A stretch of DNA of 64,000 nucleotides, taken from Magallana gigas. Taxonomy: Eukaryota. The position numbers were made by a program, and so were the translations under genes. Positions 1 through 64,000 of the stretch are shown in pieces (the stretch's first letter is position 1; each line of letters opens with the position of its first letter). The stretch lies in the NCBI RefSeq assembly GCF_963853765.1, contig NC_088858.1, forward strand, positions 46,934,001 through 46,998,000. Reading direction: 5' to 3'. Under the pieces are notes generated by a model. The model saw nothing but the letters and a program-made list of their open reading frames with translations. It did not search any database and had not been told where the DNA came from.

Positions 1-297
1 TTACGGAGGCCCCAAGAGAGGTTCAAAGTTTAACATAGAAATATATAAGGATATTGTTTAAAAATCTTCTTTTAAAGAACTACAATGCTACAATTTGTGA
101 AATTACAATGGGAGCATCCTAAGATGATGTTGATTCTAAATTGTTAAAATGCTGACCCTTGGACTAGTACTGGGGTTCCAAGAGATATTTAAAGTTAAAC
201 ATAGAAATATATTGGTAGGATGTTTAAAAAACTAATATAAAATGATACAAGGAACTGTTGTTTAGGTGAGCTATGTGGCCAATGGGCCTCTTCTTTC
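1..297 (+). mobile_element. 3' end of a Helentron-type non-autonomous element with satellite-like monomers
   Basis: Two ~170-bp monomers related to the array at 5.3-7.6 kb; terminus aggtgagctatgtggccaatgggcctcttc matches the 3' hairpin end seen at 7944-7977. Confidence 0.65.
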
Positions 298-323
298 TAA
301 AATGTTTCATTTCTGTTTTATAG

Positions 324-1984
324 GAAGTGCCACAGTCTCTTTGCACATCATTAATGGAGCTTCCTTGTATGATGAGGAAATGAGAAATGACCTTTTGTCT
401 GGAGTAAAAGACGGTAGGCGTACATGGTTCAAGTCCAAATTTACACTAAAAAGCAGTTTTAAAGAATCTATACATGTACTTGCTACAGTATTTTTATGTC
501 GGGAAATGGAAATTAAATGCATCTTGAATTTGTGAAATTTCAGATGACCTGAAACCATTCTGCCAAGTAAAGCTGGATAGTGAAGTTGTATTTAAGACCA
601 AAATCGCCAAAAGTTCCAAACCTAGATTTGATGAAAAAGTTGAAATCCAAATAAATGATCCAGAGAGTGTCTTGGAGATTGTATGTTGTTTTTAGTGTTT
701 GATATTGTTATCTTACATTAAAGTTTATATCTTTAAATATAGTATTGGTAATGTACATGTACATGTACATGAATACTGTGAATTTCTTATTTTTTACGCA
801 TTGCCAAGTGCTTAATTCTGCAATTCAATCGTATTGCATCAAATTGCAAGAATATAAGCTCACTAACACAACACCCAATTTTTATAATGAGGCCAAAAAA
901 TAAAAGCAAGATTCTAGAATTCGTGAGATGTACTTCTCACGATTTTAACAAGGATAATAATACCTTGCTTTTAAATAGGAATCTACAGTACCGTAATGTC
1001 AGCTGAAATCCTTATTATCTGCTATACATGCATATAATCTTTCATTCATAACGAGAAATATACAGTAAATAAATATTTTGATCATGAAGTTTTCATGAGT
1101 TGATGAGAGAAAATAATGTGCATGAGCATGAGCAAACAGAGTTTGCGGAAAATAATAAGATCATCATGGTCAAATCAAATTTTATAGATACCATCAGGTT
1201 GTGTTAAACTCGGCATATGGCTTTATGATTGACAGATTCCTTTAGATAATCATTATCAGCAAATTGAAGAGTAAAAGGGTTAAAGAACCTAGAATGTTGT
1301 TGGATTGATTGCCTTGAACTGTGTTTTTTGGGGTCTTTACAGGAAGCCTACGAGTATGACCACGTGGAGAGCATTCTGTTGGGAGTCGTCATGTTACCTG
1401 TGACACAGCTCATAGACTTATCAAACCAGCTGGTAAGGTGTTGTTTGATCTCCATTCTCATTAAAATTAGCTTACAAAAAAAAACTCCGCTCTACCAGAT
1501 CTATAACATTCAATACCAGCTAGGTCACAGACCTCAGAGTGACCCCCAAGTGAAACATTAAGAGAAAAGTTTGATCTTGATCGAGTACATTTTAAAATGT
1601 AAACCTGGGCTGCGTTTTACAAAAGAACTTACGACAAAGATGTACATATTTTAAGTTTCATAAAATACTCTTTTATGAACGAAATTTATATAAAACCATT
1701 TATGTACAACTATTTTGATTTCTCTAATTCTATTTTACAGCCATTAAATTAAAATATTGATTAGTTTGTGATTAATAAGCATTCATTAATTTGATCGTAA
1801 GTCGTAAGTTCTTTTGTAAAACATAGACCTGCATGTGATATTCAGATTATATTTTCAAACGTAATGATTTTAACTTTATATCATTATATATTTTCAAAAG
1901 GATTCAAAATTCCATCACTTGAATGGAACACATAATGGAAAGATTCACCTGAAAGTTGATGTACAGTTCAATGACAAAGACAAT
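324..1984 (+). CDS. Roco gene exons 1-4: C2 domain
   Basis: Spliced peptide TVSLHIINGASL...LKPFCQVKLDSEVVFKTKIAKSSKPRFDEKVEIQINDPESVLEIEAYEYDHVESILLGVVMLPVTQL...GKIHLKVDVQF follows the C2 beta-sandwich pattern (PY/F-V, KT, P-x-F/W-x-E, L-x-I, LG, G-x-I-x-L). Confidence 0.75.
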
Positions 1985-4900
1985 GTAAGTGACAATTATT
2001 ATTACAGTACCTCTGCAAGTTATTCATATCATATATTGCATCGTTTCTTGGTTTGTGATCTGGTTTATAGTGATATTAATTGATTCATGCATTTAACATA
2101 TGTATGAAATGATCAAACTTCATTCCCTACTCAAGCAATTGTAATGTAGCTGATTTAATCCTGATGTATGAATTCCCATTTTTTTGTAGCTTTACTCGTG
2201 TATTTATTGTAATGAATCACTTTTTACAAGTTATAATTATTTCCTTTATGTTTCATTGTAAACTTCTACTAATATCATCATCAGAAAGTTATTGTTTGTC
2301 TTGCTTCACTTACTCTTAAAAAAAAATGAAGTGGAGCAGGAATAGCCATGAGCTTCTGATGTTTGCTATGGACTGTATACAGGGTTATTTTTGCCCTTGA
2401 TTTTTTTTTTATCTTCTACACTTGCAAATGGTTTCACTCTTGATTGAATTTGCCCAGATATTGGAATTGATATATTCAAAATTTGTTTTGAATCTGCCAA
2501 GAATTTAATTAGCCCTCTGACAATGTGGGGGAAAGGGGCGATAATAAAGCGAGGACGAATATATCCCTGTTGTAGGTACATATATTACGGAAAAAGTGGT
2601 TATTTAACTGGTGCTTAAGTATGAAGGTCAAACAATACGCGGATATGTGATTAACCACCCTAGATTGTTTAATATTTTACAATATGCGCGGGGGTATTTT
2701 ACGTGGTTTTCAGCTTCAAGCGTAACTAGTGTAAATTTCTGCCACGCTTAAATAACCACTTTTACAATAGGTATTTATTGACAGCATGTATATTGATATG
2801 TTATTAAGCATGTACTTTATAGGAGGAACATTTGAAGAAAAAATTCTCAAATAAGCGAGGAGACATGTTTATCCCAAAGTGTTGCATGGAAATTCCAACA
2901 TGTGAGTGCATATTTCTAGAATTACAAATACATGACTGTGCCTATACTGTAAATTCCTTATTTCATGTGAGTACTTGATACCCTGATTCTGCTGTTTTGT
3001 ATCAAATCGCAAGAATATAAAATTGAGATCACTATTTTTTAGTTATAATTTTCTATAGTTCAAAACTGTCTGAAAAATAAAAGCGAGACTCTAAAATCCA
3101 CAAGGGTTAATTGCCTCTCGTGATTTTATGCAGAAATTGATTCCTATACATGTATATAGCTATTCCTAGCATATGATTAGGAATCTACAGTATATGCCTC
3201 TTTTGTGTGACAAGTTGAAATATTTTTGGAATCTTGATGTACATCAGATGGTTGGTATTCCATGTAAACAAAGAATTATATATGCCTGCTAATAATAAAT
3301 GGACATTTTATTATCAGTCTCTACTTGCAGATATTTGTCTTACATGGATATAAAACATACCGGCCTCTCAAAATAAAAAATTGCTCACTTAAATTGATTG
3401 TTGCAGATTAGTTCTAAACCTTCCATTCATGAATAAAATATGACTTGTTATAATGGCAATTCTTGTTTAATAGTAAATGTCTGAACTAAATTGAATTGAT
3501 GGCTATTTTGAAGTTTCTGTTCAAGACCATTGGGTTATTACTACATGTTTAATAAAATTACCATTTAGATTACCCACTTGGGACTTTTAAAAATCGCTTT
3601 GTTAGAGTAAAAATGAAATTATGTTTAACAGGAGATAAATTTAATTTCAGGTGTGGAAGCAAACATTGCTCAGATGGCAGATGTTTTTGAGGACAAATTA
3701 AATCAAAGGAATTTGCTTTCAAACCTTCAAGGTTCATACAATATAATTTTCATTAAAGGGCCATAATATTTCAAGTGTGCATTTCATAGTCTATAAAAAA
3801 AACAACTTTTTTTTAAATTCTATGTTACATTGTACAATTAAAAGCTTCTGAGGTCACCCAAAAACCTCCTTCTCATTGACTATAACTATAGAATAGAAAG
3901 GTGTATGATAATTATAACACCAAGCTATTTAAACAAATTATTTTTTTTATCTTTCTAGCTTTCAACATGTACTATTGATTAGTTGCTATTTGAATTAATT
4001 GTTTACTAGAATGTTGAATTTCTGTTGTTTATTTACTTATCAGGAACTTTTTTGATGGTTTTGCCAAAGTTGGTAACAAGGGAAATGGTTCTCTTTCCTA
4101 TGTGGCCCTCTCTGAAGACAGACAGTGTAAAATACCATCCTCTATGCTCTTACAGATGTAAGTAGATGTTCTCTCTACTCCCCATCTCTTCATCTCTCAC
4201 CTATTTATCTCCCTTCTTTGTCAATCTCTCTCATTTTCTCTCTTTCTCATTCTCTCTCTCTATCCATGGTTGAAAGTTTGCGAGGAATCTTGTCACAGAC
4301 TTACCGGTACATCTCTCTCTCCTATTGTAGTGGAGAATACTCGTTTAAACAGTGGTGAAGATGACAGATGGGAGTGGCATTTGATGAATGCCCCAGGATT
4401 CGAATTAGAAGAAGATTTTATCCTTAAAATTGTCTTTAACTGGGTGGTGCAGTGTGTCCTGCTAAGTTCGAGGGTCAAGGTGAGAAATAGAAGATCTGGG
4501 CTGCGTTCAAGATCGTAGCAGTTAGCCTAGCGGCTAGGTCGTAGATATCTAGGTCTATTGAACGGACCGCTAGGAAAGCCGCTAGGTCTCAGATTATAAG
4601 TTGGAAATATTCAACTAAAGACTAATTACATTAACAAAATTTGTTAATTTCAAGCGCAAATATACGTTAAAATTTAATATAATTTAAGGGATAAACAAAA
4701 TATCACTAACTAAATAGATTTCATGTTTGTTATAAAGTGGTAACTAAGGTGGCCATCTTGAATTAGATGCATAGCATAAAATATTTAGGCTACGAATATC
4801 TACGTAGCGGCTAGGCTAGCTTTTCGTTCAACTACGTAGCCCTACCTAGCAGCTACGATCTTGAACGCAACCCTGGTATTCAAGCCCCATAGTACGGTAG

Positions 4901-5079
4901 TCCTTTAAGCTGGGACACATACCTTTACCAACATTTTTGTTTTCTGTGATATAAGAAACAATTGTAGTGACAATTAAAGGAAATGAGTTTTTACAGTTAA
5001 AGTTTACACAACATTGTAGCCTAAAAAATCCCATCATGAAAATAAGCATTCCATCCTATTTTTTAGCTCACCTGAGCCA

Positions 5080-5111
<32 letters not shown>

Positions 5112-5131
5112 GTCCGTTGTCTGTCGTTGTC

Positions 5132-5172
<41 letters not shown>

Positions 5173-5221
5173 CAAGAACCACTGGACAGATTTCAACCAA
5201 ATTTGGCACAAAGCACCACTA

Positions 5222-5253
<32 letters not shown>

Positions 5254-8200
5254 TGCCACGCCCTTTTTAAAGGGAAGATAATTGAGAATTATTAAAAATG
5301 TGTTGGTATTTTTCAAAAATCTTCTTCTCAAAAACTATTCAGCCGGAAAAGCTTAAACTTGTGTGGAGGCATCCTCAGGTAGTGTAGATTCACGTTTGTT
5401 CAAATCATGGTCCCCGGGGGTAGGGAGGGGCCACAAGAGGGGGATCAAGTTTTACATAGGAACATATAGAGAAAATCTTTAAAAATCTTCTTCTCAAAAA
5501 CTATCAGGCCAGAAAAGCTCAAATTAAAATGGGAGCATCCTCAGGTAGTGTAGATTCACGTTTGTTTAAATCATGGTTCCCGGGGGTAGGGTGGGGCCAC
5601 AATTGGGGGATCAAGTTGTATATAGGAATATATGGAGAAAATCTTTAAAAATCTTCTTCTCAAAAACTATTAGGCCAGGAAAGCTCAAATTTAAATGGAA
5701 GCATCCTCAGGTAGTGTAGATTCAAAATTGTTCAAATCATGGTCCCCGGGGGTAGGGTGGGGCCACAATAGGGGGATCAAGTTTTACATAGGAATATATA
5801 GAGAAAGTCTTTAAGAATCTTCTTCTCAAAAACTATTAGGCCAGAAAAGCTCAAATTAAATTGGAAGCATGCTCAGGAAATTTAGATTTAAGTTTGTTCA
5901 AATCATGGTCCCTGGGGGTAGGATGGGGCCACAATTGGGGGATCAAGTTTTACATAGGAATATATAGAGAAAATATTTAAAAATCTTCTTCTCAAAAACT
6001 ATCAGGCCAGGAAAGCTCAACTTTGAGTGGAAGAATCCGCAGGTAGTGTAGATTCAAGTTTGTTTAAGTCATGGTCCCCGGGGGTAGGGTGGGGCCACAA
6101 TAGGGAGATCATGTTTTAAATAGGAATATATAGAGAAAATCTTTAAAAATCCTCTTCTCAAAAACTATTTGGCCAGATAAGCTCAAATTAAAATGGGAGC
6201 ATCCTCAGGTAGTGTAGATTCACGTTTGTTTAAATCATGGTTCCCGGGGGTAGGGTGGGGCCACAATTGGGGGATCAAGTTGTATATAGGAATATATGGA
6301 GAAAATCTTTAAAAATCTTCTTCTCAAAAACTATTAGGCCAGGAAAGCTCAAATTTAAATGGAAGCATCCTCAGGTAGTGTAGATTCAAAATTGTTCAAA
6401 TCATGGTCCCCGGGGGTAGGGTGGGGCCACAATAGGGGGATCAAGTTTTACATAGGAATATATAGAGAAAGTCTTTAAGAATCTTCTTCTCAAAAACTAT
6501 TAGGCCAGAAAAGCTCAAATTAAATTGGAAGCATGCTCAGGAAATTTAGATTTAAGTTTGTTCAAATCATGGTCCCTGGGGGTAGGATGGGGCCACAATT
6601 GGGGGATCAAGTTTTACATAGGAATATATAGAGAAAATATTTAAAAATCTTCTTCTCAAAAACTATCAGGCCAGGAAAGCTCAACTTTGAGTGGAAGAAT
6701 CCGCAGGTAGTGTAGATTCAAGTTTGTTTAAGTCATGGTCCCCGGGGGTAGGGTGGGGCCACAATAGGGAGATCATGTTTTAAATAGGAATATATAGAGA
6801 AAATCTTTAAAAATCCTCTTCTCAAAAACTATTTGGCCAGATAAGCTCAAATTAAAATGGAAGCATCCTCAGGTAGTGTAGATTTAAGTCTGTTCAAATC
6901 ATGAACCCCCGGGGTAGGGTGGGGCCACAATTGGGGGATCAGGTTTTACATAGGAATATATATAGAGAAAATCTTTAAAAATCTTATTCTCAAAATCTAT
7001 TAGGCCAGATAAGCTCAAATTAAAATGGAAGCATCCTCAGGTAGTGTAGATTCACGTTTCTTCAAATCATGGTCCCCGGGGGTAGGGTGGGGCCACAATT
7101 GGGGGATCAATTTTTACATAAGAGTATATAGAGAAAATCTTTTAAAAAATTTCTTTTAATAACTATTTCGCCAAGAAATCTCAAATTGGCATGTAACCAT
7201 CCTCAGATAATGTAGATTCAAGTTTGTTCAAATCATGGTCCCTGGGGGTAGGGCGGGGCCACAATGGGGGATACCTTTTTATATATAGAGAAAATCTTTA
7301 AAAGTCTTCTTCTCAAAAGTATTAGGCCAGGAAAGCCCAAATTTGAGTGGAGGCATCCCTAGATCATATAGATTCAAGTTTGTTTAAATAATAGTCCAGG
7401 GGTAGGGTGAGGCCACAATGGGGGATGAAATTTTACTTAGTAATATATAGAGAAATTCTTTCAAAATCTTCTTTTTAAAGACTATTTGGCCAGAAAAGCT
7501 TTAACTTGTGTAGAGGCATCCTCGGGTAGTGTAAATTCAAGTTTGCAAAATCACTAGTGGTAGGGCGGGACCGTGATGGCGGTTTGACTTTTTTCATAGG
7601 AATATATAGAGAAAATCTTTAAAAATATTCTGGGAAAGTTTTTGGTCCAAAACTCAGTACTTAGTGTGAAAGCACAGGTTATGAGATTAAAGGTAGATTT
7701 AAGTTTGATGAAACCATGATTCCCTAGAGAATAGTGGGGCCACGAAGGGGGGGGGGGGTATATAGGAATAGAAAAAAATATTAGAGGTACAACAACAAAA
7801 GGGGCTTGGTATTTACCAAAAAATAAGAGGTGGATAAAAATTGGCAGATTTTCAATTTTTTTTTTAGCAAGATCTACTGTACTCAGTTGTCAGGATATTT
7901 TGATACTGTAATGCTAATTTGGTCAGAATTAAGGCAATTGTTGCTCAGGTGAGCGATGTGGCCCCTGGGCCTCTTGTTTATTCATTTTTTCTTTTTACAA
8001 GAAAAATCAGCTTTGATATAAAATATTGCTGTGTTCGTCATTTTGGATTAGCGCATTGCTTATCCTGAATCAAAAGTTTAAAACAAATCATATGAATTAA
8101 AAATAGGCTCATTAGTTTACTATTGATTTTTTACAGGAATTACATTATACAGAATTTTGTGATATGAAAGTGAATTAATTGTTGCATGATTTTTTAGTGA

Positions 8201-11200
8201 ATGTTTTTTTCCTTTCAGCTGAGTCTTTCTGACTGCAAGTTGTTGTTTCCAGCTTTGGCCAATGAAGATGACATTGACGCTAAAATGGTACTTATAATAA
8301 TAAAAAAGAGGCATTGTAAATTACAATTATATTTTACTCTGAGCAATTACTCTGAATTCTCTTTTTCAAAAATTCCCTGGTAATATTTCTGCACATTCTG
8401 AATTAAATTACAATGTACATATGTATATATAAATTTTATTTAGAACTTATTTATTTTTAAACAAAACTGCAATCCTATATGGGCAAAGGCAGCTAAAGGC
8501 ATTAAAAAAAGATGGAGTATTTTAATTAAACAATACCTTAAAAATTTCAAGGCCATCTTTGACTCAGTCATGATTAACAACTTCTCCCAAATATTTCTTT
8601 TAGGTAAAACAAGAATATATCACAATATATCGTTCAAATTTATAAACAAAAATGAATGAAACACTATTTTAAAAGAAAATAAGTTATGTGTGAGAAAATT
8701 TGGAAATTTTATTGAGAAATCCATGGAATGATTGCCTTAAAACTGTGACCTGACTAACAAGCGGGTCAACAGCAAAATTTTAAAAACAAAGCTGAAAAAA
8801 GCAACCAACTTATAGGTGAACAAAACTTATAGGTGAGTATATGACTAATTCATTTTATGGTTTTATAGGTCCAGAATTGTGTTTACTCATTACTGAACTT
8901 TAGCACTGTGTACATGAATATCATCCGAGGTCTGGATTTCTCTGTGAATTTTTACGTCATGGGCAAGAAAAATCATATGAAGAATTTGAAGTCAGTTCAT
9001 CGAATGGTTGTGAAGAAAATAGATCAGACGGGGTTTGATTTCGTACCCAGTTTCTACAACAGCAAGCACCATTTATTGCTCTGTCCTGGCCACAATAATG
9101 CATACGTCAGAACCAGGGGCATCTCCAAAATATCCATGAGTGGCTTTGAAAGTAAGTTGGTTTTTTTTTAACATATAAATGCCTCTTGTGTTTCTGTTTT
9201 TATTTCATCTTTAATTTTTCTAAAAGTGGAATTTTATTGTACATTTGTAAGTGAGAAGAAATATTTTAAGAAGTTTACAAAAAAGTGAAAAGAAATATTT
9301 CATGGTAAAAATTCCTTAGCACAAAACATTCAAGATTTCAAAAAATATTGCAGAAGATGTATAATGATTCACACAAAATTGTAAACAAGTATGCACAAAA
9401 TGATTCTTGCTATGTAGGACAGGTGTACTACGTAGCATCCTTCAAGGTATACCATGCCCTTCATGTATAATTAATCGACAATATGGAGGCTTCTGAAATC
9501 AGTAAATACACATGATTGCTGGGGTATTTAATTTGTCGCAACTTTAGGGGGGAGGAGTCAGGGAAATATTAAAGGTCATCAAGGGCACTAGCTTAACCTG
9601 GTTGTCTCTGCCCATCTGCATAAAGCATGAGAGGGTCTCATGGCGATGTTTTAAAATGGAAGTTAAATGCCATTGAGCAAATGTGTATAATGTGTTCCTA
9701 AACTGCTTGGGGTCTGCAGCATTTCAGTGCTCAGACCCCCTCTACCTCTATAAAGAGGAGGAGAGGCTACAAGCTGGTGGTGTTAAATAGTTAAACCAGG
9801 TAGCAAGCCAGAGGCAGGGTGCAAAAGCTGTGCAGCTTGTATGCCTAGCCACCATGCGTGTCAGGCATGGGGTGTCATGGCACTCGCATAAGCGAGGCCA
9901 CTAGCTTGCCCATTTTGTTAAGGTATCCTAGTTGTCTCCCTTGACTCCTGCAAAATTTGCGGCCATTTCAATCCAACATTTATGTATTGTATGATTTTAT
10001 GGTTGTTTATAAATATGTAAACATACATTTGGTGTTATTAATTACTATTGGCTGGAAGTCAATCAGGAAGGGAAAATGGCAATGGGAAAGAATGTATTTG
10101 GCTGCAATATTCAATTAATATACACAAAATGATTCTTGCTATGTAGGACAGGTGTAGTAGCATCCTTCAAGGTATACCATGCCCTTTATGTATACTTTAC
10201 TTCATATATATACCTTATAATTTACCATGATGTTAATTTTTAACCTTGTTCTTTCAGCTTACAATATGTTTATCCAGAACTTGGTCCTGACCAAAAATAA
10301 TCTGACCAGTCTTCCAGATGCCCTGTTCTCATCCCTGAAACAGCTGAAGATTGTGGACCTATCGGAAAACATTCTGGAGTCCATTCCCGGGACCATTGGG
10401 CAGTGCGGCCAGATGGAGATTCTGCGTATCCAGGACAACAACTTGGCTGATCTCCCCATGGAACTGGCTCAGTGTGCGAACCTGCAGGTGTTGAATATCT
10501 CCCGTAATCTGATGAACGAGCTCCCGGTTGTGGTTCCACTGTGCACAAGTCTCGAGCAGTTGTACATGAATGACATGTTTATGACAGAACTACCAGAGGA
10601 AATAGGTAGGAAAATTTATGAAACAGTCTGTAGTATTTTTTTGTTCACCCTTTGTAATTTTGCTGACCAGAAAAAGACATTTGCCAATAATTGTGCCGGT
10701 AACTGTCCTCATTTCTTAGATAATGTTCAAGCTGACTATTTGGCATATGATTCTTGGAGATAATAATGAAACACACAATTCCTATCCTAGACAATGTTTT
10801 TGACATTGACATCTTTTATTTGGAAATGGTGAGTTAAAAACTTGAGGAGTTGCACAAGCAAGTTTTCATTTTATTCATTCTCCTTTACATGCCCTAATAA
10901 AACACTGGTAAAAAAAACCTGGTGTGCAACATGAAAAGAATTTATCAGAAATATAGCAGATATTTAACATGTGTATAACACTGTTAACAGTATAAAAAAA
11001 ACACCCTCTCACTGAAATAATGTCATAATCCACCAACACTGTTCGTCTGAATTGTACTTTCTGTTTTGATTTCCACAAAGAAAGATAACCCGCAATGAAC
11101 AGATAACTCTTCCAATAAAATCAAAGTATTGCAAAGGGGTAATTTCAATAATCCAATATACAACATACATAATAAAATCCTTTTTGTTCATCAGGATTCT

Positions 11201-12049
11201 TGGACAATTTGGAGACCCTCTATGCCAATGGGAATTGCTTCACAACTCTTCCTGAAAACTTCAGCTTGCTGTGGCGACTGACAGATCTGTCGTTACGTGG
11301 TGTCATCTGGTTTGTGAGCTCTCCCTCCTACATCATGTCCAGGGACCGCTTCACTGAGCTCCTTGAGGTGCACGGTCTCAGGAGATGGCTGGACGCTCAC
11401 AATGAGGTACGTAAATATAAAACTTAATTATGTCCATAAACAATGAGGTATCAAAATACAGCTTAATGTCACATGACTTTTTGAGGTCTCCAAATATAGC
11501 TTTATGTTTATCTGGTCCCATAGCTTTAACAATGAGGTCTTAAAATATTGTTTTATGTCTGGTCCTTTAACATTAATCCTTTTTTACTTTGTTACTGCAT
11601 GTGGATCTCCTGCACCTAAATCTGAACTAGGAGCAGAAATAATTATGATTTAATTATTTTATTAACATTTTTCTAGAATACAGTACTTTATGACTTTGTG
11701 TAATAAGAATTCAAATAGTGCTTTTTCTCCTAGGACAAAGAGGAGTTATTTAAAGCCTTTGATGAAGATGGCAATGGAATTCTAGACCAGAATGAAATTG
11801 GCAGGCTCAATGCTACGATTTACAACATTTTCCCCAGATTTGGTTACAAAGGAAAGGAATTACCTGGTAAGTTTTTATTTGATAGCATTATAAATTCTCC
11901 ATATGATAAGTTGTATCCAATACTTTTGACATATAACTGAATCAGGAACTGAACTTAATGAATTTTATACTTGTGATTATAAATAATCAAAGAAAAGAAT
12001 CAGTAGAGAAATTCAAGTCTCTTTGAAGCTTTTTAGCTCACCTGAGTCA

Positions 12050-12081
<32 letters not shown>

Positions 12082-15000
12082 GTCCGTTGTCTGTCGTTGT
12101 CGTTGTCGTCTTTGTAAACTTTTCACATTTTTATCTTCTTCTCAAGAACCACTGGGCAGATTTCAACCAAATTTGGCACAAAGCACAAAATTTTTAAAAA
12201 TCTTCTTCTCAAAAACTATTAGGCCAGGAAAGCTCAAATTTGAGTAGAAGCATCCTCAGATAGTGTAGATTCAAGTTTGTTCAAATCATGGTCCCCGGAG
12301 GTAGGGTGGGGCCACAATTGGGGGATCAAGTTTTACATAGGAATATATGCAGAAAATCTTTAAAAATATTCTGGGAAAGTTTTCGGTCCAAAACTCAGTA
12401 CTTTGTGTGAAAGCACAGGTTATGCAGATTTATGTTTGATGAAACCATGATTCCCTAGAGAAAAGTGGGGCCACGAAATGGGAGGGGGGGGGGGGTATAT
12501 AGGAATAGAGAAAAATCTTCTTACAGTTACAACAACAAAAGGGGCTTGGTATTTACCAAAAAATAAGAGGTGGATAAAATTGGCAGATTTTCAATTTTTT
12601 TTAGCAAGATCTACTGTACTCAGTTGTCAGGATATTTTGATACTGTAATGCTAATTTGATCAGAATTAAGGCAATTGTTGCTCAGGTGAGCGATGTGGCC
12701 CCTGTGCCTCTTGTTTTCAACCCTACAATTAGAAATGAACTGCTGTTGAAGTTTAATTGATATTTTATTCTAAATAATATATTTTTAAGACTTTTGAGAT
12801 ACTGACTTTGAAGCAGAAATGGCCAGATATATGCCATTTGTACATGAAACGGTGGATTTCCATCTAAATCCTCTTAGTTTTGAAAAAACAACTTCCGGTA
12901 ATATCAGTACTTTGATTATTTCTTTGATACTCAGATGAGAATACAGAGAGTGGATTCCCAATGCAGATCCTGCAGCTGCTGAACCTCCGTTACCTGAACC
13001 TGTCCTACCATGGGCTGGTTCACATCCCTGAAAGCATCTCCCTCCTCTCCAGCCTCCAGCACCTGGTGGTCAGCTACAACCCCCACCTCCTCAACATTGC
13101 TGCTGAGGCCGGCAGTCTGCCGCTGATGTGTAAGTGGTACCAGGATGAATAGTCTGCTCTGGTTATGTTTTTTGTTTCTTGCTCAAATCTTTCATTTATA
13201 GCTGTGCTTGTGAGATACTAAAAACATTATTCATTTAGCTGTGTATCTATTCAGTGTTTTCAACCGAAAGTAGTTTATGCAAAATCAAGTACATTGCCCA
13301 ATGACAGGCTTACATATGTATATGTTCATTTATATGAATAAATAGGTACATTCTGAAATACACTTATTTAAACCCATGCCAAATATCATACATGTTTACA
13401 GTAAAGATATCTTCATTCTTGAACATTTATAGAAACATAAAATACTAAATATTCTAAATTTATATAAATAATGATATGAGACATTGGAATTTTTTTTTTT
13501 ATTTCTAATTAAGCTTTAGAGATGGCAGAATGCCCAATTTTGAAAACTCCGCCCAAGGAGATTCGTAGCCAGGGCTTCACGGCAAGCTACGGTTATCTGA
13601 GGCGTCTGTTGTCTGGTTCTGTGGAGTGTAAGAGAACCAAATTAATGCTAGTCGGCCTAGGTGAAGCAGGGAAAACAAGGTGGGTCTCCTGGAATAGCTA
13701 TCATAAATGCATACAATATCAAATGCCTGATTTTTTGTTTAAACTTGTAATGATATGATATATGCACGTAAAAAAAGCTCTAGATGTACATGTAGATCTT
13801 GAATATTTTAGATCATTTGGAGTTTTTGTTGATCCAGTAATCAGATTTATATAGCAGTAGGATACATTTTATGAATGTTACATTATTGTTCTATCATTGT
13901 GTCTTGAAGCTTGGCAAGAGCTCTTCAATCTGATGATCTCAAATCCAGCCTTACTGGGCATGAAAGCATCACAGATGGTAGGTATCAATAATCATGAATG
14001 TACTTATGTGGTTAAACTATATAGTGGTAAAAATGAAAACATTTGATATTTTAATTTTTAACAAAATAAAGTTTTACAAAACAATATTAATATTAATATG
14101 AGTAGATAAACTACGCCCTGACTCTCTTTTGAGATTCAGGGTAACTTTGTAATTAAGCAGTAGAGTAATATTTATCTTGTGTGTGATATGTAGAATATAA
14201 AATAAATAATGACATACCAGACTTTATTTACTGTCATACTGTTAAAAGGACATGGAAATTCTTGAGTAATAGTTAATATGATTTATGGATAACTGAATTG
14301 TTTTAGAAGTTAACTTAATTAATGTCCATTTTCATTTAAGCTTGTCAAGTCCATAGTCCATATGCATGTACATGTATTTCATTGTTCCAGGTATTGACAT
14401 TTGTACCTGGAAAACCTCCAGGGATGGAGAGGAGATTTCCTACAGTATCTGGGATTTCGCTGGACAGACCGTGTACTACAACACCCACCATGTAAGTCAT
14501 GTGTATACTTCCCTTCATAGTGGTCCTAAGCTCTATATAATTATCTTCTTCTTTTTTTATAAAGATTTACTTTATAACTCATATGATTTAATATAATTAT
14601 TGCAGTTTTTCCTGTAAACTTGGCTGTATATAGCTCACACATGTAATTTCATATATTTCAGTTTTCCCTCTCAGATTCACTGTATATAGCTCACACATGT
14701 AACTTCATATATTGCAGTTTTTCCTGTCCAACAGAGCTGTATACTTCCTCGTCTGGAATGTTAGACTCGGTCACGAGCATGCTGGACTTAAATTCTGGCT
14801 CAGCTCAATTTCTGTCCATGCTCCAAAAGCTCCAGTTCTCATTGTGGGAACCCATATTGATCAGGTAGAATCATTATCAATTAAAATTTACATTCCACAT
14901 ATTTTTTGCATGTAAAGTGTCTGGAAACTACTGTATGACACCGTAACACTCACGGGTAGAGAAAGCTTAAAATGTTGAGTTTTATTATGACGTTACAAAC

Positions 15001-16113
15001 ATTGCACACTGTAAAATGCAACATCACAAGCGAAAATCAAAGTACACACGTGGCTGTTACAATGCCTCTTCTATTTATATATGAACTTACCCATAGGATA
15101 AAATAGGCTTTTTAAGGTATAAATCACATTTGCAGAGAATGCAAGAAATAAAAAAAAATGTAAATAAAATTAAATCATTATGTTTTGAAAGGTATAGTGA
15201 ACTGTGTCATAACTGCATACAAATTTTCATAACACGTATACGCGTGTTACTCAATTTGTATGCACACACTGCTGCAGTTATGAGACTATATCTTTAAAAA
15301 AATAAAGATTCAGTGCTTAATTGAATTAATATTTGTGTGATTATAGAGATCATGTCCATAACCAGATATTTGTGAACAGTTCTTAATACATGTATTGGTA
15401 TAAAGAAGTCAGATACGGATTAGGGCTTAATTTTTCTAACAAAGGCGATAGAATAGTAAATTTTTTCAGTGTTACAGTGCTTCAAGTTCAAGATTGCAGT
15501 GGAAGGTTGTTAAATTGTTATAAGTTTTGTGGGTATATATCACCCCCAGTTTTTCATCCCTAAGATTTTAAGCACAGCCTTTGTTTTGTATACATGCAGT
15601 GTACAAGTAAATCACTGAAATAATATCTTCACCAACTTAAAAAATATTTAAATGATTCCATTATGATGCTTTAGGTTAAAATTCAAGATGTTACTATGCA
15701 TTAAAAAAAATTATTAATCTAGTGTCTAAAAGTATTGTGTTATTTCTCACACCTGTTTAATTTTGTCCCGTTCTTTATTATGCATTGACTTCTGGAAAAC
15801 TGCAAGACATGCTGTCTTTAAAAGCAACTGGGTTGGGTCAAATTAAAAGCAAAATCTCTGACAACTTGGGTAAAAATAATATTGAGCACAAACAATCCTG
15901 TCTAATTAAATTGTAAATTGTAGTGAATGTGGTATTGATGAAAGCATTTTTGTTTTTAAAAAAAAATTTATTCAACCTATGAATGAATTGTTATTATACA
16001 GGTGTCCAAGGTTGAGCTACCGATGGAGGAACTTAAGGCATCATTCAGTCAGATCGAAGGGTTCTACTTTGTCAGTTCTCTTACTGGACAGGTGTGTATT
16101 TATAGATTAAAGA

Positions 16114-16167
<54 letters not shown>

Positions 16168-19100
16168 TCTGTATTTATGTACATGAACAAATGTATTCTG
16201 TTTACCTTGCATAGAAAAGAGGAAGACATGTAGTTTCTCATCTAATTTTAAATTATATAAGCCATATCCTATTGAAACAATAGTAAATGATACCATGAAT
16301 GATACCCATGTTATTGGCCAGAACACAATGTGTTATTATTATACTATAGGGTAAATTTTTGTCTCAGAAACAAGTGCCTGTGCTATTGGCCCTATATTTT
16401 ATAGATTGAAATAGAAAGAGACAATTCATCTATTATTTAATCCTTATCAGTCTTGAATAAAATGAAATCCATTTAAAATCCATTTTTCTTCCATTTTTTT
16501 TCTGACCATTTTTCCCCCATTACTTGGATTTACACCAGAAATGCTGTACAGAATCAATAGCATTTCTAACCATTTATTTTACCATTTTCATTTAAAACCA
16601 TTGAAACACCATTTAAAACCCATTGAAACACCTTTTTTCCGGGGCAGTTAATATGCAAATTAACCATTTCCTAGCCATTTTAAACCTTAGAGAAAAAATG
16701 AAAAGAAATGGTGTTTTAACAAATGCATTTAATATCCATTTTAAAACATTAAATTACACAATATAGAAATGATTCTAGATAAAATGTTGGATCCTCCCAG
16801 GAAATGTTCAGAAACATGCTCAATACATACATTAAATCGTCTGTGCATTTAATCACTTGCTCACTAAAACAGTTGCCCTTTCTCCTATGAAAACACTTAT
16901 TTTCAGTTTTGTTTTGAATGAGATTAGTTTGGGACTTTGAGTTCAAGTTCTCCACATTCATTTTCGTTGTCCATGCATGCTTGTACTCTGAAAGAAATGA
17001 AAAATGTTACAGATATATATCGATGTAATACAAATTTTCTTTAAGTGTATATTCTATGTTTGCATTTAACTCTAGCTCCTTAATAGAATGAATATCCAAA
17101 GATGGTGTTAATTCATTTGGTGCCTCAAAAATATTCATCAACTTATAACTACATGTATGTCAGATGTCGGTAACAATTTGTTAAATAGAAAAAATATCAT
17201 TTTATCACCCATGTATCAAGAAAAATTTTCAAGGAGGAAGGGGATTGATTGATTATTATGTTGCCAGGGTTGTCCCAATGCAAATTAATAAAAGAAAAAT
17301 AATAATGTTTTATATGAATTTAATAAATTTCAGTTTTCCCAAAGTTCACTCCCCCCTTGATCCGCACAGGTATTTGATCTATATATAACGGGACATTTCG
17401 ACCTGAGCTGGGATGGATCACTGCTTTGACTTGTTTACTTTTACATAAATAAATCCTACATCAATCAAAGTGTGATTTTAATAATTGATCTCATTATAAT
17501 GGTAATATGTTGTCATTCCGCTGTTAAATACAAAAACTTTAAATAACTAAGGTAAACAGGAAATACGATATATGATGCGCGCACATTAGAAAATTCAAAA
17601 ATTTAGGGGGGAAGAGATCATCTTGAAAATAATAAAAGGTTTCATTTTAAATTATATACTAAAATATTTCTAAAGAAACAATAAATATCTTAAACTTACT
17701 GCCAGATGAGAACAATAAAAACCTGTCATGTCATTGTCATTCATTACAATCTTCTTTATGTATGTGATTTTTAAAAAAAGTTTTGGACCTTAACAAAAAA
17801 CGAATTGCTTATTGCTGGTAGGTTTGGTAATATGACTGTCTACAAAAATTTGTTGGGTTGTTAATATCCATAGATGCTTTGGCTTGCCCTACCTTCTATG
17901 ACTGTAGTCTTTGACTTTTGGTATGTTGCAATATGCTGTGATCTTTGAAGGGTCTTGATGATCTGAAGAATAACCTGATTACTTTGACCTTGACCCAGGG
18001 ATACATGGGGGAGTCTATTCCAATGGCCTGGCTGGAGTTGGAGGAAATCATTAAGAAGTAACAAGATACATTAACTTTTCATATATGTACCTCATTTCGA
18101 TTGTAAATTTTTTTGCTTATCAATCAAAACTTATCTATCATGTTTAGATTGAGATCTCTAAGATCATAAGCAGAAATGAAGCTGCCTATATAATGCTCAT
18201 TGTATGTATAATGTATAAAATTAAGGTTTTGTACACTTTAAAAACAAGTTAAAGTAAAATGACTAATTATACCCCCGCTCCGAAGGAGAGGGGGTATACT
18301 GTTTTACCCTTGTGTGTCTGTCTGTCTGTCTGTCCGTCCGTCTGTTTGTCCGTCCGTAACAAAAATTTCTGTCGCATTTATCTCAGCAACTGTTTATCGC
18401 AGATGCTTGAAATTTTAACACAGTATTTGTATAGGCATGCCATATCGTGGGATATATTTTTGTACCAATCAGACGTCAACTTCCTGTTAAATGACGACTT
18501 TGTTTATTTTTAGCAAAAATTTTCAAACAAATTTCCGTCAAAGAATTCTCAGCAACTATTTATCGCAGATGCTTGAAATGTTTACACAGTATTTGTATAG
18601 GCATGCTATATCGTGGGATATATTTTTGTACCAATCAGACGTCAACTTCCTGTTAAATGACGACTTTGTTTATTTTTTGCCAAAATTTTCAAACAAATTT
18701 CCATCAAAGAATTCTCAGCAACTATTTATCGCAGATGCTTGAAATTTTAACACACTATTTGTTTAGGCATGCCATATTGTGGGATATATTTCTGTACCAA
18801 TCGGATGCCAGCTTTCTGTTAAATGTCAACTTTGCTTTTTTTGCATATTCACATCAGAGTGGGGGTATCACTAGTGAGCATTGGCTCACAGATATCTTGT
18901 TCAAGATCATTAATCAAATATTGATTTTTTTTTAGAGAATGTATTCTAATCTAGATCATACATGTATTTTTCAGGCTTAAAACAAAAACAAAGATGGATA
19001 CCATAGAGTATAGTCAGCTTTTTAAGCGAGCTGGTGTGGCAGGCATCGTGAACGAGAAAGAGGTTAGTTCATTATCTGCCAGTGGGTAGATGCGAGGATA

Positions 19101-22100
19101 GATGTGGGTGGTATTTGACCAGTAATAAACATATCAGTTTAATAAGAGAATAAAGCTAGGGTTCATACAGGTCCATCAGAAATTATGGTTTATAAAGGTT
19201 GACTAGATGCATATTTAATGCATTTCAAAAGAGGTAGTTTTATAGTTAGAAAAAAAGATGCAAAACTTAAAATAAAAAATTAAAAAATTGACTGAATGAT
19301 TCAAATATTTTAAAATGTATTATTTTCCCAATTTCATTTTGGTATATCACCTGATAATTTGTTTTGATTAACTTTTCATTCGATTTCCCCAAGTCCCTAA
19401 TATGAATGAGGAAAGATCCTTAATATTGAATAATATACTAAGATAATTTTATCATGCTACCGTTTCAGTTTGCGGAGGCAGTTGCCTTTCTACATGACCT
19501 GGGATCTCTGCAGCACTTTAGCGGTAACGAGTACCTCCATTCCAAAGTGGTGGTCAACCCTCAGTGGATTGTGGATGTCATGGCATGTGTCGTGTCCGTC
19601 AAGGAGAGCCCGATCAAGGTCTGAGTCTGAAACTCTGAAATAAGCTTATATTTAGAAACTCAAAATTGGTTACCGGTAAATATGATAATGGTGGTCTCGT
19701 TAAGATAATGCCTGGTCTCTGTGAGGTCTTTAACCTTTGATTACCTACAATGTATGTTTTAGGCTTAGTGTTGTTCAACATTACCATTATTGAGACAAAT
19801 TGATGATGAACATGACACCATTATTAAAGCAAATGGTTGATAAACATGGCCATATTGAGGCAAATATTACATAACCATGGCCATTATTAAAGCTTGTTCA
19901 TTATAAACACTGCCGTTATTGAGGCATACGTGTAGGTTCATAATCATGGCACTTATTGAGGCTTAGTGTTTATTAACACATCTTTGTTTTCACTTTAGAA
20001 TGGAAGACTCAAACACGAGGATGCAAAGAAAGTCTGGAAAGATTACCCAGAATCCTTGCATCAATGGCTGTTACGGTTGACTGAAGAGTTTGACTTGACT
20101 TTCTGTATTCCTCAAGAAGAGGGTTCTAAAGAAAGAGTGAATCTAGTTCCATGTCTCCTTCCTGAGAGTAAACCGAAGGTAAGAACTTTGCAAATTTATC
20201 AAATAAAGAGTGTAATTACAAATATCAAAATTTAAGATATTCTCATGTTTTTATGAACATCTGCAGTCCATGTTCACTAGAATACATGTGCATGTGTGAT
20301 TAAGGGTTGAGAAGGTTGAATATAATTTATGATCTGTTTAAACAGTTTGAGTGGCCAGAACCAGATAAAAAGAATGGAGTGACTGAGACAAAGATGGTGT
20401 ACATGTTTGACTATCTGCCAGCGGGACTCTTCAACAGGGGACAGGTAAGATGGAAACTTTCTGTCAGAGAGAATTGTAATTAGCTGAATCAATCAGGGGA
20501 ACTCCTTATAGCTTGCTTTGAAGATGAGAAAGAACTTTTTGATTTGTCAAAAGTTGTAAACTTTCTGTAAACCAACTTAATTTATATGCCTGCAAGAAAT
20601 TTTTGTGAGGTTTGCTAGAGTCTTAATGTCACAAATATTTATTGCTGTGTTTTAGTGTTGTATGAATTAAACTGTAGTGTGATATACTTTCGAGTATTTG
20701 TATTATAGTTTACTTTACACTTTTTGTGGTTTACCTAACACTAAAATGTGGTGTACTTTACACTGACTTTAATGCAGTATACATTTTACTGTAGTGAGGT
20801 ATACTTTACATTATTTGTATTAATTGTTTTATATATTTTTTACTGCAGTATGGTACACTTAGAACTTAGCGGCTGTATATGTTATACTTACTTTACATGT
20901 TAGTGTAGTATACTTTACTCTATTTGTAGTGAATTTAATTTACACTTTAGTGTGGTATATTACTTTACACTATAGTGGGGTTTTATAGTGTTTGTTGTGT
21001 GGTATACTGAACACAATGTATAGAGCCCCACCCCCCACCCCCCAACTAAAAAAAAGATGTACAATTTGGTTTGTATGGTATTTGAATTATGGTGAGATGC
21101 TGTAGAATCTTTTAAAACCTGTTTCTTGTTTCAGGTGAGACTTCAGGAATACTCAGACTATTACATTATATGGAAAAAAGGATCATTCTTGAAGAAGGAT
21201 GGACAAATTGCTTTACTGCAGCAAACCAAGTGAGTTCAGTCATAAACATATCATCTTCTGTTTTAAAGTCCTACAGAAACTATAAATTTTTTATATGAGG
21301 TGACTGTAATTTTGTAGAGCTAACATTATTTCAGCATTACAGTTATTATTTCTAGGATATGTTGGGGGTTGTTGTCTTGATATAACTTCAGGTTGTATTG
21401 CAAATTTTAAAGAAGCACAGATGTTCAGTCTGCTGCATTTGTGAGGATCTGGGTTCAAAACCCAGCAGAGGCAATAAGTGTGTTTGTTACACAAATTTTA
21501 AGGTCTATTTTGCTGCATTATCTGTATAGTCCTACTCAACAAGCTTCCCTTTGATTTCAGAGATACCCAGATGGTAGTCAACGTTCAGGGTAAAAATCCG
21601 GAGATTGTCCTGTTCCACATCCACGAGGTGTTCGAGAGTCTGATCCTAGAGGCATACCAGGGGGTGAAGTATGACTTCACCATCCCCTGCCCCGACTGTC
21701 TCAAGCACTCGGCCAAGGACCCCCACATGTTCCTCTCCTCAACCATACGTAGGGCCATAGAGCTGAAGGCACCGTTCCTACAGTGCATGGCCTACTTCCA
21801 TACAATCTCTGTAGTGGACTTGCAGTGTAAGTGAATGCTTTGTCATCATTATCTCTCGTACAAATAACCAGGCTCCAATGACTCTGTTAGTGTATTATAT
21901 TGTATAATTCTGCTTTCAGCCATCATGCCCCCAACCAGTAACAACGATTTTGACGTCCACATCCAGAAGGCAGTCAGTGGGCTACAGGACTTAAGACGCA
22001 ACATGAAAATAGGTCAGGACGATTTATTTTAGGGGGTGGGGTTGTCTTAATTTACAGCAACTAAAGTTTACCCTTTCCAATTGAGGATCTAAACCCATCA

Positions 22101-25100
22101 CATAGATATGCCTATCCTAAATTTAAATCCTGCAACAATAATTATACATTAACAGTGTTTTAATTAACAAAATGAGATTTCTGTTTTTAAACACTCCCTG
22201 TGGTTTGCCTTTTAGTCAGAATTTTACACATTATAAAGGATCTTCAGTCATTGGGAGCATTCTGTAAAGGAGCATGCATTTGACAATCATAATTTTCATA
22301 CAAGATAAAACAAAAGAAGAGTAAAAAGTTTATTAAGGAACAGGTTGTCAATGAGGCTGTTTATTTAAATTCTGCATACAGTACTGTGATACCATGCAGT
22401 TATTACAACACAGATGATGTCACACTGTACTTGTGTTGAGCATTTGAATATACAATGTACTTGCTCTTTTCAATAGCTGTGCTATTGCTTTGATGTGTAT
22501 TTCATTTCAATCAAACTCTAGAACACAACATTAAGTTCACAGCAAGTTTTATTAACTTTAAGTACATTTACAGTAAAAAATATAAAAAGTTATATGGAAA
22601 AATATAATTCTTATGAAAAAGTATGTAATATCAGCAAAACTGTATACAGTGAGTAGATATTAAAATCAATAACACAATATTTGCAGGTTTGTGAGCAGAA
22701 AGCCTATAACTTTTTGTACTAAAGATTAACTAATATCACTATAGGAATATCAATGTTAAATTTGCATTTGGGTGTTGATATCAGGTTTCCTGTAAATGGT
22801 GTAAAGACAGGGATATTGATATCTCTTAATGGTCCTCGATGCTCACACTTGGTAAAAGTTCTGCATACAAACCCGAACTCCTTAATTACTTAAAGATATG
22901 GATTTCTATCATGTCTTTGACATGAAAAGGACAGAAAAAATTCAATTGTTGGTTAAAACATAAGTTTTTTAAATTGTACAACTATTCATAAAAATAAAAG
23001 TCCTTGCGGTATTCGAACTTGGGACCTTCAGATTGGTAGATTGAAGCTACACCCATTGCGCCACCGAGATAGACAACAAAGGATTTTGGCAATATAAACT
23101 GTTTCACAATCTATTCAAATCGCCATGTTGTGATGTACTGTCATTAAAAGTAGAAGTCAGAGGGTGTGGAGAATCCTTAAGAAGGCTCGAAGGTCCTGGC
23201 CATTTTTAGACTGTATAAATCTCTGTTATAAGAATAGTTCTCTATAAATGAATATTGGAAAACACCCAAATTTAAATGGTAAAATATATATGATTTCTTC
23301 TTTCTAAGTACATGTAATAGTTTATAGCAAAACAAATGATATCTTAAATTAAGTTGTAGGTAAATCTGATGGTTAATTTGCTGACCATCCGACCTCCTTT
23401 CATTGTAAGCACATTGTAGTTGTCCTGGTGTTGTCATCAGCTATTCTACTGTACAACAGAATATGTATGTTAATGTTATATAGTTGCTATCAAGTACGGT
23501 ATATTTTGTGATTTTCGTGATGATCTAATTTTTTCCTTTTTTTTTTGTGATCACTTTTAAATCACAAATTTTTCAATACGCAGAAAGTTTTTCCTGTATT
23601 TTTTGCTTTAAGAAACTTTAAAAATCGCAAAAAATGACTGATGCAAATAAAAAAATTGAAACATTTCCCCATTTTCGCAAATTTTGTGATATGTGGAAAA
23701 AACCCTGGATATATTGTGCATAGTATGTTATGGTCATCATGAGTGTTGATATTTATTGTTTTGTACATAAAATTTTACTAAATATTTATGCTATTGATAT
23801 CTTAATTTCAGATGTCAGTTATTTTAATGGCTTTTATATAAATTAATTTGCACATAGTAAGTTATACAGCATGATATGCTTTCTCCACTGTATATTGAGG
23901 TCATCATACACTAGTTTACCAAAACTTTCTTCAACTGAGCCCACCCCTGGCTTCCCAGGTACAAACTCAGGGGAGGGTATATTGTAGAGAGGCTGAACAT
24001 GCTCTCTTGGCCTGTTCATGTCATTTTCTGCAAATCTGTACAGTCGAATTAGCTCCTTGCCATGATAATTTTCTGCTTTCTTTGTATACTTTTTCATTTT
24101 GGCCACAAAGTCCTGACAGATTTTTTGATACCATGCTTCAAATTTCTCTTGATATCCTGCAATAAGACTACGGTTCTCTTCTACTTCCTCGTGTATCCGG
24201 GCTTTGACTTTGTCCACAAGTTCAGACTGAATGAATTGGTCCTCAATTAAACACTCCTCCAAAAGGTGACATTCTTCAAAAGTCAACCCCTCAAGGGTAA
24301 GCTTTCCTTTTTTGTACAGATCCAGCATACACATCATCTCCTCTTTCTTACTGCGGGAGAAACAAGGTCGTGGGTCATTCGTGTTCAGGTTTTTACCGCA
24401 CATGTCACACACCATCTTTTGACAGAAATCACAGTAGAGGGTCGTGAAGCTGTCACTGTGTATAGGGCACTGAAGAATCCCAGTGTGTGACTCCCACAAC
24501 TTCAAACTGATTGGATGATGCTTGGCACTGACCTTTGCCCTCAAATGGTGGTGCTTGCACACACTACACATGTCTTTGTTACATTCCACACAGTGATTAT
24601 CCACTTTCTCATATTTTTTACACAAATCACATATGTCTCCTTTATTTACACCACCACTAATAGCAGACATCTGGCTGGGGCTTTTCATTAATAGTGCTGT
24701 CTTTGTGTGTTCTTGGAGTAAGCCATGGCTCTGAGCCTGATGTTCATAGCAACAGTCTGTCATCCCCAAGGTCATAAGGAACCTCATAGAAACTTCAGCT
24801 ATCTTTGAAAAGACTGCAACAAAATTGGCAGAAATAAATAAAATGTAATACAACTTAATTACTATGCTTTTTTAATCTTCAAGACATGTTCAGCTTTTAA
24901 TTCACACATTTGTATTTATACATGTATATGTAATGTCCAATGTTTTATTTAATCTGAGCTGTATTGGCTGAAGGCTTTAACTTTTGTTGCATGCTTGATG
25001 TATATAATATGAACAAACAAAACTTATTAGCTTGATTGGATACTAGACTCATTTCCTTATTTCCCAGGTACAGGTACATAGCTATATAGCTTTATCAAAT

Positions 25101-28100
25101 ATAATAATTATGACACACGGAAGTAAATTCTTTTTGTTTACATTAGTTATATAATTTCATCACCTGTACATTCAACAAAAGAACAGAAGCACAAAATTAA
25201 ACTCTGTATGTAAAATACAGTGTATCAACAATTGTTAAAGACTGAAATCAAGTACGTATAATTCGAACATGACAAAAGCCCACCCCAACTGAAGAAAAAA
25301 CCCTTTTCCCCTGAGAACCGTACTTTTTCTTACCTTATTTTTTCTAAAGCTTTAGATCAGTTCTATCTTTAGCACAGTTACCTAGCACTATTGATTGCAT
25401 CGGTGAATAACAACAATACTGATTGCTGACTGAACATTTAAATGGACGTTCCCTACTGCCCTAGAGTTTACTAAAAGGTTTTCTGAACTTCTAACATATG
25501 TACACATGTATATGATTGTTTCGATTAAAGGGACTTTAGTATAGAGAATGGTTCCTGTGATTACCGTATATAGCAAATTGCAATCTAATGTTTTATAAAT
25601 ATAAACACAATGTCCTGGTTGGTTTATGAGACTTTAAAAGCAAGTACATGTATGAGGCATTTACACAAATGAATACTTAAACAATAAAATGCTAATTGTT
25701 TGGTGATTCATGTGGGATATGAAGATGGTAACTCTGCAGAAAATATACATAACCTGTGTTAGCGGGTTATTTAAATTTTTTCTGCAATGATCACTACCTT
25801 TATAACCTGCATGTGTCCTAGGGTCAGGGGTTCAGACCTTGTGTGGGGCCAAAATGGCCAAATAAATGAAAATTTATTTTAAAATCTTAGAAATTACATC
25901 TTTTTTTCTATCCACATATATATATTAGAGAAAAACTATATATTATGCATGGTTATGCTGTTCATAAACCCCTCTATCAAAATTGTAGAAGTCATGGCCC
26001 CTGGGTCTGGGGTTCAGTCCCTAAGGTGGTCGGGTCCAATATGGCCCTATAGTGAACTTGTATTAAATCTTAGAAAATCTTCTCTACTTCATCAGTGAGG
26101 GTAGATATATTGAATGCAAAGTTGTGATGTCCACGGAGCCTTATAACTATATTGTAAAATTCATGACACCTGGGCCAATGTATGGTTCTGGCCTTTGGTT
26201 AAGCCCAATATAGCTATACATAGTGAAAATGGATAAAATTTAAACAGTATTTTCTTTTGTTCTTTCAATGCTTTGAGGGATAAACTAAATGAATTGTTAT
26301 AATTCTAATCCCTGTTTCCTCTGCAAACTCTTGCCTTGCCCCCCCCCCCCCCCCTCCCCCCATCTTTTTATGAAATGATTTTTGCAAACTTGAAATAACA
26401 AAGTGGTGGGAAACAGTCAGAGGCGTCATTGATTAGGGTTTGGACAAAAAATCAAGCTTAACATGCAAACTTGAGACTCCCTGACTGGTCCATCTATGGG
26501 CCCTGGTACTCGAGTGACAGTCAAGGCCTGTGGGCCTTTTCTTATTGAATACTAGCTGTGCATTTGAGTTAAAGACTAGTATAGGGAATTATTAATATTA
26601 ATATCTAAAACATTTGATATGACACTGCATGGCACAAAAATGAACTGTCTATAAACTTGCACAATGTTCAGAAGATACTTTTCAAATTTACTTGGTAATT
26701 AGCACTAAACTGAAATATTAACAGATTACTATACATTTTTATTGTTGATACAGACTTGTTTCTGTCTTACTGTGTGGCCGATGCCCCCGCTGATGATAGG
26801 AATATCATACATCCTGCACAAGTGTACAAAGACTTAAAGAATAATGGATATACATGGTGAGGAAATTTTTTTTGACTTAAGACACTAATGAATGTGTATA
26901 TCAAGCATAACAACACAGTTGAAACTTTGGTATCTTGTACATCCATATCTTAAACTTTATAGATATGAGTTCAAGTTTGGACCAACATTTTCTTATTTTT
27001 TAATAACCTTATGCTTGATGCCTTGAATATTCTTACTGGGTAAATATTTCACTGTTGTTTTTTTTTATCCATTAATGGCTTCAAGACAATGAAATTATAA
27101 CTCTACATGTAAAACTTTGAAAATTCAACCTCACACCTACATCTTGTATACCTAGTACTTGTACATTGTATAAGGTGAAAAGTAACTTTGTATTCATGTA
27201 CAAACAGTTGGTTCCCTGAGGAGAGCAACCAGTACTCTACTGACCTGATGGCTAGAGCTCTGATGGATTCCACCATTTTTGTGGTGTTCATTTCAACCAG
27301 TTATGCAAATGATAGGTCTTGTACAGACATCTTTAAGTATGCCAAGCTGACTTTGGGCAAGCCAATGGTGGTTATTGTAGTGGGTGAGGACAATTTCTCC
27401 TGGAGAAAGACCAACCTCGGGCTGCTTCTCCCTGATGTTGTGAGTATAATAGTAATATCTCTCTCTCTCTCTGCCTCTGTTTGTCTGTCTGTCTGCCTGT
27501 CTGTCTCTCTCTCTCTCTGGTGAGCATACTTATACCTTTTTACACTTAAGTCAAATCCATCTAGGTTAAAATATGCAGTGTTCATGTATAAAAGACATTA
27601 GTGCAATTACTTGTGCTGAATATTTTGGATTAATATGTTTATTATAAAATGTATGATGAATTGGTTCTCACCTTACTTCTGTTCCAGTCTTTTGTCAACA
27701 TGATCAATTCCAAGAAAGACAATTACAACTCAAAGTTCCAGGAACTCCTGGGGAAGTTGGATGAGTTGATGAACTTATCAGTGAAGGCCAAGGACGCCGA
27801 GAGCCCTGAGTGTTTCATAAGCTACTGCTGGAAAAACTCGGCACAGGCCGTCGCCCTAGGAACCAGGTCAGACATTTACAGTGTCACACCCTATCAAGTT
27901 TCATCTAATTCCGTCTAGATCTTGTACAAGGAAACTGCTTTTTTCTTACCAATAATTGATACACAACAGTTTAGCACATTTACTCCATGTAATTTTAGTA
28001 TGGAGTTCTCAGGTGGAATTTTGAATAAATAACAAAATCAAAAAAGACAAAGCCAATTTATGTAAAAATCTGATCTAATTTGAAAATGATCTAAAAGTGG

Positions 28101-31100
28101 GATTTGTAAGTTTTATTTTTCATTTTGTTAATGTTTTTTTTGTACTAAGGATACATTAAAAACATAGTAAGCAAGGCATGCATGGCTATATATCCCAGAT
28201 TCTGTCAGCCATTATTTTGTTTGTTTAATCTATACATTTTTCAACAGATGCAATCTTTCAAAAAAGAAAATTTTTTCAGTTCATATAACATTTAAGGTAT
28301 TTAATGTATAATGAAGGGATATTGAACAATTTTTAATCATTTAAAACTAGTTAAATATGTATTGCTAGATAACTATGAAAGTGAAATGAACCAAATTCAC
28401 ATGACATATAAGAAGCCGGTCATTTTGAACCTTAAAATTTTTTAAAGAGTTATCCCCCCTTTTTTAAAAAAAGAAAATTTTAATTTCGTCAAAATATCTG
28501 CGGTAAATGATTTATTTTATTTCATATTCTAATAAAGAGAAAGTTTATGCATGTATTAACCAAGAGTTTTACAAATTTTAAGTTACTTTTTACAATGTCT
28601 TAATAAAACATACATTGCCCATAGACTTCAATGCAAAATTGAAGGTGTAATATGTTGTACCATAATCAAAATTTTGAGAATTCCTTTGGTGGAGTATTTT
28701 TAATTAATATAACACCTTCAAAATAATATCGTGATTAAGAATATCAGACCATTCATTTATTAGGTAGAAAATGTGGTCGTTATACATCGAATACCTTAAT
28801 TGTGAACAAACAAGTAGGGATATTTAACATCAAGTATTTTTCTTTGCTAGACCCGGTGCAACATCACTTGGGTTTGGAGATCCCAGAGAAATTAAGTCAT
28901 TTTTAGAGAAGAATTCCATCAGGTGCTGGATTGATGTAGAAAGAATAGGAATGGTAAGGGTATGATTAAAGGAGCACAACAGTCTTTGCTGTGGAAAAAT
29001 TACATTTAACATTAGTAGGGGTAAAAACTACATTTCTCAACAACAAAATATCGTATTCTATTTAAATAGATATACAATATATGATGTTAAGACTTATACA
29101 TGTAATGTGGTATTCCATCTTTTTGAGCAATATTTATTGTAGACCAGTATTTTAATGTCATTTAAAATATTCAACAAATGTTTCAAACAAATTTGTAGAA
29201 AAATTGAAACTGAAGTGAAAAATTTCCAAGCTGTTGCTTGTGGCTTAAAAGTCACAATGTAACAATGTTTGTCTTTGAATAAGGAAAAATTAGATAGTCA
29301 ACCCATAATCTCTGCAATACTGCAAACAATTGATGGTTGTGGCTCTGATTTATGCTGTATTACCACAGAACGGGCTGTTTGATGAGATTGCGCGGGGCTT
29401 ACTGGAGTGTAAAGTGGTGGTGGCGTGTGTGTCTGATGATTACGTGGAGTCACCCAGCTGCTGTAAAGAGTTCCGCTACGCCTGCACAGTTCTCAACCTC
29501 CCTCTGGTCATCTGTGTGGTGGGAACTGGGCACAAGTGGAGGCGGAGTGAGGTAGGGTCTTACATATTATGTAACTAAAATGTTAGAGGAGGCAGAGTGA
29601 GGTAGGGTCCTACATGTTATGTAACTAAAATGTTAGAGGAGGCAGATTGAGGTAGGGTCTTACATGTTATGTAACTAATATGTTAGAGGAGGCAGAGTGA
29701 GGTAGGGTCTTACATATTATGTAACTAAAATGTTAGAGGAGGCAGAGTGAGGTAGGGTCCTACATGTTATGTAACTAAAATGTTAGAGGAGGCAGAGTGA
29801 GGTAGGGTCCTACATATTATGTAACTAAAATGTTAAAGGAGGCAGAGTGAGGCAGGGTCTTACATGTTATGTAACTAAAATGTAAGAGGAGGCGATTGAG
29901 GTAGGGTCTTACAAGTTATGTAACTAAAATGTTAGAGGAGGCAGAGTGAGGTAGGGTCTTACATGTTATGTAACTAAAATGTTAGAGGAGGCAGAGTGAG
30001 GTAGGGTCTTACATGTTAAGTAACTAAAATGTAAGAGTAGGCAGAGTGAGGTGGGTCCTTCGTGTTATGTAACTGAAATGTTATAATAGGTATAGTGAGG
30101 TGGGTCCTACATGTTATGTAACTTAAATGTAAGAGTAGGAAGAGTGAGGTAGTATACTTTATTTTATATTATTTGAAATTTATGAATGAATTTATGAATT
30201 GATGAAAGAAGACCGCGCGCGATGCTACCGCTTTTTAGTTCCAAATATACCTATTTTTCATCACATGAGGTTAACATGTATGCTTTGAAATTTTCTTTTT
30301 CATTGATATCAATTGCACTTTCCTCACAGGTATGTGTATTTTTATTAAATATCGTAAAAATGTGCAGCATAAATAACTTGGGGCAGACTATACATGTTAT
30401 ATTATTAAAATATAAATAAATATACTTAAGGCAGAGTAAATTTAGGTAGGATATTCTGAATGTTTTGCATTTAAAATAGAAATAACTTTACAAAACTGAT
30501 ATCTTGCAGTATTATTTTAAGATAATGCTCAAATCCCTGCCTGTACCATTATCTTCATATATCTTGGAGGCCATGCAAGATTGTATGATATTACTTAAGG
30601 TTCTGCTAAAGATATTTTCAGAGTTAATGCAGTGCAAAGCATGTGCAGTAGATCAAAAGGTGCTTCATTTCAATAAATTTTACATGATTAATCATTGTAA
30701 AACTAAAGTCAAATGATTAATGTTAGGTTTTTTTACCAGGAACATTGATTCATTATGGAAGAATTAAAGGACAATGTGAAGGATTGTAAATTATCTTTTC
30801 ATTTTAATTGAGGAGAACTATTTTTGTGAATTAAAGTTTATGGGTTTTCACCATTTAGCTAACCTGTGCTAAAAGATATTGAAAATAGGGTGGCTGCATG
30901 TATTAAAAAGTACTGTTATTGAGATAAATCATTGGACCAAATATACCAATTCTTAAAAGGATGAGACCCAACAACCAATGTGAAGTCACAGTTCTATGTA
31001 GTGAAATGGTGACTGTTTTTAAAAACTCCAATCAAAAGCAACAGCATTAGAAATAATTCTTAATTGTCCTAACCATAAACCCTTTTCAAACTATACAGCT

Positions 31101-34100
31101 ATAATGAAGCTCTGGGAGGGGTGCAAGTTTCTAAAAGGCTGTGTTCTTGTAAACTATACTTTTAAAAAAACAGAACTTTCTAAGAAAACTTCTTGTCATA
31201 GTGAAGATTATATGAATAATCCACTTGGGAACAATTAATCATGTGAGCCTCCTGACCTGTGGGCATCTAGTTTTTAACTGATTGGTAAATTTCTCTTTTT
31301 GGGATCTTTTATATTGAATAGTGAATGCTCAAGTATTATAAATCAAAAGTAGAATTTTATGACAAAATTATATATAGCCAAGAATTATGTCAAGATGTCA
31401 AGAAATGCTCTTAATTTTAGACACATTTGTTCATTGAAAGTGGATTGGGACTGATTTTCCTGCTGAATATTCTAGGTTGCCATGTTGACGATGAACAGCC
31501 CAGTGGTGAGTTTTCAGTTAGAGAGCGAGGAGGCATTCACCAAACTACTGCAGCTTGTGGAAGAGGCTCTAGAATCTAGTAAACAGGTCAAGGATGAAAA
31601 GACAGACACCAAGGAGGGGACATCGGACAAGGAGAGGGCAAATCAGTTCAAGGTCATTTGTTTGAACTTCTGTTATGTAGAGCTACTGTATAGCTGTTTT
31701 CTTGTTGATTAAGAATCTCAATACTGTAAATACCTTTTTAAATGCAAGGATTTAATTTCCACGTAAAATCGTGAGAATTAGGCAGTTCTCCTGGATTTTA
31801 AAATCTAGCTCTTATTTTTCAGACAGTTTTGAGCTACATGAAATCATAACAAAAAATTTGTGCTTGCTATTTTATATTTGATTTGATACAAAATTTACAT
31901 TATCAAAATTGTGAAACATGCACTTAGATGTAGTACATGTGGTGAGAAATTATAACAATTTTAATTACTTGTTTTGTAGGAGCTGTATGAGTTGGCCCAG
32001 AGAAAGTTTTTGAGACAGATAAGAAACTACGCCTCCAGTCAGGAGGTGGCTCCCTACCCTCGACTCTTTGTGGCTGACATCGTACCTTTAGAAGAAAACC
32101 CTCAATCATTTGATACATCCGTGTCTATAGGTACATAGCGGTTCTACTGAATTTAAATCTTAAAATGAAGATAAATATGAAATTTAATGAAGGGGCAATA
32201 TTGGAACTTCTTTATATAAAGCATAAAAGATATGGTTTAATCAATTCTCCGAGTAACTTGGATAACAACTTAAAATATATCTGCAATGAATGGCCAACTA
32301 AAACTACTTTATAAAGTAAAAATAAAATGCCTTGATCATCAGCTTATACAGAAAGGGATTTTTATTTGTTGTTGTTAATTTCAGAGGAAAAACTTGATGA
32401 TAAAGAAGAAAACCAGATAGAGAAAGGAGAAATGGAGATCATTAACTCGGGATATACATCCCGCAGATTCTGTATCCACATCCTGTGCGAATGTGACAAG
32501 GTTTGTACATTTTATATTATCATACTTTCATGTTAAATACTGAAATTTGATTGTTGGTAATCCGTTCTATTACCCTCATCGTTAGCAACACACTTGGCAA
32601 CGGGTAACACAACGAATTGTTACATGCGCGTAAATTCTGCGCGTACGGTTCGTCGTAGAATTCACTTCATTTCTATTTAAAAGCAGTAAAGTTCTCTTTA
32701 AAATTAAGACATTCAGTACAATAAAATAGATAGTGCTTGTTTTGGAAGGTAACTGTTGAAATTGACACCCCTCGAAAACCATTGTCAACCTCCGTGTTGG
32801 TTGACAATGGTTGTCTCGGGGTGTCAATTTCAACAGTTACCCTCCCAAACAGGCACTGTTTATATATTGTTATACTTTCATGTTAAATACTGAAATCTGA
32901 TTGGCTAAGATGCAGTTCATAATCCGTTCTATTACCCTTCGCGTCGGTTGACAATGGTTTTCTCGGGGTGTCAATTTCAACTGTTACCCTCCCAAACAGG
33001 CACTATTTATATAATGTTAACCAGTACTAGTAGAACATGTTGATCATATTATTTTCATTTTATTATACTGCAGAGAATCGTAATAGAGCACATGTAGTAT
33101 TCGCTCATTACATTCATTTTTATCTTCTGCATGTACTGGCAAAAAAAATTTGCAAACAAAACCAGATTTTTCTATAATAAATCTTGAAGAAAAAAGTTAA
33201 GCTTTGTGACAGAGGTACTTTGGGTAAAATATGAGCAAACAAACCAGATTTTCATGCGTAGTAGTTTTTTTATCAAGGGTTTGACATAGTGACATTAGTT
33301 TTGTTAAGTTTAAATTGTATTTAGGTTTTACATACTTGTAGTATCTTAAGCAGTACTCTGTCTACATTTATGCGAAGCTGAATCCAATCTGATCAAAATC
33401 AGATCCTTGATTCGCTCCTTTTTATTTTACTGTTGCTACACATGGATCTGAAGAAACGCCCAGTTGGGGTCACCTCCTGGTGAGCTTTGTTTTGACCAAT
33501 GAAATTGTAAGTTTCATTCCTCAGTAAAGTGTTTTAGAAGTTATGCCAATACAACCTTTGGATTCCTTGAGGACGTTTGATATCAACTTATGCTCCGTCT
33601 TTTTAGCTTGCTGATACCGAAATTTTTTTAGAAAATGTGCCACTCTGCTTTGTCATTCGACTTCATTTTGTTTGTAACCCAAAAATATCCTTTCTTTAAC
33701 ACTTGCTCTGATTGGCTAAAATAACTCATGAATATTCTTAAATCATTGTTCACCAGGAGTTGACCTCAAGAGGAGTTTCTTCAGATCATCATGTAGAGAC
33801 AATAGAAAAAAACAAGGAACGGATCAAGGATCTGATTTTAATCAGATAAAGCTGAATCAATATTTGGCAAAGTGACTTGAGCATTGCTGTTTTTTAATTT
33901 CCAGGGATGGCACAGTGTGACGGAACCCATGATGCTGCCTGAGGACTTTGGGAGAGAGGACCTGACAAAACATGCCCCCTATCTGTCACGCATCACCGCC
34001 ATCATGAAGCACAGCAAGAACTTCATTTTGAACTGTCTGACGGACGATGATGGACAGAACTATATGAAGTGGCTGTTTGAGGTGGGTCCATGTCTCGCTT

Positions 34101-36172
34101 AATGTTGTTACCTCTTGTGTGCGTATATTGTCTTTGAAATTCAGGTTCTTTTTTATGATTGAGCTGTTGAATGTTGTTATTCATTGTGTAGAAATATTGT
34201 TTCTGAAATATGTGTTCTTCCTGATGATTAAGATACATCAGTTCCAAAATTTAGCTTCATTTTTATTGCATCATTCAATTGATTCATATATAATGGAGAT
34301 TAGTTTCCAGTACTGCCCAGATTTAAAGATTGTCTTATAAAAATGTTGTACTAAGCTTATTTGCAAGCTATAGTGAATAATGAATGAAATGTTATCTGGA
34401 AGTTGGTTAATATCTTTTGAAATATAAAACCTTGCAAAACTGAAAGTTTGGTCTTTTAAATGAAACTCACAAACCTGACCTCCACTGGTATGTGAATGGC
34501 TGTAATTAATGATTTAAAACTGAATAATTTTTTATGATTTGTTTAGTCGGCGGAGGCAGTGTTGCCAGACTTTATGAAGGAGTACCACGACCTGCGATAC
34601 CTAGTGATGGAGATGGACTCCCAAAAGTTGTATGGACAACTGTCTCGGTAAGATTGTTTAATAAGATGTAATACTGAAAAGTTACTGTGCTCATCTTTTA
34701 CAAACCTGAAAGTGCAATAAAAATTTTCCTTAAAAAAAGTTTATTGTCAGTGCAGTGATAAAAACGCTCACAGTTTCTGCATACCATCAAAAGCTAAGTA
34801 GGACCTCAAAAAGTTACTATTATAAATGTAATAACTTTGAAATGAATGAATGGCCATACATGTATGTCAAATATCCCAGTTGAAGTTATCTCCTCTATTG
34901 CATTGTACATTCAACATTGTACATTCATATATATATATGTATTCCTTTCACCTGTATTTGAATTCTATTATTGTTATTTCTCCATCATATACATGTGTGG
35001 TACTTAAAGAGCAGAGGTAATGAGACTATATATGTGTCAGAGTAAGTTATGTGGCATTCCTGCTATTCCTGGCTAAAAGGCAAGACTTTAATTTGATTAC
35101 TGTAAATTCTTAATTAAACGTGAGGAATTAATTTTTGCATAAAATTGCAAGAAGCAGTCCTGGCTGATTTTAAAATCCCGCTCTAATTTTTCAGACAGAT
35201 TTTGAGCTATATGAAACCATAACAAAAAATTGGTGCTCGCGATTTTATATTCTTGCTGTTTGATGCAAAACAGCAGAATCGCGGAATTATATAAGTACTC
35301 GCGTAAAATAAGGAATTTACAGTAGTAGAAAGCTTCATTTGTAAGTCTGAGGATTAGGGTTCAAGGTCCAGCAGTGGCAGTATCTGTTTTTGTTAGACAC
35401 GTCTCCTATTCATCCATCATTTGTGTATTCTACAGGTGTCGTCTGTCCAGCGGGAAGGTGATATGGCTGTGTGATGAGCATGCCAAGGAGATGAAGGTCA
35501 CAGTGCTGGCCAAGGATGCAGTGTCCTTGCAGAAGAAGGCCGCCAGCACAGAGCAACCAGAGTTCATTGCTAAATGGCTGCGTGAAATTAATGCAGAAAA
35601 ACTAGCCAAAAAATTCAATTCCGCTGAGAAAGTCAAGAAGAATTTCAATCGTAAGTTTTCAAACTAGAGGTTAATGATTGTAATTTAGATTTTTGTAGTT
35701 ATCATCATTGAGTCATATTTTGATCATATTTTGAGTCTGTATTCTATTATAAATTAAGTTTTCATTCAAAGTTTTTTTGCTTTGCTTAATAAAAAAGAAC
35801 CTAAATAATCTTGATAGATTAAATCTGAGAAAAATTTATTCTGCAGAGGAACTAGTGGATAAAGCAATGCTGCAGGCTAGTTTTGCAAAAGAAGACACAG
35901 AGAATTACAACAGTGACATCCAACAACAAATAATGGCCGACCTGAAAAAGGGTCTGGCTCCAAGTCAGGTGAAAGGACAGGAGAAGCGGACGGTCTTACG
36001 TCATGGGTCAGCGGTCAAAAAGCAGGAGGTGCAGAAGTCAGAGGCCACCATACAACGACATGCCACCACCTCACTAGTGTCACCCCCAAGGTCAATCACC
36101 TCACCCCCCACATCGGGGCAGTCCACCCCCAAAATGAAAAGACCCACCAGTCAAGCCTGCTCTGTTATGTAG
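324..36172 (+). CDS. Multi-exon Roco-family GTPase, 5'-partial (C2-LRR/EF-hand-Roc-COR-TIR-TIR-C-terminal domain-CaaX), ~1924 aa in window
   Basis: Manual splice model, all GT-AG and phase-consistent: join(324..413,544..680,1343..1432,1901..1984,2823..2901,3651..3731,4044..4157,4331..4479,8219..8287,8869..9151,10258..10605,11195..11406,11734..11866,12935..13129,13514..13679,13910..13977,14391..14491,14718..14864,16002..16091,17951..18057,18975..19062,19469..19618,19999..20178,20346..20444,21135..21229,21561..21826,21920..22012,26754..26856,27208..27439,27688..27866,28851..28953,29369..29551,31476..31652,31980..32130,32385..32500,33905..34081,34547..34647,35436..35650,35847..36172). Total 5777 nt; the first exon starts in phase 1, so upstream exons lie outside the window; stop TAG at 36170-36172. 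Confidence 0.9.
774..990. mobile_element. MITE family A (Tc1/mariner-type, TA-flanked)
   Basis: Inverted termini tactgtgaatttctt / aggaatctacagta. Related copies at 2945..3192, 31722..~31900 and 35098..35324. Confidence 0.65.
1608..1828. mobile_element. PIF/Harbinger-like MITE (CWG target duplication)
   Basis: ctg|ggctgcgttttacaaaagaacttacgac ... gtcgtaagttcttttgtaaaacatagacc|ctg-like termini; a reverse-oriented sister copy lies at 37702..37920. Confidence 0.65.
2583..2769. mobile_element. Small MITE
   Basis: Inverted termini aaaagtggttatttaa / ttaaataaccactttt. Confidence 0.5.
2823..9151 (+). CDS. Roco gene exons 5-10: ~258-aa region of unrecognised fold
   Basis: Six exons (775 nt) with canonical splice sites bridge the C2 and LRR regions in frame; I recognise no motif. 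Confidence 0.7.
2945..3192. mobile_element. MITE family A copy
   Basis: Termini tactgtaaattcctta ... taggaatctacagta. Confidence 0.65.
4499..4872. mobile_element. PIF/Harbinger-like MITE, second subfamily
   Basis: ctg|ggctgcgttcaagatcgtagc ... gctacgatcttgaacgcaacc|ctg: TIR ~21 bp, 3-bp CTG duplication. Confidence 0.75.
5061..7977 (+). mobile_element. Helentron-type non-autonomous element (HINE) carrying ~15 monomers of a ~166-bp satellite (Cg170-like)
   Basis: 5' ttttagctcacctgagc; (GTC)n microsatellite; tandem monomers marked by aaaaatcttcttctcaaaaacta every ~166 bp; 3' subterminal inverted repeat gctcaggtgagc and ggcccctgggcc hairpin; T-rich flanks. Confidence 0.85.
10258..13570 (+). CDS. 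Roco gene exons 11-15: leucine-rich repeats interrupted by an EF-hand island
   Basis: LxxLxLxxNxL repeats (LVLTKNNLTSLP, LKIVDLSENILESIP, LQVLNISRNLMNELP, LETLYANGNCFTTLP, LRYLNLSYHGLVHIP). Exon 13 (11734..11866) encodes FKAFDEDGNGILDQNEI. Confidence 0.9.
12031..12715 (+). mobile_element. Short copy of the same Helentron-type element (1-2 monomers)
   Basis: 5' and 3' ends near-identical to those of 5061..7977, with a collapsed central array. Confidence 0.85.
13630..17990 (+). CDS. Roco gene exons 15-20: Roc GTPase domain
   Basis: G1 P-loop GLGEAGKTS (13654..13679 plus 13910), switch I ITDGIDI, G3 WDFAGQ followed by YYNTHHFFLSNRAVY, G4 VGTHID, G5 VSSLTG. Confidence 0.95.
14595..14745 (+). 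repeat. 56-bp triplication of the exon 18 splice acceptor
   Basis: t[g/t]cagtttt-c motif with AG at 14604-05, 14660-61 and 14716-17; ctgtatatagctcacacatgtaa appears twice. Confidence 0.8.
14935..15330. repeat. Dispersed repeat with a central palindrome
   Basis: Palindromic core catacaaattttcataacacg...cgtgttactcaatttgtatg; the same sequence blocks recur rearranged at 55805..56085. Confidence 0.5.
16117..16163. repeat. (GA)n microsatellite
   Basis: Uninterrupted GA run. Confidence 0.95.
17991..22012 (+). CDS. Roco gene exons 20-27: COR domain
   Basis: Typical COR motifs: IPMAWLELE, AVAFLHDLGSLQHF, VVNPQWIVDVMACVV, LVPCLLP, FDYLPAGLFNR, CPDC...LQC...HTISVVDL. Confidence 0.9.
18267..18901 (+). 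mobile_element. Second HINE family (DINE-1/CvA/Pearl-like) with ~3 monomers of 166 bp
   Basis: 5' ttatacccccgc, (GTCT/GTCC)n microsatellite, period 166 (aaatgacgac at ~18490 and ~18656), 3' inverted gtgggggtat and gtgagcattggctcac hairpin. Confidence 0.8.
23006..23068 (-). mobile_element. tRNA-derived SINE-like head
   Basis: Reverse complement ctcggTGGCGCAATGGgtgtagcttcaatctaccaatctgaaggtcccaaGTTCGAATACCgc has Pol III A-box and B-box motifs at tRNA spacing; I could not fold a clean cloverleaf. Confidence 0.45.
23843..24787 (-). CDS. Nested B-box/coiled-coil (TRIM-like, RING-less) protein, ~314 aa
   Basis: The ORF track gives 23843..24853, but its first ~20 codons contain a polypyrimidine/AG acceptor (ttttgttgcag, AG at 24815-24814), so the likely start is ATG 24787. 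B-box1 CDLC...CVEC...CSVCKHHH...HH; B-box2-like CPIH...CDFC...CDMC; helical E/K-rich region; ends PEFVPG...FGKL. It lies wholly inside Roco intron 22013..26753. Confidence 0.8.
   Translation of the reverse strand: MRFLMTLGMTDCCYEHQAQSHGLLQEHTKTALLMKSPSQMSAISGGVNKGDICDLCKKYEKVDNHCVECNKDMCSVCKHHHLRAKVSAKHHPISLKLWESHTGILQCPIHSDSFTTLYCDFCQKMVCDMCGKNLNTNDPRPCFSRSKKEEMMCMLDLYKKGKLTLEGLTFEECHLLEECLIEDQFIQSELVDKVKARIHEEVEENRSLIAGYQEKFEAWYQKICQDFVAKMKKYTKKAENYHGKELIRLYRFAENDMNRPREHVQPLYNIPSPEFVPGKPGVGSVEESFGKLVYDDLNIQWRKHIMLYNLLCAN
25770..26545 (+). mobile_element. Degenerate Helentron-like element
   Basis: Decayed monomers (tcatggcccctgggtc, ttaaatcttagaaaatcttct) and a 3' end ctcgagtgacagtcaaggcctgtgggcct resembling HINE hairpin termini. 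Confidence 0.45.
26754..27760 (+). CDS. Roco gene exons 28-30: TIR domain 1 (catalytic Glu position is Ile)
   Basis: DLFLSYC...DLKNNGYTCWFP...MARALMDSTIFVVFISTSYANDRSCTDIFKYAKLTLGKPMVVIVV follows the TIR/TIR_2 pattern. Confidence 0.8.
27458..27517. repeat. Compound (CT)n/(GTCT)n microsatellite
   Basis: Visible directly in the sequence. Confidence 0.85.
27808..31570 (+). CDS. Roco gene exons 30-33: TIR domain 2 (catalytic Glu retained)
   Basis: ECFISYCW...FLEKNSIRCWIDVERIGMNGLFDEIARGLLECKVVVACVSDDYVESPSCCKEFRYACTVLNLPLVICVV; the Glu codon is 29468..29470. Confidence 0.88.
29537..30152 (+). repeat. 50-bp minisatellite, ~13 copies, starting at the exon 32 splice donor
   Basis: Unit aggaggcagagtgaggtagggtcctacatgttatgtaactaaaatgttag; the donor position recurs at 29552, 29602, 29652 ... 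30149. Confidence 0.95.
31980..35490 (+). CDS. Roco gene exons 34-38: Roco C-terminal (post-COR) domain
   Basis: Motif series YPRLF, HILCE, GWH, HAPYL, LRYLVMEMD, YGQLSR, GKVIWLCDEH resembles the tail I recall from kinase-less Roco proteins. Recall only, not searched. Confidence 0.6.
32516..33013. mobile_element. Palindromic non-autonomous element, full plus partial tandem copy
   Basis: ttatactttcatgttaaatactgaaat starts both 32518 and 32871; internal hairpin ggtaactgttgaaattgacacccc...ggggtgtcaatttcaacagttacc. Confidence 0.6.
33378..33855. mobile_element. MITE with ~35-bp TIRs
   Basis: atctgatcaaaatcagatccttgattcgctcctt / aaggaacggatcaaggatctgattttaatcagat. Confidence 0.65.
35098..35324. 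mobile_element. MITE family A copy
   Basis: Termini tactgtaaattctta ... taaggaatttacagta. Confidence 0.65.
36158..36172 (+). other. C-terminal CaaX prenylation motif CSVM-stop
   Basis: TGC TCT GTT ATG TAG, preceded by the basic stretch PKMKRPTSQA. Confidence 0.75.
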
Positions 36173-37236
36173 GGACCAGGGTGCATTGTACCAGACAGTT
36201 AGGTTTACACAACCATTTGGAAAATATATATCAGGGAAGTTCTATCTGTGATATAAATTATTTCTTAATCAAAAGATACAATATGACTGGCGGTTATCTT
36301 GCTCACATGTAGCATATGTTCACATTAATGTATGGTATTGTGTACACAAAATGCATCTGGATGCAATATGGGAAGGGAAAGAAAATCTAAGGTTGTAGAA
36401 TATTGGTTATGTTTGAAAGAAGAGCAGTAGATCCACATTTTTTGCAATTTGCTTTAAATTTCTTTTTTGATGTTTTATAACCAATCTTTTTTGTTTGGAC
36501 ATACTCTCTTTATCAGTTAAATGTGTGAAATTGAACCATATTTGTAAGATTTTTTTCTGTCAGCACAGAAGATGCTAAGTTTTGCGTATTTGTTTAAAAT
36601 TGTTACTTTGTTGATTATCATTTTCCACATTTTTTCATACCTTTATTGATGCTTTAAAATTTTATTTTGGGGTGTCTTATTTTGTTTTCTTTAAAAATGA
36701 TATTTCTTAAGTTTATGAGGTGCTTGATGTGCAGTTTACTGTTGAATCTTGTCATCAATTTGAAATATCTTCTATGATATGAAACTGTGATATAATTATT
36801 TACTGGCTTGTAGAGTTATTAACATGGGGTCTTTTCCCACAATGTCCATCATCTATTACCTGTTCTTATTATTTATGCATGATTTTATATGTTATTTATG
36901 TAGATATTACATGAACAGCACTCCTCATTTAGAGAGGTTTTATACAGAGGAAGAATGGGACACTTCCTTTTTGGGAAATACCTCGATATTTTGTACGGTC
37001 CCTTTTTGTGGTTTTGCTCAGTTTGTTTATGATCATTTTGTTGATTGTATGTCAAAGTAAACTCTGTTAAAATTCAATATACAGTGCACTTTATTGATAT
37101 ATTGAATGTTTTGAAATCCATATAATTTTATCATCCCTAACAGTATCTTTTTTAAGTGTCCCATTTCTTCTTACGATACTACTTGTAGTATTTAGTTGAA
37201 CTAGTCACACATTACAAGAAGGCTAACAATCTTGTT

Positions 37237-37242
37237 AATAAA
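37237..37242 (+). promoter_or_regulatory. Candidate polyadenylation signal of the Roco gene
   Basis: AATAAA ~1.07 kb after the stop codon, following a T-rich UTR-like stretch. Confidence 0.35.
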
Positions 37243-37701
37243 CATTTCATGAAAATATACTTGTAGAATTTTCTAATTTATATTTTTGAAATATTATAGC
37301 TAGTATACTCATTACTAGAAACTGTCCATTTTGTATACTTTTGTATTATTTAAGCTTTATTTATTTCTACTAAAGCCGTCCAAAATTCATTATTGTTACA
37401 ACTGTATGAAGAAGTGATACTTTACATGTATGAAGCATTTACATTTGTTCTAAAGTCTAGTTGTAAACTTTTCAAAGGGTAAACATGTATACACATTATG
37501 TCTGAACAAAGATTTATTTCTGTATTTTGAGAACAACCGCAGGTAAAGCTAAACCCACTTTTGATTATTTAGCTATATATGATGGTACTATAATTTTCAT
37601 AATGAATTTATCACATTGACTTTGTTATAATAATTGCTGTTCACCCTATATGATGCTGAAAACGTCCCCTTATTTGTTTTGTCTTACTTAAATAGTACCA
37701 G

Positions 37702-37920
37702 GGCTGCGTTTTACAAAAGAACTTACGACTTACGACCAAATTAATGAATCTTTATTAATCACAAACTATTCAATATTTATTGTAATAGCTGTCAAATATA
37801 ATTATGAAAATCAAAATAGTTGTAAATAAATGGTTTGATAAAAATTTTGTTCATTAAAGACCGTTCCATGAGACTGAAAATATTTATGACTTTGTCTAAG
37901 TTCCTTTGTAAAACGCAGCC
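37702..37920. mobile_element. PIF/Harbinger-like MITE, sister of the 1.6-kb copy
   Basis: cag|ggctgcgttttacaaa ... tttgtaaaacgcagcc|ctg; the interior is the reverse complement of the 1608..1828 interior. Confidence 0.7.
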
Positions 37921-39350
37921 CTGATCTTTTGTAGGTATTATTCTAAATCTGTGCATGAAATTGGTATAGCTTAATTATCTCTCTTATTTGTTTCCTCTTT
38001 CTTACTCCTCTATTGTAGGTGTTATTCTAAATCTGTGCATAAAATTGGTAATACCTTATCTCTCAAATTAAAAAAAAAAACTATCAATACTTGTACAATA
38101 GCAAACATATTTCTTTGTAGTTGATAATTTGTATATTATGCACAGCGAAAGTAGTGCCATTGATAATAAAAATTAATAATATCATAATAAACCGTAACAT
38201 AGCCAAATTGAATGTCTTATTTGTATTTTGATTATCAGTCAACGTCAACTTAAAGCAAGGATTCCAATTAATAAAAGGGATTTTATTGTGGTAATTTGCA
38301 CCGAAAAACTTTTTAATTGGAATGCACACCATACTTTGGTGCATCGAACCTGAACCATTTTTGTCCGCTAGAATATTAGCTTTACTTCTTACATTTCACA
38401 ATTACATCCAATTAAGTCCATGTTCATTCTATCGGAGACATGATGTAGATATATTATCCACATCCATCATAAAAGACTGAGAATAAACATACGGTATTGT
38501 TGATAGTGTAACCAAAACGACCCCAACATCTTGTACATGTGAGCATTATGAAAGTGAAGAGCAAAAAGATGTGTCAATATTTTTAAATGATCGTAATTTT
38601 TATGGAGTAGGTGACATCGATTTAATAATTGATATGTAGCTTTACATTGTCAATGTTTGCATCTTAATTTTATCGAACATCAATTTCAATTATTTGAAGC
38701 GAGAATAAAAAACGGTATCGATATTCACATGTACAGTGTATGACATATCATCGTTCATTTTACGTTGTATTTAATTAAGATTCTGATGAATATCGTCATT
38801 AGGTTTATTAAATCGTCAATAATGATAGAGACTTGTTTCGTAAATTTTAAATATTTTATACGATAATGTTAATTTTGTTTTCTACACTGCGAAAAGAAAA
38901 CGATCGATATTATGTCAATACTTACATCATGTCCCTGATACCATGGTTCGCTTTGTGGCAAGCCAAATTACGTAAATAAGGTAAACATAGTTTCAAGGTT
39001 AATAAATTAGGTTTATCGACTGTTAACTATAGTGTGCGAACCGCAAACCATACTTAAAGAATAGTTTATTATAGTTATCATCTGTGAAACTATACTTAAC
39101 TGTTGCAAACAATAGTTTATGAATGATGATAATCTAAGTTTATCTGTCTGCTAATAACGTTAACGATAGATTTTGCTGATAAACATATATAGATTCACAT
39201 CTGGAAACTGTAATTTACAACCGTTGACTAAAGTAAAGATTTGTTAATCATAGTTTCACACTATTGAAACTATATTCATCAGATAAACTTTGTTTTGCAA
39301 TCATAAACGGTTGTATTCATAGTTTTACTCTTTTAAAACATAGGTAGGGC

Positions 39351-39896
39351 ACGCCAAATTCACAAAAATGAGCTAAATGAGGTTCACATTTGATAAATTA
39401 GGTTTGTCGACTGTTAACTATAGTTTACGAACCGCAAACCATAGTTAAAGATTCGCTAACTATAGTTTTTATCTGCAAAACCATATTTAACGTTTGTAAA
39501 CTGTGGTTTACGAATGATAATCTAAGTCTATCTGTCGGCAAATAACGTTAACGATAGATTTTGCTGAAAAATACATAACATCTGTAAACTATAATTTACA
39601 TTCGTTAATTATAGTTAAAAGCTGTTAAATCATAGTTTCACAATTGTAAAACTATATTTATCAGATAAACTATGTTTTTCAATCGCAAATGGTTGTTTCC
39701 AGTGTTAATTATACATGACTGTAGTTTCACACTTCTGAAATATAGATGATTTCGTTAAGTATGGTTTTCAGACGTGAAATATAGATTATCGTCGTTAACT
39801 ATAGTTTTCTGTCCGTAAACTATAGTTTACAACCGTTAAACCTACTGGTTTGTCGACTGTGAAACTAAGATTAGCTTAATTTTGTGAATTTAGCGT
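39351..39896. mobile_element. MITE with 26-bp TIRs, preceded by a diverged partial tandem copy (~38960..39325)
   Basis: acgccaaattcacaaaaatgagctaa / ttagcttaattttgtgaatttagcgt; interior rich in aactatagt motifs; the block at 39003.. aligns with 39394... Confidence 0.7.
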
Positions 39897-42315
39897 ACAT
39901 TTTGGGTGCGCGTGATTTATGTTAACAATGATAATATTTGAAATCTCGGCATGGTCAGATGCAGCATCTCAAACATTACTTAACGTACATACACGATGCT
40001 TCAAAGGGAAACATTGAAGGTTATAAGGTCTTGCGAGACATTGTTTTCTTTGAAATTATCTAACATATTAAGGAATCACTCTTTTACTTTATTCGGCGAT
40101 CATTGCATTCGGGCACGTGATCAAGTTTAATAAAGGACTTTACTAGTATGTAAGATTCGATCACGTACCGACTTCAGAGACAACTCCCCACCAAAAAGTC
40201 AAATAATGATTTCTTCTTATTTATATTTACATTATTTTTCCTTTATTGTATGAGCAATAATAAAAAAAAATCCACTGGAAAATATAAATCTTAAAAAGTA
40301 CTAAAATTATGGACTCGAATTTTTGTTTTAATACCGGTAAATTGGGGTGAGACCTACTGTCAATTGTTTTAGATATTATAACCAGTGTATTAAACGTAAT
40401 TGTGCCAACCGGGGCTCAATTTTTTCTACTATTTTAAGCAAAAATAAGTCCTAAAAATCCGGAATTTGAACTGGAAGACTATCTAATCCAAGGGAGGGGC
40501 CCTATCTTCCATGATGTTTTCCTGGAAAGTGCATGGTTTCAGCAATATTTAATTCGATTATCTTCTTTTTCACATTATGCTCCTCGAGCTCAATCTGAGT
40601 TTTTCACAGGCTAAATATACAGTGAAGTGTATATTTGATTCGTAAATTGACGATAAACGAAAACTTGAACGAAAAGAGTATTTTTATAGACCCTAAAACT
40701 ACCTAACTCTAAATTGAACCATGCATTCCTTCTTGCTCCCTCATACTGGGTTTTAATCCAAGTTGTACTAATTTACCATGTTCTAATTTTTAGTTTGAAG
40801 AAGATGGATAGTAATGGATTACATAACAGAGTCGTAAAACCAATGTACATGTATCTATGTCACTTTCCTTGACGTCATTTAATTCGGTAGTTTTGTTTAA
40901 CACCTAGAAGAGATAATGGTGGACTTTTCATATATAGAAAATATTTCTATTGATTTTCAAACACCTAGAGGATATATCATAAGTACAAACGTACATTTAA
41001 AAGCACACAACAGACAAACAATTGGGTTTCTGGGCACTTTTCTTAATATAAAGACGTCTTTATGAATACCATATCATCAAATCAAACAAAGTATCGGGGG
41101 TATTTCTTCTTTTTACAAAATATATATCCTATGTTGGGTGGTACAATGCTTTCATGTAATCTTACATACATACATGTTGTACCACAACAAAAATGGACCT
41201 GGACCCTCCATTCACGGAATAAATTCAAATGATCTAGTGATACAGAGTGAGACATGTTCTATTGAAAATGAAAGGTGTGTTGTGTTGTGGTTTCGCGCCA
41301 GTTACTGTTTCTACTAAATAAACCTTTTGGTCTCTTTCCGCTTAATTAAAAAAGCGTCATTAATCTTGTTTAATTAAAGAAAACACATGAAAATCTAGTG
41401 GTGAAATGGCCTAGAGGGATACGGGACTACAAGTCTATTGTTTAAACAGACGTGTTAAGACAGAGTTTGACATTTTTTTAAATGACAAAACACAAGAAAA
41501 GCCAGTGGATTCCTTCCTGACATCTTCAACACAAGGTGTATCCGATGTTATTACAGGGAGGATCAGTGGCGACATTAAAAAATTTCAATAAGATCTTAAG
41601 TAATTAATATAGTGGTTAATTAATTGAGTTTCATATGTGGTTTTGTATTATTTTAGACAATGTCGTGTAAATCTTCATTAATTAGATGCAAAGCCATTGG
41701 GTTTACTTTTGAAAACGGAAACTTTATTCAAACTGAACGTGTCGACATCAAGCTAAACTATACAAAAAATATAAACCGAGTATGTCTAACGAAAGTACAA
41801 CAAAATGCTTGACGACTCAAGGAATGTGATGTTGGTTTGAGATTCATAAAAATTGCTGGGGTCGTTTGGGTTAGTGAAATAGAGGAGCCTGGTTGATTTC
41901 ACTGTTTAAGCAAGGAATTCAAAATGGCCTATTAATAGAATTAAAACCAGAATTTAATTAACCAGAGTACATCGATGCAGTTTAACGTGAAAGGTATTTT
42001 ACGTACATTTAAATACATGTACGATGGCAATTCTTCGGAGTACAATGACATTTTGTGGAGAAAAACAATTATTAAAAAAACATAAACTAACTAAAAAATG
42101 GCTAACACGACTGCTGGTCGCGACACTGAAAGATTGATCTATCTGCTCGCTTGTTCAGCTACTCATTTTCCCATCTACAATTCCAGCATTTTGAGACTTA
42201 AAAACATGCACGTTTTAACTATCATATGATAGAAAATGGCATAACCCAACTACAATTGAATATCGCATTAATATTTTTTGGCATCTCTATTTCCGTGATT
42301 TTCTTGATTGATGTA

Positions 42316-42319
<4 letters not shown>

Positions 42320-42391
<72 letters not shown>
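42320..42391. repeat. (AT)n microsatellite
   Basis: Uninterrupted AT run of ~35 units. Confidence 0.95.
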
Positions 42392-42395
<4 letters not shown>

Positions 42396-42770
42396 CAGCA
42401 GTAAATTTTATATACATCTTGAGAAAACAGAATAGATTGATCAATTGATTGATTGATTATGATAAATCAACTTAAACACTAACAGTCCGTCGTTGTTTCC
42501 AAGAGTACTCACTATAAACCAAGAAAATTAATTAATTTAGTAGCGTACACATATTAGATTAGTTAATGAAGAGTTGAAACGACATCAATTAATCACCAAA
42601 TGACTGTCATGCACAATTTCTTTATACTTTCAATGAATAGTAAATAAGATTTCTCGGTGTAACAATTTCATTGTAAAGGAAATATAAGAAATCAAGAAAA
42701 ATACAGATTTATATAAAAATATAATCCAAAATACCGGAAACAAAATATTAATGTAACAACAGGGGGATGT

Positions 42771-43279
42771 TTAAATCATTCCGGCCTTTGCCATGACGGA
42801 TCGTGGAATTGGGGGCTGGTTTCGGTAATAAAAAGCCTTATAAGTCTTCTTCGGGCCGATAGGGAAGAAAGCGCCATTTTTGTAGTCATGTGACTGCACA
42901 ACGACAGCATTTCCTACGTACAGTGGTTTGGGAACGTCCCCCATTGACATTACGCTGACCGCTTCGTCCACCCAGACACGCTGGAAGTTCCTCTTACGGA
43001 TCGGTGGCACTTTTTTCTCGGCTACCAGCACACCATCGACGTAAACTTTGTCAGACAACAATATTTCGCAGTACACCTGCGTCATAACAAACAAAATCAC
43101 CGAGGCTGCAAGGACTTTCTGAAATAAGGTACAAAGGACCATAAGAAATTTGTTTCATGCTAATAATTCACGGATTATGAAAGATGAATACAACTAAATT
43201 GTTTCGAATTCTGTTTATGAAATGTCAAAAATGTTTATCTCTAATTCTTGAAAATAAATAAAGAATGTCTTACCTCCAT
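42771..43279 (-). CDS. Small secreted Val-rich basic orphan protein, 117 aa
   Basis: join complement(43274..43279, 42771..43118): caacATG GAG|gtaag ... atttcag|AAA GTC gives MEKVLAASVILFVMTQVYC-EILLSDKVYVDG...; hydrophobic N-terminus with a VYC-type cleavage site; GC-richer than the flanks. Confidence 0.75.
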
Positions 43280-44906
43280 GTTGTTTGATCAGAGTGATCC
43301 TAATAAAGAGACAGTAATTGTCCCTATGCAGATTCTGTAATTATCAATTCAAATGATGGCGATGCCGGAAACCTTTGACACCTCTGACGACGTGCCTCTG
43401 CGCCAAGCAGCTGCTCATTGGTTGATTGGTGTGTGAAGTTACACCAAAGCGAGTCATCGACTCTCATTTGTCAATACACTCTTACCTGGGCAATCAAGAG
43501 ACGGACCTCAACACCTCTTACAAAATCTGATTTAAAAAATTGAAGAATTATTATGTGTTATTTCCTCATAATCAACAAAAGAGGTTTGTTTCCTCACCAC
43601 CATAAGATCCCTGCACTTGTTGTGTAGACCTATCGTCAACAGATGTTTTCCATGTTTTCATTTATTGAAGACCGTGGTGAATAAAGAAAATGTTTAATTA
43701 GGGTCACTCAGTTTGAAATATTTGCACACTTGTCAATAAATAAAGTGTAATTGAGAATACGTGTCGTACGAATTTGTTGGTGTTTCACAAACTATTCATT
43801 TCCTAAGGTACACTTCAAAATATCTTGATCCCAAAAAAACAAAAAAACACAAAAAAAAACACAAACAAACCCCCCCCCCCCCAAAAAAAAAAAACCATAC
43901 ATGTATTGTAACCTCATCATCAAATGTTGCACAGAAGGAAGACTGCGATATATAAGTTACTTCGTTTCTGGTGCATTGAAGTCATAAATACATCACATTG
44001 GACTGCTTTATGGGAAGATTATTGTTTTATGCGAACACTTGTACTCTTAACGCTTGTATGTGTCGACCATGCTGTTGTAATTGGCTTGTTCACTTGTCCG
44101 TCACTTTCTGTGACAATATTTGGCCTGTTTCTTAAAGTTAAGGCATTTGAAAAATACGACATTAATATTTTTTGTTTTAATTAAAGCAAGTTATATATAA
44201 TTAATTTTTATTTTATCATCACAGCAAGATTTGAAATTCAATAATATAATAAAGTAAGTCTTTATATTAAACATATACGGGGGATTTTGGTTTGAAATAT
44301 GCTCTGAAGATTCTGTTGAACATATAATTATTAAAATAAAAATTTTAAAAACAATTTCATCAGTGAAAAACTACGTGAATATTTTTTGTAATACATGTTG
44401 TTAAAGCATAAATAAGTTCCAAATATATCCTGAATAAAATAGCACAACACAATATTAATTGAAAATGACAGTGAGTATGAACTATACATTAAATGAAGGG
44501 ATCTAAAAACCTTATCCAAACATTCATTTAAAGGATGACTGCACTTAGCGCTGGGTTTTGGGTCTTTTCGGTCGCTTCAGTTGCGTTTATTTCTGAACCT
44601 TATACCACCTTAGTTTATTTTATCAAAATGTCTTGTCAATTTCCAGCATAAATTAAGATATTAGACAGTGAGACAATAACCCCATTCAATGTTTTTCTCC
44701 TGTTAACTTTCGAAAAAATTTTTTTTTCGCTTATCTGCCCTTGATCGAACATAGGATTGATATAAATATGCATGAGAGATGGAGCTGACGTTTTCAGAAT
44801 GGTACTAAAATTAGACTACCATGAATAACAATGTCATGTAAAAAATATGTGATCATCTTTCACCACAGCCCTTTCTATTCTATATGAAACAAGTATACTA
44901 TTTACT

Positions 44907-45074
44907 TAAGGAATAAGGAATAATTCTTTAAGTATTACAGAATGTATGATGTAATAATTTCGGTCGGGTCGTGGTCAAATCCAATAGAGCCCGAAGGGCT
45001 TTATGATATATTTGACCACGCTCCGACCGAAATTATTACCTCATAATATTCAAAGAATGATTATTTATTACTTA
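44907..45074. mobile_element. Fold-back palindromic MITE (second partial copy at 47860..47982)
   Basis: aatttcggtcgggtcgtggtcaaat...atttgaccacgctccgaccgaaatt with a central gcccgaagggc hairpin. Confidence 0.65.
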
Positions 45075-45104
45075 TTTTTATATTATTTCTAATTTGAACA
45101 TTTT

Positions 45105-45600
45105 GAAGGGACTTGGACACGATTTCTGATCAAAAATTTTATTTTTATTTTTTATGTATGAAATGGTTTACTGGTGCATTTTAAATGATTGACCAAAATA
45201 GTCAAGTTACGAGCGAGATACAGAGGTAAGGATTGGTTGTTATGTAATGAAAGCTCGAGTCATATAGTTGTTTACAAAAAATGTAATGTAGAGAATTACC
45301 ATTTCTTAGACAAAATGACATGTAAAAACAATTTAAACTAATTCAGTATCTTCATAAATACTATTATCAACAAAAGAAAGATACATTTGATTGAAACTTA
45401 CACGAGTACAACACATATGTAAAAAATGACAATATTCCAGCTTTGTTTACAAAACAAAGAATTACGAACCCTGTAACTTGCTTATAACTTGATATTTGGC
45501 TTTATTTGACCTATTTTTAAACCACAATTTTTTAATGTAGCACATGCTATGTATTACTACGCGGAGCAGCCAATATCGTTTTTCGGTGATGTTGTAAAAC
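45105..45600. mobile_element. Kolobok-like MITE, degenerate
   Basis: Starts aagggacttggacacgattt...atcaaaaatt, similar to the terminus of 59464..59950. Confidence 0.4.
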
Positions 45601-48600
45601 ACACCCACTCTGTGTCACTCGTGTTTTATGAAGTTATTGGGTTTTAGAGTTCAAAATTGATTCGTAATATTATCACAGACAAAGACAGTTAAAAATGTAA
45701 ATATTATGGTATCGCCCATGTAAGTAAAGAAGACTCTAAATCAATGCTTGAGAACTTTTAAAATGTGTTCGAAAACATTTTCCTCGTTAGCACATAACAT
45801 GATATCTTACACGTCACGTGATAGAATTCTGTATTCACAGAATTACCCGAGGCGCGGTGAGAAATCACGTGGTGAATTATAATATTCAACATGTTTCAAC
45901 CCTTGGTTACAAAAGAGAAAGCAAAAGTAAGAAGAAGCGGATTTTTCTCAATTAAACCATGAATGCATGGTTGTTTATTTATCTCCCATTGACATATAAT
46001 TTAGATATTGCAAATACACAACTACTTTTTAATAGAGATCAATACAGACAAACATGCGCTGACTATGTATGAGGTCAGTATAAAAGTGGGCGTCCTCATC
46101 GTATGGAGATTCAAGAAATCGTGATGACCCCGCCTATTAAAACAAAATGAAAGAAAACTGCTTGATTTAAAAGTTTATTTGTTCGTAAATATCGCATTTC
46201 CTTTCGTGAAGTCATCCTTTACATAAGAAGTAAAGATGTTTATTGATCTCTCCTGTTACATGCCAAAAGAATACAAGAATTGGAAAATATCTATTCAGTA
46301 CAACCAAAAATTTGTTAAAAATTAAAAAAAATGAGCCAGTGTAGTACATGCAAGATATTTACATTTAGCCCATTTAACCCTATTTTTTTTAAAATTTGGT
46401 TTTTAATTACACAAACTACAAATTACAGTTAATAAGAACTGATTTCATTATGAAAAAAGTCTCATTCAAAACAAAGCTTTGTTGCGAAACTTACTTTTGA
46501 AAATCAAAAGCTTTCTGTAGACGCTGTGTGGCTTTCTTCGTTTTTATGTTCAATCAAACATCCAGTGCACTTGTTTCTAGAAAGAAAGAAGTCTTTGGTT
46601 ACATTTGAACCAAGATAGATATTTGCCTCTTGAATTGCCCCAATTGTCTTTGAATTGTACCACCCACAAGTGTACATGATACAGATAATTAAAATCTATA
46701 TCTCATCTGTTATTTGTGCCATTTGTGTTAACTAATTGAGAACTCGATCATTTGCAGTCGCTGCATAACGATACATTACTCCTCTATAACTGATGAACGG
46801 GAATAACAATAGTCTCTTTCATAACCCTTATGCAAATAGACGAATCATTCTCGAATTAAGTATTCATTAGCGTGTTTATTTGAAACATTTTAATGCAATT
46901 GTAAATGTATTAGTTCAATATTTCCTCAGAGTTTATATACTTTGAAATATTGACAAGACAGTAACAATGTTATCAATTTTCTTTTAATGTACATGTTCAG
47001 TGTATTAAAATGACTCAGCAGATACGATACACAATTAATAAATGACGTAGGATTATCTTTTGTTAACAGATTTTTAAGACACTAGTGAACATATTATGTT
47101 TACAGAAAAATAAACCTTTTTGTTGACCACCAACCAGCATGAACCGATGCACTATAATTATAAAATGTACAGCAGCATGACCACTAAATTATGAAGTAAG
47201 ACATATTTTCAAAGCATTCGGTTGTTGTAATGTCAGTTTTCAATATTTTTATAACACCTACCTATATCTAATTTAAAATTTAATTTTCATTACGCCACTC
47301 CTTTTATTCGATTCAAGGGTTAGTTGTGTTAAATCCGATATAACCAAAACCTTTGAATTATATAAATTATGTACGTAGGCCCACAGAGGGTACATGTTTT
47401 AATAGGTTTTTTTTTTGCATATTACACCGATCTTTGTATGTTCATATGATGTATCTCCTCCATTATTTTGTTTTGCGGTAAATTTGGACGCACAAACTTT
47501 AAGTATATTAAAGTAACTTAGCTTTTAACTATAAAATAGGGACAATAAGAAACGTATTCTGAAATTGTATAGGAGTCATGAACCGGTGGTTGATAGGGCA
47601 AGGTGGGCGTGGCCATTTTTGACCGTATTGATCTCCTTTAGAAAAAGAGCTCTAATCAAGGAATAAGGAATAATTTGATTTGAACATATTTTATTATGCA
47701 AATATAGTTAATTTACATAAATGGATTAGGCAGCAGGCAATGCCTATGTAAGCCTTCTCCATAAGGTGCAAGGTAATTTTAATACATATAAAGAATTGTA
47801 TGTTGAAGCATAAAGATATATGAATAAAAATATATATTCAGATGTATATAATTTAATTGTTGTGTATTATTTCGGTCGGACCGTGGTCAAATCTATCATA
47901 AATCGCTTTGGGCTTTATTGGATTTGACCACGGTTCGACCGAAATTATCACCTCATAATATTTCGAGAATGATTACTTATTAATTATATTTTTATAATTT
48001 TTAGCAAGTGTATGATAAAGTATTAGAATATTGACATATCTCTTTTAATTATGCAAACCCCGCTTGCACCCAAATTCATTTGAATTTATTGGACTATAGA
48101 TACAAAATCAATTCGTAGCGTTATCACATACCAAAGATATAGATAATATAAGAAATATAGGAAAAATACTCTAATTTATAAGGAAAAAATTATGGTCGTT
48201 TTATTTGCGAAATGATAACTTATAACTAAACATACTATTTCTTTAGATTTTAGGTAAATCTGATGATTAATGTTTTGACGATCCAGCATCCTTAAGCTAA
48301 TAATGAACGGAACATGGTATTCTTAACACGCACAGAAACTTACAGTAACACTTATATACGCTGTACATGTCTGCATCAGAGTGTCAAAAAGAAGTATTTG
48401 TTTCGTAGTTTTTCCGTCTAAGTATCTAGAAAAAATATTCTTCCTTTGTCGCAAAGAACAGTCAAGGAACTGTGATTTTATAAAAAGGTAAGTAAGGATT
48501 ATGAAACCTTCAATATTCAAATATATCCCAAAATTCTAATTTTTCAAATTTAACATGCTGGCATTTATATTACAAACTTCATAAAATAATCATAAAAATA

Positions 48601-48627
48601 CCTATTACTAAATCGAAAGAAAAAGTA

Positions 48628-49228
48628 CCGTATATCAGGTTTTTTCCGCGAGTATCCAATTTCCGCTTTGTTCACGACGATTTCCGAATCGCGGAAAATA
48701 AATCAGCGTAAATTTGATACAAAGTTTTGGTTTGGTTATAGAGTTCTCTATTTTCTGATAAAGTAAACAGGTAAGTAAAAGTAGGGTGAATTATATTCAG
48801 CTAGTTTAGTTAGAGGCACAAATTGCGGGATCGGAGGACGAGTGTCAGATAGTAGATTTGTAAGCCTCATTGTTTTTTAATAATCCATTGACAAGCTAGT
48901 TAAAACGGTCGCTTTCCTTGCGTAAACCGATGTCTTATTATACCTGAGCTACTGGTAGATGTAACAGTACATAATCTATTTATTTATGACTATTTGCGTC
49001 TAATTATTTCACATTAAGGAAATCGTGTTAATGGTTTCATTGTTCGAATTTTTCATTATTAAGAGCGACAATTTAAAAACTTTCACCCTCTTACCTCACA
49101 GGTTTAAACAATCGTATATTTTCAATGTGACTTTGAAATAGTGAAAATTTGATTCGTGTAAATTTTATATACCGTTCTAGGCTCTGATCCGCGGAAAAAA
49201 CATGACGCGGAAAAAATCTGATATACGG
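48628..49228. mobile_element. Tc1/mariner-type MITE directly downstream of the Gly-rich gene
   Basis: ta|ccgtatatcaggttttttccgcg ... cgcggaaaaaatctgatatacgg|ta. Confidence 0.75.
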
Positions 49229-49427
49229 TATTTAGTGAAATTATTTCGATTTTGTTTTGTTTCCACGAAAAAGAGAACAACCGGCACGAGTTAACACAAA
49301 TCAAATGTAGAATAAAACACAATCTGACCAGTCAAAAATTTAAAAATTGCAAAATTTATTCAACAAACAATCAACAGACTAATCATGGTTCAGTATAGTT
49401 AGATCCGTCAGTGGATGACTTTTCCTT

Positions 49428-50002
49428 CTAGTAGGTACCCTGAAATTCAGAAAGAAAACATGTTAATATTAGTAGATTATTTAATTAAAACCCAAGAAAA
49501 ACATGAACAAAAAAACCCCGAAAACTACTTATATTGTAAAAAATCGTTTAAATATTTAGAAATTAGAAAATATCAAACTACATGTAATTACCTTTCCATA
49601 TCTGTAACCTCCGTGACCCCCATGACGTCTCCCGTAACCGTAGCCACCGTATCCATAACCACCGAGATTTCTTCCTCCAAAACTTCCGAGTTGTCCGAGA
49701 CCTCCGAATTGTCCGAGACCTCCGAATTGTCCGAGACCTCCGAGTTGTCCGAGACCTCCTCCGTATTGTCCGAGACCTCCTCCGTATTGTCCGAGACCTC
49801 CGTATTGTCCGAGACCTCCGTATTGTCCGAGACCTCCTCCGTATTGTCCGAGACCTCCTCCGTATCCATATCTACCATAGCCTCCTAGACGTCCACCGTA
49901 TTGTGACCCGGAGCCGTATTGTCGGTTGCCGTAGCCATAAGAATTGTAACCATCGGCAAAAGCCGAGGCAATGAGAACAACAGCGCAAATCAGAGAAAAC
50001 AT
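49428..50002 (-). CDS. Secreted Gly/Tyr-rich low-complexity protein (shematrin/prisilkin-like shell-matrix candidate), ~140 aa
   Basis: join complement(49592..50002, 49428..49439): signal peptide MFSLICAVVLIASAFA, nine (G)GGLGQ[Y/F/L] repeats, GYG motifs, donor GGAAAG|gtaatt, last exon tttcag|GGT ACC TAC TAG; ends ...GGYRYGKGTY*. AATAAA at complement 49355..49360. Confidence 0.85.
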
Positions 50003-50289
50003 TCTGTAATCAAAAGTATTACGTGTAAAAATGTCAAACTGAAGTAATTCATCACATATTCATGTCTCTGTACATTCTTCAAAGATGATATTATAGAAAC
50101 AGTTTCTTAAAGAAAATCTTGAAAGCTTTAAACATGCAGTCCTGTATTTTTTGGTTCTTTTTTTAAAAACTTTAATTAAGTTGTAAAACTTAAAATAATA
50201 ATAGTTAAAGTGAAATTATATAAACCCTCTTAAAACGAGAATTCAAAGATTAAAATATAACTCTTAGCGTAGTTGAGCGTTTTACTTAC

Positions 50290-50351
50290 TTTTTGTGTTG
50301 GGTCCTGGCAAGGGCAGTAGTGTTCTATCAACACTGGGTTCGCTATATATA
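50290..50351 (-). promoter_or_regulatory. TATA box and short non-coding first exon of the Gly-rich gene
   Basis: TATATATA at complement 50344..50351; ~30 nt downstream a ~32-nt exon ends at a perfect GTAAGT donor (50289..50284); the next exon begins cag|A-ATG at 50003. Confidence 0.55.
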
Positions 50352-53300
50352 CCCTTACCTCCTCATCTGTATTCATAGTACCTGAGTGGAATACGAGGTG
50401 CTTTGTGTAATAAATCTTGTTGTGAACGAAATGAAAGCCACATAAAGAGGGTGTTTGATGTTTGATTAAGTTTATCATTACTCATTTTTTAATTTGATGT
50501 TAATGGGGCTATGACTTTGAGATAGAAAACAGTTAATTTTTACAAAAAATGAATAATGCGTAAAAGATTTATTTAATTTAATTCAAAATCTTTATTGATA
50601 AGGAGGAAAAGCCGATTAATCATCTGAATGCACCGTCTGGTGACGTGACGTTTTTGCCAATGACCCGTTGTTTAAGGTTTGGTGCGTCAATCAAAACACA
50701 GGGTATGACATTGATCAATTCTCTCCGTGACGGATTCCATGATCTTACTGCAGATTAGCTGCATGACGGAAGATAGCTGCTGGAATCTGTAGAACATCCA
50801 GGAATGTGTAACAATCCAATCAGTTCACGACCAAACATTCGGTTTCCCATAAATTGACAGAGGAGCTGTCTCACCCTCTTTTGAATTCATTAAAGGTAAG
50901 GTATGTACTGGTCTTAGATGACGAGCACTTGCGTTTTAAAAACGAGAAATAAAATGTATACTTGAGTAACTTAGTACGATTATCACCTTTTTTTTCGCTT
51001 TATAATGTATTACTTTTGCTTTATCATAATTATGAAAAATTCGGAAAGTGTCCCCCCCCCCAAAGATTTGATTAAAACGCTTCCAAAGTTTCAAATTACT
51101 GAGACAAGGAATTTTTTGTTCGAATGCCATTTATATGTTTAACAATAACAAAATATATCTTCTGATTGCATTTCAAAGGGCATTGACGGTTCAATAAGTC
51201 GAACTTTGAAAAGTTTAACAGCAAAGCCAGAATAGCTGACTTAAGACGTAAGGAAAGTATAATTTCAATACAACGTTGAATACTTCAGACAAAAACAACG
51301 CCGAGTGCATATAATCGAATTGATCTGCTAACCTCAAATAAAAATTTTTATGTAAGGTAGTTTTATAGTCAAAAGTAAAGAAACGTATTTCATAAAATAG
51401 AAAAAAATACTTCAAACAATTATACTGCATGGACATTTAACTTATTACAGTGTTACATTCGTACTTATTTCACTAGGCAATACATGTATGTAGTTTATTA
51501 TAAGTTGCAATACGTTAATTATTAATAATCTGACTTAAAAAATGAAATATGCGGTCTGTATTAATTAAAAACAGACTATAAATCTCATTAAAACACAGAA
51601 TAACCACTGAATTAAAATGTCAATTTACATAAGGGTTCGTGGTAACGACAGCATGGCAGAATCACTGTAGGCATTTACGAGATATGAAAAGTGATGTTTT
51701 ACTGTTGAAATGTAAACAGAAAAGCCGTGTTCCTGTGGATATATGTACAGCTGCACGTAGTTTCCCGTTACTATTAACTTTGCCTAAATCTCCTTACTTT
51801 AGAAAGGGATTTTGAAAGAAATCTTGATACCTTATCATATAGTAGAATTAAGTTGAGTTAATCTGTAAATAACAAGTTTATTAAAGATTTCTTCAATTTA
51901 TAATTATCGATTTGTATTTTGAAGTTGATAAATGTTTCATTCACATACATAGTTTGCATTGATTTTGAATTTAATATCAAATGTTTGCCGTTACTTAATT
52001 AAACGTAATTAAACTGGGTATTTATCACTTATCCCCAAAAATGGAACCATTATATTTGACATAGATATACATATGTACGTATGTACTAGATAGAAACCCC
52101 CAGATGAAATGTAAATAAAAACTCTTAATTTTTAATTATTTTCTTTAGCATTTCAAAATGTAAACATTAAATGTCGATAAAAACATGAATAACGTTAATA
52201 TATTATTTCCCTAGATAAACAAAGAATCGGCATAATGTCAAACACATTCGATTATTATCCTAAATTTGCGTCAAAAACTGTCTTCTTTTTAGCAATCGAA
52301 AAAAGTTGAATTCACTTAAATCCAACTTATAATTACCTAAAAACCCGTTTTATACTTTTAAAAGACCATAGAAAATTTAAAACTGAAGATCAGGTGGCTG
52401 ATTAAATTAAAGGAAATAGTCTTCATGTCTTTATTGTAATGATAATTAAATTAAAATCAAAGACCATTTTGTTTTCGAAGCAAGGTCGGGTCATGCTTTT
52501 ATCCCTCAACATAAAAGTCATAACTAGTTGTGCTCAATCACGTGACAACTGCGTTAATTTTCAAGCATTATGTTTCTTTTTCTTTCTTTCTTTTTTTTAA
52601 AAATAAATTACAAATGACTATTATTTACATATACACGTAATGCTTCCAAATTGGGATTTAGAAATAACCTAATATAAATATTGCTTGTACCAAGTTTCTT
52701 TTAATTTTTTGTAAAAATCTGAGACATTTTTGGCCTTTTTTATCATTCTTAAAAAATGAGATATGGTTATTTATAATTATATTCAATGTATTGAAAAAAA
52801 CATTTTATATCTATTTATTCGAAAATGCGACGCATATTTCCACATGCACAAGGCAGAAACAAGACTCCACCCCTAACTCATTCACAACCAGAAGGCTGTT
52901 GTTGGTTTTTTTAAAAATTAAATAATCTTAATTTTCCTTAATGCAAGGTTCAGGAGTTCATTAGGGTACTTATTTTTAAATTGTTGATACTAATACATTA
53001 AACTTATATGATTAAATCAAAACTGATGATAAAGAAGTTCATTCCTCTTACAATATTGGCATTTGTGTCGAATGCTAGTACATTCTTTATCACTACTTTC
53101 TTCATAATCAAGCAACAAACAAAATAATATATCAAATATTGATGCTTTGTGTATTTGAAAAATAGAGTGTAAGATTAATGGTTAGTCATAAACTTTTAAT
53201 GATGATAATTACAGTTAGCCCCTAATAAGATACTTAATTAATAGAGTTATTTAAATATGATAATGTTGATAAAAATGCATTTGATCGTGACTTAATTTTC

Positions 53301-54404
53301 GTTGAAAACACAGGTAAGCTATCAGGAATAATAAAAGGTTTAATTAACAATTTTACATACGATACAAAAAACACAATCTCAAAAAAAATTAGGACTTTTA
53401 AGATTGAAGTTTGATTAATTTCGTATGAAATTATTCACTACTTTAGATGATTAATTTATTGATTTCGCAGTTTTATCAATCAAATACAATGAAATTAATA
53501 CATGTATGTATGTGAAAATTAGTCATATGCTTCATATTTGTAATTTTATAGAATATTCGGAGAAATGTTTTCTAAGGTCATTTGAATTAAAAATAAAACA
53601 AATTGTATTTAAAAGGATGTTCAATTTAACGTCTAATATATACAATGTACAGAAAGATTAAAGCAATATTTATTTCTGAGTATAAATTAGACTTTGACAC
53701 ATGTTAGTTAGAGACGAGTTTGACAAATCAATTAAAAAAGAAGGATGTTAACATTTCCTCTAATCCATACAATATATGCCAAAACATTAATCATATATTG
53801 GTGGAAACGAAACACAATTTGGATATGAAAAAAAAAATCAGTATGTTTTGTATTGATAATTACACAAAACCTGTTTTTAAAATAAACGCAAAGATTCCCC
53901 TTTTTTTATATTGGTAAGTGCTCAATACACCTTTCTCTTTTGTATCTCTCTCTATTGTATATATGTAAATATGTTTGTTCTTCTTATGTACCTCTTGTAC
54001 CATTATATGGTGTTGAGTGAAATAAACTGAACTGAACTGAACTGAATCTTTCATACGTCTTTCAACGCATTCTAAGAAAACAAGAGTTTTGAAGTATAGA
54101 TATATAAATCACTTATTACATCAGGGGATAATTGACGACGTAAAGAACATTCCCCGTCTCTTTCATAAAAATCATGATAAAATACTGAGTAAAAAATAAT
54201 AACGAACTTAAAAAAGACATCACCTATATTTAGCATTTCATCAAACCGAATTCAAGACTTTAAATCATCTTCAATAAGATAATACGATAATTTGAAACAA
54301 CAATAAGATTATGATGTCAAGTGATCGATAAAATACTTGTACAGGTGTTTAGGCATAGAACTGCAATTAATTCTGTTACGATATATAAAATTTATATAAT
54401 ATAC

Positions 54405-54525
54405 GTCGGAAATGACTTATATAGTTCAAATAAAGAAATTACACCAACCTTTGCAAAGAATGTTGAATTTATGACGTCGGAAATGACATATAATTCAAAT
54501 AAAGAAATTACACCAACCTTTGCAA
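54405..54525. repeat. Two-copy tandem duplication, ~68 bp
   Basis: acgtcggaaatgac...ttcaaataaagaaattacaccaacctttgcaa occurs twice. Confidence 0.8.
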
Positions 54526-55344
54526 CCTTTGTTGAAGAGTTGGTAAGTTTTTTTTTCACATAGGATATTTAAAAATCATGCTTTTATAGGGTAAAAAACC
54601 ATTGGCATTAGTCTCATTTCTTCTCGGTATATAATGGTGTTTTTTCTTGTTATTAATTGTGTTTGTCGATGTTTTGTTTTGTTTTTGATTTAGCCAATTC
54701 TAACCACGTAAAAACCTTCATTTGTAAAAAATAAAAAAATTAAGAGAAAAAATTCCGTATATAAGCAGATCATAAGCACATCTTGCATGTCGACATAATT
54801 TATTGAAAAAAAAATAATTTGTATACGAAAAGGGAGACAATTGCTGGCAGGAGATAGAAAAGTTACTTCAAATGTATGAAAATCAGAGAATGAAGACAAG
54901 ATTCAACTTACGACACATCTTATTATGATATACCAGTACAATAAAACACATCTTCAGATGTGAGATCAATCTCGGTTCTTTACATTTATCGATATACATA
55001 TAAAATAAAAAAATATTTGAAGTTTTCACATACAGAAAAATAATCAATCATTATATTGATAGTAGTGTACACTGAATATGAAGGGAAAAAACCCACACCA
55101 AATAATTTATATGCAGACTTAATGAGATATTGTACTAGAAGCAAATAATGTATATTCGTCTCTACGTCTTAAAGGTTTTGATTCTTTAAATTTCTTTCAA
55201 TTTTCAAAATATTTGACAAGTTAAGATAGAAAGTAGTTATAAATTGGTTTCATTAAAAGTCTTAAGTCTGAGTTGGTAAGATAAAAAGAGAAATAAGTGC
55301 TAAATGATATAGTAAATTGCAAACTATTTTACAACTTAAAAAAA

Positions 55345-56232
55345 ATAGACATCATGAAGATGGTGACCATCTCAAAGGGCTCCTCGTAAATAGTGGACAA
55401 TATGATGAAAAGCATTTCAGAAGATTTTGCCTTGACCTTAACTTATGACTTAGAAATTTCGCAGTTGGCATATAACTTTAATTTCACTTCCTTATCCCTT
55501 ACCTATAAGGATTCCTTTGGTTTGATCCAAGCAAGATAAAGCCATTGGGAAAAAATTTATGTTCTTTGTAAATCTGCTATGACTGTCACTTTTGATCTTG
55601 AAACTTGACCAAAGGTCTCTGCACACCTTAACCTTACAAGCTCTGTTTATATCCAAACCAAATATGACTAAGGGGAAAGTATGTACTAGGATGCTTTGAA
55701 ATTTTTCTCCATGGTCCAGTATGACCTTGAACCTGGACCTTGAAACGTCATTCAAGGTCACTGCACATCTTTTGAGCAAAGGCACTCTGTCGGTAAAGTA
55801 TAAGCCATACAAATTGAGTAACGCGCGTTAGCGCGTTATGAAAATTTGTATGCACACACCGCTGCAGTTATGAGAGTGTATACTTAAAAAAATCATGATT
55901 TAATGCTTATTTTTACATTTTTTAACTTCTTGCCTTGTCTGCAAATGTGAATTATACCTTAAAATTCCTATCTTATCCTAAGGGTAAGTTAATATTAATG
56001 GAAGAGCCACAGTAACAGCCACAAGCGTGAACTTTGATTTTCGCTTGTGACGTTGCAGTTTACAGCGTTCAACGTTTGTGACGTCACTGCACATCCTTTA
56101 CTCAAAGGAACTCTGTGGTCGAAGTTCAATGCATAAGCCAAAGTAGCCCAAGGGGAAAACAGATATGCTCCGATCAAGTGAAATCAGACGGACAAACCTA
56201 CTACTATAGGCCGCACGCAGAGCCTCCTAAAA
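55345..56232 (-). mobile_element. Degenerate Helentron-like element interrupted by a nested repeat insertion
   Basis: gaccttgacc-type monomers and caaaggcactctgt blocks on both sides of the 55805..56085 insertion; the terminus acggacaaacctactactataggccgcacgcagagcctcctaaaa is HINE-like. Confidence 0.45.
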
Positions 56233-57428
56233 TCCTCCTTAATTTTGGAGTATCAGTGCATAGATATAATACTAAGACAAGATTTATATTATCCAAAAAT
56301 TAGAAAAGACCTTCGTCGAATCATATGTACTACATCACGTAAATTTATCTCGACACATTCTTAGTGAGTTTCTGTTTATCCTTATAAATCATGTAAAGAA
56401 AGAAATAATGCTTTTGTCGGAACAGTTTTGAATTGATTCACGGGATGTAGCACCTTTGATGGCATTCCTTAATTTAGAATAGTTTTGAGAAACAAATTCT
56501 TGACATGTTCTGTAAAGATATATATAATTTGACAAAATATAGAATATATCGACCATTTAATAAGAAAGGAATCATATATTTTAAAGATGTTTCACTCATA
56601 TCTGTACATTGATTGGCAAAAATTAAACATCTTTGATAATGTCATATTCACACTTTGTTATATTAAATACTTATATTGTGGAAGTTGTGATATCTACCAC
56701 CGCCATTGTATCGCCAAAGATATATATACCTAGTAGTTCTTGTAAGATAGAGAACTTTATTAACAATATTTTTCTGTTTTACAATAGTAAATATGATCTT
56801 TTAAATTTCAATCTTCGTTAGCCAAGGCTGGGGATCTACGGTGCTTCTCTATTCTCAGAAAAGAGAAACACCGGGGATCAATACTCGTATCAATACATAA
56901 ACAACAGATAAAACAATTTATCGAATTCAAACGAATCACTAAATGGCTATGAATTTGATTACAAATACTTTTTTTTGGTTTAACGCAGTCGATATGAACA
57001 TAGTTTATTGCAAGCTACGTCGTAAGTTTTGATCATTATTTGTACAAAGTAATGCTGATTGGTTTCTTCCAATTAATCAAATTCAATTTCCTCTTTGTCA
57101 TCCTCCAAAGAAAGTCATCCTGATTTCGCTCGTTAACCAATATTTAATACATGTGGTGAATAAGCGATGGAGTGTCATTGGTAACTACAAGCATAACGAA
57201 AATAAATATACATAGTAATAGCTTAATAATTAGGAGACACTATCTATACCAATGGAAAATGTTTATATACTTGGAGGAAAATATATTTGTTTGTAATCTT
57301 TGCATAAATTATGTAGTAAATATGTGTTTACCTTTATCCTTACTGTTGTTGCAATACATACATTAAAACCCTTGTGGCCAGCCCATTCAATTTAATTAGA
57401 AAGTTGCGTATAACATTTCGATTATAAC

Positions 57429-58193
57429 TTGGGATGTCAACGAGTACTCGACTTCGCTCGGTCACAACGATTATCGACTAAAATTTTCTTGGTCGATTAC
57501 TCGTAATAAAGTAAACAGAATTTAAAAATAGTAATTATTTTTTTCTTTACACGGCAGTTTTCGTTCTACGAATGTTGGCAACAGTTTTTCTTTTATCGAC
57601 ATGTTTGATCCTTAAATTTCGCTCTTTTCCATCGATGTCCCTTGTGTATTTTTGAAGCGGCTAACAAATTAATCTCTTTGATTTACTTAGACAGTCATAT
57701 ACCGTTACTTTTTACAATTTGCGTTTTTTTCTAATTAGTTATTCATTGGATTAGATGTTTGCATAACCAAAACTTTAATCATATACATATCATATACATA
57801 ATTAACTTAATGCGTTTGTTATTAAACTTAGATTTTTGATTTGGCAAAGACAATGACTTAGTACCGTTGAACAGGTCACATTTGATTTTAAGATGATACG
57901 GAGCTCAATAAAATTTAAGAGTCTAGAGATAAAAAGAGGAAGAGCCAGAACATTTTCTAACGGATATTTATAGATTACTTTCCAATTTATTTCAATTCAA
58001 ATAAAATTAGTATATGTTATCATAAATTTTTTAATGTTCTTTAATCTAAGATGAGATCAATGTGGCATAACATGATTTGATTAAAAAAAGAATCACAGTT
58101 TCGAATACGCTTAACTCATCGAGTACTCGACTATCGCTCGACTAAAGCCTCCGATTAATCAACTAAGCAAACCGAGTGAAATTGACATCCCTA
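57429..58193. mobile_element. hAT-type non-autonomous element
   Basis: TIR ttgggatgtcaa / ttgacatcccta; 8-bp target duplication attataac (57421..57428) / attataat (58194..58201); subterminal cgagtactcgact repeats. Confidence 0.75.
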
Positions 58194-59463
58194 ATTATAA
58201 TACATGTATTCACGTTTTCATGTTTATTTATCAATAGATTTCTGTATGTTTTTATTTCATGTTTGTTGCATTACAATTATTTGATATAGTTTCTTTTTAA
58301 AATTCATTTTTAATACAAATTAATGTATGCCATTCACTCACACTACAAAACTCACATAGAAGTTGAAAAAGTAAATACTAAATTATTCATGATGAAGTTT
58401 TCTTAGAAATTATGCCACATCAAAAAGGCAAGCAATTTTGGTGGTTTTTTTGGTAATATCTATTTTTTAAAAGAAATAATTTCTAAGAATAACAATTTTG
58501 TAAATATTAAACAATATCATCAAATAAAATATAAGCACCTTTTTTGAATTGGCGAAAATATGTCTCTTAACTAAAATGATTTTTTAATTTATGGCCATGT
58601 GTTTCTGTTCAAGAAAACCAATAATAACGGTTCTGGCATCGAACACAATTCTTTGACCAGACTTTCTAAAAATCTAATCAAACATTAACAACCATATTTG
58701 AGAAACTAAAACATATCAATCCAGAATCTTTTGTAGCAGATCTAGGGTCTAAATGAACATGTTTCCAGTTAAAATATATAGGTTGATTAAATCGTTAGCC
58801 CTTTGGTTTCCCAAATAGGTCTATGTTCTGATTTTGTCATTCAATGATCATAAATGTTCTATGTTCCTTTTGTACCCATGCAAAGTCTTTTGATTGATTC
58901 AAGACAATTCCACTTGATATGGTTTGACATTAAGTTATGCGAAAACGGCTTAACATTTGGCCACAACAGTTTGGCTTAACAGTAGTCTTACAGAGTATGT
59001 GTTATTTATTCTGAATCTTAACTTTCTATTGTACCATAGAGGCTCAAGTAGGATATGAATATGATTATACTCAATATTTTCCCAGAGGATCTTTTTAATA
59101 TAATATAATATATAGAGAATAATACATATCATTTTATTATTACAACTTATATCAGCCTGAGACACACAAACCAGCCAGAGGACCGAATGAACATTGTCTT
59201 AAATTTTTAATTTTTACTTTATTCTCAAGGGGAAAATACAAATGAGTTCCGGAAGGGGTAGAGTACCGATCTCTTTAAGTCCCACAGAATCCGTATCAGC
59301 CCTGGAGACTGATACGCGCATTATAAAGTTTTATATATATACATTTTTTTTTTCAAAGAACAGACATTCAGTCACACACACATACATGCACACCAACACT
59401 TATGAGACAACACCTAAATGTATTATTTAGTAATTACTTGCCTGCATGAAAAACAAAGTTTAA

Positions 59464-59950
59464 AGGGCATGGTCACGATTTTGGTCAAAAATTATTTTCC
59501 CGATTTTAATGTTAACGATGCTTTAGTAAGGCATTTTTAATAGGCAACCAAAATTTAAGTGTCATTCGTTGAGTTATAAGAGAGTTACAGAGCTTACAGT
59601 TCATATTCGAAATGTAAACAAAGCTTTTGTTTACATTTTGAATGTTGAAGTGAAAACTCCAGTTTTAGACCGAAAATGAATGTAGTAAACGTTAAGATCT
59701 GTTTATTTATGCTTAAAATGAATAAGAAGATGGGAAAATCAGCTTGGGAAAGAACCTTAACCGGTATGTTGAACTAATGTAAACAAAAACAGGACACGAG
59801 CCTTGTTTACATGACATAAAATTGTGAGCCCTGTATCTTTCTTATAACTTCACTACTGACTCTCCAATTTCATTTCGTCATTGGAAATGCATTCCTAAAG
59901 CATTGTAAATAATAAAAATAGAATTTGACCAAAATCGTGACCATGCCCCT
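59464..59950. mobile_element. Kolobok-like MITE
   Basis: ttaa|agggcatggtcacgattttggtcaaa ... tttgaccaaaatcgtgaccatgcccct|ttttaa: TIR ~27 bp in TTAA context. Confidence 0.75.
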
Positions 59951-60914
59951 TTTTAAGGAACAAAAGAGAAATAGAAAAAATAATCATATTGAAAAAAAAT
60001 GTGGACATTGACCCCTATGAATAAAATGATTCCACAGTATTCAATATTTTGTGAAGCATGTTCGATGGTGTAGTAAGTATATTCTAAAATCTTTTGATGT
60101 ATACTCTATACTTTACAATGCACGTTCACTATCTTGCTATGCATATTCGAAATAATCATTATCTTCTGATGTATACTATAATTTATTTCTTGCAATGATA
60201 CTCGATAATCTTCTTATGCACCGGTATTTGCAATAATGCATTGTGGGTAGTATGTATTTATAGAACTAACTTTTTTTGATTGGCTTTGTAAGAGCTTTTT
60301 TCAATGGTCTCAATTGTTCAAGCGAAAGTATACCTTTCTTTTTAAGAATTCATATGCATATTAATATTTGAATGTAACCTACAATTTTATGAAGATTCAA
60401 AGATATCAAAGACACATTATAAAATAACAAAAATGCATCACAAGATAATAAAAAAGTTATATTTTACAAGCCATATTTGTAGTTTCTCAACATGAAGCTT
60501 CACAACAATCTTCTAACCAAGGGATAAAGAAAATATGGAAAACGGTTCACCGAAAGTGGAGAAACATGTTGCATTTGTTACCGATGAAAAAGTATATCAA
60601 GGATAAGATATTCACATCAGTAAAATGACCGAACCGGAAAGCTTCGGAATGCAAATGGTATAAAGTATCTTGTAGAAAAATATTAAGGTACACAATTATG
60701 AACATAAAAACATAAATATGAAATTATATTTGCATACATTGTATAAAACTAAATAGAATATATCAACTTTTAAAATCAAACAGGAATGAAAGCTGATGGT
60801 TTACAAAAAAGAAACACTGGAAAATCTTTAAAACAGTCGCTGAAAAAGTAAAAATAATGATTTATTAGATATGATTAAGTATAGTGGGAATAATGTCAGA
60901 TATAGTTCATTTAA

Positions 60915-61981
60915 TTAAATTGACGCTGAATAATTAAGTATGTTTGCAAAATTTACCATTGGTCTTGAATGAAAGACAGGGATATCATGAACTTGTCGTG
61001 GGACGTCACTTCCATCTAATTTGGGACTAAACAAAATGCCTCTTCGGAAAAAGTACTTAATGATATTGGTTCTTCTGACTGCTGCGGCGGGTGCTGCATC
61101 ATTGAATCGACTTCGGTCCGACTCCCTCCAATCTCCAAAGTACTCCCACCTACCGCTAGGTGGCGCCCAAGTATCCACAAGGTTGTGTGGATCCGTGAAT
61201 CTCCACTCCATTATTTCATCCACATCCACGTTATTCTGGTTACGGTTACCGGTCTTACTTTTATTGATTTCCATCATTCGCCCCATGAGTGTATTATAGT
61301 ACTGACGGTGAGACAGCATGTTATTTAGGATCGTGTTGGTGCCTAGTTGCCCTGTGTTCTGTGTGAAAGATCGGTGAACTGGCATACTTTGTTTTGGGCC
61401 TGAAGCAAATCGTCCTAATACAAAATCTGCCCCTTGCAGTATCACCACGCCGAGGAATAGCCATTGGTAGAATAGCTCGAACATCTGCATAGGATAAAAA
61501 TAAACTATTACAGTCACATATTACTGCAGATGTTACCTTAATTAGGTATTACATTGTAGATATGTAAATAACTTTTTAAATAAATCGTCGTTTTAAATTT
61601 ATACTTGGCATTTTTATATATAGAGGTGCAATTAATGATACAAACTCGTCTGGTAATTCGTTGCTCGTATAAAGCAAAGTGTTTATTTTTGGTCGGTCAA
61701 TTACCTTTTATGTAGATGTTTATTATTTTAATAACCTGGCTAATTATGACAAATTTAAGCAAGCAATACTTTTATCCCGTGATTTATTTCGGTTTTGTCT
61801 TCATACGTTTACCACAACATGAATACATATAATTCATTAACTACTTTTCATTAACAATCGCATCTATGAACAGAGGAATACAAACTTTGAACCGTTGAAC
61901 GTGTTTTGAAATTTCACACTCTCTCCTAACGACAAGATTTCATTGAACTCTTACATTGTTGGTAAAATTTATCGAAGCCAT
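60915..61981 (-). CDS. Secreted Asn/Arg/Trp-rich orphan protein, ~198 aa (or 189 aa from ATG 61484)
   Basis: The main exon 60915..61484 starts at acceptor tatgcag|ATG. A candidate first exon 61955..61981 (ATG GCT TCG ATA AAT TTT ACC AAC AAT|gtaaga) joins in frame. Hydrophobic N-terminus LFYQWLFLGVVILQGADFVLG; AATAAA at complement 60861..60866. Confidence 0.7.
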
Positions 61982-64000
61982 TGCTTTGGAGATTTTACTT
62001 GATTAACAGACCTACCTTGTTTCCCCTGTTGAATGCCAACTGTTCTCCTAATCTTGTGTCAGATTCACTTATAACAGCAATATCATTGTGCATTCAAGCG
62101 ACTACATCAAATATCAAAAGCTATCAAACTTGTCAACTCTTTTTATCAATACAGTTTCCCGGATCATATTTTCTTACGTATAGCCAACCACTGAAAATTA
62201 TTAAAGGTGTTCATCAAGTTTATCTGCATAAATATATTGCACGCGCGTGGGATCAATATTAATGCCCAACTTGCGAACAGAAGTTTCGTTTTAATAAATT
62301 CACAGGTAAAACAGTACAAAAGGCGTGTCAAAACTAAATCTAAAAATAATTTTGATTTCCATATATTAATACGAGACGAATATCTTCATATAAATGGATT
62401 GGATCTGCTCTTGTAGTAAATTCTAAAAATATATGCGTAATTAAAGTAAAACAGAAACGCTTCATTATTTTCTGATTTATGATCAAGATATACAATGGTT
62501 GTCGATCAAATGTGATTTGACTTGCACTTCTTGTTGTAAATTTTTTTTATATATCTTTTTATATTTGATTAATGCAATGCACTTTTAAGATTATATTCAC
62601 CTTAAAGAAAACATATGCACACCGTGTAACTAATTGATAAACTTCATAATTTATGGATCGTTAAAGTATCATTTCTGAAGCATGATTTTTTTATTAAAAG
62701 AAGTATGCCCTTTAATATTTTATTCGAATAATTTTGAATTTTTGTGTTAAAGTGGAAAACATATTTTGGTAAAGTAACACACTGTAGTGTGTAAAATCTG
62801 TTGCGTATAAATGTATGATATTAATATATAATAATTCATGTCCTGTTTTGTCAACAAGACGTTTTATTTTTAAAAATATAAAACTCTTAATAAAAATAAT
62901 AAAAATCTTTTGTTCATATTTTCAAACCTATGGGTTTAATCTCTTTAAAGATAGGTAAATTTTTTTTATTAAAACAATAAAACATCATGACATATTGACA
63001 TTACTGGACATGATTTATTAGATATTAAGGTGATATGGGACATCTGTTGATATTAAGCAGATATAAGGACATTATACCAAAATACTTTCACCGGTTTAAA
63101 ATTTTCCAACTTTACTAAATTTGACCAAAACTACATTTCGAATTTTTTGGGAAGGTAGAAATAATAAAAGGCATTTTATACGGAAATACGTCATAATATG
63201 GATGAGTCCCATATCAAATTACATAAGTGTAATATCATACATTTACATGTATCACACCAATTTCAATCTATTCGGTGTGTTACTTGCCTCCAAAACAGAT
63301 TTCCAATTTCTCATAAAAAAAACTCAAAAATTTCGTTTAAAATTTTTTAAAAGTACATATCCTTTTTTAAACAACGATATCGTATTATAGAAATCATATT
63401 TTAATAATCCATAAAAAAAATTGGTGTAGCAATCTTCTTTAAGTTTATTTCTTTGAAATATTGGAATAAGATTAATATCAAACACAGGTAAAATGTTGAT
63501 TTTCCTGAAATTGTTGTGATAAGAAAAAAAAAATTTAGTCTCCATTTTCCTCGGTGACATATTGTTAACTATCAAAAATGTATAAAACAATCAAGTTTTA
63601 AAAAATGTACTTCTTACTTTTCGTCAGTGACATATCGTTAATTATTAAAAATGCATTAAAACAAACTTTCTTAACCACAAAATACAAATGTCTTGACAGA
63701 AGAGTGATTTTAAATTTACGAACACGGAAATAACAATAATAATAAAAGGGATAGTTAAAACCTCTTACATGGAATCGGAAATTCCTGGTAATGTGTGCAC
63801 ATCCCTACGGAAAGGTCAAAATGAATTGCAGAAATGAAATTGTATACGGTAGGGGTTTTTGATGCAGGGTGTGGTCAAAATGCTTATTTGGTGTTTACTT
63901 AATTTGTATAATGTTTAAAAACATATACTGACATAGAATAAACATTGACTGCATATTTAGGGGGAAAAAACCATTAAGCTGTCATCTATGATAATATTTC

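What the first reader, a model, noticed from the sequence alone, without database searches (positions are those of the whole stretch)
26754..29551. Asymmetric TIR pair: TIR2 keeps the NADase catalytic glutamate, TIR1 has Ile there
Seen: ungapped alignment of TIR1 YANDRSCTDIFKYA with TIR2 YVESPSCCKEFRYA puts Ile (27329..27331) opposite Glu (29468..29470). Established: SARM1, plant NLR and bacterial Thoeris TIRs need this alphaC Glu for NAD+ cleavage and become active on self-association. Inference: COR-driven dimerisation could switch on TIR2 NADase or cyclic-ADPR synthesis, with TIR1 acting as a scaffold or pseudo-enzyme. That would be a GTP-controlled NADase in an animal.
Basis: partly seen in the sequence, partly recalled or inferred. 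Interest (0 to 1): 0.78.

Follow-up and report, generated by a model that had tools for sequence, protein, structure and literature searches.

The report
Oyster Roco GTPase with lopsided TIR pair
An expressed oyster Roco-GTPase gene carries two adjacent TIR domains, the second keeping every sequence hallmark of NAD-cleaving TIR enzymes and the first having lost them all, a pattern conserved across invertebrates; enzyme activity itself is unproven.

Summary
Ile (27329-27331) in TIR1 lies opposite Glu (29468-29470) in TIR2. Both TIRs are in one spliced mRNA with the COR exon upstream, in RNA contigs of three runs. The gene is the Magallana gigas protein K1PB18 (98.5% identical): C2, LRR, EF-hand, Roc, COR-A, COR-B, TIR, TIR and a conserved C-terminal domain.

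The asymmetry is a family trait. In 45 Roco tandem-TIR proteins from molluscs, annelids, a brachiopod and amphioxus, TIR2 has the Glu, the BB-loop Asp and the betaA Ser in 45/45. TIR1 has Glu in 0/45 (L/M/I/V instead) and the BB-loop Asp in 1/45. All 19 invariant columns lie in TIR2. The TIR2 Glu aligns with the catalytic Glu of Cat1 and RPP1, but also with the Glu of TLR6.

The NADase reading is only partly supported. A 2026 preprint (Hurieva et al.) expressed two isolated TIR2-type domains of this family and detected no cADPR isomer or NAD+ depletion. Its RUN1, RPP1 and RPS4 controls were also negative, so that result is weak. The fold does not separate enzyme TIRs from scaffold TIRs. The architecture was noted in 2016 and 2022; I found no description of the built-in pseudo-TIR plus competent-TIR pair. 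It resembles the plant RRS1/RPS4 pair, joined in one chain.

The parts
26754..26856 (+). TIR1 exon 1 (betaA 'DLFLSYC' to alphaA). This exon is missing from the public K1PB18 gene model.
   Evidence: AG/GT borders. Joined to 27207 in RNA contigs of 3 runs, with an upstream overhang that matches the COR-B exon end. Absent from P0136.
27208..27439 (+). TIR1 exon 2 (betaB to betaD). It holds the degenerate BB loop 'CWFPEES' and the Glu-equivalent Ile.
   Evidence: Pfam TIR_2 E=6e-4. 121 homologues found with this exon. Splice junctions.
27329..27331 (+). ATC = Ile at the position of the catalytic Glu in TIR1.
   Evidence: In 45 family members this column is L20 M12 I8 V3 A1 F1, never Glu.
27688..27866 (+). 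Exon with the end of TIR1, a long linker helix, and TIR2 betaA 'CFISYCW'. The conserved Ser codon is at 27820-27822.
   Evidence: The AF2 model of the Pinctada homologue has a 27-residue helix (126-152) running into TIR2 betaA. The Ser is 45/45.
28851..28953 (+). TIR2 exon (alphaA, betaB, start of the BB loop 'CWIDVERIGM'). The BB-loop Asp codon is at 28933-28935.
   Evidence: The Asp is 45/45 and the Trp 45/45. Splice junctions.
29369..29551 (+). TIR2 exon (rest of the BB loop, alphaB, betaC, alphaC with the Glu, betaD).
   Evidence: Pfam TIR_2 E=5.9e-7, above the gathering score. Splice junctions.
29468..29470 (+). GAG = the canonical alphaC (catalytic-position) Glu of TIR2.
   Evidence: Glu in 45/45. 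Aligned with the Glu of Cat1, RPP1 and TLR6.
31476..31652 (+). Exon with TIR2 betaE and alphaE and an acidic/basic linker.
   Evidence: The downstream overhang of the RNA contigs matches its first bases.
31980..36172 (+). Six exons (31980-32130, 32385-32500, 33905-34081, 34547-34647, 35436-35650, 35847-36172). They encode a conserved C-terminal domain of unknown fold and a tail ending in CSVM and the stop codon.
   Evidence: Found in about 50 family members. Invariant C, E, W, H and L. Confident model without a PDB neighbour.
13513..16091 (+). Roc GTPase exons (P-loop GLGEAGKT, DFAGQ, GTHID).
   Evidence: The G-motifs are invariant in 29 family members.
17948..22012 (+). COR-A and COR-B exons. 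The last one ends at 22012 and splices to TIR1.
   Evidence: Pfam COR-A and COR-B. Collinear tblastn. RNA overhang.
10251..13128 (+). LRR, EF-hand and LRR exons upstream of Roc.
   Evidence: Pfam LRR_8 and EF-hand. Collinear with P0004, P0012, P0013 and P0136.

Best explanation
The window holds the 3' two thirds of an expressed oyster Roco gene, essentially UniProt K1PB18 of Magallana gigas. Its Roc-COR GTPase core is followed by a rigidly linked pair of TIR domains with divided roles.

TIR2 keeps the full sequence signature of NAD+-processing TIRs (betaA Ser, BB-loop Asp, alphaC Glu). I take it to be the catalytic or signal-generating half. [quoted passage not shown] I take it to be a non-catalytic partner that supplies an interface to position or restrain TIR2. 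That is the role the Glu-less sensor TIR plays for the executor TIR in plant RRS1/RPS4 pairs, here fused into one chain.

Activation would come from a change of oligomeric state or conformation driven by the Roc nucleotide cycle, possibly with Ca2+ input through the EF-hand and C2 domains.

Shown: the gene structure, its expression, the asymmetry, its family-wide conservation and the homology of the Glu. Inferred: catalysis, the partner role of TIR1 and control by GTP.
For: Exon structure and co-transcription. Identity with K1PB18. Collinear Roco-TIR-TIR homologues in molluscs, Lingula, annelids and amphioxus.

In 45 tandems, TIR2 has Ser, Asp and Glu in 45/45 each, while TIR1 has Glu 0/45, Asp 1/45 and Ser 24/45. 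All 19 invariant columns lie in TIR2. Mean pairwise identity is 52% for TIR2 and 34% for TIR1.

The best PDB hit of the TIR2 profile is the NADase Cat1 (E=1.7e-7), with Glu on Glu; plant RPP1 aligns the same way. TIR2 aligns with SARM1 TIR 561-700 at Z 15.4, rmsd 2.5 A and 20-21% identity, the highest identity among the top hits.

Glu, BB-loop Asp and Gly, and the Ser are the published NADase determinants. Animal non-SARM1 TIRs with this Glu can make cADPR, including ones with S or N instead of Trp four residues before the Glu. The Roc P-loop, DxxGQ and THxD motifs are invariant.
Against: Two isolated TIR2-type domains of this family gave no cADPR, 2'cADPR, 3'cADPR or NAD+ depletion in E. coli (Rotaria A0A818LFL5 and Dimorphilus A0A7I8VYT1 = P0143). 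Only 12 of 61 Glu-bearing animal TIRs were active in that screen. TLR2 and IL-1R9/10 have the Glu without detected activity.

The best structural neighbours of TIR2 by Z are scaffold TIRs (Hydra TRR-2 16.7, MyD88 15.8), ahead of SARM1. SARM1 is not among the sequence-profile hits at E<=1. The relative orientation of the two TIRs is only moderately confident (pTM 0.68), and I could not inspect the interface.
Confidence: 0.45

Rival explanations
1. Both TIRs are protein-interaction modules, as in MyD88, TLR and IL-1R signalling. The Roco protein would be a GTP-regulated adaptor or hub that recruits other TIR proteins. The TIR2 Glu and its neighbours would be conserved because they form a binding surface or stabilise the fold, not because they catalyse anything.
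For: The top structural neighbours of TIR2 are scaffold TIRs: TRR-2, MyD88 and IL-1RAcPb. A single-exon search finds only MyD88, weakly. The same Glu is present in TLR1/2/6, and TLR2 and IL-1R9/10 are inactive. Two family TIR2 domains were inactive in the screen. Aplysia workers filed such proteins under TLR- or MyD88-like signalling.
Against: The three residues that define the NADase pocket (Ser, BB-loop Asp, Glu) are jointly invariant in 45/45 and jointly lost in TIR1. That pattern is expected for an active site. There is no Pro in the TIR2 BB loop where TLR-type box 2 has one; this is my reading and of the family consensus. The screen also missed the known enzymes RUN1, RPP1 and RPS4.
Confidence: 0.35
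2. TIR2 is an enzyme, but its substrate or product lies outside the panel tested so far. Candidates are ADPR-derived conjugates, base-exchange products, NADP+ or nucleic-acid substrates. The negative screen would then reflect what the assay could detect.
For: Hurieva et al. state that pRib-AMP/ADP, di-ADPR, ADPR-ATP, N7-cADPR and His-ADPR were not measured. The pocket residues are invariant.
Against: The NAD+ depletion column is also blank for rows 136 and 137, so there was no bulk NAD+ use in E. coli. Nothing here points to a specific alternative substrate.
Confidence: 0.12
3. The asymmetry is an artefact: a mis-spliced model, a pseudogene, or a chance alignment.
For: The public K1PB18 model lacks the first TIR1 exon.
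Against: RNA contigs from three runs carry all five exons in frame. The frame is open to a conserved C-terminus. The same pattern holds in 45 homologues across phyla.
Confidence: 0.01

Closest known systems
TIR2-type domains of Rotaria sp. A0A818LFL5 and Dimorphilus gyrociliatus A0A7I8VYT1 (Hurieva et al., bioRxiv 10.64898/2026.04.20.719644, Table S4 rows 136-137)
   Same: Same family and same domain position. The Dimorphilus protein is P0143, a hit of my family search. Both share the 'FISYCW', 'DPR', 'ACVSDEY' and 'NC.ME/NEF' motifs, and the authors' structural alignment calls the same Glu. Their Table S3 gives LEU for the other Dimorphilus TIR and MET versus GLU for the two TIRs of Capitella R7TDS1.
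   Different: They were tested as isolated TIR2 domains only, and no activity was detected. The word 'tandem' does not occur in the paper's main text, so the pairing and its asymmetry are not discussed. The oyster protein itself is not in their tables.
Plant paired TIR-NLRs RRS1 (sensor) / RPS4 (executor), PMC13732033
   Same: [quoted passage not shown] The partner keeps them and carries the NADase activity. The inactive TIR is proposed to restrain the active one. TIR1 and TIR2 here show the same three differences.
   Different: The plant pair is two separate NLR polypeptides with NB-ARC switches. Here the two TIRs are fused in one chain behind a Roc-COR GTPase, in animals. Activity is shown for RPS4/RRS1 and not here.
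SARM1 TIR domain (animal NAD+ hydrolase, E642)
   Same: TIR fold at Z 15.4, rmsd 2.5 A and 20-21% identity over 561-700. Shared 'FISY' betaA with the Ser567 equivalent, an 'IDVE(K/R)' start of the BB loop, and the alphaC Glu. These motif matches are my reading.
   Different: No ARM or SAM domains. No significant sequence-profile match. Trp638 is replaced by Ser/Asn, and the SARM1-specific insert before alphaC is absent. Activity is unknown.
Roco proteins MFHAS1/MASL1, LRRK and bacterial CtRoco
   Same: LRR, Roc, COR-A and COR-B core with intact G-motifs. The amphioxus relative is even annotated MFHAS1.
   Different: No kinase; the output domains are two TIRs plus a novel C-terminal domain. In CtRoco, GTP drives monomerisation (titles and abstracts), so the direction of any oligomeric switch here is open.
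Invertebrate LRR-(EF-hand)-ROC-COR-TIR proteins noted in the Aplysia immunome (PMC9334734) and actiniarian 'NG1' (PMC5094078)
   Same: Same architecture. Aplysia LOC101848126 is family hit P0141. The 2016 paper already mentions a C. gigas protein that combines C2, GTPase and TIR_2 domains.
   Different: Those papers list domain architectures only. They give no residue-level analysis, no distinction between the two TIRs and no enzymatic hypothesis.
Cat1, CRISPR-associated TIR NADase (PDB 9mud)
   Same: Best solved-structure sequence match of the TIR2 profile (E=1.7e-7), with the Glu aligned.
   Different: Bacterial, a single TIR, activated by cyclic oligoadenylate. Only about 60 residues align.

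Membership tests
NAD+-processing (enzymatic) TIR domains | TIR (flavodoxin-like) fold | tested here: met
   The AF2 model of the tandem has pLDDT 90.2. Both halves align with solved TIRs at Z 14-16.7. Pfam TIR_2.
NAD+-processing (enzymatic) TIR domains | Catalytic Glu on helix alphaC | tested here: met
   TIR2: Glu at 29468-29470, 45/45 in the family, aligned with the Glu of Cat1 and RPP1. TIR1: not met, with Ile here and no Glu in 45.
NAD+-processing (enzymatic) TIR domains | BB-loop Asp and Gly needed for activity (PMC13732033) | tested here: met
   TIR2: Asp 45/45 (codon 28933-28935); Gly at either of two loop positions in 30/45. TIR1: Asp 1/45, and a loop two residues shorter by my reading.
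NAD+-processing (enzymatic) TIR domains | betaA Ser next to the Glu (SARM1 S567 equivalent) | tested here: met
   TIR2 45/45; TIR1 24/45. The requirement is described.
NAD+-processing (enzymatic) TIR domains | Trp four residues before the Glu (WxxxE) | tested here: not met
   TIR2 has Ser here and N/T/S in the family. This is not disqualifying: active animal TIRs in Table S4 rows 144-146 have S or N there.
NAD+-processing (enzymatic) TIR domains | Glu-dependent NAD+ cleavage or cyclisation | not testable with these tools
   Published tests of two isolated orthologous TIR2 domains were negative, but so were the RUN1, RPP1 and RPS4 controls.
Roco (Roc-COR) GTPases | Roc domain directly followed by COR-A and COR-B in one polypeptide | tested here: met
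   Pfam on window exons and on P0136. The RNA overhang links COR-B to TIR1.
Roco (Roc-COR) GTPases | Intact G1 (GxxxxGKT/S), G3 (DxxG) and G4 (THxD) motifs | tested here: met
   GLGEAGKT, DFAGQ and GTHID in the window. Invariant in 29 relatives. Nucleotide binding itself was not tested.
Scaffold TIRs of TLR / IL-1R / MyD88 type | Box 2 BB-loop Pro (RDxxPG-type) used for heterotypic TIR contacts | tested here: not met
   The TIR2 BB loop 'IDVERIGMNGLF' has no Pro. This was a reading only, with no formal model, so it is weak evidence.
Paired sensor/executor TIRs (plant RRS1/RPS4 type) | Two different TIRs acting together, one without Glu and BB-loop Asp, one with them | tested here: met
   for the residues and for the definition. 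A functional partnership was not tested. This is an analogy of mechanism, not homology of the whole proteins.

The most novel reading that the evidence does not exclude
The tandem is an obligate heterodimeric TIR enzyme built into one chain. On this reading the degenerate TIR1 is required in cis to open or shape the TIR2 pocket, which would explain why isolated TIR2 domains were silent in the 2026 screen. The Roc GTPase cycle would gate production of an NAD-derived messenger such as cADPR at a membrane, through the C2 domain and the CaaX tail. Ca2+ would feed back through the EF-hand and C2 domains. That would be a GTPase-gated TIR signalling enzyme conserved from lophotrochozoans to amphioxus and lost in vertebrates.
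Probability: 0.22. Interest if true: 0.85.

Novelty: new variant of a known kind. Interest (0 to 1): 0.55.

Why it matters
Until 2026 SARM1 was the only accepted TIR enzyme in animals, and a recent preprint argues that catalysis is widespread. This family offers a clean natural experiment. Two TIRs of common origin sit side by side for over 500 million years, one under near-absolute constraint on exactly the pocket residues and the other freed from it. If TIR2 is active only together with TIR1, that would show that the asymmetric 'helper plus enzyme' logic of plant TIR-NLR pairs also exists in animals. It would also link Roco GTPases, the LRRK2 family, to NAD-derived signalling. If TIR2 is inactive, the family becomes a strong case that the 'catalytic' Glu-Asp-Ser triad can be conserved for non-enzymatic reasons. 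That would caution against reading enzyme function from the Glu alone.

Tried and rejected
- Single-exon search against PDB sequences gave only weak MyD88 hits (E about 0.2). It was uninformative until replaced by a family profile.
- Foldseek and VIA-align on the tandem model: enzyme and scaffold TIRs score alike, so the fold cannot decide function. I could not inspect the TIR1-TIR2 interface, the Glu orientation, or a residue-level superposition on SARM1 E642.
- I considered the missing Trp of WxxxE as evidence against catalysis and rejected it. Active animal TIRs in Table S4 have S, N or Y there.
- I considered a shifted acidic residue in TIR1 (the Asp just before the Ile). That position varies between D, N, A, Q, K and E in relatives, so it is not a displaced catalytic residue.
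- C-terminal domain: no Pfam hit, no PDB neighbour, and hhalign against the family's own Roc-COR is not significant (probability 0.2%). There is only an ESM-Atlas shape match to cyanobacterial Roc-COR proteins (TM 0.52). I leave it as a lead.
- Literature: nothing for K1PB18, and no paper listed holds 'ecTIR-DC' or 'tandem TIR'. I could not tell from the text which protein in Fig. 3A of Hurieva et al. carries Roc and COR. No active row of the Table S4 parts I read (1, 2, 4, 5) shows the TIR2 motifs, and the motif search of the whole table found only rows 136-137.
- The search for homologous proteins did not return a protein flagged as the window's own. The near-identical K1PB18 (P0136) turned up when I compared the C-terminus.


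Full report
**What is there.** The window is AT-rich animal DNA with short exons. On the + strand, stop-free segments carry C2, LRR, EF-hand, Roc, COR-A, COR-B and TIR_2 matches in that order. Using homologues as guides I built a spliced model from the last COR-B exon (ends 22012) to a stop at 36170-36172. It has twelve further exons, all with AG/GT borders, and encodes 687 residues.

The five exons inside the finding are 26754-26856, 27208-27439, 27688-27866, 28851-28953 and 29369-29551. TIR2 ends in the next exon, 31476-31652.

**Expression and gene identity.** RNA-derived contigs from three runs (3925, 4729 and 1461 nt) join the five exons at these borders. They continue upstream into the COR-B exon and downstream into the exon at 31476. 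Stranded raw reads fit a + strand transcript, and no variant touches either codon.

The model is 98.5% identical over 652 residues to P0136, which is UniProt K1PB18 of Magallana gigas (2839 aa). Residues 998-2839 of that protein map collinearly onto the window. The window is therefore the Pacific oyster or a very close relative, and the gene starts upstream of the window. K1PB18 lacks the first TIR1 exon that the RNA contigs contain. Pfam on P0136 gives LRR, EF-hand, Roc (1667-1784), COR-A, COR-B and two TIR_2 stretches.

**The family.** A search of 1.8 billion representative proteins with the TIR1 exon found 121 proteins, most with two TIR stretches. A second search returned 39 proteins. Most are full-length Roc-COR proteins, from scallops, pearl oyster, clams, mussels, gastropods including Aplysia LOC101848126, Lingula and annelids. 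An amphioxus member annotated MFHAS1 came from the cluster look-up.

In all of these, the first TIR matches the window's TIR1 best and the second matches TIR2 best. A C-terminal domain of about 210 residues follows in about 50 of them.

**The asymmetry is a family trait.** Across all TIR domains of the 121 hits, the Glu column holds Glu in 74 of 86 TIR2-type domains with a residue there. TIR1-type domains mostly hold L, I, M or V.

I then aligned 45 Roco-type tandems (A3):
- TIR2 has the betaA Ser, the BB-loop Asp and the alphaC Glu in 45/45 each.
- TIR1 has Glu in 0/45 (L20 M12 I8 V3 A1 F1), Asp in 1/45 and Ser in 24/45.
- All 19 invariant columns lie in TIR2.
- Mean pairwise identity is 52% for TIR2 and 34% for TIR1.

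By my reading of the window and Pinctada sequences, the TIR1 BB loop is also two residues shorter. In more distant tandem-TIR proteins outside this closest set, the first TIR still has Glu or Gln. In Trichoplax B3S268 both TIRs are scored Glu. So the loss in TIR1 looks secondary.

**Is it the catalytic Glu?** A profile of 26 TIR2 domains searched against PDB sequences hits the bacterial NADase Cat1 best (E=1.7e-7), then plant TIRs including RPP1, then TLR6, TLR1 and MyD88. The printed alignments put the invariant Glu on the Glu of Cat1, RPP1 and TLR6.

Hurieva et al. (bioRxiv 10.64898/2026.04.20.719644) aligned predicted TIR structures to ThsB E85. For the Dimorphilus homologue they name residue 1833, which I verified is the Glu of the same motif in P0143.

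The AF2 model of the tandem from the Pinctada homologue (74% identical to K1PB18 over the tandem) is confident, with pLDDT 90.2 and pTM 0.68. A 27-residue helix links the two domains. TIR2 aligns with SARM1 TIR 561-700 at Z 15.4 and 20-21% identity. It aligns equally well or better with Hydra TRR-2, MyD88 and IL-1RAcPb. TIR1 aligns best with plant TIRs. The homology of the Glu is therefore sound, but the fold does not tell enzymes from scaffolds.

**Is TIR2 an enzyme?**

For: the residues named in the literature as required for TIR NADase activity are the alphaC Glu, the BB-loop Asp and Gly, and the betaA Ser. The Glu, Asp and Ser are invariant in TIR2, and the Glu and Asp are essentially absent from TIR1. 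Animal TIRs outside SARM1 can make cADPR in a Glu-dependent way, including one from M. gigas. Some active ones have the same 'S/N-C-x-x-E-(L/F)-x-Y-A' context without Trp.

Against: the same preprint expressed two isolated TIR2-type domains of this family (rows 136 and 137) and recorded no activity, no cADPR isomer and no NAD+ depletion. Only 12 of 61 animal TIRs were active, and TLR2 and IL-1R9/10 carry the Glu without activity.

Mitigating: the known enzymes RUN1, RPP1 and RPS4 were also blank in that assay. The authors stress that isolated domains miss oligomerisation-dependent activation and that several products were not measured. TIR1 was absent from the tested constructs.

**Mechanism and control.** The closest functional analogy is the plant RRS1/RPS4 pair. 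There the sensor TIR lacks the Glu and the BB-loop Asp and has a shorter loop. The executor TIR keeps them and carries the NADase activity, and the inactive TIR is proposed to restrain it. Here the two are fused.

The Roc G-motifs are invariant in 29 relatives, and the Roc-COR core has 65% mean column identity, so a working GTPase is likely. The direction of the switch is open. For bacterial Roco, the titles and abstracts describe a monomer-dimer transition during GTP turnover and GTP-driven monomerisation. 'COR-driven dimerisation turns TIR2 on' is therefore not a safe inference. The C2, EF-hand and CSVM tail suggest Ca2+ and membrane input, but this is inference only.

**What is known already.** The architecture has been noted before. 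Aplysia LRR-(EF-hand or MBT)-ROC-COR-TIR proteins were described in 2022. Actiniarian 'NG1' was described in 2016, with a remark on a C. gigas protein combining C2, GTPase and TIR_2 domains. Per-domain residues at the catalytic position for relatives are in Table S3 of the 2026 preprint. I found no text that discusses the tandem or its asymmetry ('tandem' occurs 0 times in that paper; no paper for K1PB18).

**Verdict.**
- The enzymatic and GTP-gating interpretation stays a reasonable but unproven hypothesis, with one weak published negative.
- I put a catalytic TIR2 with a pseudo-enzyme TIR1 at about 0.45, a purely scaffolding pair at about 0.35, and unusual chemistry at about 0.12.

Noticed in passing
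window 29538-30152: A 50-bp minisatellite of 12.4 copies (91% matches) starts 14 nt before the end of the TIR2 exon. It therefore repeats the exon end plus the GT donor about twelve times. RNA contigs of three runs use only the first donor.
   Followed up: partly
window 31980-35650 (exons of the C-terminal domain): A domain of about 210 residues after TIR2 is conserved in about 50 relatives, with invariant C, E, W, H and L and nearly invariant C..C..H residues that could be a metal site. The AF2 model is confident (pLDDT 84.5) and has no PDB neighbour. The best ESM-Atlas shape match is cyanobacterial Roc-COR proteins (TM 0.52). hhalign against the family's own Roc-COR is not significant. It may be an undescribed domain.
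   Followed up: partly
window 23843-24853, minus strand: An intact 336-aa ORF with a weak B-box zinc-finger match (E=4.9e-5, just under the Pfam cut-off) lies inside the 4.7-kb intron between the COR-B and TIR1 exons. It may be a nested TRIM-like gene.
   Followed up: partly
window 26754-26856: The public protein K1PB18 (P0136) lacks this exon (TIR1 betaA), although RNA contigs include it. The database model of TIR1 is therefore truncated.
   Followed up: yes
window 28252-28833 (intron between TIR2 exons): This stretch has RNA contig depth up to about 290, against 8-18 on the exons, with many loose ends. It is probably a transcribed repeat or mobile element present elsewhere in the genome.
   Followed up: no
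window 1-9153 and upstream of the window: K1PB18 residues 998-1359 map to window 287-9153 (C2 and further exons), and residues 1-997 lie upstream of the window. A first-stage note describes another Roco-like unit with a degenerate Roc there. The protein may hold two Roc-COR units, or two genes may be fused in the public model.
   Followed up: no
window 27458-27519: A TCTCTCTG microsatellite of 8 copies begins 19 nt after the donor of the main TIR1 exon.
   Followed up: no
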